DNA from: a virus
Taxonomy: Duplodnaviria; Caudoviricetes
Reading direction: 5' to 3' (one strand)
Virus record (IMG/VR): IMGVR_UViG_3300042525_000250
Coordinates: 1-53,048 of that record
DNA length: 53,048 nt
A program made the position numbers and the translations under genes. This document shows positions 1-53,048 of this stretch, in pieces. Position 1 is the first letter of the stretch, and every line of letters starts with the position of its first letter. The notes under the pieces were generated by a model. That model made no database searches, was not told the DNA's origin, and saw only the letters and a program-made list of their open reading frames with translations.

Positions 1-1660
1 GGTACTGTACGATTTTCTGAGCCATCGTAGACGCATTAGGGTCAGATACAGGGATAACTTCTGTAGTCGTATAGTCCGACTTCTTGGCTTTTCTACTTCC
101 TTCTTCAGGGTCATAGTCGTAATCCTCCGGTGCGTAAGCGGCGATAATACCTTTTAGGAGACCGAGCTCTTGCTTCATTGAATAATGCACACGTGCCTGA
201 ACAGCAGTAATCACTTTAAGTGTACGCTCTAAAATAGCAAGTGTCGTTCCTACAGGCGCATTACCCGACATATCAGATACTTGCAAATCCGCCGCGTTAG
301 CAAAGCGTCTACCTTCTTCTACAATCTGATTAAGCAGTGCCATCAATGTTTGTGACGGCTCTTTGTATGGAAGTGGAAGCAGGTTATCTCGAATAGTACC
401 ACTTGGTACATCTACATCGCGCCACTCTCCAGGAGAGATAGGCGTATCATCCCCTTTAATACGCATACCACGCGCTTTAAACCCACCAGGCAGATTACTT
501 AGCGTACCCGCATCAACCAGTTGTCTAATAAGAGAAGTACCGGACTTAGCAAATGCGCCAATAAGATGAATAAGGCCAAAGCAATAAAAGCCAAACCCAG
601 GGACATACCCATAATGAACAAAATGTTGTCGCTTGGTGTAGGTTTCATCATCTGGCTCCCAGTTACGTCTAATGGATAGAATCTCTTGACTTCCTTTCTC
701 AATAGTCACTACATAAGGTAGTGCAATTCCCGTTTCATCCCCATCTGCATCAGTATGCTCAAACCCTGGAAGGTCGAGGTCAACGTGCATTTCAAGGACT
801 TTATATCGGTCATCAGACGTTGCACTAAATCCCATCTTCTCAGCAATTTTCTTCTCAACGTCATCAAGCTGACTACTAGGCTCACCTAGGTCAATATCGC
901 GGTAAAACCCCGCTACCTGAAGCCTACGCATATCGTTCTCAGTCTTACGCATAACATGAGTTACACGCTCTGCTGTTTCTAAGTTAGATGCACCATAAGG
1001 TACAACCATGTCTTCAGCAGGGACAAATAGAGATGTTTGGCGGTTTAATTTTGGGTCAAAGTACACTTTTTTAAATGCATTACCAGATAGCCCAAGACCC
1101 CAAAGCATACGCTCATGCTCAGGTCTGTACTCGGTCATCACGTCTAAAAGCTGGTGATTCATGTCGTCTTGAACACGTACCGCCGCTTCCTTCTTACTAG
1201 AAGTCTCTTTACCAATAATCTTTGTTTTGACAGGACCTGCTGACGGGAATGTCGCCATCATAGTCTCAGCTTGAAACTTAACTAATGCTTCGCTAAGTAG
1301 AGGGTGATGCACACCACACGCACCATCCCAAGGCTCAGTACGCTCTTCAATCTTCATACCGAGTAGCTCTAAACCATCTGTATAAGTCGTAATCCAATCT
1401 TTACGCGAAGCCACGTCATCATCAAAGTCAGACAACAAATCTGCTGCAATAGACGAAAGCTCCCCATCATCTAGGAGTTCAGCTAAGTTCTCGTCAAAAT
1501 CTTCGTCCGTTTCTTCTTTAGGGTCAAAGTCAATCTCCATCCCACCCATTGCAATATGCAAACTTTCTGGGTCGTCAATTTCAATCTCGATGTCAGGCTC
1601 ATCGCCGCCGAGTAAGGACTCAAGTCCTAGTGGTGCTTGGTTTAGGCTTTTATCAAACAT
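1..1660 (-). CDS. Portal protein (3' end runs off the window)
   Basis: Manual translation from ATG 1660: MFDKSLNQAPLG...SRKDWITTYTDGLELLG...EPWDGACGVHHPLLSEALVKFQAE...GNAFKKVYFDP, typical of podophage portals; directly follows terminase large. Absent from the ORF track because it has no stop in the window. Confidence 0.9.
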   Translation of the reverse strand, partial: MFDKSLNQAPLGLESLLGGDEPDIEIEIDDPESLHIAMGGMEIDFDPKEETDEDFDENLAELLDDGELSSIAADLLSDFDDDVASRKDWITTYTDGLELLGMKIEERTEPWDGACGVHHPLLSEALVKFQAETMMATFPSAGPVKTKIIGKETSSKKEAAVRVQDDMNHQLLDVMTEYRPEHERMLWGLGLSGNAFKKVYFDPKLNRQTSLFVPAEDMVVPYGASNLETAERVTHVMRKTENDMRRLQVAGFYRDIDLGEPSSQLDDVEKKIAEKMGFSATSDDRYKVLEMHVDLDLPGFEHTDADGDETGIALPYVVTIEKGSQEILSIRRNWEPDDETYTKRQHFVHYGYVPGFGFYCFGLIHLIGAFAKSGTSLIRQLVDAGTLSNLPGGFKARGMRIKGDDTPISPGEWRDVDVPSGTIRDNLLPLPYKEPSQTLMALLNQIVEEGRRFANAADLQVSDMSGNAPVGTTLAILERTLKVITAVQARVHYSMKQELGLLKGIIAAYAPEDYDYDPEEGSRKAKKSDYTTTEVIPVSDPNASTMAQKIVQY

Positions 1661-1678
1661 TTAGTTTCTCTGCTGTTG

Positions 1679-3175
1679 TTAGTAATATGCATTGCGCCGT
1701 GATGACCGCCCTCTAAACTCTCGCTCTGGTTCTGGCTCATCTAAATTAGTTGAAATAAACCCACCTTTTCTAAACCTTGCCATCGCCATTGACACGGTAT
1801 CCACATAGTCATCGTGTTGCCCTGCGGGAAATGATGCCACCTCTTCGATAACCTCGTCCGCAAATCGTGTGTTCGGTGCCCATACTCTACCAGAGTGAAA
1901 TAAGTCTGCAACCGCATTAAGCCTAGATATCTTATCGTTACCTCTTGTAGGCGTGAATTCCATCACTGGAATACCCATTGCACGTAGCTCATATATAAGT
2001 GGCGCACCAGACGCTTTCTTTTCTACGATTATACTATCAGGTTGCCAATAGTTATAGTCATCCAGCACAACTTGCTTAAGTTCGGGGAACTCATACCGCC
2101 CACGTTTCGCATCAAGCATAATAATGTTAGCCTGCATCACGCCGTTGTCGTTGTCTTGGTAGAACACGCCCCACACAGTACACGCACTATAGTCAGCTCG
2201 CTGTGATTTCTCAAACGCCGTATCCCAAGTCATCAATATAAAGTCTGTAGGTGGTGGGTCTTCTTTAGTCCATTTCTGCCACCACTCTCTTTTAACTATC
2301 GCACCTTCTTCGGAGGTGGGATTCTGCTGATACTGCGCCTGCCACTTGGATATATCAATCGCATCTCGTGTTGCCTCAAGTTCCTCAAGACTCCAGAACT
2401 CAGGCCACAGCGGTTTACCTGAAGGCAATATGGCAGGGAACTCTACCACTCTCCAATTCTCGTTGCCTCTCTGCATCGCCGCTTCAAGCACTTGTCCCGT
2501 CAGGTCTCTTTTTGACCAACGAGTCTGGATGATGATTATGGCTCCGCCAGGCTGGAGACGCTGACGCGGACCAGACGTGTACCACTCGTACACTTTATCG
2601 TAAATCTCAGGGTTACTCGCCGCTATCGCCGCTTCTTGTTCACTGTGCGGGTCGTCAATTATCAGCAGGTCAGCACCTTTACCAGTTACTGCACCCCCTA
2701 CCCCGATAGCAAAATAGTCACCTCCTGCACTGGTGTTCCATCTACCCGCCGCCTTGGAGTCAGACCGCAAACCTACGTTAGGGAACACTTCTTGATACGC
2801 AGGAGAGTCTACTAAGTTACGCACTTTTCGACCAAAACCCACCGCAAGGTCAGCTGTATGCGAGCACTGAATTACTTTTTTATTAGGAAACCGCCCTAAA
2901 AACCAAGCCGGCAGAAGGTACGACCCAAACTCACTCTTTGTATGACGTGGGCCTAAGTTAATAATAAGCCGCTTGCACTCGCCTCTGGCTACGCGCTCAA
3001 ACTCTGAGGCTATCCTTGCATGATGTCGACCATAAATAAAGTCAGGCCACACCGACTGCACAAACGCTAAGAAGTCAGTCTGTGAATTTTCTCGCTCTCT
3101 TCGGCGCTTAAGCTCTCGTACAAGTTGTGCTATACGTTCTTTATCTGATGGAGGCACATGGGCTAACTTACTCAT
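1679..3175 (-). CDS. terL: Terminase large subunit
   Basis: PRHTKS Walker A variant, TGKGADLLIIDDP Walker B, TRW motif, RNase H-like WDTA...ADYSA and FPAGQHDDYVD nuclease motifs. Confidence 0.97.
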   Translation of the reverse strand: MSKLAHVPPSDKERIAQLVRELKRRRERENSQTDFLAFVQSVWPDFIYGRHHARIASEFERVARGECKRLIINLGPRHTKSEFGSYLLPAWFLGRFPNKKVIQCSHTADLAVGFGRKVRNLVDSPAYQEVFPNVGLRSDSKAAGRWNTSAGGDYFAIGVGGAVTGKGADLLIIDDPHSEQEAAIAASNPEIYDKVYEWYTSGPRQRLQPGGAIIIIQTRWSKRDLTGQVLEAAMQRGNENWRVVEFPAILPSGKPLWPEFWSLEELEATRDAIDISKWQAQYQQNPTSEEGAIVKREWWQKWTKEDPPPTDFILMTWDTAFEKSQRADYSACTVWGVFYQDNDNGVMQANIIMLDAKRGRYEFPELKQVVLDDYNYWQPDSIIVEKKASGAPLIYELRAMGIPVMEFTPTRGNDKISRLNAVADLFHSGRVWAPNTRFADEVIEEVASFPAGQHDDYVDTVSMAMARFRKGGFISTNLDEPEPEREFRGRSSRRNAYY

Positions 3176-3812
3176 CTTCTACCTCCTCAAATTCCTCTTC
3201 TTCAGCACCACCTTTAAGCTCTTCATCGGAAATCTGCTCGTATTGCACATCAATTGAGCCAAGCTCACCGCCAATAGAGTACGTTGACATCAACTCATTA
3301 AGCTCAGACTCTAGGTCACCTGTCGGTTTATCTGCAGCAGCTACCTCTACTTTTGTCGTAAAGAGCCCAATTTCAGTTACCTTACCTAGCATTTCAACCG
3401 CCTTAATTTGAAGTTTTGGGTCTTCATTTTCGGCAAGTTCAAATAGCTTAAAGAGCACATATTGACGCATCTTGTTTGTAGAATTTGCCAACGTGTAGTC
3501 AAAACGCTTTAAAAGTTTGTCGAGAGCTTTAGCCGCACCGGGTGTGGTAGGTGCAACAGGGGCATCAGGTTGTTCTAAGAAAATGTTCAACGCTTCGTTT
3601 TTTTCTGCATAGGTTAATTGAGGCTCTGGCGGAGGAGGCGGCTCTGGAAATCCTTGCTGCGTTAAAAAATCTTGGTTTTGAAACGCTTCTTTAGCGGAAA
3701 ATCGCCGTTTAACTACCTCATCTGGGGCAAGCTGTTCGTATACAGGGGAAAATTCAAAAGTTTCGTCCTCATCAAATTCCCCGAAATCATCTATTGTGTC
3801 ATTTATCTGCAT
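3168..3812 (-). CDS. terS: Probable terminase small subunit
   Basis: Overlaps the terL start; helical motif QIKAVEMLGKVTEIGLFT is typical of this position. Confidence 0.7.
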   Translation of the reverse strand: MQINDTIDDFGEFDEDETFEFSPVYEQLAPDEVVKRRFSAKEAFQNQDFLTQQGFPEPPPPPEPQLTYAEKNEALNIFLEQPDAPVAPTTPGAAKALDKLLKRFDYTLANSTNKMRQYVLFKLFELAENEDPKLQIKAVEMLGKVTEIGLFTTKVEVAAADKPTGDLESELNELMSTYSIGGELGSIDVQYEQISDEELKGGAEEEEFEEVEDE

Positions 3813-4158
3813 ATTCTTTCTTTGTTATAAACATACATGAGCCTATAGCTTACCTTACTTTGCAAATTTTTTGTGAAAAATTTTTTTGATGGGCGTTTAT
3901 ATAAGTGACGGGGGGTGTTGCTGTGTGACTATGTGAGATTTGAGGTTACTGGATTTATGAAAGTTTAGGGTAATAAGGTGATTTAGTATTTTGGTAAATG
4001 TAGTGGTGCTATGAGCATAATAGTATGTATACGAGATAGTGGAATCCTACTTTTAAAAATTGGGGGGCGGGGTCTGCCGTCATCAATGCTGTCAAATAAT
4101 TGTAAATTTCACTGAAAATAGCCCAAAAACGCTGTTTTTATTCCTATATATAGGGCAA

Positions 4159-4177
4159 AGGATATACCGTATATCCT
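4159..4177. promoter_or_regulatory. Palindrome copy 1, AGGATATAC-C-GTATATCCT
   Basis: Perfect 9-1-9 inverted repeat ending 11 bp upstream of a TTGACA box. Confidence 0.85.
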
Positions 4178-4188
4178 AAAAATATTAG

Positions 4189-4218
4189 TTGACATTATGG
4201 GATGGGATGGTATAAACT
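4189..4218 (+). promoter_or_regulatory. sigma70-like early promoter
   Basis: TTGACA 4189-4194, then TATAAA at 16 bp or TAAACT at 18 bp spacing; followed by hairpin CAGTTAAGC-aataac-GCTTAACTG (4225-4248). Confidence 0.6.
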
Positions 4219-4288
4219 ATAGTCCAGTTAAGCAATAACGCTTAACTGAAGGGCGGCTTTGCCCGTATACATAAACAAGGTGACTGAA

Positions 4289-4957
4289 ATGAAAAATGTT
4301 AAAAGATTAGTTAAGTCTGCAACCACTGCAACCACTGCAACCACTGCAACCAATGAAAATGCTAACGTACAGTTAGCAGATGACATCATGGTATTTGTTG
4401 GATTAGCGTTAGACTACACTCAACATAAAAGTGCAATGCAAGGCGTCAAAATAGCAATGACGCCGCATATCGAACGTTATCGCCAAGCTGGGTACACTAG
4501 CATTAGTGCCGGCGCAAAGGGGCGCAGTAAAAATATTCCTACACCAGCGAATAACGAGTTGCCTTATACGCTTGTTGTGGCGGCATTCGATGCTATGTGT
4601 TCAAAACGCGGTATTGTATACGATAACACTACAAAGTTAGCGGGCGGTAAAACGCAGTGGCAAAATGCTAAGAATCAATTCCTAGCAAGTTTTAAACTTG
4701 CTTTAGATACAGGCGAATGGGACAACAATGTTAGCCGCGCCACTGCAGAGACTACTGCAGAAACTACTGCAGAAACAAAAGAAAAAAGGGGCTCAAAAGA
4801 ACGTAAAGCACCGACTGTTGACAGCGTATCAAAGTCACTGTTAGAAAAGGGCTTAACCACTCAACAGCTCTTAGACGTATTAGCTAAAGTATGCAAGGAG
4901 TGTTCATGCGACCACTGGACTTATAGTGTGGTTAAAACCGACCACCCTAAAAAATAA
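4289..4957 (+). CDS. Hypothetical first early protein with TTA and TAET repeats
   Basis: Long ORF; ATG 4289 preceded by AAGGTGA. Confidence 0.8.
   Translation: MKNVKRLVKSATTATTATTATNENANVQLADDIMVFVGLALDYTQHKSAMQGVKIAMTPHIERYRQAGYTSISAGAKGRSKNIPTPANNELPYTLVVAAFDAMCSKRGIVYDNTTKLAGGKTQWQNAKNQFLASFKLALDTGEWDNNVSRATAETTAETTAETKEKRGSKERKAPTVDSVSKSLLEKGLTTQQLLDVLAKVCKECSCDHWTYSVVKTDHPKK
4317..4352 (+). repeat. (CTGCAACCA)x4 in-frame tandem repeat
   Basis: Exact 9-bp unit four times; a 12-bp ACTGCAGARACN x3 repeat also lies at 4742-4777. Confidence 0.95.
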
Positions 4958-4968
4958 ATAACACATTA

Positions 4969-4995
4969 GGTTAGGATATACCGTATATCCTAACC
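4969..4995. promoter_or_regulatory. Palindrome copy 2 (extended GGTT...AACC)
   Basis: GGTTAGGATATAC-C-GTATATCCTAACC, intergenic. Confidence 0.85.
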
Positions 4996-5026
4996 GCCCT
5001 TTAAAATGCACAATAGGACTAAAGCA

Positions 5027-5257
5027 ATGAAGAAATTTAAAATAGCAGTAACCAACTGTAATGGTTGGAACCAAATTGGCTTTATAGCCACAAAAGATGA
5101 CTTTGTGTCATCAAAAGTATTTAGTAGAAGGATTGATGCAGATAACTTTGCTAAAGTCCAGTCCGATTGGAATTCACAATTTGATAATCAAAGGATTGGA
5201 TTTTTAGTTTGTCGTAAGACACCCTGCAAAGGCTGGGTCGTAGTTGCCCAGTTTTAA
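5027..5257 (+). CDS. Small early hypothetical protein
   Basis: ORF with AGGA upstream of ATG 5027; followed by a terminator. Confidence 0.7.
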   Translation: MKKFKIAVTNCNGWNQIGFIATKDDFVSSKVFSRRIDADNFAKVQSDWNSQFDNQRIGFLVCRKTPCKGWVVVAQF

Positions 5258-5269
5258 AGGTTAAACAGG

Positions 5270-5296
5270 AAGCCCTCGAAAGAGGGCTTTTTTATT
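5270..5296 (+). terminator. Rho-independent terminator
   Basis: AAGCCCTC-GAAA-GAGGGCTT followed by a T tract. Confidence 0.9.
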
Positions 5297-5307
5297 GCCT
5301 AAAATTT

Positions 5308-5450
5308 ATTAGGATATACTGTATATCCTAATTGATACTAGTTCCCGTGTTGACGGCGAGCTATCGTGGAGTTACTGAGGAGCAAGCAATAGGATATACA
5401 GTATATCCTATGATAACTGTTTCCAGAGGAGACGGCGAGCTATCGTGGAG
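5308..5450. repeat. Tandem ~80-bp duplication containing palindrome copies 3 and 4
   Basis: TAGGATATAC-T/A-GTATATCCTA at 5310 and 5390, each followed ~20 bp later by GACGGCGAGCTATCGTGGAG. Confidence 0.9.
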
Positions 5451-5462
5451 CTGTACAAGATT

Positions 5463-5528
5463 TATGTTACGGTTTACTTGGGACAATTCTTAAGATGTGA
5501 TTGTATGCTACGGTTTACTTGGGACAAT
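5463..5528 (+). repeat. 25-bp direct repeat x2 (iteron-like)
   Basis: TATGYTACGGTTTACTTGGGACAAT at 5463 and 5504. Confidence 0.9.
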
Positions 5529-5544
5529 AAAGCTGATTTTAATC

Positions 5545-5856
5545 GGCGATTTCGCAATGATAGTAGGCATAAGAATTTTTTAAACCCAGCAAATCCGCAG
5601 TGTGTGTTATTACTACTACTACTACTAACTATTATTAAATATATATATAAGAGAGAATATATATATATATATTTATAAGATTTTTGTCCCTGTACGACTG
5701 AGCTGACAGGGAGCATTTTTTCGCTTTTTCGTCCTCTTCCTTTCTCTCTCTTTTCATTTTACGAGATACTATCACAAATCTATGATATCATATCTACAGG
5801 TCGCGGATTTACTGGGCGCAAAAAACGCTCCCACCTTATATAATTGCGAAAACGCC
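5545..5856. repeat. Long imperfect inverted repeat around an AT-rich microsatellite core
   Basis: 5545-5558 pairs with 5843-5856 and 5585-5598 pairs with 5803-5816 (one mismatch each, 26-bp gap in both arms); core has (TAC)n and (TA)n tracts. Confidence 0.75.
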
Positions 5857-5929
5857 TTTTTTAAATGGTTTGCTCATACCGTCACCTACAACTTATAACC
5901 CATACAATTCACCACATGAGGATGCAAAA

Positions 5930-7129
5930 ATGGACGAAAAACTCGCTTTGCAAGAGGCAGAACGCCTTAACAGACTATACAAAACCGAATATAAAGCCTA
6001 TCTACGAGCATTGCATGGACGGCAAACTAGACTAGAGAACCGCTTGGCAAACAAACTTGCACGAGAAGTAGCGCATAAAGATAAGACTAATGCCACTTTT
6101 GATAGGCTTTATGCAATGACCCACTACACTTATGAGGTAGAGGGTAAGAAGAGTATGCGAGTAATAGATGTACTAAAACCGCAGGTAAAGAAAATACTGG
6201 AAGGTTATACAGCGTATAACCTTCCAAAAGAGCCGCGCCCAGTGCTAACACAGGCGATAGTGCAGGCTAAGTACTTCTATGACCCAGCTACGGGCGAGAT
6301 AACCTACAACGAAGGGCGATGCATGGATAAAAGCGCAGTACACACGCCCCCACCTGTAAAGATGCCATACAAGCAGAACCTAACACTAAATCGCTTGCCA
6401 CTAAGAGCTAAAGGTAAAATACCAGTACACACTGGGTTTACATCCTACAATACAGATGCCTATGCACTACTTGATGATGACGTAAGGCTACAATGCATAA
6501 AACGCTATTACCTAGAGAGAAACCCAGACTTAACAGCTCTCAATGCAACAGTACGCAAGACGTACTATATAAAGGCAAATCCACGCACACCGCGTGTGTA
6601 CATAAACAAGAACTCGTACTTACCGCAGGCGATAGCCTATCTATATATGGGTGCAGGCGGTCGCTTTGACTACACAGGCGGGATAGATAACATCAAGCGC
6701 ATACAAGAAGAAATAACGTGCGAACCGTACGGTACGCGCAACATCAACCCAAAGACAAACAAACCCTGTGCATACCCATGCAGGGACGGCAATTCACTCA
6801 ACTATGCATGGGATAACATAAAGCCAGAGCCACTGGCTACAGCGGCACTAACACGCTCTCCCGATGCCAAGCGAAAGCCCATAAACAGAGGTGATGCACA
6901 CCTGCCAGATACATACAAGCGGCGCATGACGTACAGCACAGAGCGGAACGTGCGTATAGTGGGGGATAAGTACACCGTGCATAGCATGGGGACGGGCAAT
7001 AAAACCACCGTGTGTGATTCGTGGGAGGATGCAGTGACTGTATTTAATGCACAGCTCAAGAGAGTTAAAGGGGCAAAAACAAAACTTGCCAATGGCAACA
7101 TTATGGTCACAACGGAGATAAAGAAATGA
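5930..7129 (+). CDS. Degenerate HNH-endonuclease/AP2-like DNA-binding protein
   Basis: YDPATGEITY, YLPQAIAYLYMG and CRDGNSLNYAWDNI resemble phage HNH motifs; C-terminal DSWEDAVTVFN resembles the AP2 helix; GAGGA before ATG 5930. Confidence 0.5.
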   Translation: MDEKLALQEAERLNRLYKTEYKAYLRALHGRQTRLENRLANKLAREVAHKDKTNATFDRLYAMTHYTYEVEGKKSMRVIDVLKPQVKKILEGYTAYNLPKEPRPVLTQAIVQAKYFYDPATGEITYNEGRCMDKSAVHTPPPVKMPYKQNLTLNRLPLRAKGKIPVHTGFTSYNTDAYALLDDDVRLQCIKRYYLERNPDLTALNATVRKTYYIKANPRTPRVYINKNSYLPQAIAYLYMGAGGRFDYTGGIDNIKRIQEEITCEPYGTRNINPKTNKPCAYPCRDGNSLNYAWDNIKPEPLATAALTRSPDAKRKPINRGDAHLPDTYKRRMTYSTERNVRIVGDKYTVHSMGTGNKTTVCDSWEDAVTVFNAQLKRVKGAKTKLANGNIMVTTEIKK

Positions 7130-7707
7130 GTAAGGATAACAAAGCACGCGAAGCACTCAAAGAACTAGGCATTAGCTTAGAGAAGACAATAAACTGGGTT
7201 AAGGCATCTAAAGAGCAGATGAACGTCATAGCGTGTACACGCAGTAAGAACAGCTCAGTGGAGAATATAGAGGGTGATGCAGACCATGTGTATATCCCTG
7301 TGTGCGGAAATATAGAGGTTAAGACGTTTTTGGAAGTGAATAGAGAAGAGATGGAGATGATGTGGACAAACGAGAAGGTCGATGGGGCGGAGGATGCGTA
7401 CACTACGTTATATATGAAACACATCCCGTTTGGTGGGACTGCGGAGATAGCATGGTCGATAGAGCTGTTGCGTGACTTGGTATCACCGTATTACTTAGTA
7501 AGGCTTGGACGGATGCAGGGCACACTAGCTTCAATGCGCATGACAACAGAGCAGATGCAAGCGGCGTTTATTCTGCAACCTGTGTTTGCTGAGGTGTCAA
7601 ACTTGCTGGTGTGCAAACACTTTCCGAATTTAATATTAAGTCAGTATAACAAGGCGATAACTGTTCCTAAAGAAGAGGAGCAAAAACAACAACATACCGT
7701 CCCATAA
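7126..7707 (+). CDS. Hypothetical protein
   Basis: 193-aa ORF with ATGA overlap and GGAG RBS. Confidence 0.75.
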   Translation: MSKDNKAREALKELGISLEKTINWVKASKEQMNVIACTRSKNSSVENIEGDADHVYIPVCGNIEVKTFLEVNREEMEMMWTNEKVDGAEDAYTTLYMKHIPFGGTAEIAWSIELLRDLVSPYYLVRLGRMQGTLASMRMTTEQMQAAFILQPVFAEVSNLLVCKHFPNLILSQYNKAITVPKEEEQKQQHTVP

Positions 7708-7710
7708 CGC

Positions 7711-7739
7711 TTGACTTAGGGTATAAAAGGGTGTATAAT
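7711..7739 (+). promoter_or_regulatory. sigma70 promoter
   Basis: TTGACT-17 bp-TATAAT. Confidence 0.85.
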
Positions 7740-7779
7740 ATGTACCAAGAGATGAGAAAAGCATCTCGAAACAAAACAA

Positions 7780-7798
7780 AGGATATACGGTATATCCT
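7780..7798. promoter_or_regulatory. Palindrome copy 5
   Basis: AGGATATAC-G-GTATATCCT in the transcript leader. Confidence 0.85.
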
Positions 7799-7822
7799 AA
7801 TAACAATAACGGAGTAAACGAC

Positions 7823-7981
7823 ATGAGCGACATATTCACATTCCAAGAGTTTAAAGACAGCATGACAGAGGAAGAGGTTAAAGGCTGGCATTACGAAGGT
7901 ATCAGCATATCTGAGCTGTACCACGAGTATTTGCTATCGCTCGACCCACCATGCAATTACCGCCCAGAGTGGGCGTATTAA
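7823..7981 (+). CDS. Small acidic early protein (52 aa)
   Basis: Manual ORF MSDIFTFQEFKDSMTEEEVKG...PEWAY with GGAG RBS. Confidence 0.7.
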   Translation: MSDIFTFQEFKDSMTEEEVKGWHYEGISISELYHEYLLSLDPPCNYRPEWAY

Positions 7982-8101
7982 AATAATGACGTAAGCCCTA
8001 TCTAGTAGTGGGTTAAAACACTAGAGGGTAGAGGAGTGGGGGTCACCATGTAAAGTTCAAAAACCTGCTTGCTCTACCACTTATAAATCAAACACTTACG
8101 C

Positions 8102-8130
8102 TTGACATAGCCTACCAATAGGCGTATAAT
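8102..8130 (+). promoter_or_regulatory. Consensus sigma70 promoter
   Basis: TTGACA-17 bp-TATAAT. Confidence 0.9.
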
Positions 8131-8181
8131 ATGTACCAGATGTAAAGAGTCGTCCCCTCAAGGGACTGCAAACTGAATCGG

Positions 8182-8202
8182 TAGGATATACGGTATATCC
8201 TA
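8182..8202. promoter_or_regulatory. Palindrome copy 6
   Basis: TAGGATATAC-G-GTATATCCTA. Confidence 0.85.
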
Positions 8203-8234
8203 TTAAACCAACACCGAAACATGAGGATACAACA

Positions 8235-8405
8235 ATGAACATATATTCAAAAGATAGTGACGGCGGTATCACGCACTGCTGGTCATTCAGTACACGGTAT
8301 CAAGCTGAGAAGTTTTTAAGAGACCTGCGAAGAGCAGGACGTATGACTCACTGGTACATCATATCAAGTCTTGATTACGACAAAGCTAAACGGAGATACG
8401 CATGA
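8235..8405 (+). CDS. Small early protein (56 aa)
   Basis: Manual ORF MNIYSKDSDGGITHCWSF...KRRYA, GAGGA RBS, ATGA overlap with the next gene. Confidence 0.65.
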   Translation: MNIYSKDSDGGITHCWSFSTRYQAEKFLRDLRRAGRMTHWYIISSLDYDKAKRRYA

Positions 8406-8989
8406 ACCACGTTCATTTAACAAAAGGTAGTGGCAAATTAGCTGGTATCACCAGCATCAATACACCTACATCAACCAACCCATTCTGCCAATCCATGCAG
8501 AAAACAGACAGCGTGTGCAAGTCATGCTACGCACAACGCTATGAGAAGCTACGCCCTAATGTAGTGACAGCGTTCGAGCGCAACAAGTTTTTATCCGAGA
8601 GAGAGTTACTACCTCAAGAGATACCCGCTATCAATGAACAGATAGCACGGTTCGCAAGTTACGGCGAACTCATTAACATGATGCACTTTATTAACCTATT
8701 GCGCATTGCGTTAGCTAACCCGCGAACCATCTTCACACTGTGGACTAAACGCTATCGTATTGTACAGCGCGTGCTTAAGCTAATGGGTAAACCCGACAAT
8801 CTTATCCTTATCTATAGCAGTCCTATAGTAGGTAAGGTGAGCGCACTACCTAAAGGCTTTGACAAAGTATTCACTGCGTTTGCTAAAGGTACGGACACTA
8901 CTGACATTAACTGTCACGGGGCGTGCAACGACTGTCGTTTGTGCTACTCACACAACAACACAACATTCATCAATGAGATTATTAAATAG
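8402..8989 (+). CDS. Gp88-like Cys-rich (radical-SAM-like) protein
   Basis: C-x9-CxxCYA motif, RFASYGE, WTKR and C-terminal CxGxCxxCxxC. Confidence 0.65.
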   Translation: MNHVHLTKGSGKLAGITSINTPTSTNPFCQSMQKTDSVCKSCYAQRYEKLRPNVVTAFERNKFLSERELLPQEIPAINEQIARFASYGELINMMHFINLLRIALANPRTIFTLWTKRYRIVQRVLKLMGKPDNLILIYSSPIVGKVSALPKGFDKVFTAFAKGTDTTDINCHGACNDCRLCYSHNNTTFINEIIK

Positions 8990-9007
8990 GATATACGGTA
9001 TATCCTA
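8987..9007. promoter_or_regulatory. Palindrome copy 7 (its first TAG is the upstream stop codon)
   Basis: TAGGATATAC-G-GTATATCCTA. Confidence 0.85.
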
Positions 9008-9025
9008 ATCAACTGGAGAACTATC

Positions 9026-9877
9026 ATGACATTATCAACATCAGCAATGCTTTGCACCTTAAACATCTCAATCTGGACAGCACGCAAGCTCGACAAGAAA
9101 GTATCACAGGATGTGGACACAGCTAACTCAACTCGCACCAAAGCAGGTAACTATCACAAGAACCTGCTGGCAGGTGACGACTCACTTGCCAAGATACAAA
9201 AGATTGCGAGCGAGGCTCGCACCTACCACTCACGGTACACATCGCCTTGGAATGACAACGGTCAGCGTCTACTGACCACCGCTTACTTCCTTGAGTACAA
9301 GCGTACGATGGGTGACTACGAGCGCAAGTTCTGGGATGAGGTCGATGCGTTCCTACCTCAGTACGGTCTTAAGATATCAGCGGCGGCGTTTCAATTAGGT
9401 AAGCTGTTTGACCGTGACGAGTACCCCGAAGAAGATAAAGTCCGCAGTAAGTTTAGCTTTGGGATTAACTTCACCCCAGTACCAGAGTCAGGTGACTTCC
9501 GTGTAGACATTCAATCAGAGGAGGTAGCTGAGTTACGTCGTCAGTACGATGAGATGTATGAGTACAACATCGCTAAGGTTAATCGTGATGCGTGGGATAG
9601 GCTGTATGACACGCTTACCCAACTGAGCTTTGGCTTGCGCACTAACGATGATGGTACAAAGGGTAAGATATACGACAGCGTGTATTCATCAGCGTCCGAG
9701 CTGTGCGAGTTACTGCGTCACCTCAATATAAACAATGACACGCAACTGGAGGATATGCGCCAGCGTCTCGAAGATACCATCATGGGTATTGATACGAAGG
9801 ACATAAAACAGAGCGACTTCATGCGCTCACAAATCAAAAAAGATGTCGATGCTATGCTCGACAAGTGGAACGACTAG
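9026..9877 (+). CDS. DUF3150-like protein
   Basis: LNISIWTARKLDK, TSPWNDNGQRLL, LGKLFDRDEYP and PVPESGDFRVD motifs; this family is usually found beside AAA/VWA genes. Confidence 0.7.
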   Translation: MTLSTSAMLCTLNISIWTARKLDKKVSQDVDTANSTRTKAGNYHKNLLAGDDSLAKIQKIASEARTYHSRYTSPWNDNGQRLLTTAYFLEYKRTMGDYERKFWDEVDAFLPQYGLKISAAAFQLGKLFDRDEYPEEDKVRSKFSFGINFTPVPESGDFRVDIQSEEVAELRRQYDEMYEYNIAKVNRDAWDRLYDTLTQLSFGLRTNDDGTKGKIYDSVYSSASELCELLRHLNINNDTQLEDMRQRLEDTIMGIDTKDIKQSDFMRSQIKKDVDAMLDKWND

Positions 9878-9886
9878 GAGAACATC

Positions 9887-10282
9887 ATGGGATACCGTAG
9901 CACAGTAGCATTTGTGATTAGTTTTGAAACAAGAGAACAACTAGACAACTATCTAGCACCACGTCTGCTAGATGAGAACCTTAAGAACGATAGAGAAAAC
10001 TTCTCGCGTATCGCTTGGGATGATGCGTCTGTTATGTATTACTCGGAAGAAATAAAGTGGTATGACGAGTACGAAGATGTCAGAGCTCTAACTAAGTTAT
10101 ACAAGGGTGTTATCGAGGCGGGAGGTGCATACCGTTTCATCCGTGTGGGTGAGGACGATAGAGATATAGACGATGAGTCGGGCGACTCAGATAATGTAGA
10201 GTCTTTCTATGATGACTTCTACCCAGTAACAACAATACAAACCCCAACCACTATCAAATTAACATTCGGAGAAGAACAATGA
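9887..10282 (+). CDS. Conserved phage hypothetical protein
   Basis: MGYRSxV, IKWYDEY and FIRVGED motifs; good RBS. Confidence 0.75.
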   Translation: MGYRSTVAFVISFETREQLDNYLAPRLLDENLKNDRENFSRIAWDDASVMYYSEEIKWYDEYEDVRALTKLYKGVIEAGGAYRFIRVGEDDRDIDDESGDSDNVESFYDDFYPVTTIQTPTTIKLTFGEEQ

Positions 10283-11349
10283 AACCATACAGCTCAATTA
10301 CTATGCAAAACGCAATCGACCTTATCAACGCAATCGGCGACACGACCACAGTCTTGGTACAGGGCGAGATGGGGATAGGCAAGTCATCTATTCTTAAATC
10401 CCTACAGCAACAGCACCCCGACCATGTGGTGTGCTATGTAGACATCACGACTAAGGATGTTGGTGACTTCCTTGTACCACAGGTGCGCCAGCTAGACGGT
10501 ACGTCTGTCTGCTCATTCATACCCAACGAGGAGTTTGGCTTTCACCTCAACAAGCCTGTGATTATTATGCTTGATGAGATAGGCAAGGCTAGTAAGTCTG
10601 TGATGAATGCGTGTCTTAGACTCATGCTCGAGCGTAAGCTCGGCACACATAGTTTGCCCGAAGGCTCTATAGTATTTGCTACTACTAACCTATCAGCAGA
10701 GGGTATCGGTGATAATCTGCCACCTCATGCAAGAAACCGTGTGGACGTGGTTAAGGTACGCAAACCAACCTCAGAAGAGTGGCGTCTTGGCTTTGCTATG
10801 GGTGCAGGTGTTGACCCAGTGGTTATTGCGACAGCTAACGAGTACCCTGCTATGTTCGCATCGTTCGAAGACTACGAGAAACCAACTCAGAACGAGTACA
10901 TCTACGACCCACGAGTACCACGAGCGGCGTTCGTTACACCACGCAGTATGGAAGCGGCAAGTAATATCCTCAAGCGTTGCCGTCACCTACCAGAAGACGT
11001 GCTATACCATGCGCTTATTGGTGTGATTGGTGAGCGTGCGACTATGGATATGATGAACATCCTCAAGTTAGATAACACCATGCCCGCATGGCGTGAGATT
11101 GTATCTGAGCCAACTACTACACAAGTACCAAGTAACGGCGCATCAGTCTGTCTTATAGTCTCTAAGGCTTTGCATAACGTAGAGAAAGATACGTTCGATG
11201 CGTGGATGACGTACTTAAACCGTATGACCCGTGAGGCGCAAGCTATGTTCGCTATGTCAGTGATGAGCGGTAAATCCCCCAAGCGTGACATCGCAGTACG
11301 CAACAAATCATTCACCTCATGGTGTGTAACTAACGGCTACTTATTCTAG
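10279..11349 (+). CDS. MoxR-like AAA+ ATPase
   Basis: GEMGIGKS Walker A, IMLDE Walker B, ATTN sensor I, RNR arginine finger, TPRS sensor II. Confidence 0.92.
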   Translation: MKPYSSITMQNAIDLINAIGDTTTVLVQGEMGIGKSSILKSLQQQHPDHVVCYVDITTKDVGDFLVPQVRQLDGTSVCSFIPNEEFGFHLNKPVIIMLDEIGKASKSVMNACLRLMLERKLGTHSLPEGSIVFATTNLSAEGIGDNLPPHARNRVDVVKVRKPTSEEWRLGFAMGAGVDPVVIATANEYPAMFASFEDYEKPTQNEYIYDPRVPRAAFVTPRSMEAASNILKRCRHLPEDVLYHALIGVIGERATMDMMNILKLDNTMPAWREIVSEPTTTQVPSNGASVCLIVSKALHNVEKDTFDAWMTYLNRMTREAQAMFAMSVMSGKSPKRDIAVRNKSFTSWCVTNGYLF

Positions 11350-11358
11350 GAGATAATC

Positions 11359-12528
11359 ATGAAAGCAGAAGACCGCATACTCAAGGCGCACATTGCGCTG
11401 ATGCAAGACACCCGCACCTTAGCCTACTCTGGCATTATCATGGTGGGCAAAGCAGTCATTACCGATGACATAGACACAGCCGCTACCAATGGACGTGATG
11501 TGTTTTATGGTCGTGCGTTTATTGACAGCTTAACTGACCAAGAGATACGCGGTCTTGTACTGCATGAAGCCAAGCACAAACTCTACCAGCACTTCTTTAT
11601 CTGGCAGAAACTATTCGAGGAAGACCACGAGCTTACGAATGCCGCGTGTGACTTTGTGATTAACCTCGAGATACTAGACATTGATAGGGGCGGTAGCTTT
11701 ATTAAGTTGCCCGAGTGTGGGTGTATCGATGAGCAGTATCGTGGTATGAATACCGCAGAGGTATACGCTAAACTCAAGGAGCAGTATGGTGATAAGCAAA
11801 GCCGTGCGAGTAAGGGTGGTAAAGGATTACCCGAAGGGTTAGATGAACATCAGTGGCAAGATGCCGTGTCGCTGTCGCCCGAAGAGAGGGAACAGTTATC
11901 TCGTGAAATCGATAGCGCAGTCCGCACTGGCGCACTGCTGGCAGGTAAACAAGGCGGTGATATTGACCGCAACTTCGAAGCTCTTATGGAATCGAAAGTA
12001 GACTGGCGTGAGCAACTGCGTGAGTTCGTATCATCAACGTGCGCTGGCAAAGGTGACAGCACATGGGCAAAACCAAGTAGACGCTGGCTTTCTCAAGATA
12101 TCTATATGCCCAGTCAGATTAGCGAAACAATAGGCTCTATATGTGTTGCGATTGATACATCGGGTTCTATTGATGACGAGGCGATTACCAAAGCCTTGAG
12201 TGAGGTGGTAGCTATATGCGACAATACAACTCCAGAGAAGGTTGACCTTCTCTACTGGGATACAGATGTTGCATCTCATGAGCAGTACCGCGAGGATAAC
12301 TACGCGGGTCTAGTTAACTCTACTAAACCTGCTGGCGGTGGTGGTACAGACGTAGGCTGTGTGATGCAGTATATAGATGACAACAAGCTCAAGCCAGAGT
12401 GTACGATTATTATCACTGACGGTTACACGGACTTTCCTAGAGAGCACCCTACGTACCCTGTGATATGGGTTATTGTTGGCGGTAGTAATGTCGTGCCACC
12501 GTTCGGTAGTGTGATTAGGTTAGATTAG
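11359..12528 (+). CDS. Metallopeptidase + VWA domain protein (DUF2201-like)
   Basis: TAATNG, HEAKH zincin motif, DTSGS MIDAS, GGGT and IITDG. Confidence 0.92.
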   Translation: MKAEDRILKAHIALMQDTRTLAYSGIIMVGKAVITDDIDTAATNGRDVFYGRAFIDSLTDQEIRGLVLHEAKHKLYQHFFIWQKLFEEDHELTNAACDFVINLEILDIDRGGSFIKLPECGCIDEQYRGMNTAEVYAKLKEQYGDKQSRASKGGKGLPEGLDEHQWQDAVSLSPEEREQLSREIDSAVRTGALLAGKQGGDIDRNFEALMESKVDWREQLREFVSSTCAGKGDSTWAKPSRRWLSQDIYMPSQISETIGSICVAIDTSGSIDDEAITKALSEVVAICDNTTPEKVDLLYWDTDVASHEQYREDNYAGLVNSTKPAGGGGTDVGCVMQYIDDNKLKPECTIIITDGYTDFPREHPTYPVIWVIVGGSNVVPPFGSVIRLD

Positions 12529-12530
12529 TC

Positions 12531-12791
12531 ATGATTGAAGTATCTCGTACTTTAACTGAAGGAGAATGGTGGGTATCACCAATAGGTCGTAATACATTTG
12601 GTGAGCCTCACTCTACCTACCCACTTAATCGGAGCGTACTCGACTTAGAAAAAGAATTACCTCCCTTGTTATATGGTAGATACTGTATGTTGCGTATAGC
12701 AAAACATGGGGAACAGCATGAGGGACTCGGAGTTGTTTATAAGTACGTGGATGGTGAGCCCTATAAGTTCTATATATGTGAGGAGGAGTGA
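12531..12791 (+). CDS. Paralogue array member 1
   Basis: Ends ELPPLLYGRYCMLRIA...EGLG...FYICEEE. Confidence 0.85.
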   Translation: MIEVSRTLTEGEWWVSPIGRNTFGEPHSTYPLNRSVLDLEKELPPLLYGRYCMLRIAKHGEQHEGLGVVYKYVDGEPYKFYICEEE

Positions 12792-13066
12792 TGATTAGGT
12801 TACAGCAAAGGATATCTGAGGATGGGTGGATGATAACTCCCTATAATCCAGAACCCCATAACCCAACAGTTCACGATGAGCCAATGTCTAAACAAAAATA
12901 CATATGTACACTAGACAACAACCTACAAGATGACCTGCTTCCATTAGTATACAAAAGATACTGCCTGTTGAAGTTAGCCCCATCAGATGAATGGGTGAGT
13001 GGGGTAGGTAAAGTAATTAGATACAACAACGGTACTTGCCAGTTCTTTATATATGAGGAGGAGTAG
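12791..13066 (+). CDS. Paralogue array member 2
   Basis: Ends DLLPLVYKRYCLLKLA...SGVG...FFIYEEE; TGATG coupling. Confidence 0.85.
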   Translation: MIRLQQRISEDGWMITPYNPEPHNPTVHDEPMSKQKYICTLDNNLQDDLLPLVYKRYCLLKLAPSDEWVSGVGKVIRYNNGTCQFFIYEEE

Positions 13067-13410
13067 TGATTAGAATTAGATTCTTTGACGGTAAAAATAT
13101 TGTGCAGGTAGTAAAAGAAATATTTCCTACTGAGCATTATGGAATACCAGAGCAGATGATAGCTCATAAAGTAGCCCAAGCATCAAACGGGTATATTTCT
13201 TTTGCATCAAATCCATTTAGCCAAGAGTTTACAACGGGCGTAATGCAAGCAAATAAAGCACCCTCAGAAATCATACGCTTTAAGTCCCTGTCTATGCATA
13301 TACAGGAGAAGGTGAGCTTGCTTAAAGTAGGTGAGGTAGGTGAGTGGCTTGAAGGTATAGGAGGTAAAAGTATTAATGGTGCGTACTATATATGTGAGGA
13401 GGAGGAGTAG
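13066..13410 (+). CDS. Paralogue array member 3
   Basis: Ends IQEKVSLLKVG...EGIG...YYICEEEE; TAGTG coupling. Confidence 0.85.
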   Translation: MIRIRFFDGKNIVQVVKEIFPTEHYGIPEQMIAHKVAQASNGYISFASNPFSQEFTTGVMQANKAPSEIIRFKSLSMHIQEKVSLLKVGEVGEWLEGIGGKSINGAYYICEEEE

Positions 13411-13703
13411 TGATAGCCTTTAAATGGGATGACAAAGTAAAGCGTACTTGTAGAGTGAGAGGTGTTGATGTAGGGGTAGGGATAGAACTTTTTCAAACGG
13501 GTATTTTTAATACTGAGGGCTATTCTAAGTACCCTACTGATTGTGTTACAGAACTTTATTTCGATGACCTGCCAGATATTATCCAAGCTCGTGTAACTAT
13601 GTTTATGTTAGTAAAACCTTTGCAGCAACATATAGAAGGTGTAGGGGTTTATGCGACTGACGGGAATGTACATTCCTTTATGTATATCTACGAGGAGGAG
13701 TAG
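13410..13703 (+). CDS. Paralogue array member 4
   Basis: Ends DLPDIIQARVTMFML...EGVG...MYIYEEE. Confidence 0.85.
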   Translation: MIAFKWDDKVKRTCRVRGVDVGVGIELFQTGIFNTEGYSKYPTDCVTELYFDDLPDIIQARVTMFMLVKPLQQHIEGVGVYATDGNVHSFMYIYEEE

Positions 13704-13990
13704 TGATAGCATTTTACTGGTTAGATAAAGAAACGGGGGAGTGTACAGTTAAGGGGGTGCGTAATGGATATCCTGTAGCATTAGTGCATAGCACTATAAA
13801 AAACCCAGAACCCGATTCAAGATACATTACGTATTTTGGGGAGAGGGGTGAGCGTACTCATATACTGCTACTACCTAAATACATTCAAGAAAGAGTATCA
13901 GTATTACGAGTTGCTTCTTTTAACGAGTACATAGAAGGCATAGGCATTAAACTGGGGGCTGAGGTATGCTACATTTGTGAGGAGGAATAA
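13703..13990 (+). CDS. Paralogue array member 5
   Basis: Ends LPKYIQERVSVLRVA...EGIG...CYICEEE. Confidence 0.85.
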   Translation: MIAFYWLDKETGECTVKGVRNGYPVALVHSTIKNPEPDSRYITYFGERGERTHILLLPKYIQERVSVLRVASFNEYIEGIGIKLGAEVCYICEEE

Positions 13991-14209
13991 TTGACGTTAT
14001 TAGTAGACTTAGGTAAGAAAACTGCTGTACCATTAGATGACGCTCTCCCTACTAGGGAGATGAAAGAAATACAATTTGAGGAGGTTAGCGAATTAACCCC
14101 GCCTGTACCCGATAACATAGCTTTACTGCAAGTTGCGCCTGTTGGTGAGATTGTAGGTGGTGTCGGTGTGAATAGGGGTGACGGTATATTTTTAGTGTGT
14201 GAGACGTAA
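13991..14209 (+). CDS. Paralogue array member 6 (minimal form)
   Basis: Ends NIALLQVAPVGEIVGGVG...FLVCET; TTG start right after the previous stop. Confidence 0.75.
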   Translation: MTLLVDLGKKTAVPLDDALPTREMKEIQFEEVSELTPPVPDNIALLQVAPVGEIVGGVGVNRGDGIFLVCET

Positions 14210-14215
14210 AAAGAA

Positions 14216-14239
14216 GATTCCGTACGCAAGTACGGAATC
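14216..14239. terminator. 10-bp hairpin closing the array
   Basis: GATTCCGTAC-GCAA-GTACGGAATC; A-rich run on the left, so the U-tail would be on the minus strand. Confidence 0.55.
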
Positions 14240-14337
14240 CCTAAGAGAGGAGTAACACATGAAGCACAAGACTCTAGGATAGGTAGAGATATGTGTGAAT
14301 ACTCTAGCATAAATAATTTAAGTAGCAAGAGGTCGAT

Positions 14338-14574
14338 ATGATTAAGGTTGTAGAAATTCGTAGTGATGCGTCTAATGTTGTGGAGGATGCTGTAAATAGG
14401 CTTAGTAGTGCAGGGCTTACTATGCAGTTCATAGATAGACTAACACTTAAGGTATGGAACGGTGACCCCAACTGCCCAGTGCATATGATATGGTTTGGCT
14501 CACTCAATGGGCAGACTAAAACGGTAGTAGTGAACAGAATAATTAAGGAGCTGTGTGATGGCAAAGACGCCTGA
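14338..14574 (+). CDS. Hypothetical protein
   Basis: ORF with GAGG RBS. Confidence 0.6.
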   Translation: MIKVVEIRSDASNVVEDAVNRLSSAGLTMQFIDRLTLKVWNGDPNCPVHMIWFGSLNGQTKTVVVNRIIKELCDGKDA

Positions 14575-14887
14575 AGGTGAGATTAAAGACCAAGTACGCA
14601 AAGTGCTTGATGAGATGGGTGCGTATTACTTCTTCCCTGCGGCTAATGGGTATGGTCGCACTGGTATACCAGATGTGATTGCGTGTATCGGTGGGCATTT
14701 CATTGGTATAGAGTGTAAGGCAGGAAGTAAACAACCTACAGCTTTGCAACAACGCGAGCTTGATAACATCGAGAAGGCAGGAGGAACAGGTCTCCTCGTT
14801 AACGCCGACAACATCGACAATTTAGAAAACTATTTGAGAGAGTATTATGAGAGATATAGACTCAGCAAGCTGGGATGCAGACTATGA
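14558..14887 (+). CDS. VRR-NUC / PD-(D/E)xK nuclease (possible resolvase)
   Basis: TPEGEIK, GIPDVIAC, IECKAG and PTALQ motifs. Confidence 0.88.
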   Translation: MAKTPEGEIKDQVRKVLDEMGAYYFFPAANGYGRTGIPDVIACIGGHFIGIECKAGSKQPTALQQRELDNIEKAGGTGLLVNADNIDNLENYLREYYERYRLSKLGCRL

Positions 14888-15158
14888 CCCAGAAGATTAC
14901 CCAACAGCACGCAGACCGTATCACTGGTTAACACCAGAGCAAGTGCAATCACTAGTAGAAGAATCACAACTAAGAACCTATTTGGAGAAACAAAATGGAA
15001 AAGCTAATTGAATATTTAACATGGCTCGATGAGTCAAACGTAGCGTACCTACTGATGCTATTTTTATTCTTAGTATTAGCGGCTATGCAGAGTGCAACGC
15101 AGACTGAGAACACAAGACTACGTAAGATGCTACGTAAAGCTGTATTGGAGTCAAAACG

Positions 15159-15401
15159 ATGAGCAAAGAAAACGAGTACATCAAAACCATAAACAAACTT
15201 ATTAGGGGTGCGGCAGGGTCACCTATGGATATGGCAGACCTAGCATTTACATTGCACAAAGGGATTGCTGTATTGATTCTAATGATTGAGGATGACCATC
15301 AAGAAAAACTATTGTCTGAAGTCGTCCCTCTGATTAGAGAGTACATGGAAGAGATGAAGAACAAACACCCCGAACTAAAACAAGCTGTCTTTAAAGCATA
15401 G
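15159..15401 (+). CDS. Hypothetical protein
   Basis: ORF with GGAG RBS. Confidence 0.65.
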   Translation: MSKENEYIKTINKLIRGAAGSPMDMADLAFTLHKGIAVLILMIEDDHQEKLLSEVVPLIREYMEEMKNKHPELKQAVFKA

Positions 15402-15412
15402 GAGGAGGAGCT

Positions 15413-15904
15413 ATGGCATACAAAGACCCAGAGAAATATAAAGCATGGCGTGAAGCCAACCGTGAAAAATTAAGAGCACATAGTAAAAAATACCGTGAGG
15501 CTAATCCTGAGAAATTAAAAGCCTACCGTGAAGCTAATTGTGAGAGAGGAAAAGTATACAACAAAGCATACCGTGAGGCTAATCGTGAGAAAGTAAAAGA
15601 GAATCGTAAAACATACTATGTAGCCAACCGTGAGGAAGTAAGAGCAAAGCATAAAGTATATTGTGAAACTAATCGTGAGAAATTAAAAGCGTGTAACAAA
15701 GCATACCGTGAGGTTAGTCGTGAGAAAATAAAAACATACCGTGAAGCATACATTAAGAATCCTATGAATGCTGCACAAATTAGTATATACAAATTAACAG
15801 GCTTGAAGAAAGCTGAAATCCCAACCGAGTTGCTTGAAACACAAGCACTTATTATTAGTATCAACAGAGAGATTAGAAACCATGAAAAATTGCACAGAGC
15901 TTAG
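15413..15904 (+). CDS. Basic helical repeat protein (YREANREK repeats)
   Basis: About eight imperfect Y/W-REAN-REK units; strong GGAGGAGG RBS. Confidence 0.75.
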   Translation: MAYKDPEKYKAWREANREKLRAHSKKYREANPEKLKAYREANCERGKVYNKAYREANREKVKENRKTYYVANREEVRAKHKVYCETNREKLKACNKAYREVSREKIKTYREAYIKNPMNAAQISIYKLTGLKKAEIPTELLETQALIISINREIRNHEKLHRA

Positions 15905-16073
15905 ACATAACCTATCAGAAGTATATGAAGGTATTAAAAACAAAACCATTGCAGTACAGGATGCCCAGCAACTTATTGCCGCCGCCCGTGTGATGGTGTA
16001 CTCAGCAGGTAAAGAAGTCGAGTATGCGAAAGCAAGACGTGAAGTACCCGAAATCGAATTCCTATCTAAATAA
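15882..16073 (+). CDS. Conserved small phage protein
   Basis: MKNCTELRHNLSEVY...PEIEFL; overlaps the upstream gene. Confidence 0.65.
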   Translation: MKNCTELRHNLSEVYEGIKNKTIAVQDAQQLIAAARVMVYSAGKEVEYAKARREVPEIEFLSK

Positions 16074-16117
16074 CTATAACCCGCACGGTGTCACAGCCGT
16101 GCAATCTGGAGAACATC

Positions 16118-16420
16118 ATGAGTAGTGAATATACAGAAGAAAATGGGTGGGAGTTCTTTGAATATACTATGCATATAGGAGATGAAAGACTTGAGTATTG
16201 GGCTACGATAAAACTAGTAGACGATGAAGAAGGCGATAACTATTACTGCGAAGAAGAAGAACTTACTCTGTATGTAAAAAGTAAAGCGCTTGGGTACGAA
16301 ATTGAATCCAACGTGGGTTGTGAAGCGCCACAATTTGAGGTAGAAGAGATATTTGATAGATACATATCCAACAACCCTGAGATAGACAAAGCAATATTAA
16401 ACCAGCTATTAAAGAAATAA
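16118..16420 (+). CDS. Acidic hypothetical protein
   Basis: GGAG RBS before ATG 16118. Confidence 0.65.
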   Translation: MSSEYTEENGWEFFEYTMHIGDERLEYWATIKLVDDEEGDNYYCEEEELTLYVKSKALGYEIESNVGCEAPQFEVEEIFDRYISNNPEIDKAILNQLLKK

Positions 16421-16431
16421 GGAGAGAACAC

Positions 16432-16680
16432 ATGAGCGCAACACTTGTACTTACATTATCTTTTTTAACTGTCGATACCAACATCGACAAGAAAGGTCAC
16501 ACAACGAGCCATGAAACCATAGCCTACACTACGAGTGTAATCCCCTATGACAGCATGACGGCTTGCACCAATGGACGTGAAGAATGGAATCTTGCAATAG
16601 GGGCTTATCAGATGAGCAAAAGACCGACTCGTATTATCACAGCAGTATGTAACGACTCAGCTACGGGGGTGGTGCAATGA
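16432..16680 (+). CDS. Hypothetical protein with hydrophobic N-terminus
   Basis: AAGGAG RBS. Confidence 0.65.
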   Translation: MSATLVLTLSFLTVDTNIDKKGHTTSHETIAYTTSVIPYDSMTACTNGREEWNLAIGAYQMSKRPTRIITAVCNDSATGVVQ

Positions 16681-16889
16681 AAACCATGACGATTAAACAG
16701 TTTACGAAGAAGACAGGGATGTCACAAGCTACGCTTAGAAGGAAGTTAATCGCTCTCAATGTTTCTCCTGTTGGAGTAGATACCTATGGGAAGATGTCAT
16801 GGCTATGGGCGGTAGAGGATTTAGAAAAAGCGTTCTCATTAGTAAATACTTATTTGTCCCCTCGTGGACGTCCTAAAAAATTGTGGTGA
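16677..16889 (+). CDS. HTH DNA-binding protein with AT-hook-like tail
   Basis: TIKQFTKKTGMSQATLRRKL helix-turn-helix; PRGRPKK. Confidence 0.65.
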   Translation: MKTMTIKQFTKKTGMSQATLRRKLIALNVSPVGVDTYGKMSWLWAVEDLEKAFSLVNTYLSPRGRPKKLW

Positions 16890-17098
16890 TTGATATGAAA
16901 GATGAAAACTTTATTTGGGTTGCAGTGGCAATCTTTTTAGCAGGTACACTAGCAGGTACACTCACAGTCTGCGCATTGCACAGACACTACCATGAAATCA
17001 TCAAAACAAATATTGGAGAGTTCATGCTACGAGACGGTAAGATGTATGGGGTATATGAGTTAACCCGCGATGTGCAAGGTAACATGGTGACGAGATGA
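16883..17098 (+). CDS. Small membrane protein
   Basis: One hydrophobic segment FIWVAVAIFLAGTLAGTLTVCAL. Confidence 0.6.
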   Translation: MVIDMKDENFIWVAVAIFLAGTLAGTLTVCALHRHYHEIIKTNIGEFMLRDGKMYGVYELTRDVQGNMVTR

Positions 17099-18924
17099 AC
17101 CGTATAGTAACACTGGACTTCGAAACTTTTTATGATAGAAACTACAGCTTATCCAAGCTAACCACTGAAGAGTATGTAAACGGTGATGAGTTTGAGGTGA
17201 TTGGTGTAGGCATCAAGGTAGACGATAAGCCTACTATCTTTTACACAGGAACTAAGGAGGAGCTTAAAACGTACCTAGACTTATATGATATACCTAATCA
17301 GATACTGCTGTGCCATAACACATTCTTTGATGCAACGATTCTATCAGAGTATTTTGGTATCACGGCTAAGAGGTACATAGACACCCTGTCTATGGCTCGT
17401 GCAATACATGGCATATCAGTAGGTGGTAGCCTAGCTAAACTAGTAGAGCATTATGGACTAGGGGCGAAGGGTACGGAGGTTGTGAACGCACTGGGTAAAC
17501 ACCTCAAAGACTTTACTGAGGAAGAGCTTGCAAGGTATGGTGAATACTGTGTGAACGATGTGGAGGTTACGTATAAGCTATTCCATGCACTGATGCCGCA
17601 CTTCAACACACAGGAGCTATCGCTAATTGATATCACTATTAAGATGGCAACAAACCCTACGCTAACTATCGACCTGCCTATGCTGGAGTCCTACCTGCAT
17701 GAAGTACGCACAAAGAAGGAAGACTTACTGAGTCGAGTGGTTGCCGATAAGAAAGAGTTGATGAGTAACCCTAAGTTCGCGGCACTGCTTGAGAGCTACG
17801 GGGTTGATGTACCAATGAAAGTATCACCTACTACAGGAAAACTAACGTATGCCTTCGCAAAGACTGATGACGGACTCAAAGACTTACTCGAACATGAGAA
17901 CCCAGATGTGCAGGTACTGGTCGCAACGCGACTTGGTGTTAAGAGTACAATCGAAGAAACACGGACTGAACGCTTTATTGGAATCGCTAAACGAACTAAT
18001 TACTTACCCATACCGCTAAACTATTATGGTGCGGCAACAGGCAGGTGGTCAGCAGGTGGTGGACAAAAAGTAAACTTTCAGAACTTGCCTAGAGATAGCA
18101 CACTTAAGAAGTCTATTGTTGCACCTGATGGTATGGTCGTAGTAGGGGCTGACTTATCTAACATTGAACTACGTGTGGGTCTTTGGGTGTGTGATGAGAT
18201 GGAGGCTCTCAAGTCACTAGGTGATGGTCGGGATTTGTATAAGGAGTTTGCATCCCTTGCGTTTAACGTACCTTATGAGGAGGTAACTAAGGCACAGCGG
18301 TTTATTGGTAAGACATCTCAGCTAGGACTTATCTTTGGTGTCGGTGCGGCGAAGCTACGAGATGCTGTGAAGTCTGGGTCAGGCACTGACTTAGGTGAGA
18401 TGGAAGCGAAGCGCATCGTTGACCTCTACCGCAATACATACACAGGGGTGACAGCGTTTTGGAAAATATGCAGTAGTGCTATTAAGGCAATCGCTGACGA
18501 TGGTACGTTTACATTTGGTCGCAATGGTTTGTATATAGTAGATGGTAAGCGTGGTGTGAAGTTCCCGTCTGGTCTGTATATGCAGTACCCACAGCTTGAG
18601 AATGTGATAGACGAATCGTCTGGCGAGAAGGGTTACAAGTATAAACTGCGCAATGGATATGATAGACTTTACGGCGGTAAGTTAACAAACAATCTGGTGC
18701 AAGGTACGGCACGATGCATCATGTCAGAGGCTATGGTTCGCATAGCTAAGAGGTATCAAATCGCGCTGTCTATTCATGACGCGCTGTATATAGTTGTGCC
18801 AGAGGATGAGGCGCAGGAAGCCTTAGACTTTTTAATTGAAGAGATGTGCAGACCACCAGAGTGGATGCAAGGTATACCGCTAGCGGCTGAGGGCGGCTGG
18901 GGTAGAAGTATAGCTGATTGTTAG
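17095..18924 (+). CDS. polA: Family A DNA polymerase with 3'-5' exonuclease
   Basis: LDFET ExoI, HNTFFD ExoII, YCVNDV ExoIII, TGRWS, NFQN, DLSNIELR motif A, RFIGKTSQLGLIFG motif B, IHD motif C. Confidence 0.96.
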   Translation: MNRIVTLDFETFYDRNYSLSKLTTEEYVNGDEFEVIGVGIKVDDKPTIFYTGTKEELKTYLDLYDIPNQILLCHNTFFDATILSEYFGITAKRYIDTLSMARAIHGISVGGSLAKLVEHYGLGAKGTEVVNALGKHLKDFTEEELARYGEYCVNDVEVTYKLFHALMPHFNTQELSLIDITIKMATNPTLTIDLPMLESYLHEVRTKKEDLLSRVVADKKELMSNPKFAALLESYGVDVPMKVSPTTGKLTYAFAKTDDGLKDLLEHENPDVQVLVATRLGVKSTIEETRTERFIGIAKRTNYLPIPLNYYGAATGRWSAGGGQKVNFQNLPRDSTLKKSIVAPDGMVVVGADLSNIELRVGLWVCDEMEALKSLGDGRDLYKEFASLAFNVPYEEVTKAQRFIGKTSQLGLIFGVGAAKLRDAVKSGSGTDLGEMEAKRIVDLYRNTYTGVTAFWKICSSAIKAIADDGTFTFGRNGLYIVDGKRGVKFPSGLYMQYPQLENVIDESSGEKGYKYKLRNGYDRLYGGKLTNNLVQGTARCIMSEAMVRIAKRYQIALSIHDALYIVVPEDEAQEALDFLIEEMCRPPEWMQGIPLAAEGGWGRSIADC

Positions 18925-19700
18925 GAGAGAAAGATGGATACCGAACAAAACATAATAGAGCAGTGTAGGCACATCATACATCAACTTATTGTTATGGGTA
19001 CTTCAATACCTACGCCACTAGAAGATGAAGAATCCGATTGGGATTTTATTAAATGGTGTAATAAATGTGCCATAGAGAGTTTAGATATGGCAATCACACA
19101 TATAGAACACATGGGAGACGAAGATGACAAAGACTGAAGTGTATAAACGCCTTGAGATGGCGCAGAAGAACAAGAAAGAATTAAAGAAAGTTAAACTTAA
19201 AATCCTCGCAGAGATACAGCAACTCAAGCTGATGCTCAGAGCGATGGAAGAACAAGAGGTGTTAGATGGCTGAGATAACGTATTGGACTGTAATTGGAAT
19301 TACTATGGTCTGTTTTATGATTGAATACACTAAAGGGGATGACGATGACCTTAGATGATTGGGTGGCACTTGTTGCTTATGTAGGATTGATTGGTTTATG
19401 TATGAGGATTATATGGACAAAGTTAAAAAGGTAGAAGCAGTAACTCCTGTGACTAGCGCAGTACACTGTAAGCATGACCATTGGAGAGTGTATCAAAGTC
19501 GTGGGTATCGTGAATGTGACAAGTGCAAAGAACAACGCCCTATTTTTAACGTAGTGAAGCATCAGAGATGAAGACACTAATAAACATACTGAAGTCCCCT
19601 GTATTCCTTATTTGCTGTTTGCTGTACTTAGCAAGTGAGTTGTTACTAGGGCTTAGCATACTGCTAGATTATATTGGGGAATTTTTAGAGGACGTGATAG

Positions 19701-20312
19701 ATGAATAAAATTGAACATAAAATTGTAGGCTACAAAGTAGTTGATAAGACAGAAGAAAAAGTAGTGTTTGAGATGATACACGAGCATTTTCCTCGACCGC
19801 CTCATTTGACAGGTACAACGTATAAGATTAAGACACCGCAGTCTGAGCACGCTTTGTATATTACGATTAACGACATGGTGCTTAACGGTGACGAGCGTCA
19901 TCCCTACGAGATGTTTATTAACAGTAAGAACATGGAGCACTTTCAATGGGTACTTGCATTAACGCGCTTGGTGTCCGCAGTGTGGCGCAAAGGTGGTGAC
20001 TCTACTTTCCTTGTAGAAGAACTCAAGAATGTGTTTGACCCGAAAGGGGGTTATTACAAAAAAGGCGGTGTGTATATGCCATCGCTCGTAGCAGAAATAG
20101 GAACAGTTATCGAGCAACATTTAATAAGCATAGGTGTTATTAAAGTTGAAGTGGATGAGCATCAACAAGCGTACTTAGAAGCTAAGAAAGAAGAAGTAGG
20201 TGAAAAAGGTTTAAAAAATGCTGAGTTATGCACGTCATGTAATACCAAGTCTTTAGTGCTTATGGACGGCTGTGTTACTTGCGTCAGTTGTGGTTTTTCT
20301 AAGTGTAATTAA
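19701..20312 (+). CDS. nrdJb: Class II ribonucleotide reductase C-terminal subunit (TSCPD + Zn ribbon, NrdJb-like)
   Basis: GTTYKIKTP...ALYITIND...PYEMFINSK...ALTRLVSAVWRKGGD...FDPKGGY and terminal CxxC...DGCxxCxxCGxSKC. Confidence 0.85.
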   Translation: MNKIEHKIVGYKVVDKTEEKVVFEMIHEHFPRPPHLTGTTYKIKTPQSEHALYITINDMVLNGDERHPYEMFINSKNMEHFQWVLALTRLVSAVWRKGGDSTFLVEELKNVFDPKGGYYKKGGVYMPSLVAEIGTVIEQHLISIGVIKVEVDEHQQAYLEAKKEEVGEKGLKNAELCTSCNTKSLVLMDGCVTCVSCGFSKCN

Positions 20313-20503
20313 GGTGATTTATGAGAGTAAGACATAGAGGATGTAATGGAGAGGTTTGGTGGCGTTGCACACCTTATTTAAATTTCACTATAGATATGAA
20401 TATGCACTATATATTTAAAAAAGAACGCCCTGATAAAGTCCGTGCGGTACTAAAAAGAATAGGAGCAATCCGATGGTAGAAAATAATATATTGGAGAGAG
20501 AAA

Positions 20504-20947
20504 ATGAAAATTGAAATTAAGAAGTTAACAAAGAATGTAGTTATTCCTGCCTATGAAACTTTGGGTAGTGCGGCAGTAGACTTAAGAGCTAACATCACAA
20601 AACCGATTAAGTTAGATTTAGGTGAGGTTGCGATGATACCGACAGGTATTGCAATAAATATCCATGACGTAGAAGCGGCGGCTCTTATCATGCCTCGTAG
20701 TGGACTTGGACATAACTATGGTATCAAGTTGGGTAACTCGGTTGGTTTAATTGATAGTGACTATCAAGGTGAGCTTAAAGTTAGTATTAAGAACACAGGT
20801 AACGGGCTGTATAAAATATCCCCACAAGACAGGATTGCACAGATGCTTTTTGTTCCAGTAATTCGAGCAGAGTTTGTAGAAGTTGAGGAGTTCAGCACAG
20901 TGACTGAGCGTGGTGCAGGTGGCTTTGGGAGTACAGGTAATGGTTAG
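20504..20947 (+). CDS. dut: Trimeric dUTPase
   Basis: AAVDL, PRSGLG, GLIDSDYQGE, RIAQ and RGAGGFGSTG motifs. Confidence 0.97.
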   Translation: MKIEIKKLTKNVVIPAYETLGSAAVDLRANITKPIKLDLGEVAMIPTGIAINIHDVEAAALIMPRSGLGHNYGIKLGNSVGLIDSDYQGELKVSIKNTGNGLYKISPQDRIAQMLFVPVIRAEFVEVEEFSTVTERGAGGFGSTGNG

Positions 20948-21140
20948 TACAACAGCTTATATTTTAATTATCGCTGTAACAACTCACGGTGAGCTTACAC
21001 AATCAACAATTGAATTTGCAGACAAAACATCATGCGAATCAGCGGCAGTTAAACAGGATTTTGCGTTTAAAAATTTGCAATTTGCAGGTAGATGGAATTT
21101 AACCTGTCATCCTTATCAACTTACTGGAGAGAAGAAATGA
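20940..21140 (+). CDS. Small hypothetical protein
   Basis: Hydrophobic N-terminus and IEFxxxxSCE motif, loosely like 16432-16680. Confidence 0.6.
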   Translation: MVSTTAYILIIAVTTHGELTQSTIEFADKTSCESAAVKQDFAFKNLQFAGRWNLTCHPYQLTGEKK

Positions 21141-21448
21141 AACTAAAAGTTAGTGAGGATGAGCTCTACCCCATATATGATATAGGTGATGGGTTTGGTA
21201 AAGAGGTTGAGGTTAGTGAAGAGTTTCTTAAAGAGTTTACAGAAGTAATGGATAAGTTCTGGATTATGCAAGAGGTATTACGCTTGTTATATGACAGCGT
21301 ACCTGATGAGAAATCTCCTTATACTTTTTGTAATATGCCTGAGTTTACGTGTGATGAGGTTGATGAGGTTGATGAGGTTGATGAAAGAGGCTTACTGATA
21401 TTTAAAGCAAAAGATAGATACAACTTCTCATGGGAGGACAAAATATGA
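21137..21448 (+). CDS. Acidic hypothetical protein with (GATGAGGTT)n repeat
   Basis: DEVDEVDEVDE encoded by a 9-bp tandem repeat. Confidence 0.65.
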   Translation: MKLKVSEDELYPIYDIGDGFGKEVEVSEEFLKEFTEVMDKFWIMQEVLRLLYDSVPDEKSPYTFCNMPEFTCDEVDEVDEVDERGLLIFKAKDRYNFSWEDKI

Positions 21449-22029
21449 AAGTAACCCTAGTGCAAAGCACACCTAACCCAGAGGAACACATCGGATTACT
21501 TGCAGGTATATGCTACGGTAAGACAGGTGAACAATCACCAGAGCAGTGCATCAAACGGGCAGAACACTGCGTGACTAAAGGTCATCTATCTACACTACGC
21601 TTTGCTCATGCGACATTCTTAGTTGCAGACATTAGCCGTATCTGTAGTCACCAGTTTGTTCGCAGTAAGCATTTGGATTTCTTGCAACGTAGTCAGAGGT
21701 ATTGCAATGAAGGTGAAGTAGCAATGGTTATACCCCCATCAATTAAGGGTGAACATAAGACAATAGTTGAAACTGTGTATGCTGAGTTAACTCAAGTCTA
21801 TAAAGATTTAATTGCCGAAGGCGTAAAGAAAGAAGATGCACGATTCATCTTACCACAAGGCACGACAACAGAATTACTGGTAGTCGGTAACTTCCAAGCG
21901 TGGTATGACTTTATTAAACTGCGTAGTGGTAAAGAAGTGCAGTGGGAGATACGCGCAGTGGCACATGAGATTAACCGCCAGCTACATGGTATTGCACCAA
22001 ATATCTTTAAGGAGCTTGAGCATGAATAG
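21445..22029 (+). CDS. thyX: Flavin-dependent thymidylate synthase
   Basis: GHLS, ISRICSHQFVR, SQRY, EDARFILP, GNFQAW, LR and QWEIR motifs. Confidence 0.93.
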   Translation: MKVTLVQSTPNPEEHIGLLAGICYGKTGEQSPEQCIKRAEHCVTKGHLSTLRFAHATFLVADISRICSHQFVRSKHLDFLQRSQRYCNEGEVAMVIPPSIKGEHKTIVETVYAELTQVYKDLIAEGVKKEDARFILPQGTTTELLVVGNFQAWYDFIKLRSGKEVQWEIRAVAHEINRQLHGIAPNIFKELEHE

Positions 22030-22237
22030 GTTATGCGAGGTATGTAACTTAATCAAAGAAGAATCAGCATTTAAAACAGATAGTACAATATGTAAGAGAT
22101 GTGCAGTGGTAGCAGGAGTGCAAGACCATTTGCAAAGACGCAAGCGCAGGGACGTTAGTTCACTAGACAACAAGATGTGTAGAAAGTTTTTACAACAACA
22201 TTTAATAAAGCCGACAGGCTGGGAGCTAACACTATGA
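22022..22237 (+). CDS. Small Zn-finger protein
   Basis: CxxC...CxxC. Confidence 0.6.
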   Translation: MNRLCEVCNLIKEESAFKTDSTICKRCAVVAGVQDHLQRRKRRDVSSLDNKMCRKFLQQHLIKPTGWELTL

Positions 22238-22536
22238 ACGACAAACCTAAAACAATTTACGATGCATACACACAAGGGCAATTATACATGGGTGACTCAG
22301 TACACGAAGCTAAAAAAGAAGACATGGTTAACGAGCCTCCACACTACAAAAATGGTAAAATAGAATGTATTGTTGCGATGGAAGCAATGCTTACGCCCGA
22401 AGAGTTTATTGGGTATCTGCGAGGCAACGCCTTTAAGTATATGTGGCGATACCGAAACAAAGGTAAAGCACATGAAGACTTGCAGAAAGCGCAATGGTAC
22501 CTGTCTAGATTAGTATTTATACATAACGAAAAATAA
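22234..22536 (+). CDS. DUF3310-family protein
   Basis: VNEPPHY...IECI...GNAFKYMWR...KG...EDLQKAQWYL. Confidence 0.9.
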   Translation: MNDKPKTIYDAYTQGQLYMGDSVHEAKKEDMVNEPPHYKNGKIECIVAMEAMLTPEEFIGYLRGNAFKYMWRYRNKGKAHEDLQKAQWYLSRLVFIHNEK

Positions 22537-22537
22537 C

Positions 22538-22756
22538 ATGGCAACAGAAGAAGGAAACACAGACCTCGCGTCACTGCATGAGGAGATGATGCGAGATAAA
22601 CTTATCGCAGTTATTTGCAGAGAAGCTGCACAAATAGATACAACTAACCCCACCGGACTTTGCTGGACGTGCGGTGACTTTATAGGATACAAGAGGAGAT
22701 GGTGTGATAGAGAATGCGCGGATATATTTGAAGCCGAAACTAAGAAAAACCGGTAG
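22538..22756 (+). CDS. DksA/TraR-like Zn-finger protein
   Basis: D-x-A-S N-terminal helix and CWTCG...WCDREC. Confidence 0.55.
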   Translation: MATEEGNTDLASLHEEMMRDKLIAVICREAAQIDTTNPTGLCWTCGDFIGYKRRWCDRECADIFEAETKKNR

Positions 22757-22842
22757 TTTGTGGGTCTGCTACACAGAGTGGAAGTCTATACCCTGTACTG
22801 CTTCAACGCCTCAGAAGGCTTACATAAGATGGGTATGCAAAA

Positions 22843-23532
22843 ATGAGCGTACCTAGTTTTACTTATAGTTCACTGAGTAGGTTTATTACCTGCCCTAAAC
22901 AGTACGAAGCACACCATGTTTTAAAGTACATACCCTTCGCAGATACCTCAGCTACGCTGTATGGAAAAGACTTACATCTTGCGGCTGAGAACTACATAGG
23001 TAAAGGTGAGGCATTACCAGAGCGGTTTATATTTGTTAAGAAGTTCCTTGATACTATCAATAACATCAAAGGCAGAAAGCTTTGCGAGTATAAACTTGCA
23101 GTGGCGAAGGTAGGTACTGAGTATGAGTTCTGTGATTATGAAGCACCTAATAGGTACTGGCGTGGCATTGCAGACCTTGTCATCGTAGACGCAGATGCTA
23201 AGAAAGCGTATATTGTGGATTATAAAACAGGCAAGTCAGCAAAGTATGCAGACACTAAGCAACTAGCACTACTAGCGGCGGCGGTGTTCCTAGAGTTCCC
23301 GTATGTTGAGAATATCAAAGGGATGCTACTATTCGTAGTAGCTAACGAGATGGTAAAAGAAGAATATACATATGAGAATAGATTGGGTATTTTTGATAAA
23401 CTAGCACCTGTATTAGCGCAACGGTCAATAGCCTACGAGACGGGAGTATTTAATCCTATTCCTAACGGGCTATGTCGTCGATGGTGTCAGGCTACACGGT
23501 GCATTCATAACGGTAACTATAAGGAGGGGTAA
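22843..23532 (+). CDS. PD-(D/E)xK (Cas4/RecB-like) exonuclease
   Basis: YSSL..F..CP, G..LH, GIADL, VDYKTG, Q.ALLA and C-terminal C..WC....C. Confidence 0.9.
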   Translation: MSVPSFTYSSLSRFITCPKQYEAHHVLKYIPFADTSATLYGKDLHLAAENYIGKGEALPERFIFVKKFLDTINNIKGRKLCEYKLAVAKVGTEYEFCDYEAPNRYWRGIADLVIVDADAKKAYIVDYKTGKSAKYADTKQLALLAAAVFLEFPYVENIKGMLLFVVANEMVKEEYTYENRLGIFDKLAPVLAQRSIAYETGVFNPIPNGLCRRWCQATRCIHNGNYKEG

Positions 23533-23828
23533 TGCCCTACAAAGATAAGAAAGACAGAAACATTAAACGAGAATATGAATTAGAGAAGACTCGCCCTGGG
23601 GCGCATGAAGCTAGAATGGAGAGACAACGTGCTCGCCGTGCATATGATAAAGCGGGTATTGACCGCACTGGGAAAGACATTGACCATATCAAAGGTGTTA
23701 AAGCGGGTAACGGTAAAGACAACCTACGTCTTAGAGACCCAGAAGTAAATCGTTCGTTTCAACGCAACAGTGACCATACTATGAAGAAGAACGAACCACC
23801 AAAGAAAGCTAAACCTAAGAAGAAATAA
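23532..23828 (+). CDS. HNH endonuclease
   Basis: GKDIDHIK...GNGKDNLR....NRS. Confidence 0.8.
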   Translation: MPYKDKKDRNIKREYELEKTRPGAHEARMERQRARRAYDKAGIDRTGKDIDHIKGVKAGNGKDNLRLRDPEVNRSFQRNSDHTMKKNEPPKKAKPKKK

Positions 23829-23829
23829 T

Positions 23830-24039
23830 ATGGAAGTATCCGTAAAGTCAGTGCAGATTATTGCAACGGAGTCTGGTTTACCTGAGAGTTTAGTAGAGCG
23901 TCACATAGACGCTTTATGTACCATGACTCTTAGAACGCGTATTAGTGAACGGAAGATGTGCCTAAACAAAGTAAGAGCATGGTACTTTAATAGAAGTACG
24001 AATAAGCCTCAGCTATTTGAAGTATTAGAAGATAAATGA
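23830..24039 (+). CDS. Hypothetical protein
   Basis: ORF packed between neighbouring genes. Confidence 0.55.
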   Translation: MEVSVKSVQIIATESGLPESLVERHIDALCTMTLRTRISERKMCLNKVRAWYFNRSTNKPQLFEVLEDK

Positions 24040-24071
24040 TTCGCCCCCTTAAGGGGCTGTATGGAGTGACA

Positions 24072-25628
24072 ATGGAAATACAAGTTATTCAAGATAAGGT
24101 CTTGTCTATCAAGACCACTAACCCCGATGCTATTACAAGCGTCATTACAAAAAGTAAAATTAAAGATATTGATTTTGGTACAGCAGAGGTATGGGTAAAT
24201 TTTGGTTTAGGTGAAGCGCATATCCTAAACAATATAGGTATTAAAAATGTACCCTCACCTATTCGCACACAGTACACATGGACAGGGATGTATAAGCCCT
24301 TTGACCATCAAAGAGTGACAGCAGAGTTTTTAACGCTTAACCGCAGAGCCTTTTGCTTAAATGAAATGGGTACGGGTAAAACTAACTCAGTTATCTGGGC
24401 GGCTGACTATTTAATGAAACTCAGTGTAATACGCCGTGTGCTTGTGGTTTGCCCTCTATCTATTATGGATGCGGCATGGCGTAAGGATTTGTTTAAGACA
24501 GCTATGCATCGGTCAGTTGAGATTGCACATGGTAGTAGGGTAAAACGTGCTGAGATTATTAAAAGCACTGCGGAGATAGTTATTATTAACTTCGATGGTG
24601 TTGAGATTGTAGAGAAAGAGATTGCTGAAGGTGGGTTTGATTTGATTGTAGTAGACGAAGCTACGCATTTAAAAAACGTCTCGACTCGTAGATGGAAGAC
24701 GATGAACCGCTTAGTCACTGCAGACACATGGCTCTGGATGTTAACGGGTACACCTGCAGCGCAGTCACCAGTGGATGCGTATGGACTAATTAAACTAGTT
24801 AACCCCAAGCAAACACCTAGAGCGTTTAATGCGTTTCGAGATATGGTGCAGATACGCACCTCGCAGTTTACGTTTAAGAACCGGCCCGATGCAGAGCAGA
24901 TAGTACACAGCTTTATGCAACCTGCAATACGGTTTACTAAAGAAGAATGTCTAGACTTGCCAGAGCTAACATATCAGACAAGAGATGTGCCTCTATCCCC
25001 ACAACAAGAGAAGTACTACAGACTTCTCAAAAAAGAAATGCTCATGCAGGCTGGGGGAGAAGAGATAACTGCGGCTAATGCGGCAGTGGCTTTGAATAAA
25101 TTACTTCAGCTTTCATCTGGGGCGGTGTATTCGGATACTGGAGAAGTGATTGAGTTTGATGTGAAATCTCGTGCGGCAGAGCTATTAGATATTGTAGCTG
25201 AGACATCTCACAAGACGATTGTGTTCGTGCAGTTTAAACACACCATAGAGATAGTAGAAAGGATATTACTAGATGTAGGCTACAGTGTAGGCGTTATTCA
25301 TGGCGGTATAAATGCAAACAGACGCTCTGAGTTATTTAATGCATTCCAAACTTTGCCCAATCCACAGGTTCTAGTTATTCAGCCGCAAGCGGCGGCGCAT
25401 GGGGTAACTTTGCACGCGGCTAATACAATCGTGTGGTGGGGCGTCACGCTTTCACTGGAAACTTATAAGCAAGCTAATGCGCGTATCCATCGTGCAGGGC
25501 AAGTAAACAGATGTAGCGTGGTGCATCTTGTAGGCTCACCCGTAGAGAAGAAAGTCTTAAACGTACTAGAAGATAAAGGTGCGGCTCAGACTAAGTTGTT
25601 AGATTTATACAAAGATGTTATTAGTTGA
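24072..25628 (+). CDS. SNF2-like superfamily 2 helicase
   Basis: EMGTGKT, VVDEA, LTGTP, HGVTL and QANARIHRAGQ motifs. Confidence 0.95.
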   Translation: MEIQVIQDKVLSIKTTNPDAITSVITKSKIKDIDFGTAEVWVNFGLGEAHILNNIGIKNVPSPIRTQYTWTGMYKPFDHQRVTAEFLTLNRRAFCLNEMGTGKTNSVIWAADYLMKLSVIRRVLVVCPLSIMDAAWRKDLFKTAMHRSVEIAHGSRVKRAEIIKSTAEIVIINFDGVEIVEKEIAEGGFDLIVVDEATHLKNVSTRRWKTMNRLVTADTWLWMLTGTPAAQSPVDAYGLIKLVNPKQTPRAFNAFRDMVQIRTSQFTFKNRPDAEQIVHSFMQPAIRFTKEECLDLPELTYQTRDVPLSPQQEKYYRLLKKEMLMQAGGEEITAANAAVALNKLLQLSSGAVYSDTGEVIEFDVKSRAAELLDIVAETSHKTIVFVQFKHTIEIVERILLDVGYSVGVIHGGINANRRSELFNAFQTLPNPQVLVIQPQAAAHGVTLHAANTIVWWGVTLSLETYKQANARIHRAGQVNRCSVVHLVGSPVEKKVLNVLEDKGAAQTKLLDLYKDVIS

Positions 25629-25653
25629 CATGGGACAGTAGGTACTGTATAAT
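25625..25653 (+). promoter_or_regulatory. Consensus sigma70 promoter
   Basis: TTGACA-17 bp-TATAAT; the spacer holds the inverted repeat ACAGTA-GG-TACTGT. Confidence 0.9.
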
Positions 25654-25687
25654 ATAATCTCCTTCAAAGAGATATAGAGGAAAACAC

Positions 25688-26080
25688 ATGAGCACAGTAA
25701 ACGTAGAACAACTCGTTAAGGCATACATAAAGATGCGCGATGCGAGGCAACAATTGTTGCGAGAGTTTGATGAAGCAGACGCTAAGATAAAACAGCAACA
25801 AGATGTAGTACAACAAGCTCTACTTGAGCTTTGTAAGGAGACAGGGACAGATGGGCTTAAGACCTCAGCAGGTACAGTGACACGGACGGTTAAAACCAGA
25901 TACTGGACAAGCGATTGGAACAGTATGAAAAATTTTATTAAAGAGAACGATGCGTTTGAGTTACTTGAGCAACGAGTGCATCAAACAAATATGAAATCTT
26001 TTTTAGAAGAAAACCCAAACCTCATGCCCCCAGGCATGAATATTGATAGCAGATACGCTATAACAGTAAGAAGGAAATGA
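25688..26080 (+). CDS. Conserved phage replication-region protein
   Basis: Coiled coil followed by KTSAGTV...DW..F.....LL..R; GAGG RBS. Confidence 0.75.
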   Translation: MSTVNVEQLVKAYIKMRDARQQLLREFDEADAKIKQQQDVVQQALLELCKETGTDGLKTSAGTVTRTVKTRYWTSDWNSMKNFIKENDAFELLEQRVHQTNMKSFLEENPNLMPPGMNIDSRYAITVRRK

Positions 26081-26081
26081 T

Positions 26082-26309
26082 ATGCAATCCAAAGAAGATG
26101 AAGATGTCTATTTGACAACTGACCAAGTTATGAAGATACTAGGTCTCTCCAGACAGTCTATCTCTAGACTAAGACTCACAAACGTGCTGACTACTTACCG
26201 TCAAGGTACGAAGTATCTATCCAGTGCAAGAGAAGTCGAAGACTTACTAACACAAAGAACCACAATAGTTAAAATCAATAAACCACAAGAGGAAAATAAC
26301 AATGGCTAA
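26082..26309 (+). CDS. Excisionase-like winged-HTH protein
   Basis: YLTTDQVMKILGLSRQSISRL. Confidence 0.75.
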   Translation: MQSKEDEDVYLTTDQVMKILGLSRQSISRLRLTNVLTTYRQGTKYLSSAREVEDLLTQRTTIVKINKPQEENNNG

Positions 26310-27171
26310 CGAAATGAGCTTATTCACAACAGGCGCAGTAATTCCAGCACACTTTGCAAAAAGAGAACTAAGTGCAACTACTAAAGCACTTATGGGCGGT
26401 GCATCCGATGCTCGCCGCATCTCAGTAAAAGGTAACATCTTCCGCTTAACTGTTGGTGGTCAAGAGGTCGCTAAGAATGAAGACCGTGCAATGAACATTA
26501 TCATTGCGGCGGCAGCTCCTAATACATCTCGCCAATACTATAGTGGCTCTTATCAAGAAGGTGTAATAGCCGCACCCGACTGCTGGAGTTCAGATGGTGA
26601 AATGCCTAATGCATCTATTAAAGAACCAAAACACACAAACTGCAAAGCGTGTCCTATGAACGTAGCAGGGTCTGGTCAAGGCACGAGTAGAGCTTGCCGT
26701 TTTAATCATCGTCTGGCGGTTTTACTTGAGAATGATATGCACGGTGATGTATATGAACTATCTCTTGCGGCTACATCTATCTTCGGTAAAGGTGAGAACG
26801 GTAAGATGCCTCTATTCCAGTATGCCAAGCAGTTAGCTGGTCATGGTATGAACGTCACTGACGTAGTAACAGAGCTTAGATTTGATACAGACTTTGCTAC
26901 ACCTAAGATGATATTCCGTGCGGTGCGCCCACTTGAGTTAGCTGAGATTGATGTTGTACTTAATAAAGGGTCTTCCGTTGAGGCTATTCAAGCTATCACT
27001 ACCAGCTACTCAGCTCCAGTAAAAGAAGATACTGCACCTAGTGGGTTTATACCGACTGCAATTGAAGCTCCTGTGTCTACAGACGAGCCTATTGTAAGAG
27101 AGAAAAAAGCAGCAACTAAACCTGCTAACTCAACTGATTTAGAAAGTACCTTAGCTGAATGGGCTGACTAA
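26302..27171 (+). CDS. Probable ssDNA-binding/annealing protein
   Basis: RISVKG..F, PDCWS.DG, CxxCP.N..GS..G..RAC motifs and an acidic C-terminal tail. Confidence 0.65.
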   Translation: MANEMSLFTTGAVIPAHFAKRELSATTKALMGGASDARRISVKGNIFRLTVGGQEVAKNEDRAMNIIIAAAAPNTSRQYYSGSYQEGVIAAPDCWSSDGEMPNASIKEPKHTNCKACPMNVAGSGQGTSRACRFNHRLAVLLENDMHGDVYELSLAATSIFGKGENGKMPLFQYAKQLAGHGMNVTDVVTELRFDTDFATPKMIFRAVRPLELAEIDVVLNKGSSVEAIQAITTSYSAPVKEDTAPSGFIPTAIEAPVSTDEPIVREKKAATKPANSTDLESTLAEWAD

Positions 27172-27186
27172 ACACTTCCCCATTAG

Positions 27187-27214
27187 AAGGGGCGGTACTA
27201 TCCGCCCCTTTTTT
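27187..27214 (+). terminator. Rho-independent terminator
   Basis: AAGGGGCGG-tactat-CCGCCCCTT followed by a T tract. Confidence 0.9.
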
Positions 27215-27236
27215 GTCTTTATTTTTAGGTGTAATC

Positions 27237-30026
27237 ATGAACAGGATAGATTTTTTAAAGACAGTGTTAGCAAAAGGCGGTATGTATTGCGCTGTAGGTA
27301 TAATAAATAAGAAAGTTAACCAAGTATTTTTTAATACGATGGAAGAGTTAACACAATGGTCAGACGTTCAAACCTTAGCTGGCGTAAATGTTTTCTTTGC
27401 AGTAGCTACCTATCACACAGCTATTAGTAGAAGTGCTAAAAATACTAAGCTGTTTAAATCTTTATGGCTTGATTTAGATATAGGTAAAGGAACTGCGTAT
27501 GAATCGCAGGTTACAGGTATCGCGGCACTTAAAAATTTTTGTGTTGCGGCTTCCCTTCCCAAACCAACCATAGTGTCATCAGGATATGGGTTGCACGTTT
27601 ACTGGGCGTTTAAAGAAGAAGTTGATTATAACGAATGGAAACCCTTAGCTACCGCATTAGCGGATAAGATAACAGCCGAGAATTTTAATGTTAAAGATTT
27701 AGGTGTAACAACAGACGGTGCTCGTATCTTGCGTGTACCTAACACAAAAAACTATAAGTATAGTGATGCAGTAAATGTTGAAATAATAACGCTTTCTGCG
27801 CCTACACCTATACAAACTTTAAAAGACATACTGTCTCCAAAAGATACATTAACCCCCTTAGCTAAAGCAGAGCTTGCCGCTTCTAATGTAACGCTCAACG
27901 ATACAACTCGTGCACTGCTAGGAAACATTATCTACAAGTTCTCACGGGTTATGCATAAAAGCCTTAGTAATAACGGCTGTGCGCAGATGGCTCATATATA
28001 CCTAAACCAAAACGATATCCCAGAACCTCTTTGGAGAGCGGGGCTTTCTATTGCTCAGTTCTGTGTAGATAAAGAAACAGCAATACATAAGATATCTCAA
28101 GCACACGATGAGTATTGCCCTGCTGAGACTGAAAGAAAAGCATGGCTTATTAAAGGTCCGCATCTATGTGAAACATTTAATCACATCAACCCCGATATGT
28201 GCGTGGGGTGTAAACACGCTGGGGTTATAACAACGCCCTTAATGCTAGGTAGAGATATACTAGAAGCTTCACCCTCAGATAATATTGTTACGGCAGAGAG
28301 TAAAGAGCTTGGCACAATCGACATAGAGATACCTCAATACCCATACCCATACACAAGAGGACCCAATGGTGGTGTATATGTTAAGAGCGTACTTGACTCT
28401 GGTGATGGTGAAGAGACTGATAAAGTATTAGTCTATGAAAACGATTTTTATGTAGTAGGCAGACGCAATGACCCAAACGATGGTGAAGTGTTGCATATGC
28501 GTCTTATTAGACCCTATGACGGTGTAAGTGATTTTATCGCTCCTCTTGCAACTGTAACAGCGGGAGACAAATGCCGTGAGTTCCTATCCCATCGAGGGGT
28601 CGCCGCTCATGCAACTCAAATGAAACTAATTATGGCATACCTAGTAGCGTGGACTAAACATTTGCAAAATACAACTAAGGCAGAGCAGGTTAGAGTACAG
28701 TTTGGCTGGACACCCGATGACGCGGCATTTGTTATTGGTTCAAGAGAGTTTGTGAAAGGTGCATCTCCTAAGTTCAGCCCTCCTTCAGCAACAACGCAGG
28801 AGGTAGTTAAGAAGTACAATAAAGAAGGTTCTATTGATGAATGGTCTAGAATTGTCAACACTTATGCTCTTCCTGGAAATGAGGTACGTGCCTTCGGTTT
28901 GTTTTTGAGTTTAGGTGCTCCGATGTTTAAGTTCTTCTCTTTAGGTGGGGCTATTTTGCATCTGACTAACGCATCATCTGGTGTGGGTAAAACAACTGTA
29001 CAGTATGTAGCAAGTAGTGTGTGGGGGCATCCTAAAGACACGGTGCTTACCAATGAAGATAAGCTATTAGCTAAATACCACCGTATGGGGGTTATTCAAA
29101 ATCTTATTCTATGCATTGACGAGGTGACCAACTTACCGCCTGATGAAGTGAGTGATTTGGCATTTGGTATTACCAATGGTCGAGGTAGAAACCGTATGAG
29201 TTCTTCGGCTAACGTAGAGCGAGTTAATAACACTACATGGTCGATGCCTTGCATTACATCTGGTAACAACAGTTTGCATGAGGTGCTTCAGTCCCATAAG
29301 GCTGACCCAGAAGGCGAGGTACTTCGTATCTTAGAGCTTGAGGTAGTACGTGCAGACTATATGACTAAACAAGATACTGACCAGTTATTCAGTAGAGACC
29401 TATTTAAAAATTATGGGTTTGCTGGAGATGTTATTGCACAGGCTATTTTAGACAACCTAGACTTATCAATTAAAGACTTGTTTGCTATCCAACGTGATTT
29501 TGATACTAGAGCTAACCTATCTCAAAGAGACCGATATTATTCTGCACTTATTGCAACGGCTATATTTGGCGGCAAACTTGCAAATGAGCTGGGTATTATT
29601 AACATTCCCGTTGAGCCTGTCATAGATTATCTAGTTAAAAAGATAGGACATAAGGCTACCGTTATAAAAGTACAGGAAGATAAAGCATCAGCTAATTTAG
29701 GTTTGTTTATGTCAGAGCATATGCAAAACCAACTTGTGATAAATAATAAAATACCTGTCATACCAGGAGTACTGGGCGTACCTATTGAAACCCCTCGCGG
29801 CGCACTAGTAATACGCAGAGAACCAGACACTAATAGAGCGTATATTATCTCGTCAGTAATTAAAGCATGGTGTGCAAAGAAGCAAATATCCTATAAATGT
29901 ATGGTAGCTGACCTAAAGAAAATAGGTATCTTAGTAGATACAACTAAGGTTAGGATGTCGGCTGGGACAGTGCAGGATAGCCCTGCTGTTATGGCACTCG
30001 TCTTGGATACTACTCAAATGGGATAA
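27237..30026 (+). CDS. Primase (RepB/AEP-like) - DUF927 helicase fusion
   Basis: WLDLD, SGYGLHVYW, RILRVP primase motifs; Cys cluster; SGVGKTT Walker A; IDE Walker B. Confidence 0.88.
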   Translation: MNRIDFLKTVLAKGGMYCAVGIINKKVNQVFFNTMEELTQWSDVQTLAGVNVFFAVATYHTAISRSAKNTKLFKSLWLDLDIGKGTAYESQVTGIAALKNFCVAASLPKPTIVSSGYGLHVYWAFKEEVDYNEWKPLATALADKITAENFNVKDLGVTTDGARILRVPNTKNYKYSDAVNVEIITLSAPTPIQTLKDILSPKDTLTPLAKAELAASNVTLNDTTRALLGNIIYKFSRVMHKSLSNNGCAQMAHIYLNQNDIPEPLWRAGLSIAQFCVDKETAIHKISQAHDEYCPAETERKAWLIKGPHLCETFNHINPDMCVGCKHAGVITTPLMLGRDILEASPSDNIVTAESKELGTIDIEIPQYPYPYTRGPNGGVYVKSVLDSGDGEETDKVLVYENDFYVVGRRNDPNDGEVLHMRLIRPYDGVSDFIAPLATVTAGDKCREFLSHRGVAAHATQMKLIMAYLVAWTKHLQNTTKAEQVRVQFGWTPDDAAFVIGSREFVKGASPKFSPPSATTQEVVKKYNKEGSIDEWSRIVNTYALPGNEVRAFGLFLSLGAPMFKFFSLGGAILHLTNASSGVGKTTVQYVASSVWGHPKDTVLTNEDKLLAKYHRMGVIQNLILCIDEVTNLPPDEVSDLAFGITNGRGRNRMSSSANVERVNNTTWSMPCITSGNNSLHEVLQSHKADPEGEVLRILELEVVRADYMTKQDTDQLFSRDLFKNYGFAGDVIAQAILDNLDLSIKDLFAIQRDFDTRANLSQRDRYYSALIATAIFGGKLANELGIINIPVEPVIDYLVKKIGHKATVIKVQEDKASANLGLFMSEHMQNQLVINNKIPVIPGVLGVPIETPRGALVIRREPDTNRAYIISSVIKAWCAKKQISYKCMVADLKKIGILVDTTKVRMSAGTVQDSPAVMALVLDTTQMG

Positions 30027-30055
30027 AAAAGGGGGCTTAACGCCCCCTCTCTTTT
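30025..30055. terminator. Bidirectional terminator between the convergent arms
   Basis: A6-GGGGGC-ttaac-GCCCCC-TCTCTTTT. Confidence 0.85.
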
Positions 30056-33000
30056 ATGGATGAACTCTATTGTATAAGGCTTTAGATTTACGTTCTAAGT
30101 TGAGGATGCGCTCTTCAATGCTATCGAGCTGTGTACGTTTATCAGCAGGAGACATAGAGTCGTTAGGTATAGCCATAATAATACGCTTCTTACGGTTTAA
30201 CGCATCTACCTTTGTGATGATATGGTTTAGCGCAGTGTGTGCGCCTTTGTTTAACATATCTCTATTCTCTTCTTTATACGCTCTAGCTTCCTCAAAGCGT
30301 TTCTCACCTTTAAGCATATTGTATGACCTAAAGGCTTTCTCTTGCTCTTCGCGGAGTTTATAGAAGACGTCTTGTGACTCATCAGAGTGAGCTTTCCCTA
30401 GTAGTGACGGCATTCCAGGAATACTTCTAAACGCATCAGCCCCAGACTTATCAGCATAAGGGATGTCCATACCTTGTCTAAGCCCATAGTCAATAGTTGC
30501 AAGTGCGGCTGCCCCTGTATACCCAGCAAACCCCTTAATGAGATGGTCGGCACTGATAGGAGATATAAACCCAGTCTTACCTAAAAGTTTAGAAAATTCT
30601 GATGTATCGCTTTTATACTGATACTCTTTATCTGCGCCCACTAGTCGTTGAGGTACTACGCTTCTACCTGTGAAGAAGTCATGGTTAATAGACACTTCAA
30701 GGATAGGTTTAATAATAGTAGGCCCAACAGGCGCATTCATAAACGCCGCTACCACTGCAGCCTTCATTGCCTCTTTAGCTAACTCAGGATTTTCTGTGCC
30801 CTCATTCATTAAGTAAGTATATGCATGGTTACCCGTTACAAAAGGCAGTGCAAACACGTCAGCACGAATAGGTAGGGTGATATTAGATTTAACGCCCAGT
30901 GCTCTTAATGGGAAGATGTGAGTATCCTTCTCTCTTGAGTCTTTATTTTTAAACTCATCGTCATCATCACCGTGGTCGGCTAAAGCGTTGTATAACCACA
31001 ACATCGCCATCATCTGAATAGTAGTACCAGCCATAGTAGCTAGAGCTGCTTTTCTTTCTGAAGGTGCAATCCCTCTCCCAGATATTGCATTGTACGCCGC
31101 GCGGTTAGCTTGGATGTATGCACCTAAGAAAGGAGTAATTTGTCTAATAGAATCGAGTCCAGCACTTGCACCGCGTCTACGGAAGTTAATCACCTCAAAG
31201 GCTCTTTCTTGCGCTATAGCTTCAGCTTCGGGTCTACCCTTCATCTCTTTCATAGTGCGGTTATAGATTGCTTGGCGAACGGCGTTATCACCAGCCATAG
31301 CAAAATGCTCTGCCATATCTTTAATCTTACCAAAGGCACTCTGCTTTCCAGCATGATGCCCACCATACGCAAGGTCATGGATACTCACACCGAACTGGTC
31401 TGCAAAATCTTTTTGTCCCACTGCACCGATACGTTTAAGTCTTTCATGGGCTTTAGTTGTACTAAATGCTGTACCGACAAATTCTTTTAAGACTTCAAAA
31501 GGTAGCATTAGAGGACGCTTTACACCTGATGTGTACATCGCTGTGTACGTATCTTGAGGTAGCTGAGAAAGAGTAAACAGTGGATTATATACGATACAGT
31601 TACGCAAGAACGTAGCCAGCTTAACACCCATACTTAATGCACTACGTGGCACAGGAGATACACCGTTGAAAGCAAATCGCATAATAGGGTCTTCAAACTT
31701 CCAATACTCTTTTACACCATTGCGATAACATACAACAGCAGTAGGACCATTTTTATCTAACTCAGTAACAGAACCTTGAGGCAGTACATCCTCTGCAACA
31801 TCAACAAGCTCTCTAGACTTATCTGCTCTAATAGCTTTTACATAACTATTAACAACCCATTTCTCCATGTTAAGGATAATGTCATCTACTTCACGAGTTT
31901 TAGACCCTTTTATTCCAGGCTCTGCTTGCCCTGCCATGAGACTACCTGACTTACGGAAGTTACCCGTTGCCATCTGAGCATACATCTCATCAGGGTCTTG
32001 AACATCCATAATACGGTTAAAGGGCACATAAGCCACAGCATCCATATAGTTAGAGGCTTGCTCTGGTGAATACCTACCTGATGCAACAAGCGTATCAATT
32101 ACATTTTTTCTAACTCTATGCCACATCTCCATAGGCTCTCTAAACTCAGGCATAGAATTAAATGCAGCTAGATGAGTTGCTACTTCAGCCTTTGACATAT
32201 GCAGGTTTTTGGCTAGGTCTAATATTTTTCTAGCCTTTCTTAAATATGCGTGGCGAGCAGGACCGCTTATAGTTTGAGCTGTGGCTTTAATGTTATCTGC
32301 CGCTCTATATATCTCATCAATACGAGCCGCTACCATGAACTCCCCAAAGTGTTTTGAAGTTTCTTCAAAAGTCTCACCGTATTTAGTTGCAATATCACTA
32401 ATTAGCTGACGGATTCTAGGCATATTATCTGCACTATCTACGCCTTCCCACATATGAGTAGCAGAGCTTTTCTTCATACCACCTCTAAGTGCTGCCTCAC
32501 CCGCCGTTGATGTACTATGCATGGTTTGAGACTGTGATACTCGCATTAGGAAATCACGCATTTGGTCCCATGTAATCTGAGACCCTTTAACCATCTTAGT
32601 TAATTGATTTCTAAGTGTGTTGATATACCGCGCATCATAACTACTTATGCTAGTTTCTATTATATCTGCGGTTTTTTGTATGTTCTCTCCTATAGTAAGA
32701 GGAGCATTAGCCGCAGGTTTTGGATGTCCTTGCTTTCTAGCTTCTGTTGCCGCTTGAGATGCTTGTCCTTGTGGAGTAAATGAAAACGCTGTACCTTCTC
32801 TCGGTGCACGAGTAGCTGTTTGTGACTCTCTACGCAGTGCTTTAGCTGCAAGATGGTGGATATCTGACTCGGTGATACTAAGTCTTGCACCAAATGTGGT
32901 GCGTACCCAGTTTTTAACCGCTGATATCGCACGTTTTACAATAGGTAGGTTAGGCGCGTTCTCAACTAGGTATGCTAAGGTTTCTTCACCTTTTAAGTGT

Positions 33001-35423
33001 TCTGGCGTATTCTCAGGAACAGCTTGTCTTGCACGGTCAAACGCTTCACCTTTAGTAGTCAGAGCTTGAGAGGTTAAATCCCCCCAGACTTTATCGCCCA
33101 CCATACCTCGCATACCAACGTGTACACCCACTTCATGCATCGCTACTTTAGGTAGCGTCTCTGGGGTAAGCTTGCTGGCAACTAAATGCACCTCACCTTG
33201 AGGTGTGGTAAGCCCTTGTACTCTTTCTGGATGTCTTCCACCAGGTAATGTATCTGCCGTATCATGCAAAGTGAGCTTACCGCTCTCAACAAGGCGTTTC
33301 ATCTCAGGTGTAAGATGAGGTTGCAGTGACTCTACAGTATGGTTTGTGTTTACTCCTTCTGGTGCAACAGATAATCTAGGTAATGTTTTCTTTTCTGTAC
33401 GCAGTGCTCTAATCTTATCAGATAGCTCTTTTTGTTCATCGGGGTCTAAGCTTTCTTCTTTTTGAAAGTTTAATGCGGAAATCTCTTCATCTACATCTAG
33501 CTGAGTACGTCCAGTATAAGCCTCTTGCTCTGGCGTTTTTTCTGATGATTTCTGCCGTATGTTTAAAAATGCATCAAAGAGAGCCTGCTCTTTTTCATCT
33601 GCAGATTGTTGTTCTTGAAAATCATTAGCTACGACAGTTCGACCTACTTCAGGTGCAGGCGTAGGCGTTTCTTCCTCTACTTCAGGCGGTGGAGAAGGCG
33701 GTGGTGTATTATCTTCTTCTGATTTTTGCTGTGCATCTCTCTTTGCTTGTCTATCTTTTGCTTCTTGGTCTGTACCAAAAATAGCATCCATAAGGCTTTG
33801 GTCTTCGCCATCCGAGATTCCTTCTTCCTCTACTACAGGCGGTGGAGGAGGTGGGGGTGGAGGTGTATTATCTTCTTCCTCTTCCTCTTGTTCATCTACT
33901 ACTGGAGTAGTTTCTACTATAGGTGCAGCTTTGGCTTTCTTAGGTTTAAGAAGCTCTGGAGGGAGTTTTAAAGTTGTTGCTTCTTTTAAAGGTACGTTCT
34001 CTTTAGTCCACGTTCTACCATCTTTATGTGTATATGTTGCATTGTAAAGAGCTGTGCCATCTTCGTGCGTGCCTACCTGCTCATAGGTAGCAGATATAGT
34101 TTTATTCTTTACCGTACCTTTACTTTCAGGTGAAGGGGGTACCTCGTCCTCTTCTTCATTTTCTGGTGGAGGAGGTGGGGGTGGAGTTTCGTCTGTTGTT
34201 TCTTCTATACCTGCTTGAGCCTTTGCATTTGATATAAATGCATTCCATGCATCGTTATTGAACTCTGCGGGCAGACCGTGTCTACCTTGGATGTTTTCTC
34301 TTTTAGAGATAATACCTTCAGCCTCTGCGATACCTTCTGGCGTAGAGTAGTCAATCTTAGTTAGAGATTCAAAAAGCTTACGATGCTCATTCCTAGAAAT
34401 ACCTACATTCTTAAGCTCACGAGATACATTTAAAGGCCCACTAACTTCTTCTTGAGCAGGCTGGTCTTCTGGTTTAACAGCTTCTTCTGGTTTTGCAGTA
34501 GGCATAGCTGCGCTAATGCCTTTAATACCGCCACCGCCAATAGCACCTAACGCTGCACTGACTTCTCTTTCTTGAGCTGCTTCTGGAGTAGATACATCTT
34601 GGTTACCACCTACTTGCTCTAGTCCCGTTTGTGCATACTCTGTTGCACCTTCAGCTCCTGCACCGATGCCTCCTTGCTTAACTATTTTTAAAGCAGTATC
34701 AAGAGCACCGCCTTTTATAGGCGCAGCACCTTCCATAAGAGCTGCACCCGTTTCACGAACCTCTGCATTTACGGCACTGCGTAGAGAGGATGGGAGAAGT
34801 CTAGAACCGCCCAGTAACAATTTATCTGTAAGTGCATCCATCGCCGCAGCTGGCATGGCTGTGAGTAAAGCTTTGGGGATGTCTTCTTTCCCACCTTCAT
34901 GTTGCTTACCACGCATCTCAGTATATTCTTGCATATAAGAAGGGAAAAAAAGACCTAACGCCCCACCAATAACTGCACCAATAGCTGTACCAGCACCGGG
35001 AACAACAGAACCTATTGCAGCACCTGCTTCCGCTCCAGCCCACGAACTTGCAAGTGATACGGGTAGTTGAGGCAGTACGTTACCAGCAGCTGCTTCTAAG
35101 GCATCAATTGGATGCTCACCGATATCTTTTACTGAACTGATAGAACTTGGGTTTTCTTTCTGCACCTGCTCTGCTTGCTCACGTACCCGTTTACCATAGC
35201 CAGATATCCCTTCTGACCCTACTGCATTACCGATATCTTCAAGCGGCTGCCCTAAAAAAGCATTAGCCATATGAGCCGTAGTAGACCTAGCAGTATTACC
35301 AAACTCACTACCTTTTTCTTTAGGCGGAAGAATATCTTTCTCTATAACCTGAATAATTTCTTCATGAGACATATCATCTGGAAATTCTACATTTCCAACA
35401 CCAGTGACTTCTACGACTTGCAT
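30054..35423 (-). CDS. Large internal virion/ejection (polyvalent) protein with zincin-like HExxxH and LPD38-like C-terminus
   Basis: 1789 aa; MHEVGVHVG, YVPFNR, INF.RRG...PFLGA and N.DFFTG..VVP motifs; poly-P/poly-E linkers. Confidence 0.7.
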   Translation of the reverse strand: MQVVEVTGVGNVEFPDDMSHEEIIQVIEKDILPPKEKGSEFGNTARSTTAHMANAFLGQPLEDIGNAVGSEGISGYGKRVREQAEQVQKENPSSISSVKDIGEHPIDALEAAAGNVLPQLPVSLASSWAGAEAGAAIGSVVPGAGTAIGAVIGGALGLFFPSYMQEYTEMRGKQHEGGKEDIPKALLTAMPAAAMDALTDKLLLGGSRLLPSSLRSAVNAEVRETGAALMEGAAPIKGGALDTALKIVKQGGIGAGAEGATEYAQTGLEQVGGNQDVSTPEAAQEREVSAALGAIGGGGIKGISAAMPTAKPEEAVKPEDQPAQEEVSGPLNVSRELKNVGISRNEHRKLFESLTKIDYSTPEGIAEAEGIISKRENIQGRHGLPAEFNNDAWNAFISNAKAQAGIEETTDETPPPPPPPENEEEDEVPPSPESKGTVKNKTISATYEQVGTHEDGTALYNATYTHKDGRTWTKENVPLKEATTLKLPPELLKPKKAKAAPIVETTPVVDEQEEEEEDNTPPPPPPPPPVVEEEGISDGEDQSLMDAIFGTDQEAKDRQAKRDAQQKSEEDNTPPPSPPPEVEEETPTPAPEVGRTVVANDFQEQQSADEKEQALFDAFLNIRQKSSEKTPEQEAYTGRTQLDVDEEISALNFQKEESLDPDEQKELSDKIRALRTEKKTLPRLSVAPEGVNTNHTVESLQPHLTPEMKRLVESGKLTLHDTADTLPGGRHPERVQGLTTPQGEVHLVASKLTPETLPKVAMHEVGVHVGMRGMVGDKVWGDLTSQALTTKGEAFDRARQAVPENTPEHLKGEETLAYLVENAPNLPIVKRAISAVKNWVRTTFGARLSITESDIHHLAAKALRRESQTATRAPREGTAFSFTPQGQASQAATEARKQGHPKPAANAPLTIGENIQKTADIIETSISSYDARYINTLRNQLTKMVKGSQITWDQMRDFLMRVSQSQTMHSTSTAGEAALRGGMKKSSATHMWEGVDSADNMPRIRQLISDIATKYGETFEETSKHFGEFMVAARIDEIYRAADNIKATAQTISGPARHAYLRKARKILDLAKNLHMSKAEVATHLAAFNSMPEFREPMEMWHRVRKNVIDTLVASGRYSPEQASNYMDAVAYVPFNRIMDVQDPDEMYAQMATGNFRKSGSLMAGQAEPGIKGSKTREVDDIILNMEKWVVNSYVKAIRADKSRELVDVAEDVLPQGSVTELDKNGPTAVVCYRNGVKEYWKFEDPIMRFAFNGVSPVPRSALSMGVKLATFLRNCIVYNPLFTLSQLPQDTYTAMYTSGVKRPLMLPFEVLKEFVGTAFSTTKAHERLKRIGAVGQKDFADQFGVSIHDLAYGGHHAGKQSAFGKIKDMAEHFAMAGDNAVRQAIYNRTMKEMKGRPEAEAIAQERAFEVINFRRRGASAGLDSIRQITPFLGAYIQANRAAYNAISGRGIAPSERKAALATMAGTTIQMMAMLWLYNALADHGDDDDEFKNKDSREKDTHIFPLRALGVKSNITLPIRADVFALPFVTGNHAYTYLMNEGTENPELAKEAMKAAVVAAFMNAPVGPTIIKPILEVSINHDFFTGRSVVPQRLVGADKEYQYKSDTSEFSKLLGKTGFISPISADHLIKGFAGYTGAAALATIDYGLRQGMDIPYADKSGADAFRSIPGMPSLLGKAHSDESQDVFYKLREEQEKAFRSYNMLKGEKRFEEARAYKEENRDMLNKGAHTALNHIITKVDALNRKKRIIMAIPNDSMSPADKRTQLDSIEERILNLERKSKALYNRVHP

Positions 35424-35432
35424 ATAGGTTCC

Positions 35433-36716
35433 TTATCGAGTGTATACTAGGTTACCCGTTTTAGGGTTTACAGGTAATTTTAATGCAGGTGCAGGCTCAT
35501 CATCTGCAAAAGGGTTCATACTATGAAACATCTCCCCTACAGCACTACGTTTTTCTACTGGTTTTGCTGGAGGGGTATATGGTGTATACCCTCCACTGTT
35601 GTCTCCATATAATGCAGAAAGCCGACGTATTATTTTAGCCTTCTCACCAGCATAATATTCATCCGCTCCAGGCTTACCTGAATCTTTCTCGGCATCTGCG
35701 TCTATAGATTTAAGTGTAAACTCTAACGCTTTAGCTGTCCTTTCAGCTTCTTTAGTCATCCCACTTGAACCTGCGGCTTTTAATTGCGCAAGTTTTTCTC
35801 TTTCTAAAGATAGATGACCTGATTTATAAGCAGCATCACTTTCAACATTAAGACGGTCAATATCATTCTTCTCTCTATCGATACCGTAGCCCATTGCATT
35901 TTTAGCATGCTCTTCTTTAGCTTTTGCGCCTTCTAATTTTGCCGTGATGTTAGCTGCCCTTCTATGTTCAGCGCTTTCTGTACCGAATTTAATAGCAGCT
36001 AGAGCTTCTGCACGTTGAGAGTCTTCAATTCTACTTCTTAAATCATCAAGTTTATCTGCGCGAGCGGATATTGCTTTCTTAGACTCGCCGTAAGCAGACA
36101 ACCCTTTAGATGCACCTTCACCAATATTAGCAAACGCATTAGGTGAAGTCCCTGACATCGTAGCAAGGCCTGCTTGCATAAGAGCCATCCAAGGCGCTTT
36201 GTCTTCCTCACCTTTAAGTGCCGCTTCTCTAGATGCAATACGCTCTTCCTGCTTTGCAATCGCTGGGTTAGTGCCTATTCTTTTCTTTTGCTGTTCTATA
36301 AGCACATCAGGGTCTATTTCGTTAGGCGCGTAAGAGCCTGCAAATGCACTTTCATCAAACGCTGGGTAGCCCGGCACTAAAGAGCCGTCTGTATCTCCAG
36401 CAAACGCAATAATCCCGCCATGTGCATAATCACTTTCATCAATGCCACTAGGCAAAGAGTCAATCCCACGAGGTTCTGGAGCTTCTTCCACTTGACGAGC
36501 CATGTGCTCTTGCATGACATCATTATGAGCGGCGTCTAGGATTTGCTGTGCTACGGGTGGTTTAGGTGCGCCTTGTTGAAGCGCTTGTTGCTGCGCCATC
36601 GCTTGCTTCTGCGCCATTGCTTTTTGTAGCATGGGGACTACAACATAGTCGGGTACACCGTTTTGGCGAGCTTTAAGTAGCTGGTCAACAGAATACATAG
36701 AAGGGGTATTCATCAT
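35433..36716 (-). CDS. Putative ejection/internal virion protein
   Basis: Coiled-coil rich, YAHGGIIAF motif, position in the module. Confidence 0.6.
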   Translation of the reverse strand: MMNTPSMYSVDQLLKARQNGVPDYVVVPMLQKAMAQKQAMAQQQALQQGAPKPPVAQQILDAAHNDVMQEHMARQVEEAPEPRGIDSLPSGIDESDYAHGGIIAFAGDTDGSLVPGYPAFDESAFAGSYAPNEIDPDVLIEQQKKRIGTNPAIAKQEERIASREAALKGEEDKAPWMALMQAGLATMSGTSPNAFANIGEGASKGLSAYGESKKAISARADKLDDLRSRIEDSQRAEALAAIKFGTESAEHRRAANITAKLEGAKAKEEHAKNAMGYGIDREKNDIDRLNVESDAAYKSGHLSLEREKLAQLKAAGSSGMTKEAERTAKALEFTLKSIDADAEKDSGKPGADEYYAGEKAKIIRRLSALYGDNSGGYTPYTPPAKPVEKRSAVGEMFHSMNPFADDEPAPALKLPVNPKTGNLVYTR

Positions 36717-36717
36717 C

Positions 36718-38322
36718 TTATTTTCCTCCTTTCATCGCGTTATACACCGCTAAGTCACCGATACCACCACTCTTAGCTTTAGGCTCTTTAATGACACCGC
36801 CTTTCTTTTTAAATGCTTGATACGCACCCACACCCGTAGCAGCTAACCCAGCCACTTGAGACAGAGGGCTTGGTGAAGGGGTATACCCTGTCATACTACC
36901 AGTTTGTACACCGTTAAGTACGTTACCAATATTACCCATGATTTCCCAAGGATATTTCTGTTGATAGTCGTTGTAACTAATAGCATTATTAATAGCTTGT
37001 TGACCAAGCGCTTGCTGCTGCGCACCAAATTGGTTTTGTAGTCCAGCAATAGATTGTTGTTGTGCTAACTGCTGATTACCGATACTAGCTAGTTGTTGCC
37101 CTGCTGTACCTGCCATACCATACCCAGACTGTGCTGCACCGACACCTGACAGACCAACACCCGCACCTTGCATCGCTTGTGCTTGTCCAGATAACCCAGT
37201 TTGAGCGCCAGATAGACCATACTGCCCTGCGCCTGTAGCCGTAGTGACGCCTTGAAGTCCTGTTTGGGCACCTTGAATACCTGTGTTGTACCCTTGAAGA
37301 CCAAGCTGTGAGCCCTGCAAAATATTACCTTGGGCTGTATCGTAGGCTGATTTATAGCCTTGACCGATGAGGTTTGCTTGCGCTAATTGATTAGACTGGT
37401 CGTTAAGGTTATTTTGCACCATCTGACGACTACCGCCATACGCCCCAGCTTGCGCTGCTTGTGAATTAGATTTCTGGTTAGCGATAGCATTCTGTTGGTC
37501 CATCAACGCAAGTTGAGGTTTCAGTGACGCTTCCAGATAAGGGTTCATGTAGGCGTTAACTGTCCCTGCATTAGTAGCTTTATTCTCGTAAGACTGACCA
37601 ATCCCTGCTCCAGCCGCGCCCATCACAGCACCAAGACCGCCGTAGTTCTGTGCACTATTACCTAGAATATTCGCATTCTGAGCCGCTGTATCAGCCGCCG
37701 CATTCCCTAATTGCGCCGAGTTAAGACCCGCTTGGTATCCTGCACCACCATAGTCAAGGGCAGACGTTGCTGTATTAAGTCCCCCTGTCGCAGCGATATT
37801 AGATAAATCAGCCGCTGTTTGATTTTGCTCAGGTAGACCCATTTGAGCCGCAGCAGAGTAAGACATATTCTGCAAAGCTGTTGCCGGCGCTACCATTCTG
37901 TTAGGGTCAAACTCCCCAGCATCATTTAGCATATACTCAGAAGGCTGGTAAGCGGTAATGCCTGTAGGATTAATTTTAGCAGACCCAAAACCGCCAGAAG
38001 AGTCTAAAATACCTAGACTTTTAAGGTCTGCTGTGGTTACGTTACCGCCAGACCCATACCCTTTCACTTCACCGCCATTTGCATAATTAGATGTTTGAGG
38101 TTTCCAATCTTCTGCCATTTTAGGCGCAGGTTTTCCAGGATTGTCCGCAGAGGTAAACCCTTGTTTCATCATAGAATTTAAAAGCACTTCATAATAAGGT
38201 TTTAACTCAGTTGGAATATTACGCTGTTGCACAGTTGTGTTCTGACCGCCCCCGCTTCCGCCACCATAGAATGTCGGTACGATATAGGTTGTGAAATACT
38301 TTTTAAAACTTTTAATAATCAT
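36718..38322 (-). CDS. Putative DNA-transfer (pilot-like) protein
   Basis: Q/G/A-rich; YMNPY and AGAYGGSRQ motifs. Confidence 0.65.
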   Translation of the reverse strand: MIIKSFKKYFTTYIVPTFYGGGSGGGQNTTVQQRNIPTELKPYYEVLLNSMMKQGFTSADNPGKPAPKMAEDWKPQTSNYANGGEVKGYGSGGNVTTADLKSLGILDSSGGFGSAKINPTGITAYQPSEYMLNDAGEFDPNRMVAPATALQNMSYSAAAQMGLPEQNQTAADLSNIAATGGLNTATSALDYGGAGYQAGLNSAQLGNAAADTAAQNANILGNSAQNYGGLGAVMGAAGAGIGQSYENKATNAGTVNAYMNPYLEASLKPQLALMDQQNAIANQKSNSQAAQAGAYGGSRQMVQNNLNDQSNQLAQANLIGQGYKSAYDTAQGNILQGSQLGLQGYNTGIQGAQTGLQGVTTATGAGQYGLSGAQTGLSGQAQAMQGAGVGLSGVGAAQSGYGMAGTAGQQLASIGNQQLAQQQSIAGLQNQFGAQQQALGQQAINNAISYNDYQQKYPWEIMGNIGNVLNGVQTGSMTGYTPSPSPLSQVAGLAATGVGAYQAFKKKGGVIKEPKAKSGGIGDLAVYNAMKGGK

Positions 38323-38747
38323 ATTGATACTTCCAGTAAGGTACTGCGGGGTTGAAAGTCAAAGCGTCTCCAGAGTCTTATGATAGCAGGTCTTCCATAA
38401 CCTTGAATCATCGTAGCCCCCCGTGCTTTAAATAAATTTTTTAATTGGCTAAAACTATCTTGGGTAGCAATCAACCTACCGCCTACCGCTGTGATAAACG
38501 CAACTCGATGCAGTGGGTAGTTAATATACGAGATAGTTGCAGCGCCTCTCATTACGTTATGCTCATCTACTGCCACAAAAAGCTCCCAATTACCGTTAAC
38601 AAGATAGCTTAGTACATGGTCGTCATTATACGTCATGTTAGGTGAATTCTCACCACTCCCTTCCTGCAAACCAGCCACAATATGCGGCCTCGCTAAAGGC
38701 CACGTCTGTTGAATAAACTCAGTAGGTACTGCGTGCAGGGTTATCAT
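38319..38747 (-). CDS. GNAT-like virion-module protein
   Basis: W......I, YP..RV.FI...GG, G...I...GR.....LW pattern. Confidence 0.5.
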   Translation of the reverse strand: MITLHAVPTEFIQQTWPLARPHIVAGLQEGSGENSPNMTYNDDHVLSYLVNGNWELFVAVDEHNVMRGAATISYINYPLHRVAFITAVGGRLIATQDSFSQLKNLFKARGATMIQGYGRPAIIRLWRRFDFQPRSTLLEVSI

Positions 38748-41149
38748 GTTAATGTAAAGGTTTGTGGGGTGCCCTGTGGGGCAGCGGGTACTATAGGCGC
38801 AGGTTTGTTTTGTAGAGCGGCTATACCTGATTGTCCTGCCGCTGCATAGGTTGGGTTAGCGGCAAGTGCTGCATAATATTGTTCAGCGGTTATTCCAGGC
38901 GTGTTTTGTAGCTTCTGTAAATCAACTACTTGTTGAGCGCTAGTAAAAGGCACAGAGGCTGCTTGAGCCTGCTGATTTAAATTAGGAACAATTCCTGTAC
39001 CATAAGCACTAGACGCATCGGTGTTTAAGTTACTTTTAGAAACTACTGAAGGGTCTACAACCCCTGCTACGCCTGAACCTAGTGTCACAGACTGAGGTTG
39101 ATTTGGTGACGTCAACGTAAATTGCTGAGGTTGATTTGGTGACGTCAACGTAAATTGCTGAGGTGTACCTAGTGCTTTTCTCGCCTGCTCAGCCGAACTA
39201 TCTATTGTTACAGGTTGAGGTGTACCTAGTGCTTTTCTCGCCTGCTCAGCCGAACTATCTATTGTTACAGGTTGAGGTGCCCCTAACGGTTGTTGAGTGA
39301 TAGGCGTAGTTACAGGTGCATTTTGTTGAGCGTTTAATGCAGCTAAACCAGACTGCCCAGCAGCTTGTAAATCAGGATAAGCTGTACTATTTGCAAGTTT
39401 TGTATAGTATTCTACTGGCGTTTTTGATGAAGTCTGCGCCTCTTGTAAGTAGGTAGATTTAGCAACTTCGGGCGCAACTGCTGGTAAAGACTTATAAGAC
39501 TCTAATGCTGCTTTACCTGTCGATGCCAAGTCAGAGTATAACGTATTGTTTGCAAGCTTTGTGTAATAGTCAACAGGTGTGTTTGATGAGTTTTGTAAAT
39601 CCTGCACCCATTTCATTTTCCCAGCAGCTAGTTTCTCCGCAGCCAGTTTCTCCGCAGCTAGTTTCTCCGCAGCCAGTTTCTCCGCAGCTAGTTTCTCCGC
39701 AGCCAGTTTCTCCGCAGCCAGTTTACCTGCACTTGTATCCGTAACAATAGGCTCACCTGCTTTAGGCACTACAGGAAGTGTTGTGTTCGTTGTATCAGGC
39801 GCACCTGGTTTAGTTGCTTTCCCTGCTGAGTTAGTAATACTAGGCTGATATATTTTTGATAATGCAGGGGATAAGCTTGTTATTGCATTAGGGTCGTAAG
39901 GCTGACCAGCAGTATTAGCTAATTTTAATAAGTCTTTAGACGTGGGGTTGTTTTCAAACGGTTTTTTGATATTGGTTAAATCAGGCGTTTCAGGCATAGT
40001 TAGCTGATTTGTATAACCCGCCGCGTAAGGATTTTTATACCCTGATAACATCCCGTTTAAGATGTTTGAATAAGGTGATGTAGAGTTAGCAACTAATTTA
40101 CCAGAAGCATCTAATGACGGTGCGCGGTAAACCCCTTTATTAGGGTTGTAAGATTGTGTAAACTCAGTCATTTTATCAGGTTCTATCTCTCCCCCAGTAT
40201 AAGCAAAGTTACCGTTAGCATCTTTAAAACTCCCTTTAGGGAGTAACCCTGTAATCCCATCAGTAGGTGTAGTTGTAGTAGAGGTTTTAGCCCAATCGCC
40301 TGTGGTCGCATCTTTAGTTAACTTAGCTACGTTTGAGTTGTATGAATCTACTAATTTACTAGGGTCATTTAATAAAGCATTGGCGGCTGTTCTATACGTC
40401 AAAGACCCTGTTTTGTTAACTAAGTCTCCATTAGTAGTAGTGATAACCTTATCTACATAAGACTGAATTTTATCGTTAAAAGCTAACTTAGTATCTTCTC
40501 CTCCAGCTATAACTTGTTTAAAGTCGTCTGATGTAAATAAAGGTTTCCCTGATGAGTTTTTTAACCCACCGTACCGAGCTTCTAATGTTGCCGCAGTATC
40601 TTCAGGTTTAACTGCATAGTCGCCCACCGCATTAATATATTGAGTACGTATTGCATCTGGGTCAAATTGGTTAGTAGCTGAACCACTCATAATAGCTTTA
40701 GCTGACGCTGTTTTTTCTGCGCCTGTTAAATTATCACCTAATGATGCCGCGATGCTTTCACCTTGCAACTGCCTAGCTTGTTGTATTTGAGTTAATACCG
40801 GCTGTTCTTTTGCATTAAGACTAGTATCCCCTAAACTACCTTCCCTAACAGCATTCTTAAACGCAACTAAGTTATACGGTTTTTTAGTAACTGGGTTTAT
40901 TAAGTCAGGGTTATAAGATTGCGCCCATGTTCCAGCTGCGTTCAATAAAGCAGTGGCGTCTACAGATTTGTTTGCCAAGGCACTCTTGTACATGGCATAC
41001 ATGTAGTCGGCTTTTTTGTTATATGTAGGCTCGGTTTTTTCCCAGGTAGTTATCCACTTGGTTACCGAAGCTGTAGGTACCCCTGCAAGTAATAAATCAT
41101 TTATAAACTTATTGTCATACTTATTTAATGTGTATGTTTTTGCGGCCAT
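38744..41149 (-). CDS. Repeat-rich virion-associated protein
   Basis: 801 aa with (AAEKL)n and several internal duplications. Confidence 0.7.
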   Translation of the reverse strand: MAAKTYTLNKYDNKFINDLLLAGVPTASVTKWITTWEKTEPTYNKKADYMYAMYKSALANKSVDATALLNAAGTWAQSYNPDLINPVTKKPYNLVAFKNAVREGSLGDTSLNAKEQPVLTQIQQARQLQGESIAASLGDNLTGAEKTASAKAIMSGSATNQFDPDAIRTQYINAVGDYAVKPEDTAATLEARYGGLKNSSGKPLFTSDDFKQVIAGGEDTKLAFNDKIQSYVDKVITTTNGDLVNKTGSLTYRTAANALLNDPSKLVDSYNSNVAKLTKDATTGDWAKTSTTTTPTDGITGLLPKGSFKDANGNFAYTGGEIEPDKMTEFTQSYNPNKGVYRAPSLDASGKLVANSTSPYSNILNGMLSGYKNPYAAGYTNQLTMPETPDLTNIKKPFENNPTSKDLLKLANTAGQPYDPNAITSLSPALSKIYQPSITNSAGKATKPGAPDTTNTTLPVVPKAGEPIVTDTSAGKLAAEKLAAEKLAAEKLAAEKLAAEKLAAEKLAAGKMKWVQDLQNSSNTPVDYYTKLANNTLYSDLASTGKAALESYKSLPAVAPEVAKSTYLQEAQTSSKTPVEYYTKLANSTAYPDLQAAGQSGLAALNAQQNAPVTTPITQQPLGAPQPVTIDSSAEQARKALGTPQPVTIDSSAEQARKALGTPQQFTLTSPNQPQQFTLTSPNQPQSVTLGSGVAGVVDPSVVSKSNLNTDASSAYGTGIVPNLNQQAQAASVPFTSAQQVVDLQKLQNTPGITAEQYYAALAANPTYAAAGQSGIAALQNKPAPIVPAAPQGTPQTFTLT
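39092..39279. repeat. Adjacent exact 33-bp x2 and 57-bp x2 duplications
   Basis: 39092-39157 (33 bp twice) and 39159-39272 (57 bp twice), both in frame. Confidence 0.95.
39624..39724. repeat. 15-bp tandem repeat encoding AAEKL
   Basis: GCAGCYAGTTTCTCC six times plus a partial unit; T/C alternation gives a 30-bp higher-order period. Confidence 0.95.
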
Positions 41150-41158
41150 GTCTATCTC

Positions 41159-42655
41159 CTATGCTGGTAAGTGTTTATAGGCTCTAGGGTTGTCTGAGAA
41201 CTTGCCCTTACCAGTTGTTTTTTTACGGTCCGATTGAATACGGTCCATCATTTGATATAAGCGTTTAGCCCCCGCATCAGTTGAGCCATTACCTAATTCA
41301 GAAACAATACGTGCAGGCACTACGAACTCACCCTCAGCCAATCGAGCAGGTTGCTTACCACCAATAGAAGCAGGGATATCGTCAGAAACGCCATCGCCAG
41401 GACCTTTAAGCAATCGTCCGCCATCAGAATACCCTCCTAAATCAGAGATACCACCGTGTGCCATCAGTTGCACAGAGTCACCCATATAACCTTGATTGTT
41501 TGTCACTTCGTTGCGGTTAGGGATATCAAGCGTTCCAGGACTTTGCATTTGTGGTGTTTGGTCGTAGTTATCTAAATCGGTAATCCCGCCTGCTGCAAAC
41601 TGAGGTCCATAAGGCTTATATACGTTAGGGTTCCACTTATAGTTACTACGAATACCTTTTTGTTCTGGAGGTGAGAAGTCAGGTGTCATAGCAGAATCGA
41701 GTGCCATACCTGAACCCATACTAAGTGCAGCCGGAACAAGCACATCATGTTTAGCAGCAAAGTTACCGATACTGCCTAACGTACCTCCAGACCCAGCCAT
41801 AGAAGCAAGACCTGCACCCGCAGCACCGCCTACAGCACCAGTAAGCGCACCTTTACCCATAGCCTCACCAACATCTTGACCTTGTGCGCCAGCAACTAAA
41901 CCGTTAATACCTGCATTCATAACACCGCCTTGCAGTGCTCCACCAGCCATTTTAAGACCTGTGTTACCGACTATATTCCCTTGGTTATTTGTTAAATCAG
42001 CGAGAAAGCGAGTTCCCATATTGGCATCTGTGTAAGCTGAAGCATTGGCTATTTGGTCTGGGGTTGCAGTGGCTCCAATAAAATCAGGACTTCCAGGTTG
42101 AGGAGGAAGTGTTCCAGGACTAATCATAGCAGACTGAGGGTTTAACGCATTAACAGCTGCTTGGTTACCTGATGCACCTAGACTACCAATACCTCCACTA
42201 CTGGCACCGCCAGCAGCCCCTCCAGTACCGCCAGCAAGAAGTCCAGAACCTCCACTCAACCCTGCAAACCCTGCTCCACCAGTACCCCCGCCAATAGCTC
42301 CTCCACCAGTACCCCCGCCAATAGCTCCCGTAGTAGCACTACTAAAAACAGGCGTAATGGCAGATGTTGCGGCAGCGTTCCCTGCTGCCCCTAATGTTCC
42401 GGTGGCAGAGCCTGATAAAGCTCCAGTAGTCGCCCCAGTAGTCCCACCAGCAGCGGCTCCGCCACCAGCCCCAGCAGCGGCTCCGCCAGCTCCTCCAAAT
42501 ACAGCACCGCCAATACCCCCGCCAGCACCACCCATAGCACCGCCGATAGCCATAGACTTTAATATGTCTCCAGCATCTCCACCGTTAAGTCCAGCAGAAA
42601 CACCCCCAGCAGTAGCACCAACACCGGCGCCAACCATAACCGCAATCCAACTCAT
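41159..42655 (-). CDS. Glycine-rich internal virion protein
   Basis: Gly/Ala-rich N-terminus; GPGDGVSDDIPA...LAEGEFVVPA C-terminal domain. Confidence 0.7.
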   Translation of the reverse strand: MSWIAVMVGAGVGATAGGVSAGLNGGDAGDILKSMAIGGAMGGAGGGIGGAVFGGAGGAAAGAGGGAAAGGTTGATTGALSGSATGTLGAAGNAAATSAITPVFSSATTGAIGGGTGGGAIGGGTGGAGFAGLSGGSGLLAGGTGGAAGGASSGGIGSLGASGNQAAVNALNPQSAMISPGTLPPQPGSPDFIGATATPDQIANASAYTDANMGTRFLADLTNNQGNIVGNTGLKMAGGALQGGVMNAGINGLVAGAQGQDVGEAMGKGALTGAVGGAAGAGLASMAGSGGTLGSIGNFAAKHDVLVPAALSMGSGMALDSAMTPDFSPPEQKGIRSNYKWNPNVYKPYGPQFAAGGITDLDNYDQTPQMQSPGTLDIPNRNEVTNNQGYMGDSVQLMAHGGISDLGGYSDGGRLLKGPGDGVSDDIPASIGGKQPARLAEGEFVVPARIVSELGNGSTDAGAKRLYQMMDRIQSDRKKTTGKGKFSDNPRAYKHLPA

Positions 42656-43080
42656 AATATTTCCCCAAGTAACTGTTGTGTTTTCTGTTCATACTCGTCA
42701 AAAGTATTAGAAACAAGCTCGTCTTCAAGCTCTTCCATAGATGTTTTGTCTGAACGATGAACTGTAATAAATGTGCAATCTGTTTCAGCGTAGCCTAGGC
42801 GTTTAATACCCGGCTTATCGACTGTGATGTAAGGTGCGGTAACGACTGTAGACGTTTCACCGTTTGTGATGCGAAGTGTACCCTGAGCTAGAATACCAAT
42901 GCTTTCGTGATTGTGAATCTTACCTGTAAGTAAACAACCTTTAGGTATAAAAAGAGACCGACAATAAACACCGCTCAGATGATAATGCTGTGCGGGAGAC
43001 TCTACCTGTGGCATAGCCTTCATAAGGGCTTCTAATTCTAAGATTTTTGGCATATTGCCAAGGGTTGCTAAATCGCTCAC
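42652..43080 (-). CDS. Cupin-like protein
   Basis: GVYCR....PKG..LTGKIH...PG.KR pattern. Confidence 0.65.
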   Translation of the reverse strand: MSDLATLGNMPKILELEALMKAMPQVESPAQHYHLSGVYCRSLFIPKGCLLTGKIHNHESIGILAQGTLRITNGETSTVVTAPYITVDKPGIKRLGYAETDCTFITVHRSDKTSMEELEDELVSNTFDEYEQKTQQLLGEIL

Positions 43081-43107
43081 GATACCTCCAAAGTTTAGCT
43101 AATAATA

Positions 43108-43737
43108 TCATGAGTATAGTGCTGAAACAAACGTAGCGGTAAGGATGACAGGAGGTATCGCAGGGGAGAATGAATTAGCTGCTTCTGCTTTTATTATAAC
43201 GTTCACATGGTCAGCTGCCCAGTAAAGCTCAAAGTAATCCCCAGCATTCATTGGAAGTACAAAATTCCATGCAGCTACCATCTCAGAGCTACTAGACCCC
43301 GTTAGTTGAAGCTTAGTATTAGAGTCAGGAATATCTACCCCATTTACTCTAGGCCACACCCACGCAGACATCGTACTGCCAGCCGTCTTAGCCAGCTGCG
43401 CAGAGAATTGAAAGTTATAATATCCCGCTACATCTGTTACGATGTGAGAAGTCGTTGTTCCAATAGCAACTTGGTTTGATACGGCTGTATTGTTAAACGG
43501 TATGGCGTAAGCTGTATTTATAACAGGTATCGTCTGCTGCGTAGTCAAATAAAAACTACCAACAGGAAATTTAAAAGCAGCTCCCCCTGCAATACTCAGC
43601 AGGGATTGGAACGTGTTATCAAGTTGATTGAAGTATAAGCGCAGTACGTTGTTTAATTGGTCAAGGTAGTTACGGCTATATTGCACCTCAGCAAAAGGTA
43701 AACTTGGTGCTTTAGGGGTTTGGACTGTATTACTCAT
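43108..43737 (-). CDS. Tail-associated protein (TNF/C1q-like beta domain)
   Basis: LRLYFNQLD helix, then G.YNFQFSAQL and GDYFEL.W. Confidence 0.6.
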   Translation of the reverse strand: MSNTVQTPKAPSLPFAEVQYSRNYLDQLNNVLRLYFNQLDNTFQSLLSIAGGAAFKFPVGSFYLTTQQTIPVINTAYAIPFNNTAVSNQVAIGTTTSHIVTDVAGYYNFQFSAQLAKTAGSTMSAWVWPRVNGVDIPDSNTKLQLTGSSSSEMVAAWNFVLPMNAGDYFELYWAADHVNVIIKAEAANSFSPAIPPVILTATFVSALYS

Positions 43738-45836
43738 CCTCTTTGCCCGTCTTGCTTAATTTCGAGTCGCATAGCACCCAACTGCCACATAGACCCTAAC
43801 TGATTGTTATATACTTTAAAAGAAAACTGTCTACCGCGTACACGAATAAATACTTGTCCTGTAAACTTCTCAATAGGCACAGTCGCTGTGCGCGTTACCG
43901 CCGCTTCATTTGTTCCGCCAACAGACGCTGGGTCTGTATACCCACTCCCTGCGTTCATCAAAGGGATGATAGAAAGTGTTGCTGTTGGGTTCTCTGTTGT
44001 AGAACCCCTAAACGTCATATCAGGCAGGATTCTGCGAATAAACACAAAGTTGTGCCCGTCATCAATATCAGTTTCAGAGCTTGTAATGTAAGACTCAATA
44101 GCCGTGGGCGTAATACCCTCATTATTATCAAGGCCGTTTTCGTGGTTAACTAAGTTATTAACATACGTTGCAGCAAGAGGATATTCTAAAATCCCAGAGT
44201 CAAGCCAAGCGGTACGACCCATTGTGCCGTAGTACCATATATCTTCAGCGTAATTATAGATTGCGTATTTGTCCACCACCGTACTATCTACAGAACAGTA
44301 GAACCACCAGACTTCGTTAAACCCTTCATTAGTACTGGCAAAGACTTGTTCTGATTGTTGTATGTTGAAGTCATTGAATATATATTCCCGCAGGTCGCAA
44401 TTTTGTGTTTGCACACGACCATCGTATTTATAAAATTTATCTCGCCCCATCCAGTACACAACACCTGACGCAAGAGCAGCTGCATTCTCACCTACAATAG
44501 AGATATTGTCACCCATAAGCTGCGCATTCCAAACCAGCGGGTAACCTAAATACTGCATAGAGTAGAGCGTTGAGTCAGTCCAAACTAGAATCTCTTGGCG
44601 TGTTTGAAGCGCAGTAATAATCTGAGACCCGCGAGTTAGTGTCAATGACCCTGCTTGATTAGTAGTAGAGGGTGTCCAGTCAGCGGCATTCTCTTGGTCA
44701 GACCAGCGTACTAGCAGTGGGTTTTGAGTAGACACACCGTAGTCATTACAACCAAAAGCAAATACAAAACGGAAAGTATCTGATACGGTAATATAGTTCT
44801 GAATAGTGGGGACACTTGCTGCACCATTAATAGTAGTTAAATTGACTGCACGGTTGGAAATATACTGTGTACCTGACTGTGACCCTGAAGTATTAATTAG
44901 AGTCCCTACAGAGTCAGTTATATTAAACACGCCCGCAACATAATTTTTTATATAGTAAGTCGTACCTGTAGTAAGTCCTGTAGGTAATGTACCTGATGTT
45001 TCAAAGACTATCGGTGCGCCTTCAGCGTAGAGGTTAGTAGCCGTAACTTGAGCCGGAGACGCTATTGTAATAGTAGCGGTAGTGCTTACAAGACCTCTAT
45101 CTGCATAGTAGTAATACATCGCACCCGTGCGAGGCCCGAAGACTAAATCTTGACCGTAGTTACTCTGTGACCATAAGCGAAGCGAGTCAGATGAAGACTG
45201 ACCACTACCCCAAGAACCACTACCCCAAGCCCCTGCACCCCAACCACTAGTAGGCGTTTGATAAGCTGGACCTACTGATATCTGATAAACAGCACGAACT
45301 GTACCACCGTTCCCAGTATCTGAACTGTTCGCCGCGTACCCTACATTAATTGTATAAGAGTTAGCAGACACGTAGGTGATTTGATACTCGCGGTTAAGCA
45401 GAGAGGCTGTAATAGTCCCGCCAAGTCCTGTTGCTCCGTTATAGGTAACATAATCTCCGTTAGCACAACCATGCCCTGCATGAGTTACGGTAATAATCGC
45501 CGAGCCAGTAGAGGCCGTAAAAGGGTTAGTTAAGGTGTTTGCTGTACGTATAGGCGTGATGTCGTAGTAGCTACCGCCACGAGAGATATAAAACTTGGAG
45601 TTAGTTCCAACTCCTATAAGCGTCACTTGTCCTAGTGTTTCCCATGCCCATAGTGAACGGCATACCCCTAAGTAAGTAGAGGATGATATCTTATTCCAAC
45701 CGCCTATCTTTTGAGGTGAGCCTTGACGAAAACGAACCTTGTCGCAATCATACCATCCGCCTTCTGTGTAATAGCGGGTATTCTCTCGGTTAACTCCCGA
45801 CTTAAATACAAGTTTTTTAAGGCCTATTGATGGCAT
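43734..45836 (-). CDS. Tail nozzle / DNA stabilisation protein
   Basis: GVNRE.T.Y, VRFR.G.P.KIGGW, VRWSDQE and RVRGRQ motifs; propeller-like with beta-rich insertions. Confidence 0.75.
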   Translation of the reverse strand: MPSIGLKKLVFKSGVNRENTRYYTEGGWYDCDKVRFRQGSPQKIGGWNKISSSTYLGVCRSLWAWETLGQVTLIGVGTNSKFYISRGGSYYDITPIRTANTLTNPFTASTGSAIITVTHAGHGCANGDYVTYNGATGLGGTITASLLNREYQITYVSANSYTINVGYAANSSDTGNGGTVRAVYQISVGPAYQTPTSGWGAGAWGSGSWGSGQSSSDSLRLWSQSNYGQDLVFGPRTGAMYYYYADRGLVSTTATITIASPAQVTATNLYAEGAPIVFETSGTLPTGLTTGTTYYIKNYVAGVFNITDSVGTLINTSGSQSGTQYISNRAVNLTTINGAASVPTIQNYITVSDTFRFVFAFGCNDYGVSTQNPLLVRWSDQENAADWTPSTTNQAGSLTLTRGSQIITALQTRQEILVWTDSTLYSMQYLGYPLVWNAQLMGDNISIVGENAAALASGVVYWMGRDKFYKYDGRVQTQNCDLREYIFNDFNIQQSEQVFASTNEGFNEVWWFYCSVDSTVVDKYAIYNYAEDIWYYGTMGRTAWLDSGILEYPLAATYVNNLVNHENGLDNNEGITPTAIESYITSSETDIDDGHNFVFIRRILPDMTFRGSTTENPTATLSIIPLMNAGSGYTDPASVGGTNEAAVTRTATVPIEKFTGQVFIRVRGRQFSFKVYNNQLGSMWQLGAMRLEIKQDGQRG

Positions 45837-45849
45837 AATTTAATCCTGT

Positions 45850-46203
45850 TTATCCGTTCCAACGTGCGATTTTACCATCACGTACATCAATATGGGTAAA
45901 AGATTTGTAACGCCCAAGACCTCGGCAATCACTGTCAAAATGTTTCATGAGATAGTTTTGCACTTCGCGTGGTTCGATGTCTTTTACTTTAATGTCGGCT
46001 GCATTACCTAAGACGTGTTGACTATTCTTTGCACCACCCACTTTCGTGTTGTGTGCTTTGCATCTTCTACCGCTCATAATAGTAATAGGTTTACCAAAAG
46101 ACTCACGGATGCGATTAAGTAGCTCTATGAGCTTAGGGTTAACGTCTTTTTCACCGCACCCGCAGTGACACTCAAATTCTTCTGGTTTAAAATATGCGCT
46201 CAT
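45850..46203 (-). CDS. Peptidase M15A endolysin
   Basis: YF..EEF.C.CGC, SG.RC..HN..VGG...SQH..G.AADI and FTHIDVR. Confidence 0.92.
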   Translation of the reverse strand: MSAYFKPEEFECHCGCGEKDVNPKLIELLNRIRESFGKPITIMSGRRCKAHNTKVGGAKNSQHVLGNAADIKVKDIEPREVQNYLMKHFDSDCRGLGRYKSFTHIDVRDGKIARWNG

Positions 46204-46204
46204 A

Positions 46205-46393
46205 TTATTTACCTTCTGAAACAAACAACCCAATCATACCAAAAACAACACCTGCCGCAGTTAACCCGTCATGGATAGGACCAGCTTCAATATTCATACC
46301 CGCCATAGTTGCTAATGCCGCCACACTCGCGTGAGTTGAAGGTTCTTTTAATCTTGCCTGTAAATAGTTCCACGCTTTAAGTATTTTATTCAT
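46205..46393 (-). CDS. Probable holin
   Basis: 62 aa with RLKEPST motif and two hydrophobic segments, directly upstream of the endolysin. Confidence 0.7.
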   Translation of the reverse strand: MNKILKAWNYLQARLKEPSTHASVAALATMAGMNIEAGPIHDGLTAAGVVFGMIGLFVSEGK

Positions 46394-46440
46394 TTATCTA
46401 TCCTATTAAGTCGAAGTTGCATAAATTGGGTAAGTACTAT

Positions 46441-47082
46441 CTATACAGGTACTCTTCTAACAGCTCTGGCATAGGTAGTATTGGCTTTAACGATGTTGGT
46501 CTGAAGCCCATCGGTGAAGTACTGAACCGATACGCTGTTAGCAGCGGTCTCAGTAGAAGACCAATATGGGCCATAGACAAACGCATTCGTTTCACCAGCT
46601 CTAAAACCAATACCGGCGACTGTTTGCGCAGGAGAACCATTAGTATAATTTGTACTTACAGGCTCTGGAGATACCGCATTCGCGTTTGAACCCGATGAAG
46701 TATTGTTAGCGTCGGTAGTCGGTTTTAAGAAATAATACAGCACTTCTAGCTCGTTTTTAGCAGGTAGATACCAATCACTATATCCGCCAATGGTTAACCC
46801 TTCACAAAACACCGCTGCTTGATATGACGAGCCTAATGCTGCTAATGACGCAGAGTTTGTTGGTCCATTGATAACGGATGTTATTCCTGTTGTTACGCCA
46901 TCTATCCCCCATGATACGCTTGAGTTTTCACCAGATGCTTTAGGGGCAACAATTAGATAATATTGCGTACCAGAAACGTTAATCTTACCAGCGTAAAATC
47001 CACCACCGTAGGCTTGACCTATAGTTGTCGGGCCTGCGGGCCCATAAGTTCCGCCAAGTACTGCTTGCATAATACCCGTCAT
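46441..47082 (-). CDS. DUF1566/Lcl-type (CLec-fold) tail-tip adhesin
   Basis: GGYSDWYLPAKNEL, YWSSTE and ARAVRR motifs; coupled to a fibre gene. Confidence 0.8.
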   Translation of the reverse strand: MTGIMQAVLGGTYGPAGPTTIGQAYGGGFYAGKINVSGTQYYLIVAPKASGENSSVSWGIDGVTTGITSVINGPTNSASLAALGSSYQAAVFCEGLTIGGYSDWYLPAKNELEVLYYFLKPTTDANNTSSGSNANAVSPEPVSTNYTNGSPAQTVAGIGFRAGETNAFVYGPYWSSTETAANSVSVQYFTDGLQTNIVKANTTYARAVRRVPV

Positions 47083-48497
47083 GACACATTACCCGACACA
47101 ACGCAAACTGTTGCACTAACAAATAGAATCGTAGCAATACCACGAGTAGCTAATGTGATAGACGTTTTAACTGTGTTTGCCCCCGCAATATAGGCTGTAG
47201 GTGCGCTAGTCGTAATAGTAATATTACCTGTTGTGTTGTTATAGACAGAGATGGCATCACCATTTGCAAACGTAGAAGTTGGCACGACAATAGAGCCGCT
47301 TGTTCCAACACCCACATATTTACCCACATCTCCAGTAACTAAAGTATATGCAGTTGTTTTATCTGAGCCTGTTTGAGGGATATTTTTATACCCAACACCA
47401 TTTGTTCCATCAACCGTACAAGATGACAGCGTACCGCTAGAAGGTGTTCCAAGCGCACCGCCTGTTGAGTATTTACCGTTAAACGTAGACCAATCACTAG
47501 AAGATAATGCACCTCTAGTTGATGCGCTTGCTGTTGGAATATTTAACGTAATGACAGGGGTTGTTGTACTATTTGCAACTGATGATGAAACGTCTGTACC
47601 CGTAGTACCTAATGTTAAAGCCGCAACTGAAGTGACTGTACCGCCAGAAGTGGATGGTGGCTGCCAACTAGGTGCTGAAGTACCGTTAGATGTTAACACG
47701 TAAGTAGCTGTACCAGCAGCAAGCATTGCTGTTGTACCTGAAGCTGTTTGATAGGGTAGTTGCCCTGCTCCGCCCCCTGCTAAGTTGGTAGCTGTTGTCG
47801 CTGTTAACGCATTACCTGTCGTACTTTGATTAAGTGTTGGAAAGTCACCAGCTACTGCAATAGTCAACGCGCCTGTTGATGTTGTGCTTTTTAAAATACC
47901 CGTAGCTAACGCAGAAGTCCCTGCGCTGTAATCTGTACCAGAAGTCGCCGCTGAAATAGCCGTTCCATTCCCTTTAAGAACACCAGAAATACTAGTTGTC
48001 AGCGTTATAGCAGGTGTTGATGTGGGGTTTGATACTGAGCCTGTAAATCCGTTAGCACTAGCAACTGATACTGTCGTTACTGTCCCGTTAGAGGATGGAG
48101 ATACAGCCGTTACGAAGTCAGAACCGTTCCAAACAACCAATGCACTTTTATTAGTAGGAACACTAATACCCGTAGTAGACGCACCTTTAAGCACTACCGC
48201 TGCATCAGATTGGTTAACAACAAAATAGCCTTTACTTCTAGCTGGAGCGATAATATTACGTGATACGCCCGGTGTTCCTGTAGCAATGAGAATTGCACAG
48301 CGAGCCTGATTAGGTACGCCAGAACCCGTATCTGTTAAAGTCCAATCACCTGAAGTAACACTAGCTGTTGCCGTCCCTGCAATCGCATCGTCAAGAAGCT
48401 GTGTAATACTATTATTTACTTCAGTACCCCAAGTACCAGTAAGCTCACCTTGAACTGGAAGGGCTAAACCTAAAAGCGTGGTATAAGCTGTTGTCAT
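47079..48497 (-). CDS. Tail fibre protein
   Basis: Thr/Ser/Gly-rich; GTVTSV repeats, GTWG..VN N-terminus. Confidence 0.8.
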   Translation of the reverse strand: MTTAYTTLLGLALPVQGELTGTWGTEVNNSITQLLDDAIAGTATASVTSGDWTLTDTGSGVPNQARCAILIATGTPGVSRNIIAPARSKGYFVVNQSDAAVVLKGASTTGISVPTNKSALVVWNGSDFVTAVSPSSNGTVTTVSVASANGFTGSVSNPTSTPAITLTTSISGVLKGNGTAISAATSGTDYSAGTSALATGILKSTTSTGALTIAVAGDFPTLNQSTTGNALTATTATNLAGGGAGQLPYQTASGTTAMLAAGTATYVLTSNGTSAPSWQPPSTSGGTVTSVAALTLGTTGTDVSSSVANSTTTPVITLNIPTASASTRGALSSSDWSTFNGKYSTGGALGTPSSGTLSSCTVDGTNGVGYKNIPQTGSDKTTAYTLVTGDVGKYVGVGTSGSIVVPTSTFANGDAISVYNNTTGNITITTSAPTAYIAGANTVKTSITLATRGIATILFVSATVCVVSGNVS

Positions 48498-48501
48498 GTT
48501 T

Positions 48502-49593
48502 TTAACCTGTTGTGTTAATTGAACCCCAGTTAGGGGTTTGGGCTGTATCTATGGTGCCCCAGTTAGCAGTTTGTATGGTGGATATATTACCCCAATTTGC
48601 AGTCTGTGTATCATCAATTTGTTCCCATAAATTACGCCATGTAACAACATCAACCGCATAAACTACTTCGTTTATAACAACTGAGAATTGACCTCCGCCA
48701 ACCGCAAAAGATACTGCATTACCTGCTTCTACTAATGAGCATATAAGCGTTGCAATGTTTGACTGTTCTGCTAAAGCAGATAAGCTTTCTGACACATCCC
48801 CAACCAACGTATAAATAGCTAATTGAGCATCAGAGCTTGATACAGACTCAGTTAAGTCTGTAGGTATAGACAGCGATAAAGTTTGCGCGTCTGAAGTGGA
48901 TACGCTTTCTGTTAAATCCGCTAACCAAGGAATAGACGCTGTTTGTTCATCAGTTGCTACAGCTAACTCAGATAAAGAGACTAGTAAAGATGCGGTATTA
49001 CTTATAGTGTCTAGAGCCGTAGCTGTTTCAGATACAGCACATAAGCCCGTTAATACTGATAATTGAGAATCCGTTGACGTTAAGGTTTCAGTTAAAGACG
49101 CGGCTAGGGATATTAAATACGCTTGTGTGTCAGTAGCGGTTACTGGTTCAGTTAAATCTGTTGATACTTCTAAGCTATTTACAACTACATCACTTGCGGC
49201 ACCTGATTCTGTTATCTCTAAACTATAACCTAGTGTGTAGGTCTGTGCATCTAATGCAGTAAGTGTTTCAAATAAATCAGCAGTAATATCACTACCATAA
49301 ACTTGCTCATCTACTGCAGTTAGCGTTTCGAGTACAGCTACAATTAGTGATGCTGTAGCTGTTTGTGTGTCAGTAGCGGTAAGTGTTTCAGAAACATCTA
49401 CATTTGAGGTTATCCCTACTAGCTGTATATCTGTTGCACTTACTGATTCTGTAAGCAATGCTGACGCATCTAGAGATACAGTCTGACCATCACTTGCTGT
49501 TAGCGTTTCTGTTAAGTCAACAGAAATACTCCCACTACTTACAATAGGTAGCGAAGCAAACGGAGTATCAGCAAATGCAGAGAAGCCAAACAT
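48502..49593 (-). CDS. Acidic repeat tail/fibre-associated protein
   Basis: MFG..AF...PF start, ~20-aa LTE.....D repeats, C-terminal T.NW repeats. Confidence 0.7.
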   Translation of the reverse strand: MFGFSAFADTPFASLPIVSSGSISVDLTETLTASDGQTVSLDASALLTESVSATDIQLVGITSNVDVSETLTATDTQTATASLIVAVLETLTAVDEQVYGSDITADLFETLTALDAQTYTLGYSLEITESGAASDVVVNSLEVSTDLTEPVTATDTQAYLISLAASLTETLTSTDSQLSVLTGLCAVSETATALDTISNTASLLVSLSELAVATDEQTASIPWLADLTESVSTSDAQTLSLSIPTDLTESVSSSDAQLAIYTLVGDVSESLSALAEQSNIATLICSLVEAGNAVSFAVGGGQFSVVINEVVYAVDVVTWRNLWEQIDDTQTANWGNISTIQTANWGTIDTAQTPNWGSINTTG

Positions 49594-49601
49594 AGTTTAT
49601 T

Positions 49602-49994
49602 TTATGCAGCAGATTGAGCATTAACAATCACTAAAGCCTCAGCAACTAAAGCATCTAGTTGGTCAGCAGGGATTTGAGCTTTTAGCGCGTTAAGCACTTG
49701 TTTAGCTTTATTTTGTTCAATAGCTTCTGTGCGAATTAAATATCTAATACGGTCACGATATTGATAATCAGCCACTACTTGTACAGTTTCCAAAGGCACA
49801 TCAAAAGGTAATTCCTCTGTTTTTGTACTCATGTATTGCAAGATTTCAGCAGGAGCATCACCTTGTGGCATAGCTGCAAGCATAGCTGTGTAGTTATCAA
49901 TGTTGATTTGGTATTGATGAACTTCTCTTTCTCTATGTATTACGTTAAGAGCTAGAGTGTTGATTGTGTCTTGTGGGTTGATTGTCATGTACAT
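49602..49994 (-). CDS. Hypothetical protein (possible adhesin chaperone)
   Basis: Helical ORF immediately downstream of the propeller gene. Confidence 0.6.
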   Translation of the reverse strand: MYMTINPQDTINTLALNVIHREREVHQYQINIDNYTAMLAAMPQGDAPAEILQYMSTKTEELPFDVPLETVQVVADYQYRDRIRYLIRTEAIEQNKAKQVLNALKAQIPADQLDALVAEALVIVNAQSAA

Positions 49995-50007
49995 TTTTGT
50001 TTTCCTA

Positions 50008-51051
50008 TTAATTACTAAAGGTACTACCATTAGCTACGTTAGATGGTAAAGTTGACGGGTCAGCATATTTTGTACCAAAACCACTACTCCAAGGATATGC
50101 AGTTACATAAGGTGTTGTAGAATGCGCAACAATAATAGCATCACTAGCTGATGAAAATGAAACATCATTTCCAACACCGGCAGGTAGAGTTGACGGGTTA
50201 GCATATTTTGTACCAAAACCACTACTCCAAGGATATGCAGTTACATAAGGTGTTGTAAGCTGTGCAACAGCAAATAATGTTCCCGCGGCATTAAAATTTG
50301 TTTTTCTCCCATCACCAGTAGGTAAAGTTGACGGGTTAGCATATTTTGTACCAAAACCACTACTCCAAGGATATGCAGTTACATAAGGTGTTGTAGAATG
50401 ACTGATAACTATACTACCGTCTAAATTGTTAATAGTTACACCACGGCTATTACCAGTAGGTAGAGTTGACGGGTTAGCATATTTTGTACCAAAACCACTA
50501 CTCCAAGGATATGCAGTTACATAAGGTGTTGTAGAATGCGCATAGGCTATCACTGATGTAGAAGCATTAAAAGCGGTTGCATAAACAAGGCCTGTTGGTG
50601 CTGTTACTGGGGCAGTATATTTAGTTCCTTGCCCTGTACCAGCAACCCATGGAAATACTGCTACATAAGGTGATGTTGACCCACACAAACTTAATAAATT
50701 ACCGCCGTTTGAAAAAGCGCATCCCCCATTCCCACTCCCACCTATACTGGGGGATGTGTATTTAGTACCATACCCACTGGATGACCACGGGTAGATTGCA
50801 ACCCATGTACTATTACCGTCACTAATAGCTAGTGTATTATTTGATTTGGTAAAAGATAGACCAAATCCAGATGTACTTGGCAGTAATGCTGGACCAGCAA
50901 ATGCGCTGTTAAATCCTTTGTTCCAGTTATACGTTGTTACAAAGGGTGTTACCGACCTAGCGACTGCTACATATGATTTTTGTAAGTATTGGTTAGATGA
51001 TAAACCCATACCTAATGCGTTTAATGTACCAAATGTTGATATTAACGGCAT
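50008..51051 (-). CDS. Beta-propeller (WD40-like) tail-tip protein
   Basis: About seven 45-47-aa repeats of PYV..YPW..GFGTKY..P. Confidence 0.8.
   Translation of the reverse strand: MPLISTFGTLNALGMGLSSNQYLQKSYVAVARSVTPFVTTYNWNKGFNSAFAGPALLPSTSGFGLSFTKSNNTLAISDGNSTWVAIYPWSSSGYGTKYTSPSIGGSGNGGCAFSNGGNLLSLCGSTSPYVAVFPWVAGTGQGTKYTAPVTAPTGLVYATAFNASTSVIAYAHSTTPYVTAYPWSSGFGTKYANPSTLPTGNSRGVTINNLDGSIVISHSTTPYVTAYPWSSGFGTKYANPSTLPTGDGRKTNFNAAGTLFAVAQLTTPYVTAYPWSSGFGTKYANPSTLPAGVGNDVSFSSASDAIIVAHSTTPYVTAYPWSSGFGTKYADPSTLPSNVANGSTFSN
50051..50533. repeat. 69-bp core repeated four times at a 138-bp period
   Basis: Cores start at 50051, 50189, 50327 and 50465; identical except one base in the first. 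Confidence 0.95.
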
Positions 51052-51060
51052 AAATAAACC

Positions 51061-51999
51061 TTAAACAAACTTACTAACAGCAGCTAAAACTGTAAACGTA
51101 GCCGCGCCTGTTTTTATGACCGCGTAAGTATAAACATCAACTGCACTAACATCCCCTGTTGTTGGTGCACCCCCTTGCCATTTAGTTGTTACGCCGGTCA
51201 CTGTGCCATCTACTTGTACTACGCTATTATAAAATGCAGTAGTTCCATTAGTTACCATATGAGTCACTGTAATTGTTTGTCCTACAGCCATTGCAGTATT
51301 TAGAGTAGTTCCTGCTGAATGCCTTATGTTTATAGTCCAGTTAGCTGACGCATTACTTGTGTAATATAAAACTGACTGCGAGCTTGTGTAATAAGCAATC
51401 GTTCCAGTAGCCGCAGTAGCAGACACCGTAGTGGTTTCAGCAGCATTAGTTAAGATAGCAGCTAATGTAGTCGATGTTCCACTAAAAGTCTGTGTGCCTG
51501 TAAAAGTATTAGCTACATCCCATACTGGGATTTTAGCACCAGCTAAAGTCGTTGCTCCAGTCCCTCCAGAACCAATTGCTAAAGTAGCAGACAGCCCCGC
51601 AGCCGTCCCCGTTGTGTTTTGGTTAAGCGTTGGGAACGTACAATTTGTTAAAGTACCACTAGAAGGTGTGCCTAAAGGACCACCAGTATATAAAGCTCTT
51701 TCAGCAGGGTAGGTAACAAACACATCCTTAGTACCCGCAGGGAACGTAACTAAACTACCAGCGTTACTGGAAGCTAACACCGTATCTCGACTTAAGGTAT
51801 TCCCAATAGTTGTATAAGTACCAATCCCTACTTCCCAATTAGCGCCAGTTTGGTCTGCTATGGTGTAATAAGTCGTGTTTGCATCACCTACTGCTGAGGA
51901 GAATGTCTGATACCCTGTAGCAGCACCAGCTAAAGTAATAGCGGTAGTGCCTGTAGACGTAGTCGTTTCCTTAACTCTATCCGCTAAAACTAAAGCCAT
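51061..51999 (-). CDS. Tail fibre protein
   Basis: MALVLADRVKET.....GT, WEVGIGTY and AGTKDVFVTYPA N-terminal domain; shares GTPSSGTL..CT and FPTLNQ.TTG with 47079-48497. Confidence 0.8.
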   Translation of the reverse strand: MALVLADRVKETTTSTGTTAITLAGAATGYQTFSSAVGDANTTYYTIADQTGANWEVGIGTYTTIGNTLSRDTVLASSNAGSLVTFPAGTKDVFVTYPAERALYTGGPLGTPSSGTLTNCTFPTLNQNTTGTAAGLSATLAIGSGGTGATTLAGAKIPVWDVANTFTGTQTFSGTSTTLAAILTNAAETTTVSATAATGTIAYYTSSQSVLYYTSNASANWTINIRHSAGTTLNTAMAVGQTITVTHMVTNGTTAFYNSVVQVDGTVTGVTTKWQGGAPTTGDVSAVDVYTYAVIKTGAATFTVLAAVSKFV

Positions 52000-52008
52000 A
52001 CATCACCC

Positions 52009-52590
52009 CTAAACTGACGCTGTATAAGTAACCAATAATGTGTCGCCCGCTGTAACAGCACGGCTACCGCCAGTAAAGCTACCAGCTGAATAGAGAATAC
52101 CTGCACCGCCATTAGATGATGTATTTCTTGCTTGAGTTGTACACATAAGGGCGCCAAGTACCGTACCGCCAGCACCGCTAATGGTAAACGTAGTTGCTGT
52201 TGATGCTTTAGAACCTGCTGAGGCTGCGTTCCAAGCTGCTGTTGCTCTATTGGTAGAACTGCCTGAAATAGTGTAGTTTAAATACTCAAGCCAACCCGCG
52301 TGTGAAGCAAGCGTATCGCCAGCCGCGTAAGCACTAAATGACGCATTATCGACAAGACCCATATACCAAGCCGCTGTATAGGCAGATCCTGCAAAATATT
52401 TATCAAGTAAATCGTTTTTACCAACAGTTACGACAAGGTTTTTAATCTCGTCTTCCCATTTCAAGTTACCTTCTGCATCTAAGCATTTAACTTCGTATGA
52501 GCCTGTGATGTTTACTTGTTCATCAGCACTGCCACCACGGATAAGAGTTACGCCTGCTGAGTCTTGTGCATCTACTTTTTCTGAGTGCAT
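52009..52590 (-). CDS. Virion structural protein
   Basis: NLVVTVGKN, WY.GL and GILYSAG.F motifs. Confidence 0.7.
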   Translation of the reverse strand: MHSEKVDAQDSAGVTLIRGGSADEQVNITGSYEVKCLDAEGNLKWEDEIKNLVVTVGKNDLLDKYFAGSAYTAAWYMGLVDNASFSAYAAGDTLASHAGWLEYLNYTISGSSTNRATAAWNAASAGSKASTATTFTISGAGGTVLGALMCTTQARNTSSNGGAGILYSAGSFTGGSRAVTAGDTLLVTYTASV

Positions 52591-52599
52591 ATTTATGTC

Positions 52600-53016
52600 C
52601 TAATTGGATGAGCGAATAATAGCTGAAGTTGCTGTATTCGCCGGAAAGGTTATTGTAAAAGTTGAAGTTGTTGTTTTATCGCTACCAAAATCCAGTACAG
52701 CCACAGACCTATCGTCTTTAGAGCTATTATATATTAATGCCCCGCGTGTCGTGAAACTTGATGATGCCCACGAGATATTATCAAAACTAATGTACGCAGT
52801 TCCATCAGAGGCGTTTACTGTTGGCGCTACTAAGGTTTTACCTGTCGCTGTATACCCAGTGCCAGTAATTTCGTCTACAGCTGTATACTCAGTGGTGTTT
52901 TGGTTAAGCGTAGCGTTAGCTGTGTACAAAGCAATTTTAAACGTATCCGTAGTGAAATTATGGATAGCCTCGTAAAGCTCTTCTTTAAAGCTAGTTGTTT
53001 GGCCTTGTACTATCAT
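52600..53016 (-). CDS. Virion structural protein
   Basis: SFK.EL....H.F..DTFKIALYT and RGALIYN...VAVLDFG motifs. Confidence 0.75.
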   Translation of the reverse strand: MIVQGQTTSFKEELYEAIHNFTTDTFKIALYTANATLNQNTTEYTAVDEITGTGYTATGKTLVAPTVNASDGTAYISFDNISWASSSFTTRGALIYNSSKDDRSVAVLDFGSDKTTTSTFTITFPANTATSAIIRSSN

Positions 53017-53048
53017 CTAACAGGTATCCTTGCTTGACCGTTACGGTA
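53013..53048 (-). CDS. 3' end of an upstream structural gene (partial)
   Basis: Reads ...YRNGQARIPVR* with an ATGA overlap to the next gene. Confidence 0.45.
   Translation of the reverse strand, partial: YRNGQARIPVR

Follow-up and report, generated by a model that had tools for sequence, protein, structure and literature searches.

Six small phage paralogues in an expandable cassette array behind a MoxR-like AAA+ ATPase and VWA-metallopeptidase pair: possible accessory subunits of the pair

Introduction

Why are six small, related genes lined up head to tail directly behind the genes of a MoxR-like AAA+ ATPase and a Zn-metallopeptidase-like VWA protein in a phage genome? The locus lies in what we call the window, the whole stretch of 53,048 nucleotides of phage DNA that was analysed; the source type of this phage is lake water. 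A first-pass annotation, made from the letters alone, had read the six genes as an expandable array of specificity factors for the upstream module, each with a constant docking end and a variable target-binding part. This raises two separate questions: whether the array is indeed built from exchangeable cassettes, and whether its products work with the module or act on their own from a convenient place in the genome.

Results

The upstream module

The features upstream of the array are as follows:

8098-8138, + strand: sigma-70-type promoter-like site, TTGACA-17-TATAAT, called from a 12/12 consensus match only
9026-9877, + strand: DUF3150-like protein, 283 aa (Pfam DUF3150 E 0.0037, 17.1 bits, under the cutoff of 24.9)
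9887-10282, + strand: 131-aa ORF without a known family, flanked by the DUF3150-like and AAA genes
10279-11349, + strand: AAA+ ATPase, AAA_5/MoxR-like, 356 aa (phrog_1297 E 2e-47; Pfam AAA_5 23.3 bits)
11359-12528, + strand: Zn-metallopeptidase-like N-terminal domain (HEAKH) fused to a VWA domain (MIDAS DTSGS), 389 aa

The promoter-like site at 8098-8138, which has a second copy at 7707-7747, is likely to be the start of the transcription unit holding both module and array. The 131-aa ORF was considered as a relative of the array family and was ruled out (hhalign probability 0.1%). Homologues of the DUF3150-like protein, 41-43% identical, adjoin AAA/VWA genes in a further phage clade (clade 2, see below), and its homologue in the Synechococcus phage MinM2 carries a DUF3150 annotation.

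The identity of the MoxR-like AAA+/VWA pair, as given in the first-pass annotation, is borne out. The margin of the AAA_5 match over its cutoff of 22 bits is thin; the translation contains a Walker A (GEMGIGKS) and a Walker B (IIMLDE) motif, and the annotation of its MinM2 homologue reads MoxR family ATPase. The 389-aa VWA protein matches Pfam DUF2201_N (82.3 bits), DUF2201 (77.6 bits) and phrog_1314 (E 1e-91). H69, E70 and H73 of its HExxH motif are invariant in 19 VWA sequences, down to 38% identity, and so are D266, S268, S270 and T353-D354 of the MIDAS (DxSxS...T...D). Judged from these residues, the Zn-peptidase and MIDAS motifs of the module are intact.

Six paralogues in tandem

The array consists of six consecutive genes in head-to-tail order on the + strand, from 12531 to 14209, and begins 2 nt past the stop codon of the VWA gene, both as first described:

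12531-12791, + strand: member 1 (type A), 86 aa, C-terminus YICEEE; the orthologue in relative L027 is 99% identical
12791-13066, + strand: member 2 (type B), 91 aa; orthologues in relatives L006, L027 and L007
13066-13410, + strand: member 3 (type C), 114 aa, GTG start, longest insert
13410-13703, + strand: member 4 (type D), 97 aa, GTG start
13703-13990, + strand: member 5 (type E), 95 aa, GTG start
13991-14209, + strand: member 6 (type F), 72 aa, TTG start; the entire protein is one small domain

For member 2, the ATG at 12791 gives 91 aa and an MIR.. start like that of the other members, and the GTG at 12788 would give 92 aa.

The six genes are real, coding paralogues. Pairwise blastp with composition correction off reaches E<=1e-3 in 12 of the 15 pairs, the best being members 1/2 (7e-14), 4/5 (3e-12) and 3/5 (2e-10); the pairs that fall short are 1/6, 3/4 and 4/6. 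Identity amounts to 14-41% in global alignments and 25-51% in local blastp matches. A family profile finds exactly the six array places in the whole record (E 2e-27 to 2e-19), matches that are expected by construction, as the six members were included in building it. The N-termini are common to members 1 and 2 and to members 4 and 5, as had been noted; members 3 and 5 also share their C-terminal part (51% over 39 aa), which makes the members mosaics. All six proteins are small, acidic (pI 4.2-5.6) and cytoplasmic. The C-terminal module ascribed to all of them is present, but the EEE tail does not belong to it: member 6 ends in CET, and the C-termini of single-copy orthologues are non-acidic or singly acidic, e.g. 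QQM and NEM. The array had also been called AT-richer than the module, which holds with a modest difference (40.4% G+C against 47.5%; window 43.2%), and the small-ORF region downstream is similar (40.9%).

A junction repeat that carries translation signals

The boundaries between the genes and the end of the array are marked by these features:

12770-12792, + strand: junction repeat 1; its Glu codons form the Shine-Dalgarno sequence, and stop and start overlap
13045-13067, 13386-13408, 13682-13704 and 13969-13991, + strand: junction repeats 2-5, copies of the same 23-nt unit
14214-14241: G+C-rich stem-loop closing the array, stem 14216-14225/14230-14239, loop GCAA, A-run before it

The recurring junction was readily recovered: its pattern has four matches at no more than three mismatches against 0.00 expected (100 shuffles), and a repeat search finds the 23-nt unit in five copies within the array. 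The stop/start overlaps proposed at these places exist, as TGATG, TAGTG (three times) and TAATTG. The Glu tail occurs only in members that have another member after them. Since it is limited to non-last members and absent from the ancestral gene (see below), it may serve as the downstream ribosome-binding site; indeed, the EEE tail may exist mainly for that purpose. Its absence from the ancestral member argues against a partnership of the paralogues with the module. The junction shows neatly how a recombination-proof unit can be made out of a coding tail, a ribosome-binding site and an overlapping stop and start.

The hairpin described at the array end is present with its GCAA loop, but a GNRA loop is not conserved, relatives having TTGC and other loops. 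A stem-loop is kept at this place via different sequences in 17 of the 21 downstream regions of relatives that were folded. It is preceded by an A-run but not followed by a T-run, so that it would be a canonical terminator on the minus strand only.

The ancestral member and selection on the copies

Of the related viral loci, 27 continue beyond the VWA gene, and in all 27 a gene of the member 6 type stands behind it, usually directly. From this distribution, the 72-aa member 6 is the ancestral, always-present core gene and not one of six equal units. In nine single-copy loci whose VWA stop and core start were read, the two codons overlap as TAATG in seven and are 7 nt apart in two.

Are the other copies functional? 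It is possible that only the 72-aa core gene matters and that the extra copies are neutral, decaying by-products of unequal recombination at the junctions. Relative L001 has a nonsense codon at codon 6 of its member 5 (type E) copy, relative L002 is reduced to one copy with a junction scar kept, and dN/dS in the array exceeds that of the VWA gene (0.07-0.17) and comes near 1 in some very close pairs with few changes. However, types B, C, D and E remain intact across genomes whose VWA genes have diverged to dS 0.7-0.95. Between distant orthologues, dN/dS is 0.28-0.41 for B, 0.30-0.49 for C, 0.41-0.49 for D and 0.27-0.32 for E (thus 0.27-0.49 overall for types B-E), with 0.2-0.45 for F, and it is never clearly above 1 where counts are adequate. 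We thus regard neutral decay as highly improbable.

The claim of a constant C-terminus and a variable remainder was followed up by dN/dS per segment, and it stands for some types only. In types B and C, dN/dS is 0.06-0.25 for the last 44 residues and 0.2-0.99 for the part that precedes them (type C, member 3: 0.06-0.25 for the C-terminal module and 0.45-0.99 for the N part), but the two segments differ little in types D and E. One close pair within types B and C gives 3.14 for the preceding part, a value that rests on very few changes.

Copy number and cassette exchange

Copy number is not fixed, in agreement with the first-pass annotation. Ten close relatives, window included, carry 6, 4, 4, 4, 3, 2, 2, 2, 2 and 1 copies in eight different gene orders, and every insertion or deletion breakpoint lies in a junction or start repeat, just where units were expected to be added, lost or swapped. 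Whole-cassette joints at the repeats were also found in contigs of three of the four metagenome runs examined. In the lake-water runs these are 12526>13704 and 12527>13979 (run X8), 12531>13704 (X6) and 12779>13399 (X12); in X8 the two joined forms occur beside pieces of the full array, so variants coexist in a single run. In run X4, no joint within the array was found. An expandable, swappable cassette array is therefore well supported.

Two kinds of exchange can be recognised. First, the array has diverged at synonymous sites 4-9 times less than the neighbouring VWA gene, which points to recent exchange; between the window and L006, for instance, dS is 0.219 for the VWA gene and 0.040-0.057 for types B, C, E and F. 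Second, a middle block of about 125 nt of member 2 is replaced in L027, while both flanks of the two genomes are about 98% identical. The replaced block was considered as a target of a diversity-generating retroelement; it has indels and changes at all four bases, unlike the indel-free, adenine-specific substitutions that such a target would show. Assembly collapse was rejected as the cause of the copy-number differences: the stretches common to the units are just 23-67 nt long and 64-88% identical, and the architecture with types E and F occurs in three separate contigs and as joints in two runs.

In T-even phages, anti-defence loci are amplified in segments, driven by homing endonucleases (Chihara et al. 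2026, Nat Commun 17:3468, PMC13096335). The likeness lies in the quick copy-number change of a tandem phage locus, and homing-endonuclease genes stand exactly at the VWA/array boundary in five of 27 relatives of the window. These are of two kinds, phrog_374 (E 1e-56 to 8e-60) and HNH_3+AP2. The units of the window, however, are not fresh, identical repeats but paralogues that diverged long ago (about 30-50% identical as proteins); no endonuclease gene adjoins the array in the window, and the breakpoints lie at the 23-nt junction repeat. Fresh segmental amplification of the SegB type was rejected, as the tandem units are not near-identical.

These observations bring in the main rival of a partnership with the module. 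The paralogues could be stand-alone host-takeover or counter-defence proteins, encoded at an insertion-tolerant end of an early or middle operon that is a recombination hot spot, with a host arms race driving their turnover. The endonuclease genes mark the slot as a hot spot; turnover is fast, copies are dispensable and exchanged between genomes, the products are small and acidic, and the array has the same G+C content as the neighbouring accessory small-ORF region. The losses in L002 and L001 indicate that the extra copies are dispensable, which counts against partners of the module as well. On the other hand, no family of PADLOC-DB 2, PHROGs v4 or Pfam-A with a defence or anti-defence role matches the paralogues, so the anti-defence label has no backing there, and the position of the core member has to be explained.

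Linkage to the module

Even where VWA identity falls to 63%, the core member is still found behind the VWA gene, and members of the family occur near the module in clades whose VWA proteins are only 33-49% identical and whose neighbouring genes differ. In total, three phage clades (27, 6 and 4 loci) have the family downstream of their VWA gene; these are all the clades with readable context. In clade 2 (six loci with context) the slot is taken by a protein of about 300 aa that ends in the family domain, the long form, and the order is AAA, VWA, DUF3150, ORF278, long form, Hjc-like nuclease and DNA polymerase. Clade 3 (four loci), in which 290-aa and 117-aa members lie 1-2.6 kb downstream of the VWA gene, was located via the sequence match P0028, chosen without knowledge of its context. 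The predicted linkage to AAA/VWA loci thus holds as synteny only: the three clades are related phages (AAA proteins 32-58% identical), and inherited gene order could explain the shared position. Tight gene overlap, moreover, is ordinary in phages.

The AAA/VWA-peptidase pair is itself widespread in phages without the array family, which supports stand-alone proteins and counts against partners. Homologues of the VWA protein were found by tblastn in 826 phage records, including N4-like, rV5-like and jumbo phages; a megablast search of 9000-14300 against phages gave no match. A prediction of the complex of the VWA protein (19-row alignment) with Mg and member 6 (22-row alignment) gave no answer, with a score of 0.00 in both runs and without controls, and is evidence neither for nor against contact. 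Considering all this, we judge that proteins acting on their own are somewhat unlikely, while being the strongest competitor.

In two of the seven cultured-phage loci examined, small-paralogue arrays occur at the module. Small paralogues (77-115 aa), three or four in head-to-tail order, directly adjoin the DUF2201 VWA gene in MinM2 (MM2_66-68) and in the E. coli phage Murica (gp013-016), with blastp paralogy of 4e-14 to 3e-33 for MM2_66-68 and 8e-11 for gp013/014. Both are unrelated to the window family (MinM2, HMM E>1; Murica, hhalign probability 0.3%), and the MinM2 array is positioned upstream of the VWA gene. Such arrays hint at a module-linked role, which speaks against stand-alone proteins, and they lend weak support to partners.

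No experimental function of the AAA/VWA-metallopeptidase pair was found. Virion assembly and peptidolytic processing have been proposed for the jumbo-phage pair of MoxR and a vWA protein with an N-terminal metallopeptidase (Iyer et al. 2021, Viruses 13:63, PMC7824862). The passages of that paper on the pair describe the architecture that the window shares, an AAA_5-like ATPase followed by HExxH and VWA, and do not mention small partner proteins, whereas the window has its array, whose family was absent from the cultured phages that were searched. The paralogues might accordingly be clients or regulators: substrates, pseudo-substrate inhibitors or assembly clients, for example processed by the HExxH domain or restraining it. 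This would fit the proposal as well as phage PBECO4, where the pair adjoins tail-sheath and head-completion genes, and coupled translation with the VWA gene would keep the amounts matched. In contrast to the jumbo-phage pair, however, the module lies among replication genes and not structural ones, in the window as in N4-like phages. Furthermore, six diverged, dispensable substrates are hard to rationalise, and the family alignment contains no conserved cleavage motif. We consider clients or regulators improbable.

A small unnamed domain

The AlphaFold2 model of member 6 (pLDDT 87.1) predicts a domain of about 70 aa with the order strand-strand-strand-helix-strand-strand. In this model, the variable middle of the longer members is the insertion region between strand 2 and strand 3 of a small alpha/beta domain. 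Across the family alignment, only L35, L46 and G59 are invariant or nearly so. The domain also ends proteins of about 290-300 aa (the long form) near AAA/VWA genes in the two further clades. Relatives in databases number 103. The N-terminal domain of the long form is a conserved family, with 28 of 32 long representatives in one cluster; it is thus unlike a variable target-binder, which counts against partners.

The domain is so far unnamed. The six paralogues match no family in Pfam-A, NCBIfam 20 or PADLOC-DB 2, and in PHROGs v4 only phrog_30245 (E 0.081, member 6); the long form P0020 and the 117-aa member match no described family. A profile search of PDB sequences gave no match at E<=10, and the ESM Atlas no usable match for P0020 or member 6. 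The best Foldseek match of the member 6 model in the PDB has E 2.6; its best VIA-align match, a dCache sensor (Z 4.7, rmsd 3.3, 64 aligned), and those to PAS and GAF domains (Z 4.0-4.5) are below the stated background of Z 7-8. The long-form model reaches E 0.11 with Foldseek, and its VIA-align matches are confined to the helical hairpin 112-192 (Z up to 9.1), which is a widespread arrangement. Neither of the predicted folds, that of member 6 or that of the long form, points to a function.

By tblastn, member 6 finds nothing better than E=3 in 50,697 phage records and P0020 no match in phages, and the family profile has no match in four cultured relatives or in the SBP1, LIT1, Murica and MinM2 loci. 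Viral contigs gave no match to subfamilies P0024, P0037 and P0038, nor did metagenome contigs to P0037 and P0038. A scan of genome contigs gave one 1.8-kb metagenome-bin contig, too short for context and not taken to point to a host. In three RNA runs, only small shares of the sampled words, 5-14%, were present.

Discussion

We tentatively propose, with somewhat less than even confidence, that the paralogues are interchangeable accessory subunits of the MoxR-like AAA+ ATPase and VWA-Zn-peptidase. Contact with the module, a function as adaptors and the kind of targets are inferred. The conserved helix and C-terminal hairpin (LP..I..R...L..A......G.G....Y) would be the constant part recognised by the machine, and the N-terminal hairpin, together with the insert before strand 3, the variable part that brings a different client with each copy. 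The original single partner would have been the 72-aa last gene, duplicated stepwise in one sub-lineage. Translation would be coupled, the Glu codons of each gene (GAGGAGGAG) being the ribosome-binding site of the next and stop and start overlapping, and recombination between junction repeats would add, delete or reorder whole cassettes with expression undisturbed.

Constant docking surfaces and variable clients have precedents. ClpS and SspB are adaptors of AAA+ proteases, Rubisco with CbbQO and Rsa4/Ytm1 with Rea1 are MIDAS-docked clients, and VWA MIDAS sites bind an acidic ligand residue. The likeness is one of idea: the window paralogues are acidic, with a run of Glu at the C-terminus of five, but no sequence or fold relation of the array family to these proteins was found. 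Moreover, the family alignment holds no invariant acidic residue fit for a MIDAS ligand, which weighs against accessory subunits of the module.

A bolder and quite unlikely extension is a programmable remodelling or degradation machine, in which swappable small adaptors would aim the ATPase and VWA-Zn-peptidase at host proteins, for example of defence, and the junction would reshuffle the library. If this were true, the non-homologous arrays of the cyanophage MinM2 and the coliphage Murica would be convergent versions.

An unnamed domain of about 70 aa that stays by the AAA/VWA pair provides a concrete handle on the function of the pair, and the members of its family are the first candidates for partners, clients or regulators of the module. 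The natural variants, which have one to six copies in differing orders in otherwise near-identical genomes, are a ready-made experiment on what the copies contribute. If the proteins should be unrelated to the module, the locus would still be a well-documented hot spot of accessory-gene turnover in phages.

The array and its upstream module

Members 1 to 6, types A to F, lie in the following region.

Plus strand, upstream of the array: DUF3150-like gene (weak Pfam match)
Plus strand, upstream of the array, in the module: 131-aa ORF (ORF reading)
Plus strand, upstream of the array: AAA_5/MoxR-like ATPase gene (phrog_1297, E 2e-47)
Plus strand, directly 5' of the array: VWA-peptidase gene, coding for DUF2201_N (metallopeptidase-like, HEAKH) and DUF2201 (VWA, DTSGS) domains
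12531-14209, plus strand: array of six head-to-tail ORFs
Downstream of the array, before the resolvase: 78-aa ORF
14555-14887: Hjc-like Holliday-junction resolvase, 110 aa (Hjc family match, E 1e-5)
Downstream, after the resolvase: DNA polymerase gene

The first-pass annotation described the ORFs as tandem paralogues with a reusable junction, and both points hold. Twelve of the 15 pairs match at blastp E<=1e-3 (members 1/6, 3/4 and 4/6 lie above it), and a profile built including the six members matches exactly these six places in the window record. Alignment and blastp confirmed the N-termini common to members 1/2 and to 4/5, and revealed a C-terminal part common to members 3/5; judged from their sequences, the members are mosaics. 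The junction is a 23-nt repeat in five copies; allowing <=3 mismatches, its pattern matches four times, where chance would give 0.00. Within it, the final Glu codons (GAGGAGGAG) stand 5-8 nt 5' of the start that follows, and that start overlaps the stop as TGATG, TAGTG or TAATTG. The array begins 2 nt past the VWA stop and closes at a stem-loop (14216-14239, loop GCAA), as had been described. It is indeed AT-richer than the module (40.4% versus 47.5% GC), but the difference is small and the next accessory region is likewise low (40.9%). No member carries the Glu tail unless another member follows; thus, the tail may be shaped by the ribosome-binding needs of the next gene. Given how VWA domains generally bind, it might also supply the MIDAS site with an acidic ligand.

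Around the stem-loop (14207-14241), an upstream A-run gives an intrinsic-terminator match only for the minus strand, and the nearby genes are all on the plus strand. Its loop in the related viral loci L003, L001 and L005 is TTGC, the reverse complement of GCAA. A 7-codon mini-ORF (14259-14282, MKHKTLG) with a strong Shine-Dalgarno follows directly, its ATG context conserved in close relatives.

The HExxH and DxSxS motifs of the VWA-peptidase are invariant in 19 homologues, with identity down to 38%. The PHROGs label "HNH endonuclease" for this family has no support from its Pfam domains. From a perfect sigma-70-type promoter match (8102-8130, by consensus) to the stem-loop, all genes are on the plus strand and closely packed; module and array are therefore probably one transcription unit. 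Early-region elements are as follows.

7707-7747 and 8098-8138: strong sigma-70-type promoter-like element, two copies, 80% identical
4159-4177, 4973-4991, 5311-5329, 5391-5409, 7780-7798, 8183-8201 and 8988-9006: copies of a 19-bp palindrome, AGGATATAC-N-GTATATCCT

All seven palindrome copies in the window (0 expected) fall within the 4.1-9.0 kb early region, one lying ~35 nt downstream of each promoter-like element and the last 20 nt 5' of the DUF3150-like gene; it resembles an operator bound by a dimeric regulator, or else a processing site. A Cys-rich 195-aa ORF (8402-8989) matches Pfam GP88 (E 2e-9).

The protein family and its source virus

The AlphaFold2 model of member 6, the 72-aa core protein, from a 22-row alignment (pLDDT 87.1), is a single small domain: strands 2-6 and 11-14 come first, then a short bridge (26-27), a helix (39-46) and a hairpin (59-70). 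The alignment places the variation in paralogue length after the first hairpin and before the strand that precedes the helix. Searching 1.84 billion representative proteins with a profile gave 83 matches at E<=1e-3 and a word-indexed search 103; the sole name from any source is "hypothetical protein". Of the profile matches, 32 are at least 140 aa with the domain at or near the C-terminus, and 28 of these belong to one family, mostly ~290 aa. A model of one such long form (pLDDT 88.5) has an N-terminal sheet and a long helical hairpin, followed by a strand-strand-strand-helix-strand-strand domain as in member 6. Comparisons of structure and sequence with solved proteins gave no informative match for either protein, and four profile libraries (Pfam, PHROGs, PADLOC, NCBIfam) lack the family.

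The window spans an entire IMG/VR virus record (53,048 bases), estimated 84% complete, and encodes a large terminase, a family-A DNA polymerase, a helicase, a primase and structural proteins. The terminase shares 50-58% identity with its counterparts from Pelagibacter phages HTVC027P and HTVC023P, from an uncultured seawater phage record, from a lake phage and from freshwater Synechococcus phage MinM2. The region recurs in many metagenome runs from lake water: among the matches listed, 18 of 24 runs contain at least half of its sampled words, and three of the 18 may be the source sample. Within the largest ORF (30054-35423, minus strand, 1789 aa), GGAGGAGGTGGGGGTGGAG repeats rich in Gly lie at 33845 and 34169.

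Copy number and breakpoints among relatives

With the VWA protein as query, 28 viral loci were gathered; an HMM of the six members matches in 27, and the 28th contig stops within the VWA gene. The 18 distant loci (VWA 63-70% identical) carry one copy each, orthologous to member 6 and 71-78 aa long. In nine of these single-copy loci, those where the junction was read, VWA stop and core start overlap as TAATG in seven and are 7 nt apart in two; in three other distant loci, a homing-endonuclease gene lies between VWA and member. The close loci (VWA 86-97% identical) carry the arrays BCEF, AB'EF, BE'CF (order changed relative to the window), DCF, DF, EF (three times) and F alone, giving eight architectures in ten arrays with ABCDEF counted in. 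Every breakpoint among close arrays sits at a junction or start repeat (blastn), and the single-copy locus L002 keeps a junction remnant right behind the VWA stop. Contigs of lake-water runs repeat this pattern within single samples: X8 has full-array pieces together with joints 12526>13704 (EF left) and 12527>13979 (F left), X6 holds 12531>13704, and X12 holds 12779>13399, a loss of B and C in an architecture absent among the loci; X4 contigs contain no joint within the array. Since these joints come from contigs, they show presence, not frequency. The proposal of an expandable, swappable cassette array is thus well supported by variable copy number, changed orders and junction-bounded breakpoints.

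Two kinds of HNH homing-endonuclease gene (phrog_374 type and HNH_3+AP2) sit as insertions exactly at the VWA/array boundary in 5 of 27 relatives:

L005, 2901-3560
L007, 1297-1959
L019, 2720-3343
L024, 7149-7643
L025, 3469-3951

In L005 and L007, the end of the inserted ORF copies the last 12 residues of the VWA protein, and the part of the VWA gene matching window 12330-12489, its 3' end, is replaced. The 12329>12493 joints in runs X4 and X8 fit this variant.

Selective constraint and sequence exchange

Nei-Gojobori estimates of dN/dS are 0.07-0.17 for the VWA gene, 0.2-0.45 for the core gene (pairs differing at the protein level) and 0.27-0.49 for types B-E at larger distances; values near or >1 are confined to very close pairs, where changes are few. 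The array ORFs are thus genes under purifying yet relaxed selection. One E copy, in L001, has a nonsense change (TGG>TGA, codon 6); that the copies in general are decaying neutral duplicates is, beside these ratios, highly improbable. Separate ratios for the last 44 residues and the part before them bore out a constant C-terminal end with a variable rest for type C (N part 0.45-0.99, and 3.14 in one close pair, versus 0.06-0.25) and type B (0.2-0.98 versus 0.12-0.22), but types D and E show little contrast.

The window and L027 are ~98% identical across member 1, the junction and the opening ~24 nt of member 2; the next ~125 nt are unalignable, with insertions and deletions, and ~98% identity resumes from the LPLVYKRY codons. 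The middle of member 2 has been replaced as one block. Against L006, dS is 0.219 for VWA and 0.040-0.057 for B, C, E and F; against L003, it is 0.187 for VWA and 0.049 and 0.020 for array genes. Array dS far below that of the adjoining VWA gene suggests that genomes have recently exchanged array segments.

Linkage to the module and parallels in other phages

In clade 2 (six loci with context), the order is AAA - VWA - DUF3150 - ORF278 - long form - Hjc-like nuclease - DNA polymerase, the long form occupying the array's slot. Clade 3 (four loci), found from the database match P0028 picked blind to genomic context, reads AAA - VWA - ORF319 - 290-aa long form - two small ORFs - 117-aa member. Family members are thus linked to AAA/VWA loci in three of three clades with readable context, but these clades are related phages (AAA 32-58% identical). 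Three further subfamilies, P0024, P0037 and P0038, were not found in viral contigs. It is also possible, though rather unlikely next to this synteny, that the array encodes stand-alone host-takeover proteins at a recombination and homing-endonuclease hot spot. In clade 2 too, homologues of the Hjc-like resolvase come after the slot that the array fills here.

The VWA-peptidase has homologues in 826 phage records; the array family was undetected in the cultured phages searched. Two cultured phages have other small genes at the module:

L054 (MinM2), 5114-6140, minus strand: MM2_66-68, tandem paralogues of 111-115 aa between DUF3150 and VWA (blastp 4e-14 to 3e-33)
L037 (Escherichia phage Murica), 7426-8450: gp013-016, four similar small genes of 77-87 aa directly 3' of the VWA gene

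The MinM2 order is MoxR - small ORF - DUF3150 - three tandem paralogues - VWA, and Murica gp013 and gp014 are paralogous to each other (blastp 8e-11). Neither family has a sequence relation to that of the window (Murica by hhalign), and the module loci of SBP1, LIT1, PBECO4, MTATph1 and phiA009 hold no tandem small paralogues at blastp E<1e-4. The recurrence at two of seven cultured-phage loci, counted without a proper control, is suggestive.

The module's MoxR-vWA-metallopeptidase pair is of an already known kind: Iyer et al. 2021 (PMC7824862) note it in jumbo phages and propose an assembly role. The array proteins could be clients or regulators of this chaperone-peptidase, which would fit such a role; we consider this improbable. 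Among the literature matches listed, there is no description of small partner proteins of the pair. The nearest described dynamic is homing-endonuclease-driven amplification of anti-defence loci (PMC13096335); that process yields fresh identical repeats, whereas the array units are old and diverged.

Proposed mechanism

We tentatively propose that the core protein serves the AAA/VWA-peptidase as an accessory partner and that, in one sub-lineage, it has multiplied into interchangeable variants. The conserved helix-hairpin module would be their constant part, while the N-terminal hairpin and insert would differ. On the basis of synteny, we hypothesize an adaptor and anti-defence role for the array. 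Recombination at the junction repeats would allow cassettes to be gained, lost and reordered, and expression would survive this shuffling because each unit brings its successor's ribosome-binding site and overlapping start.
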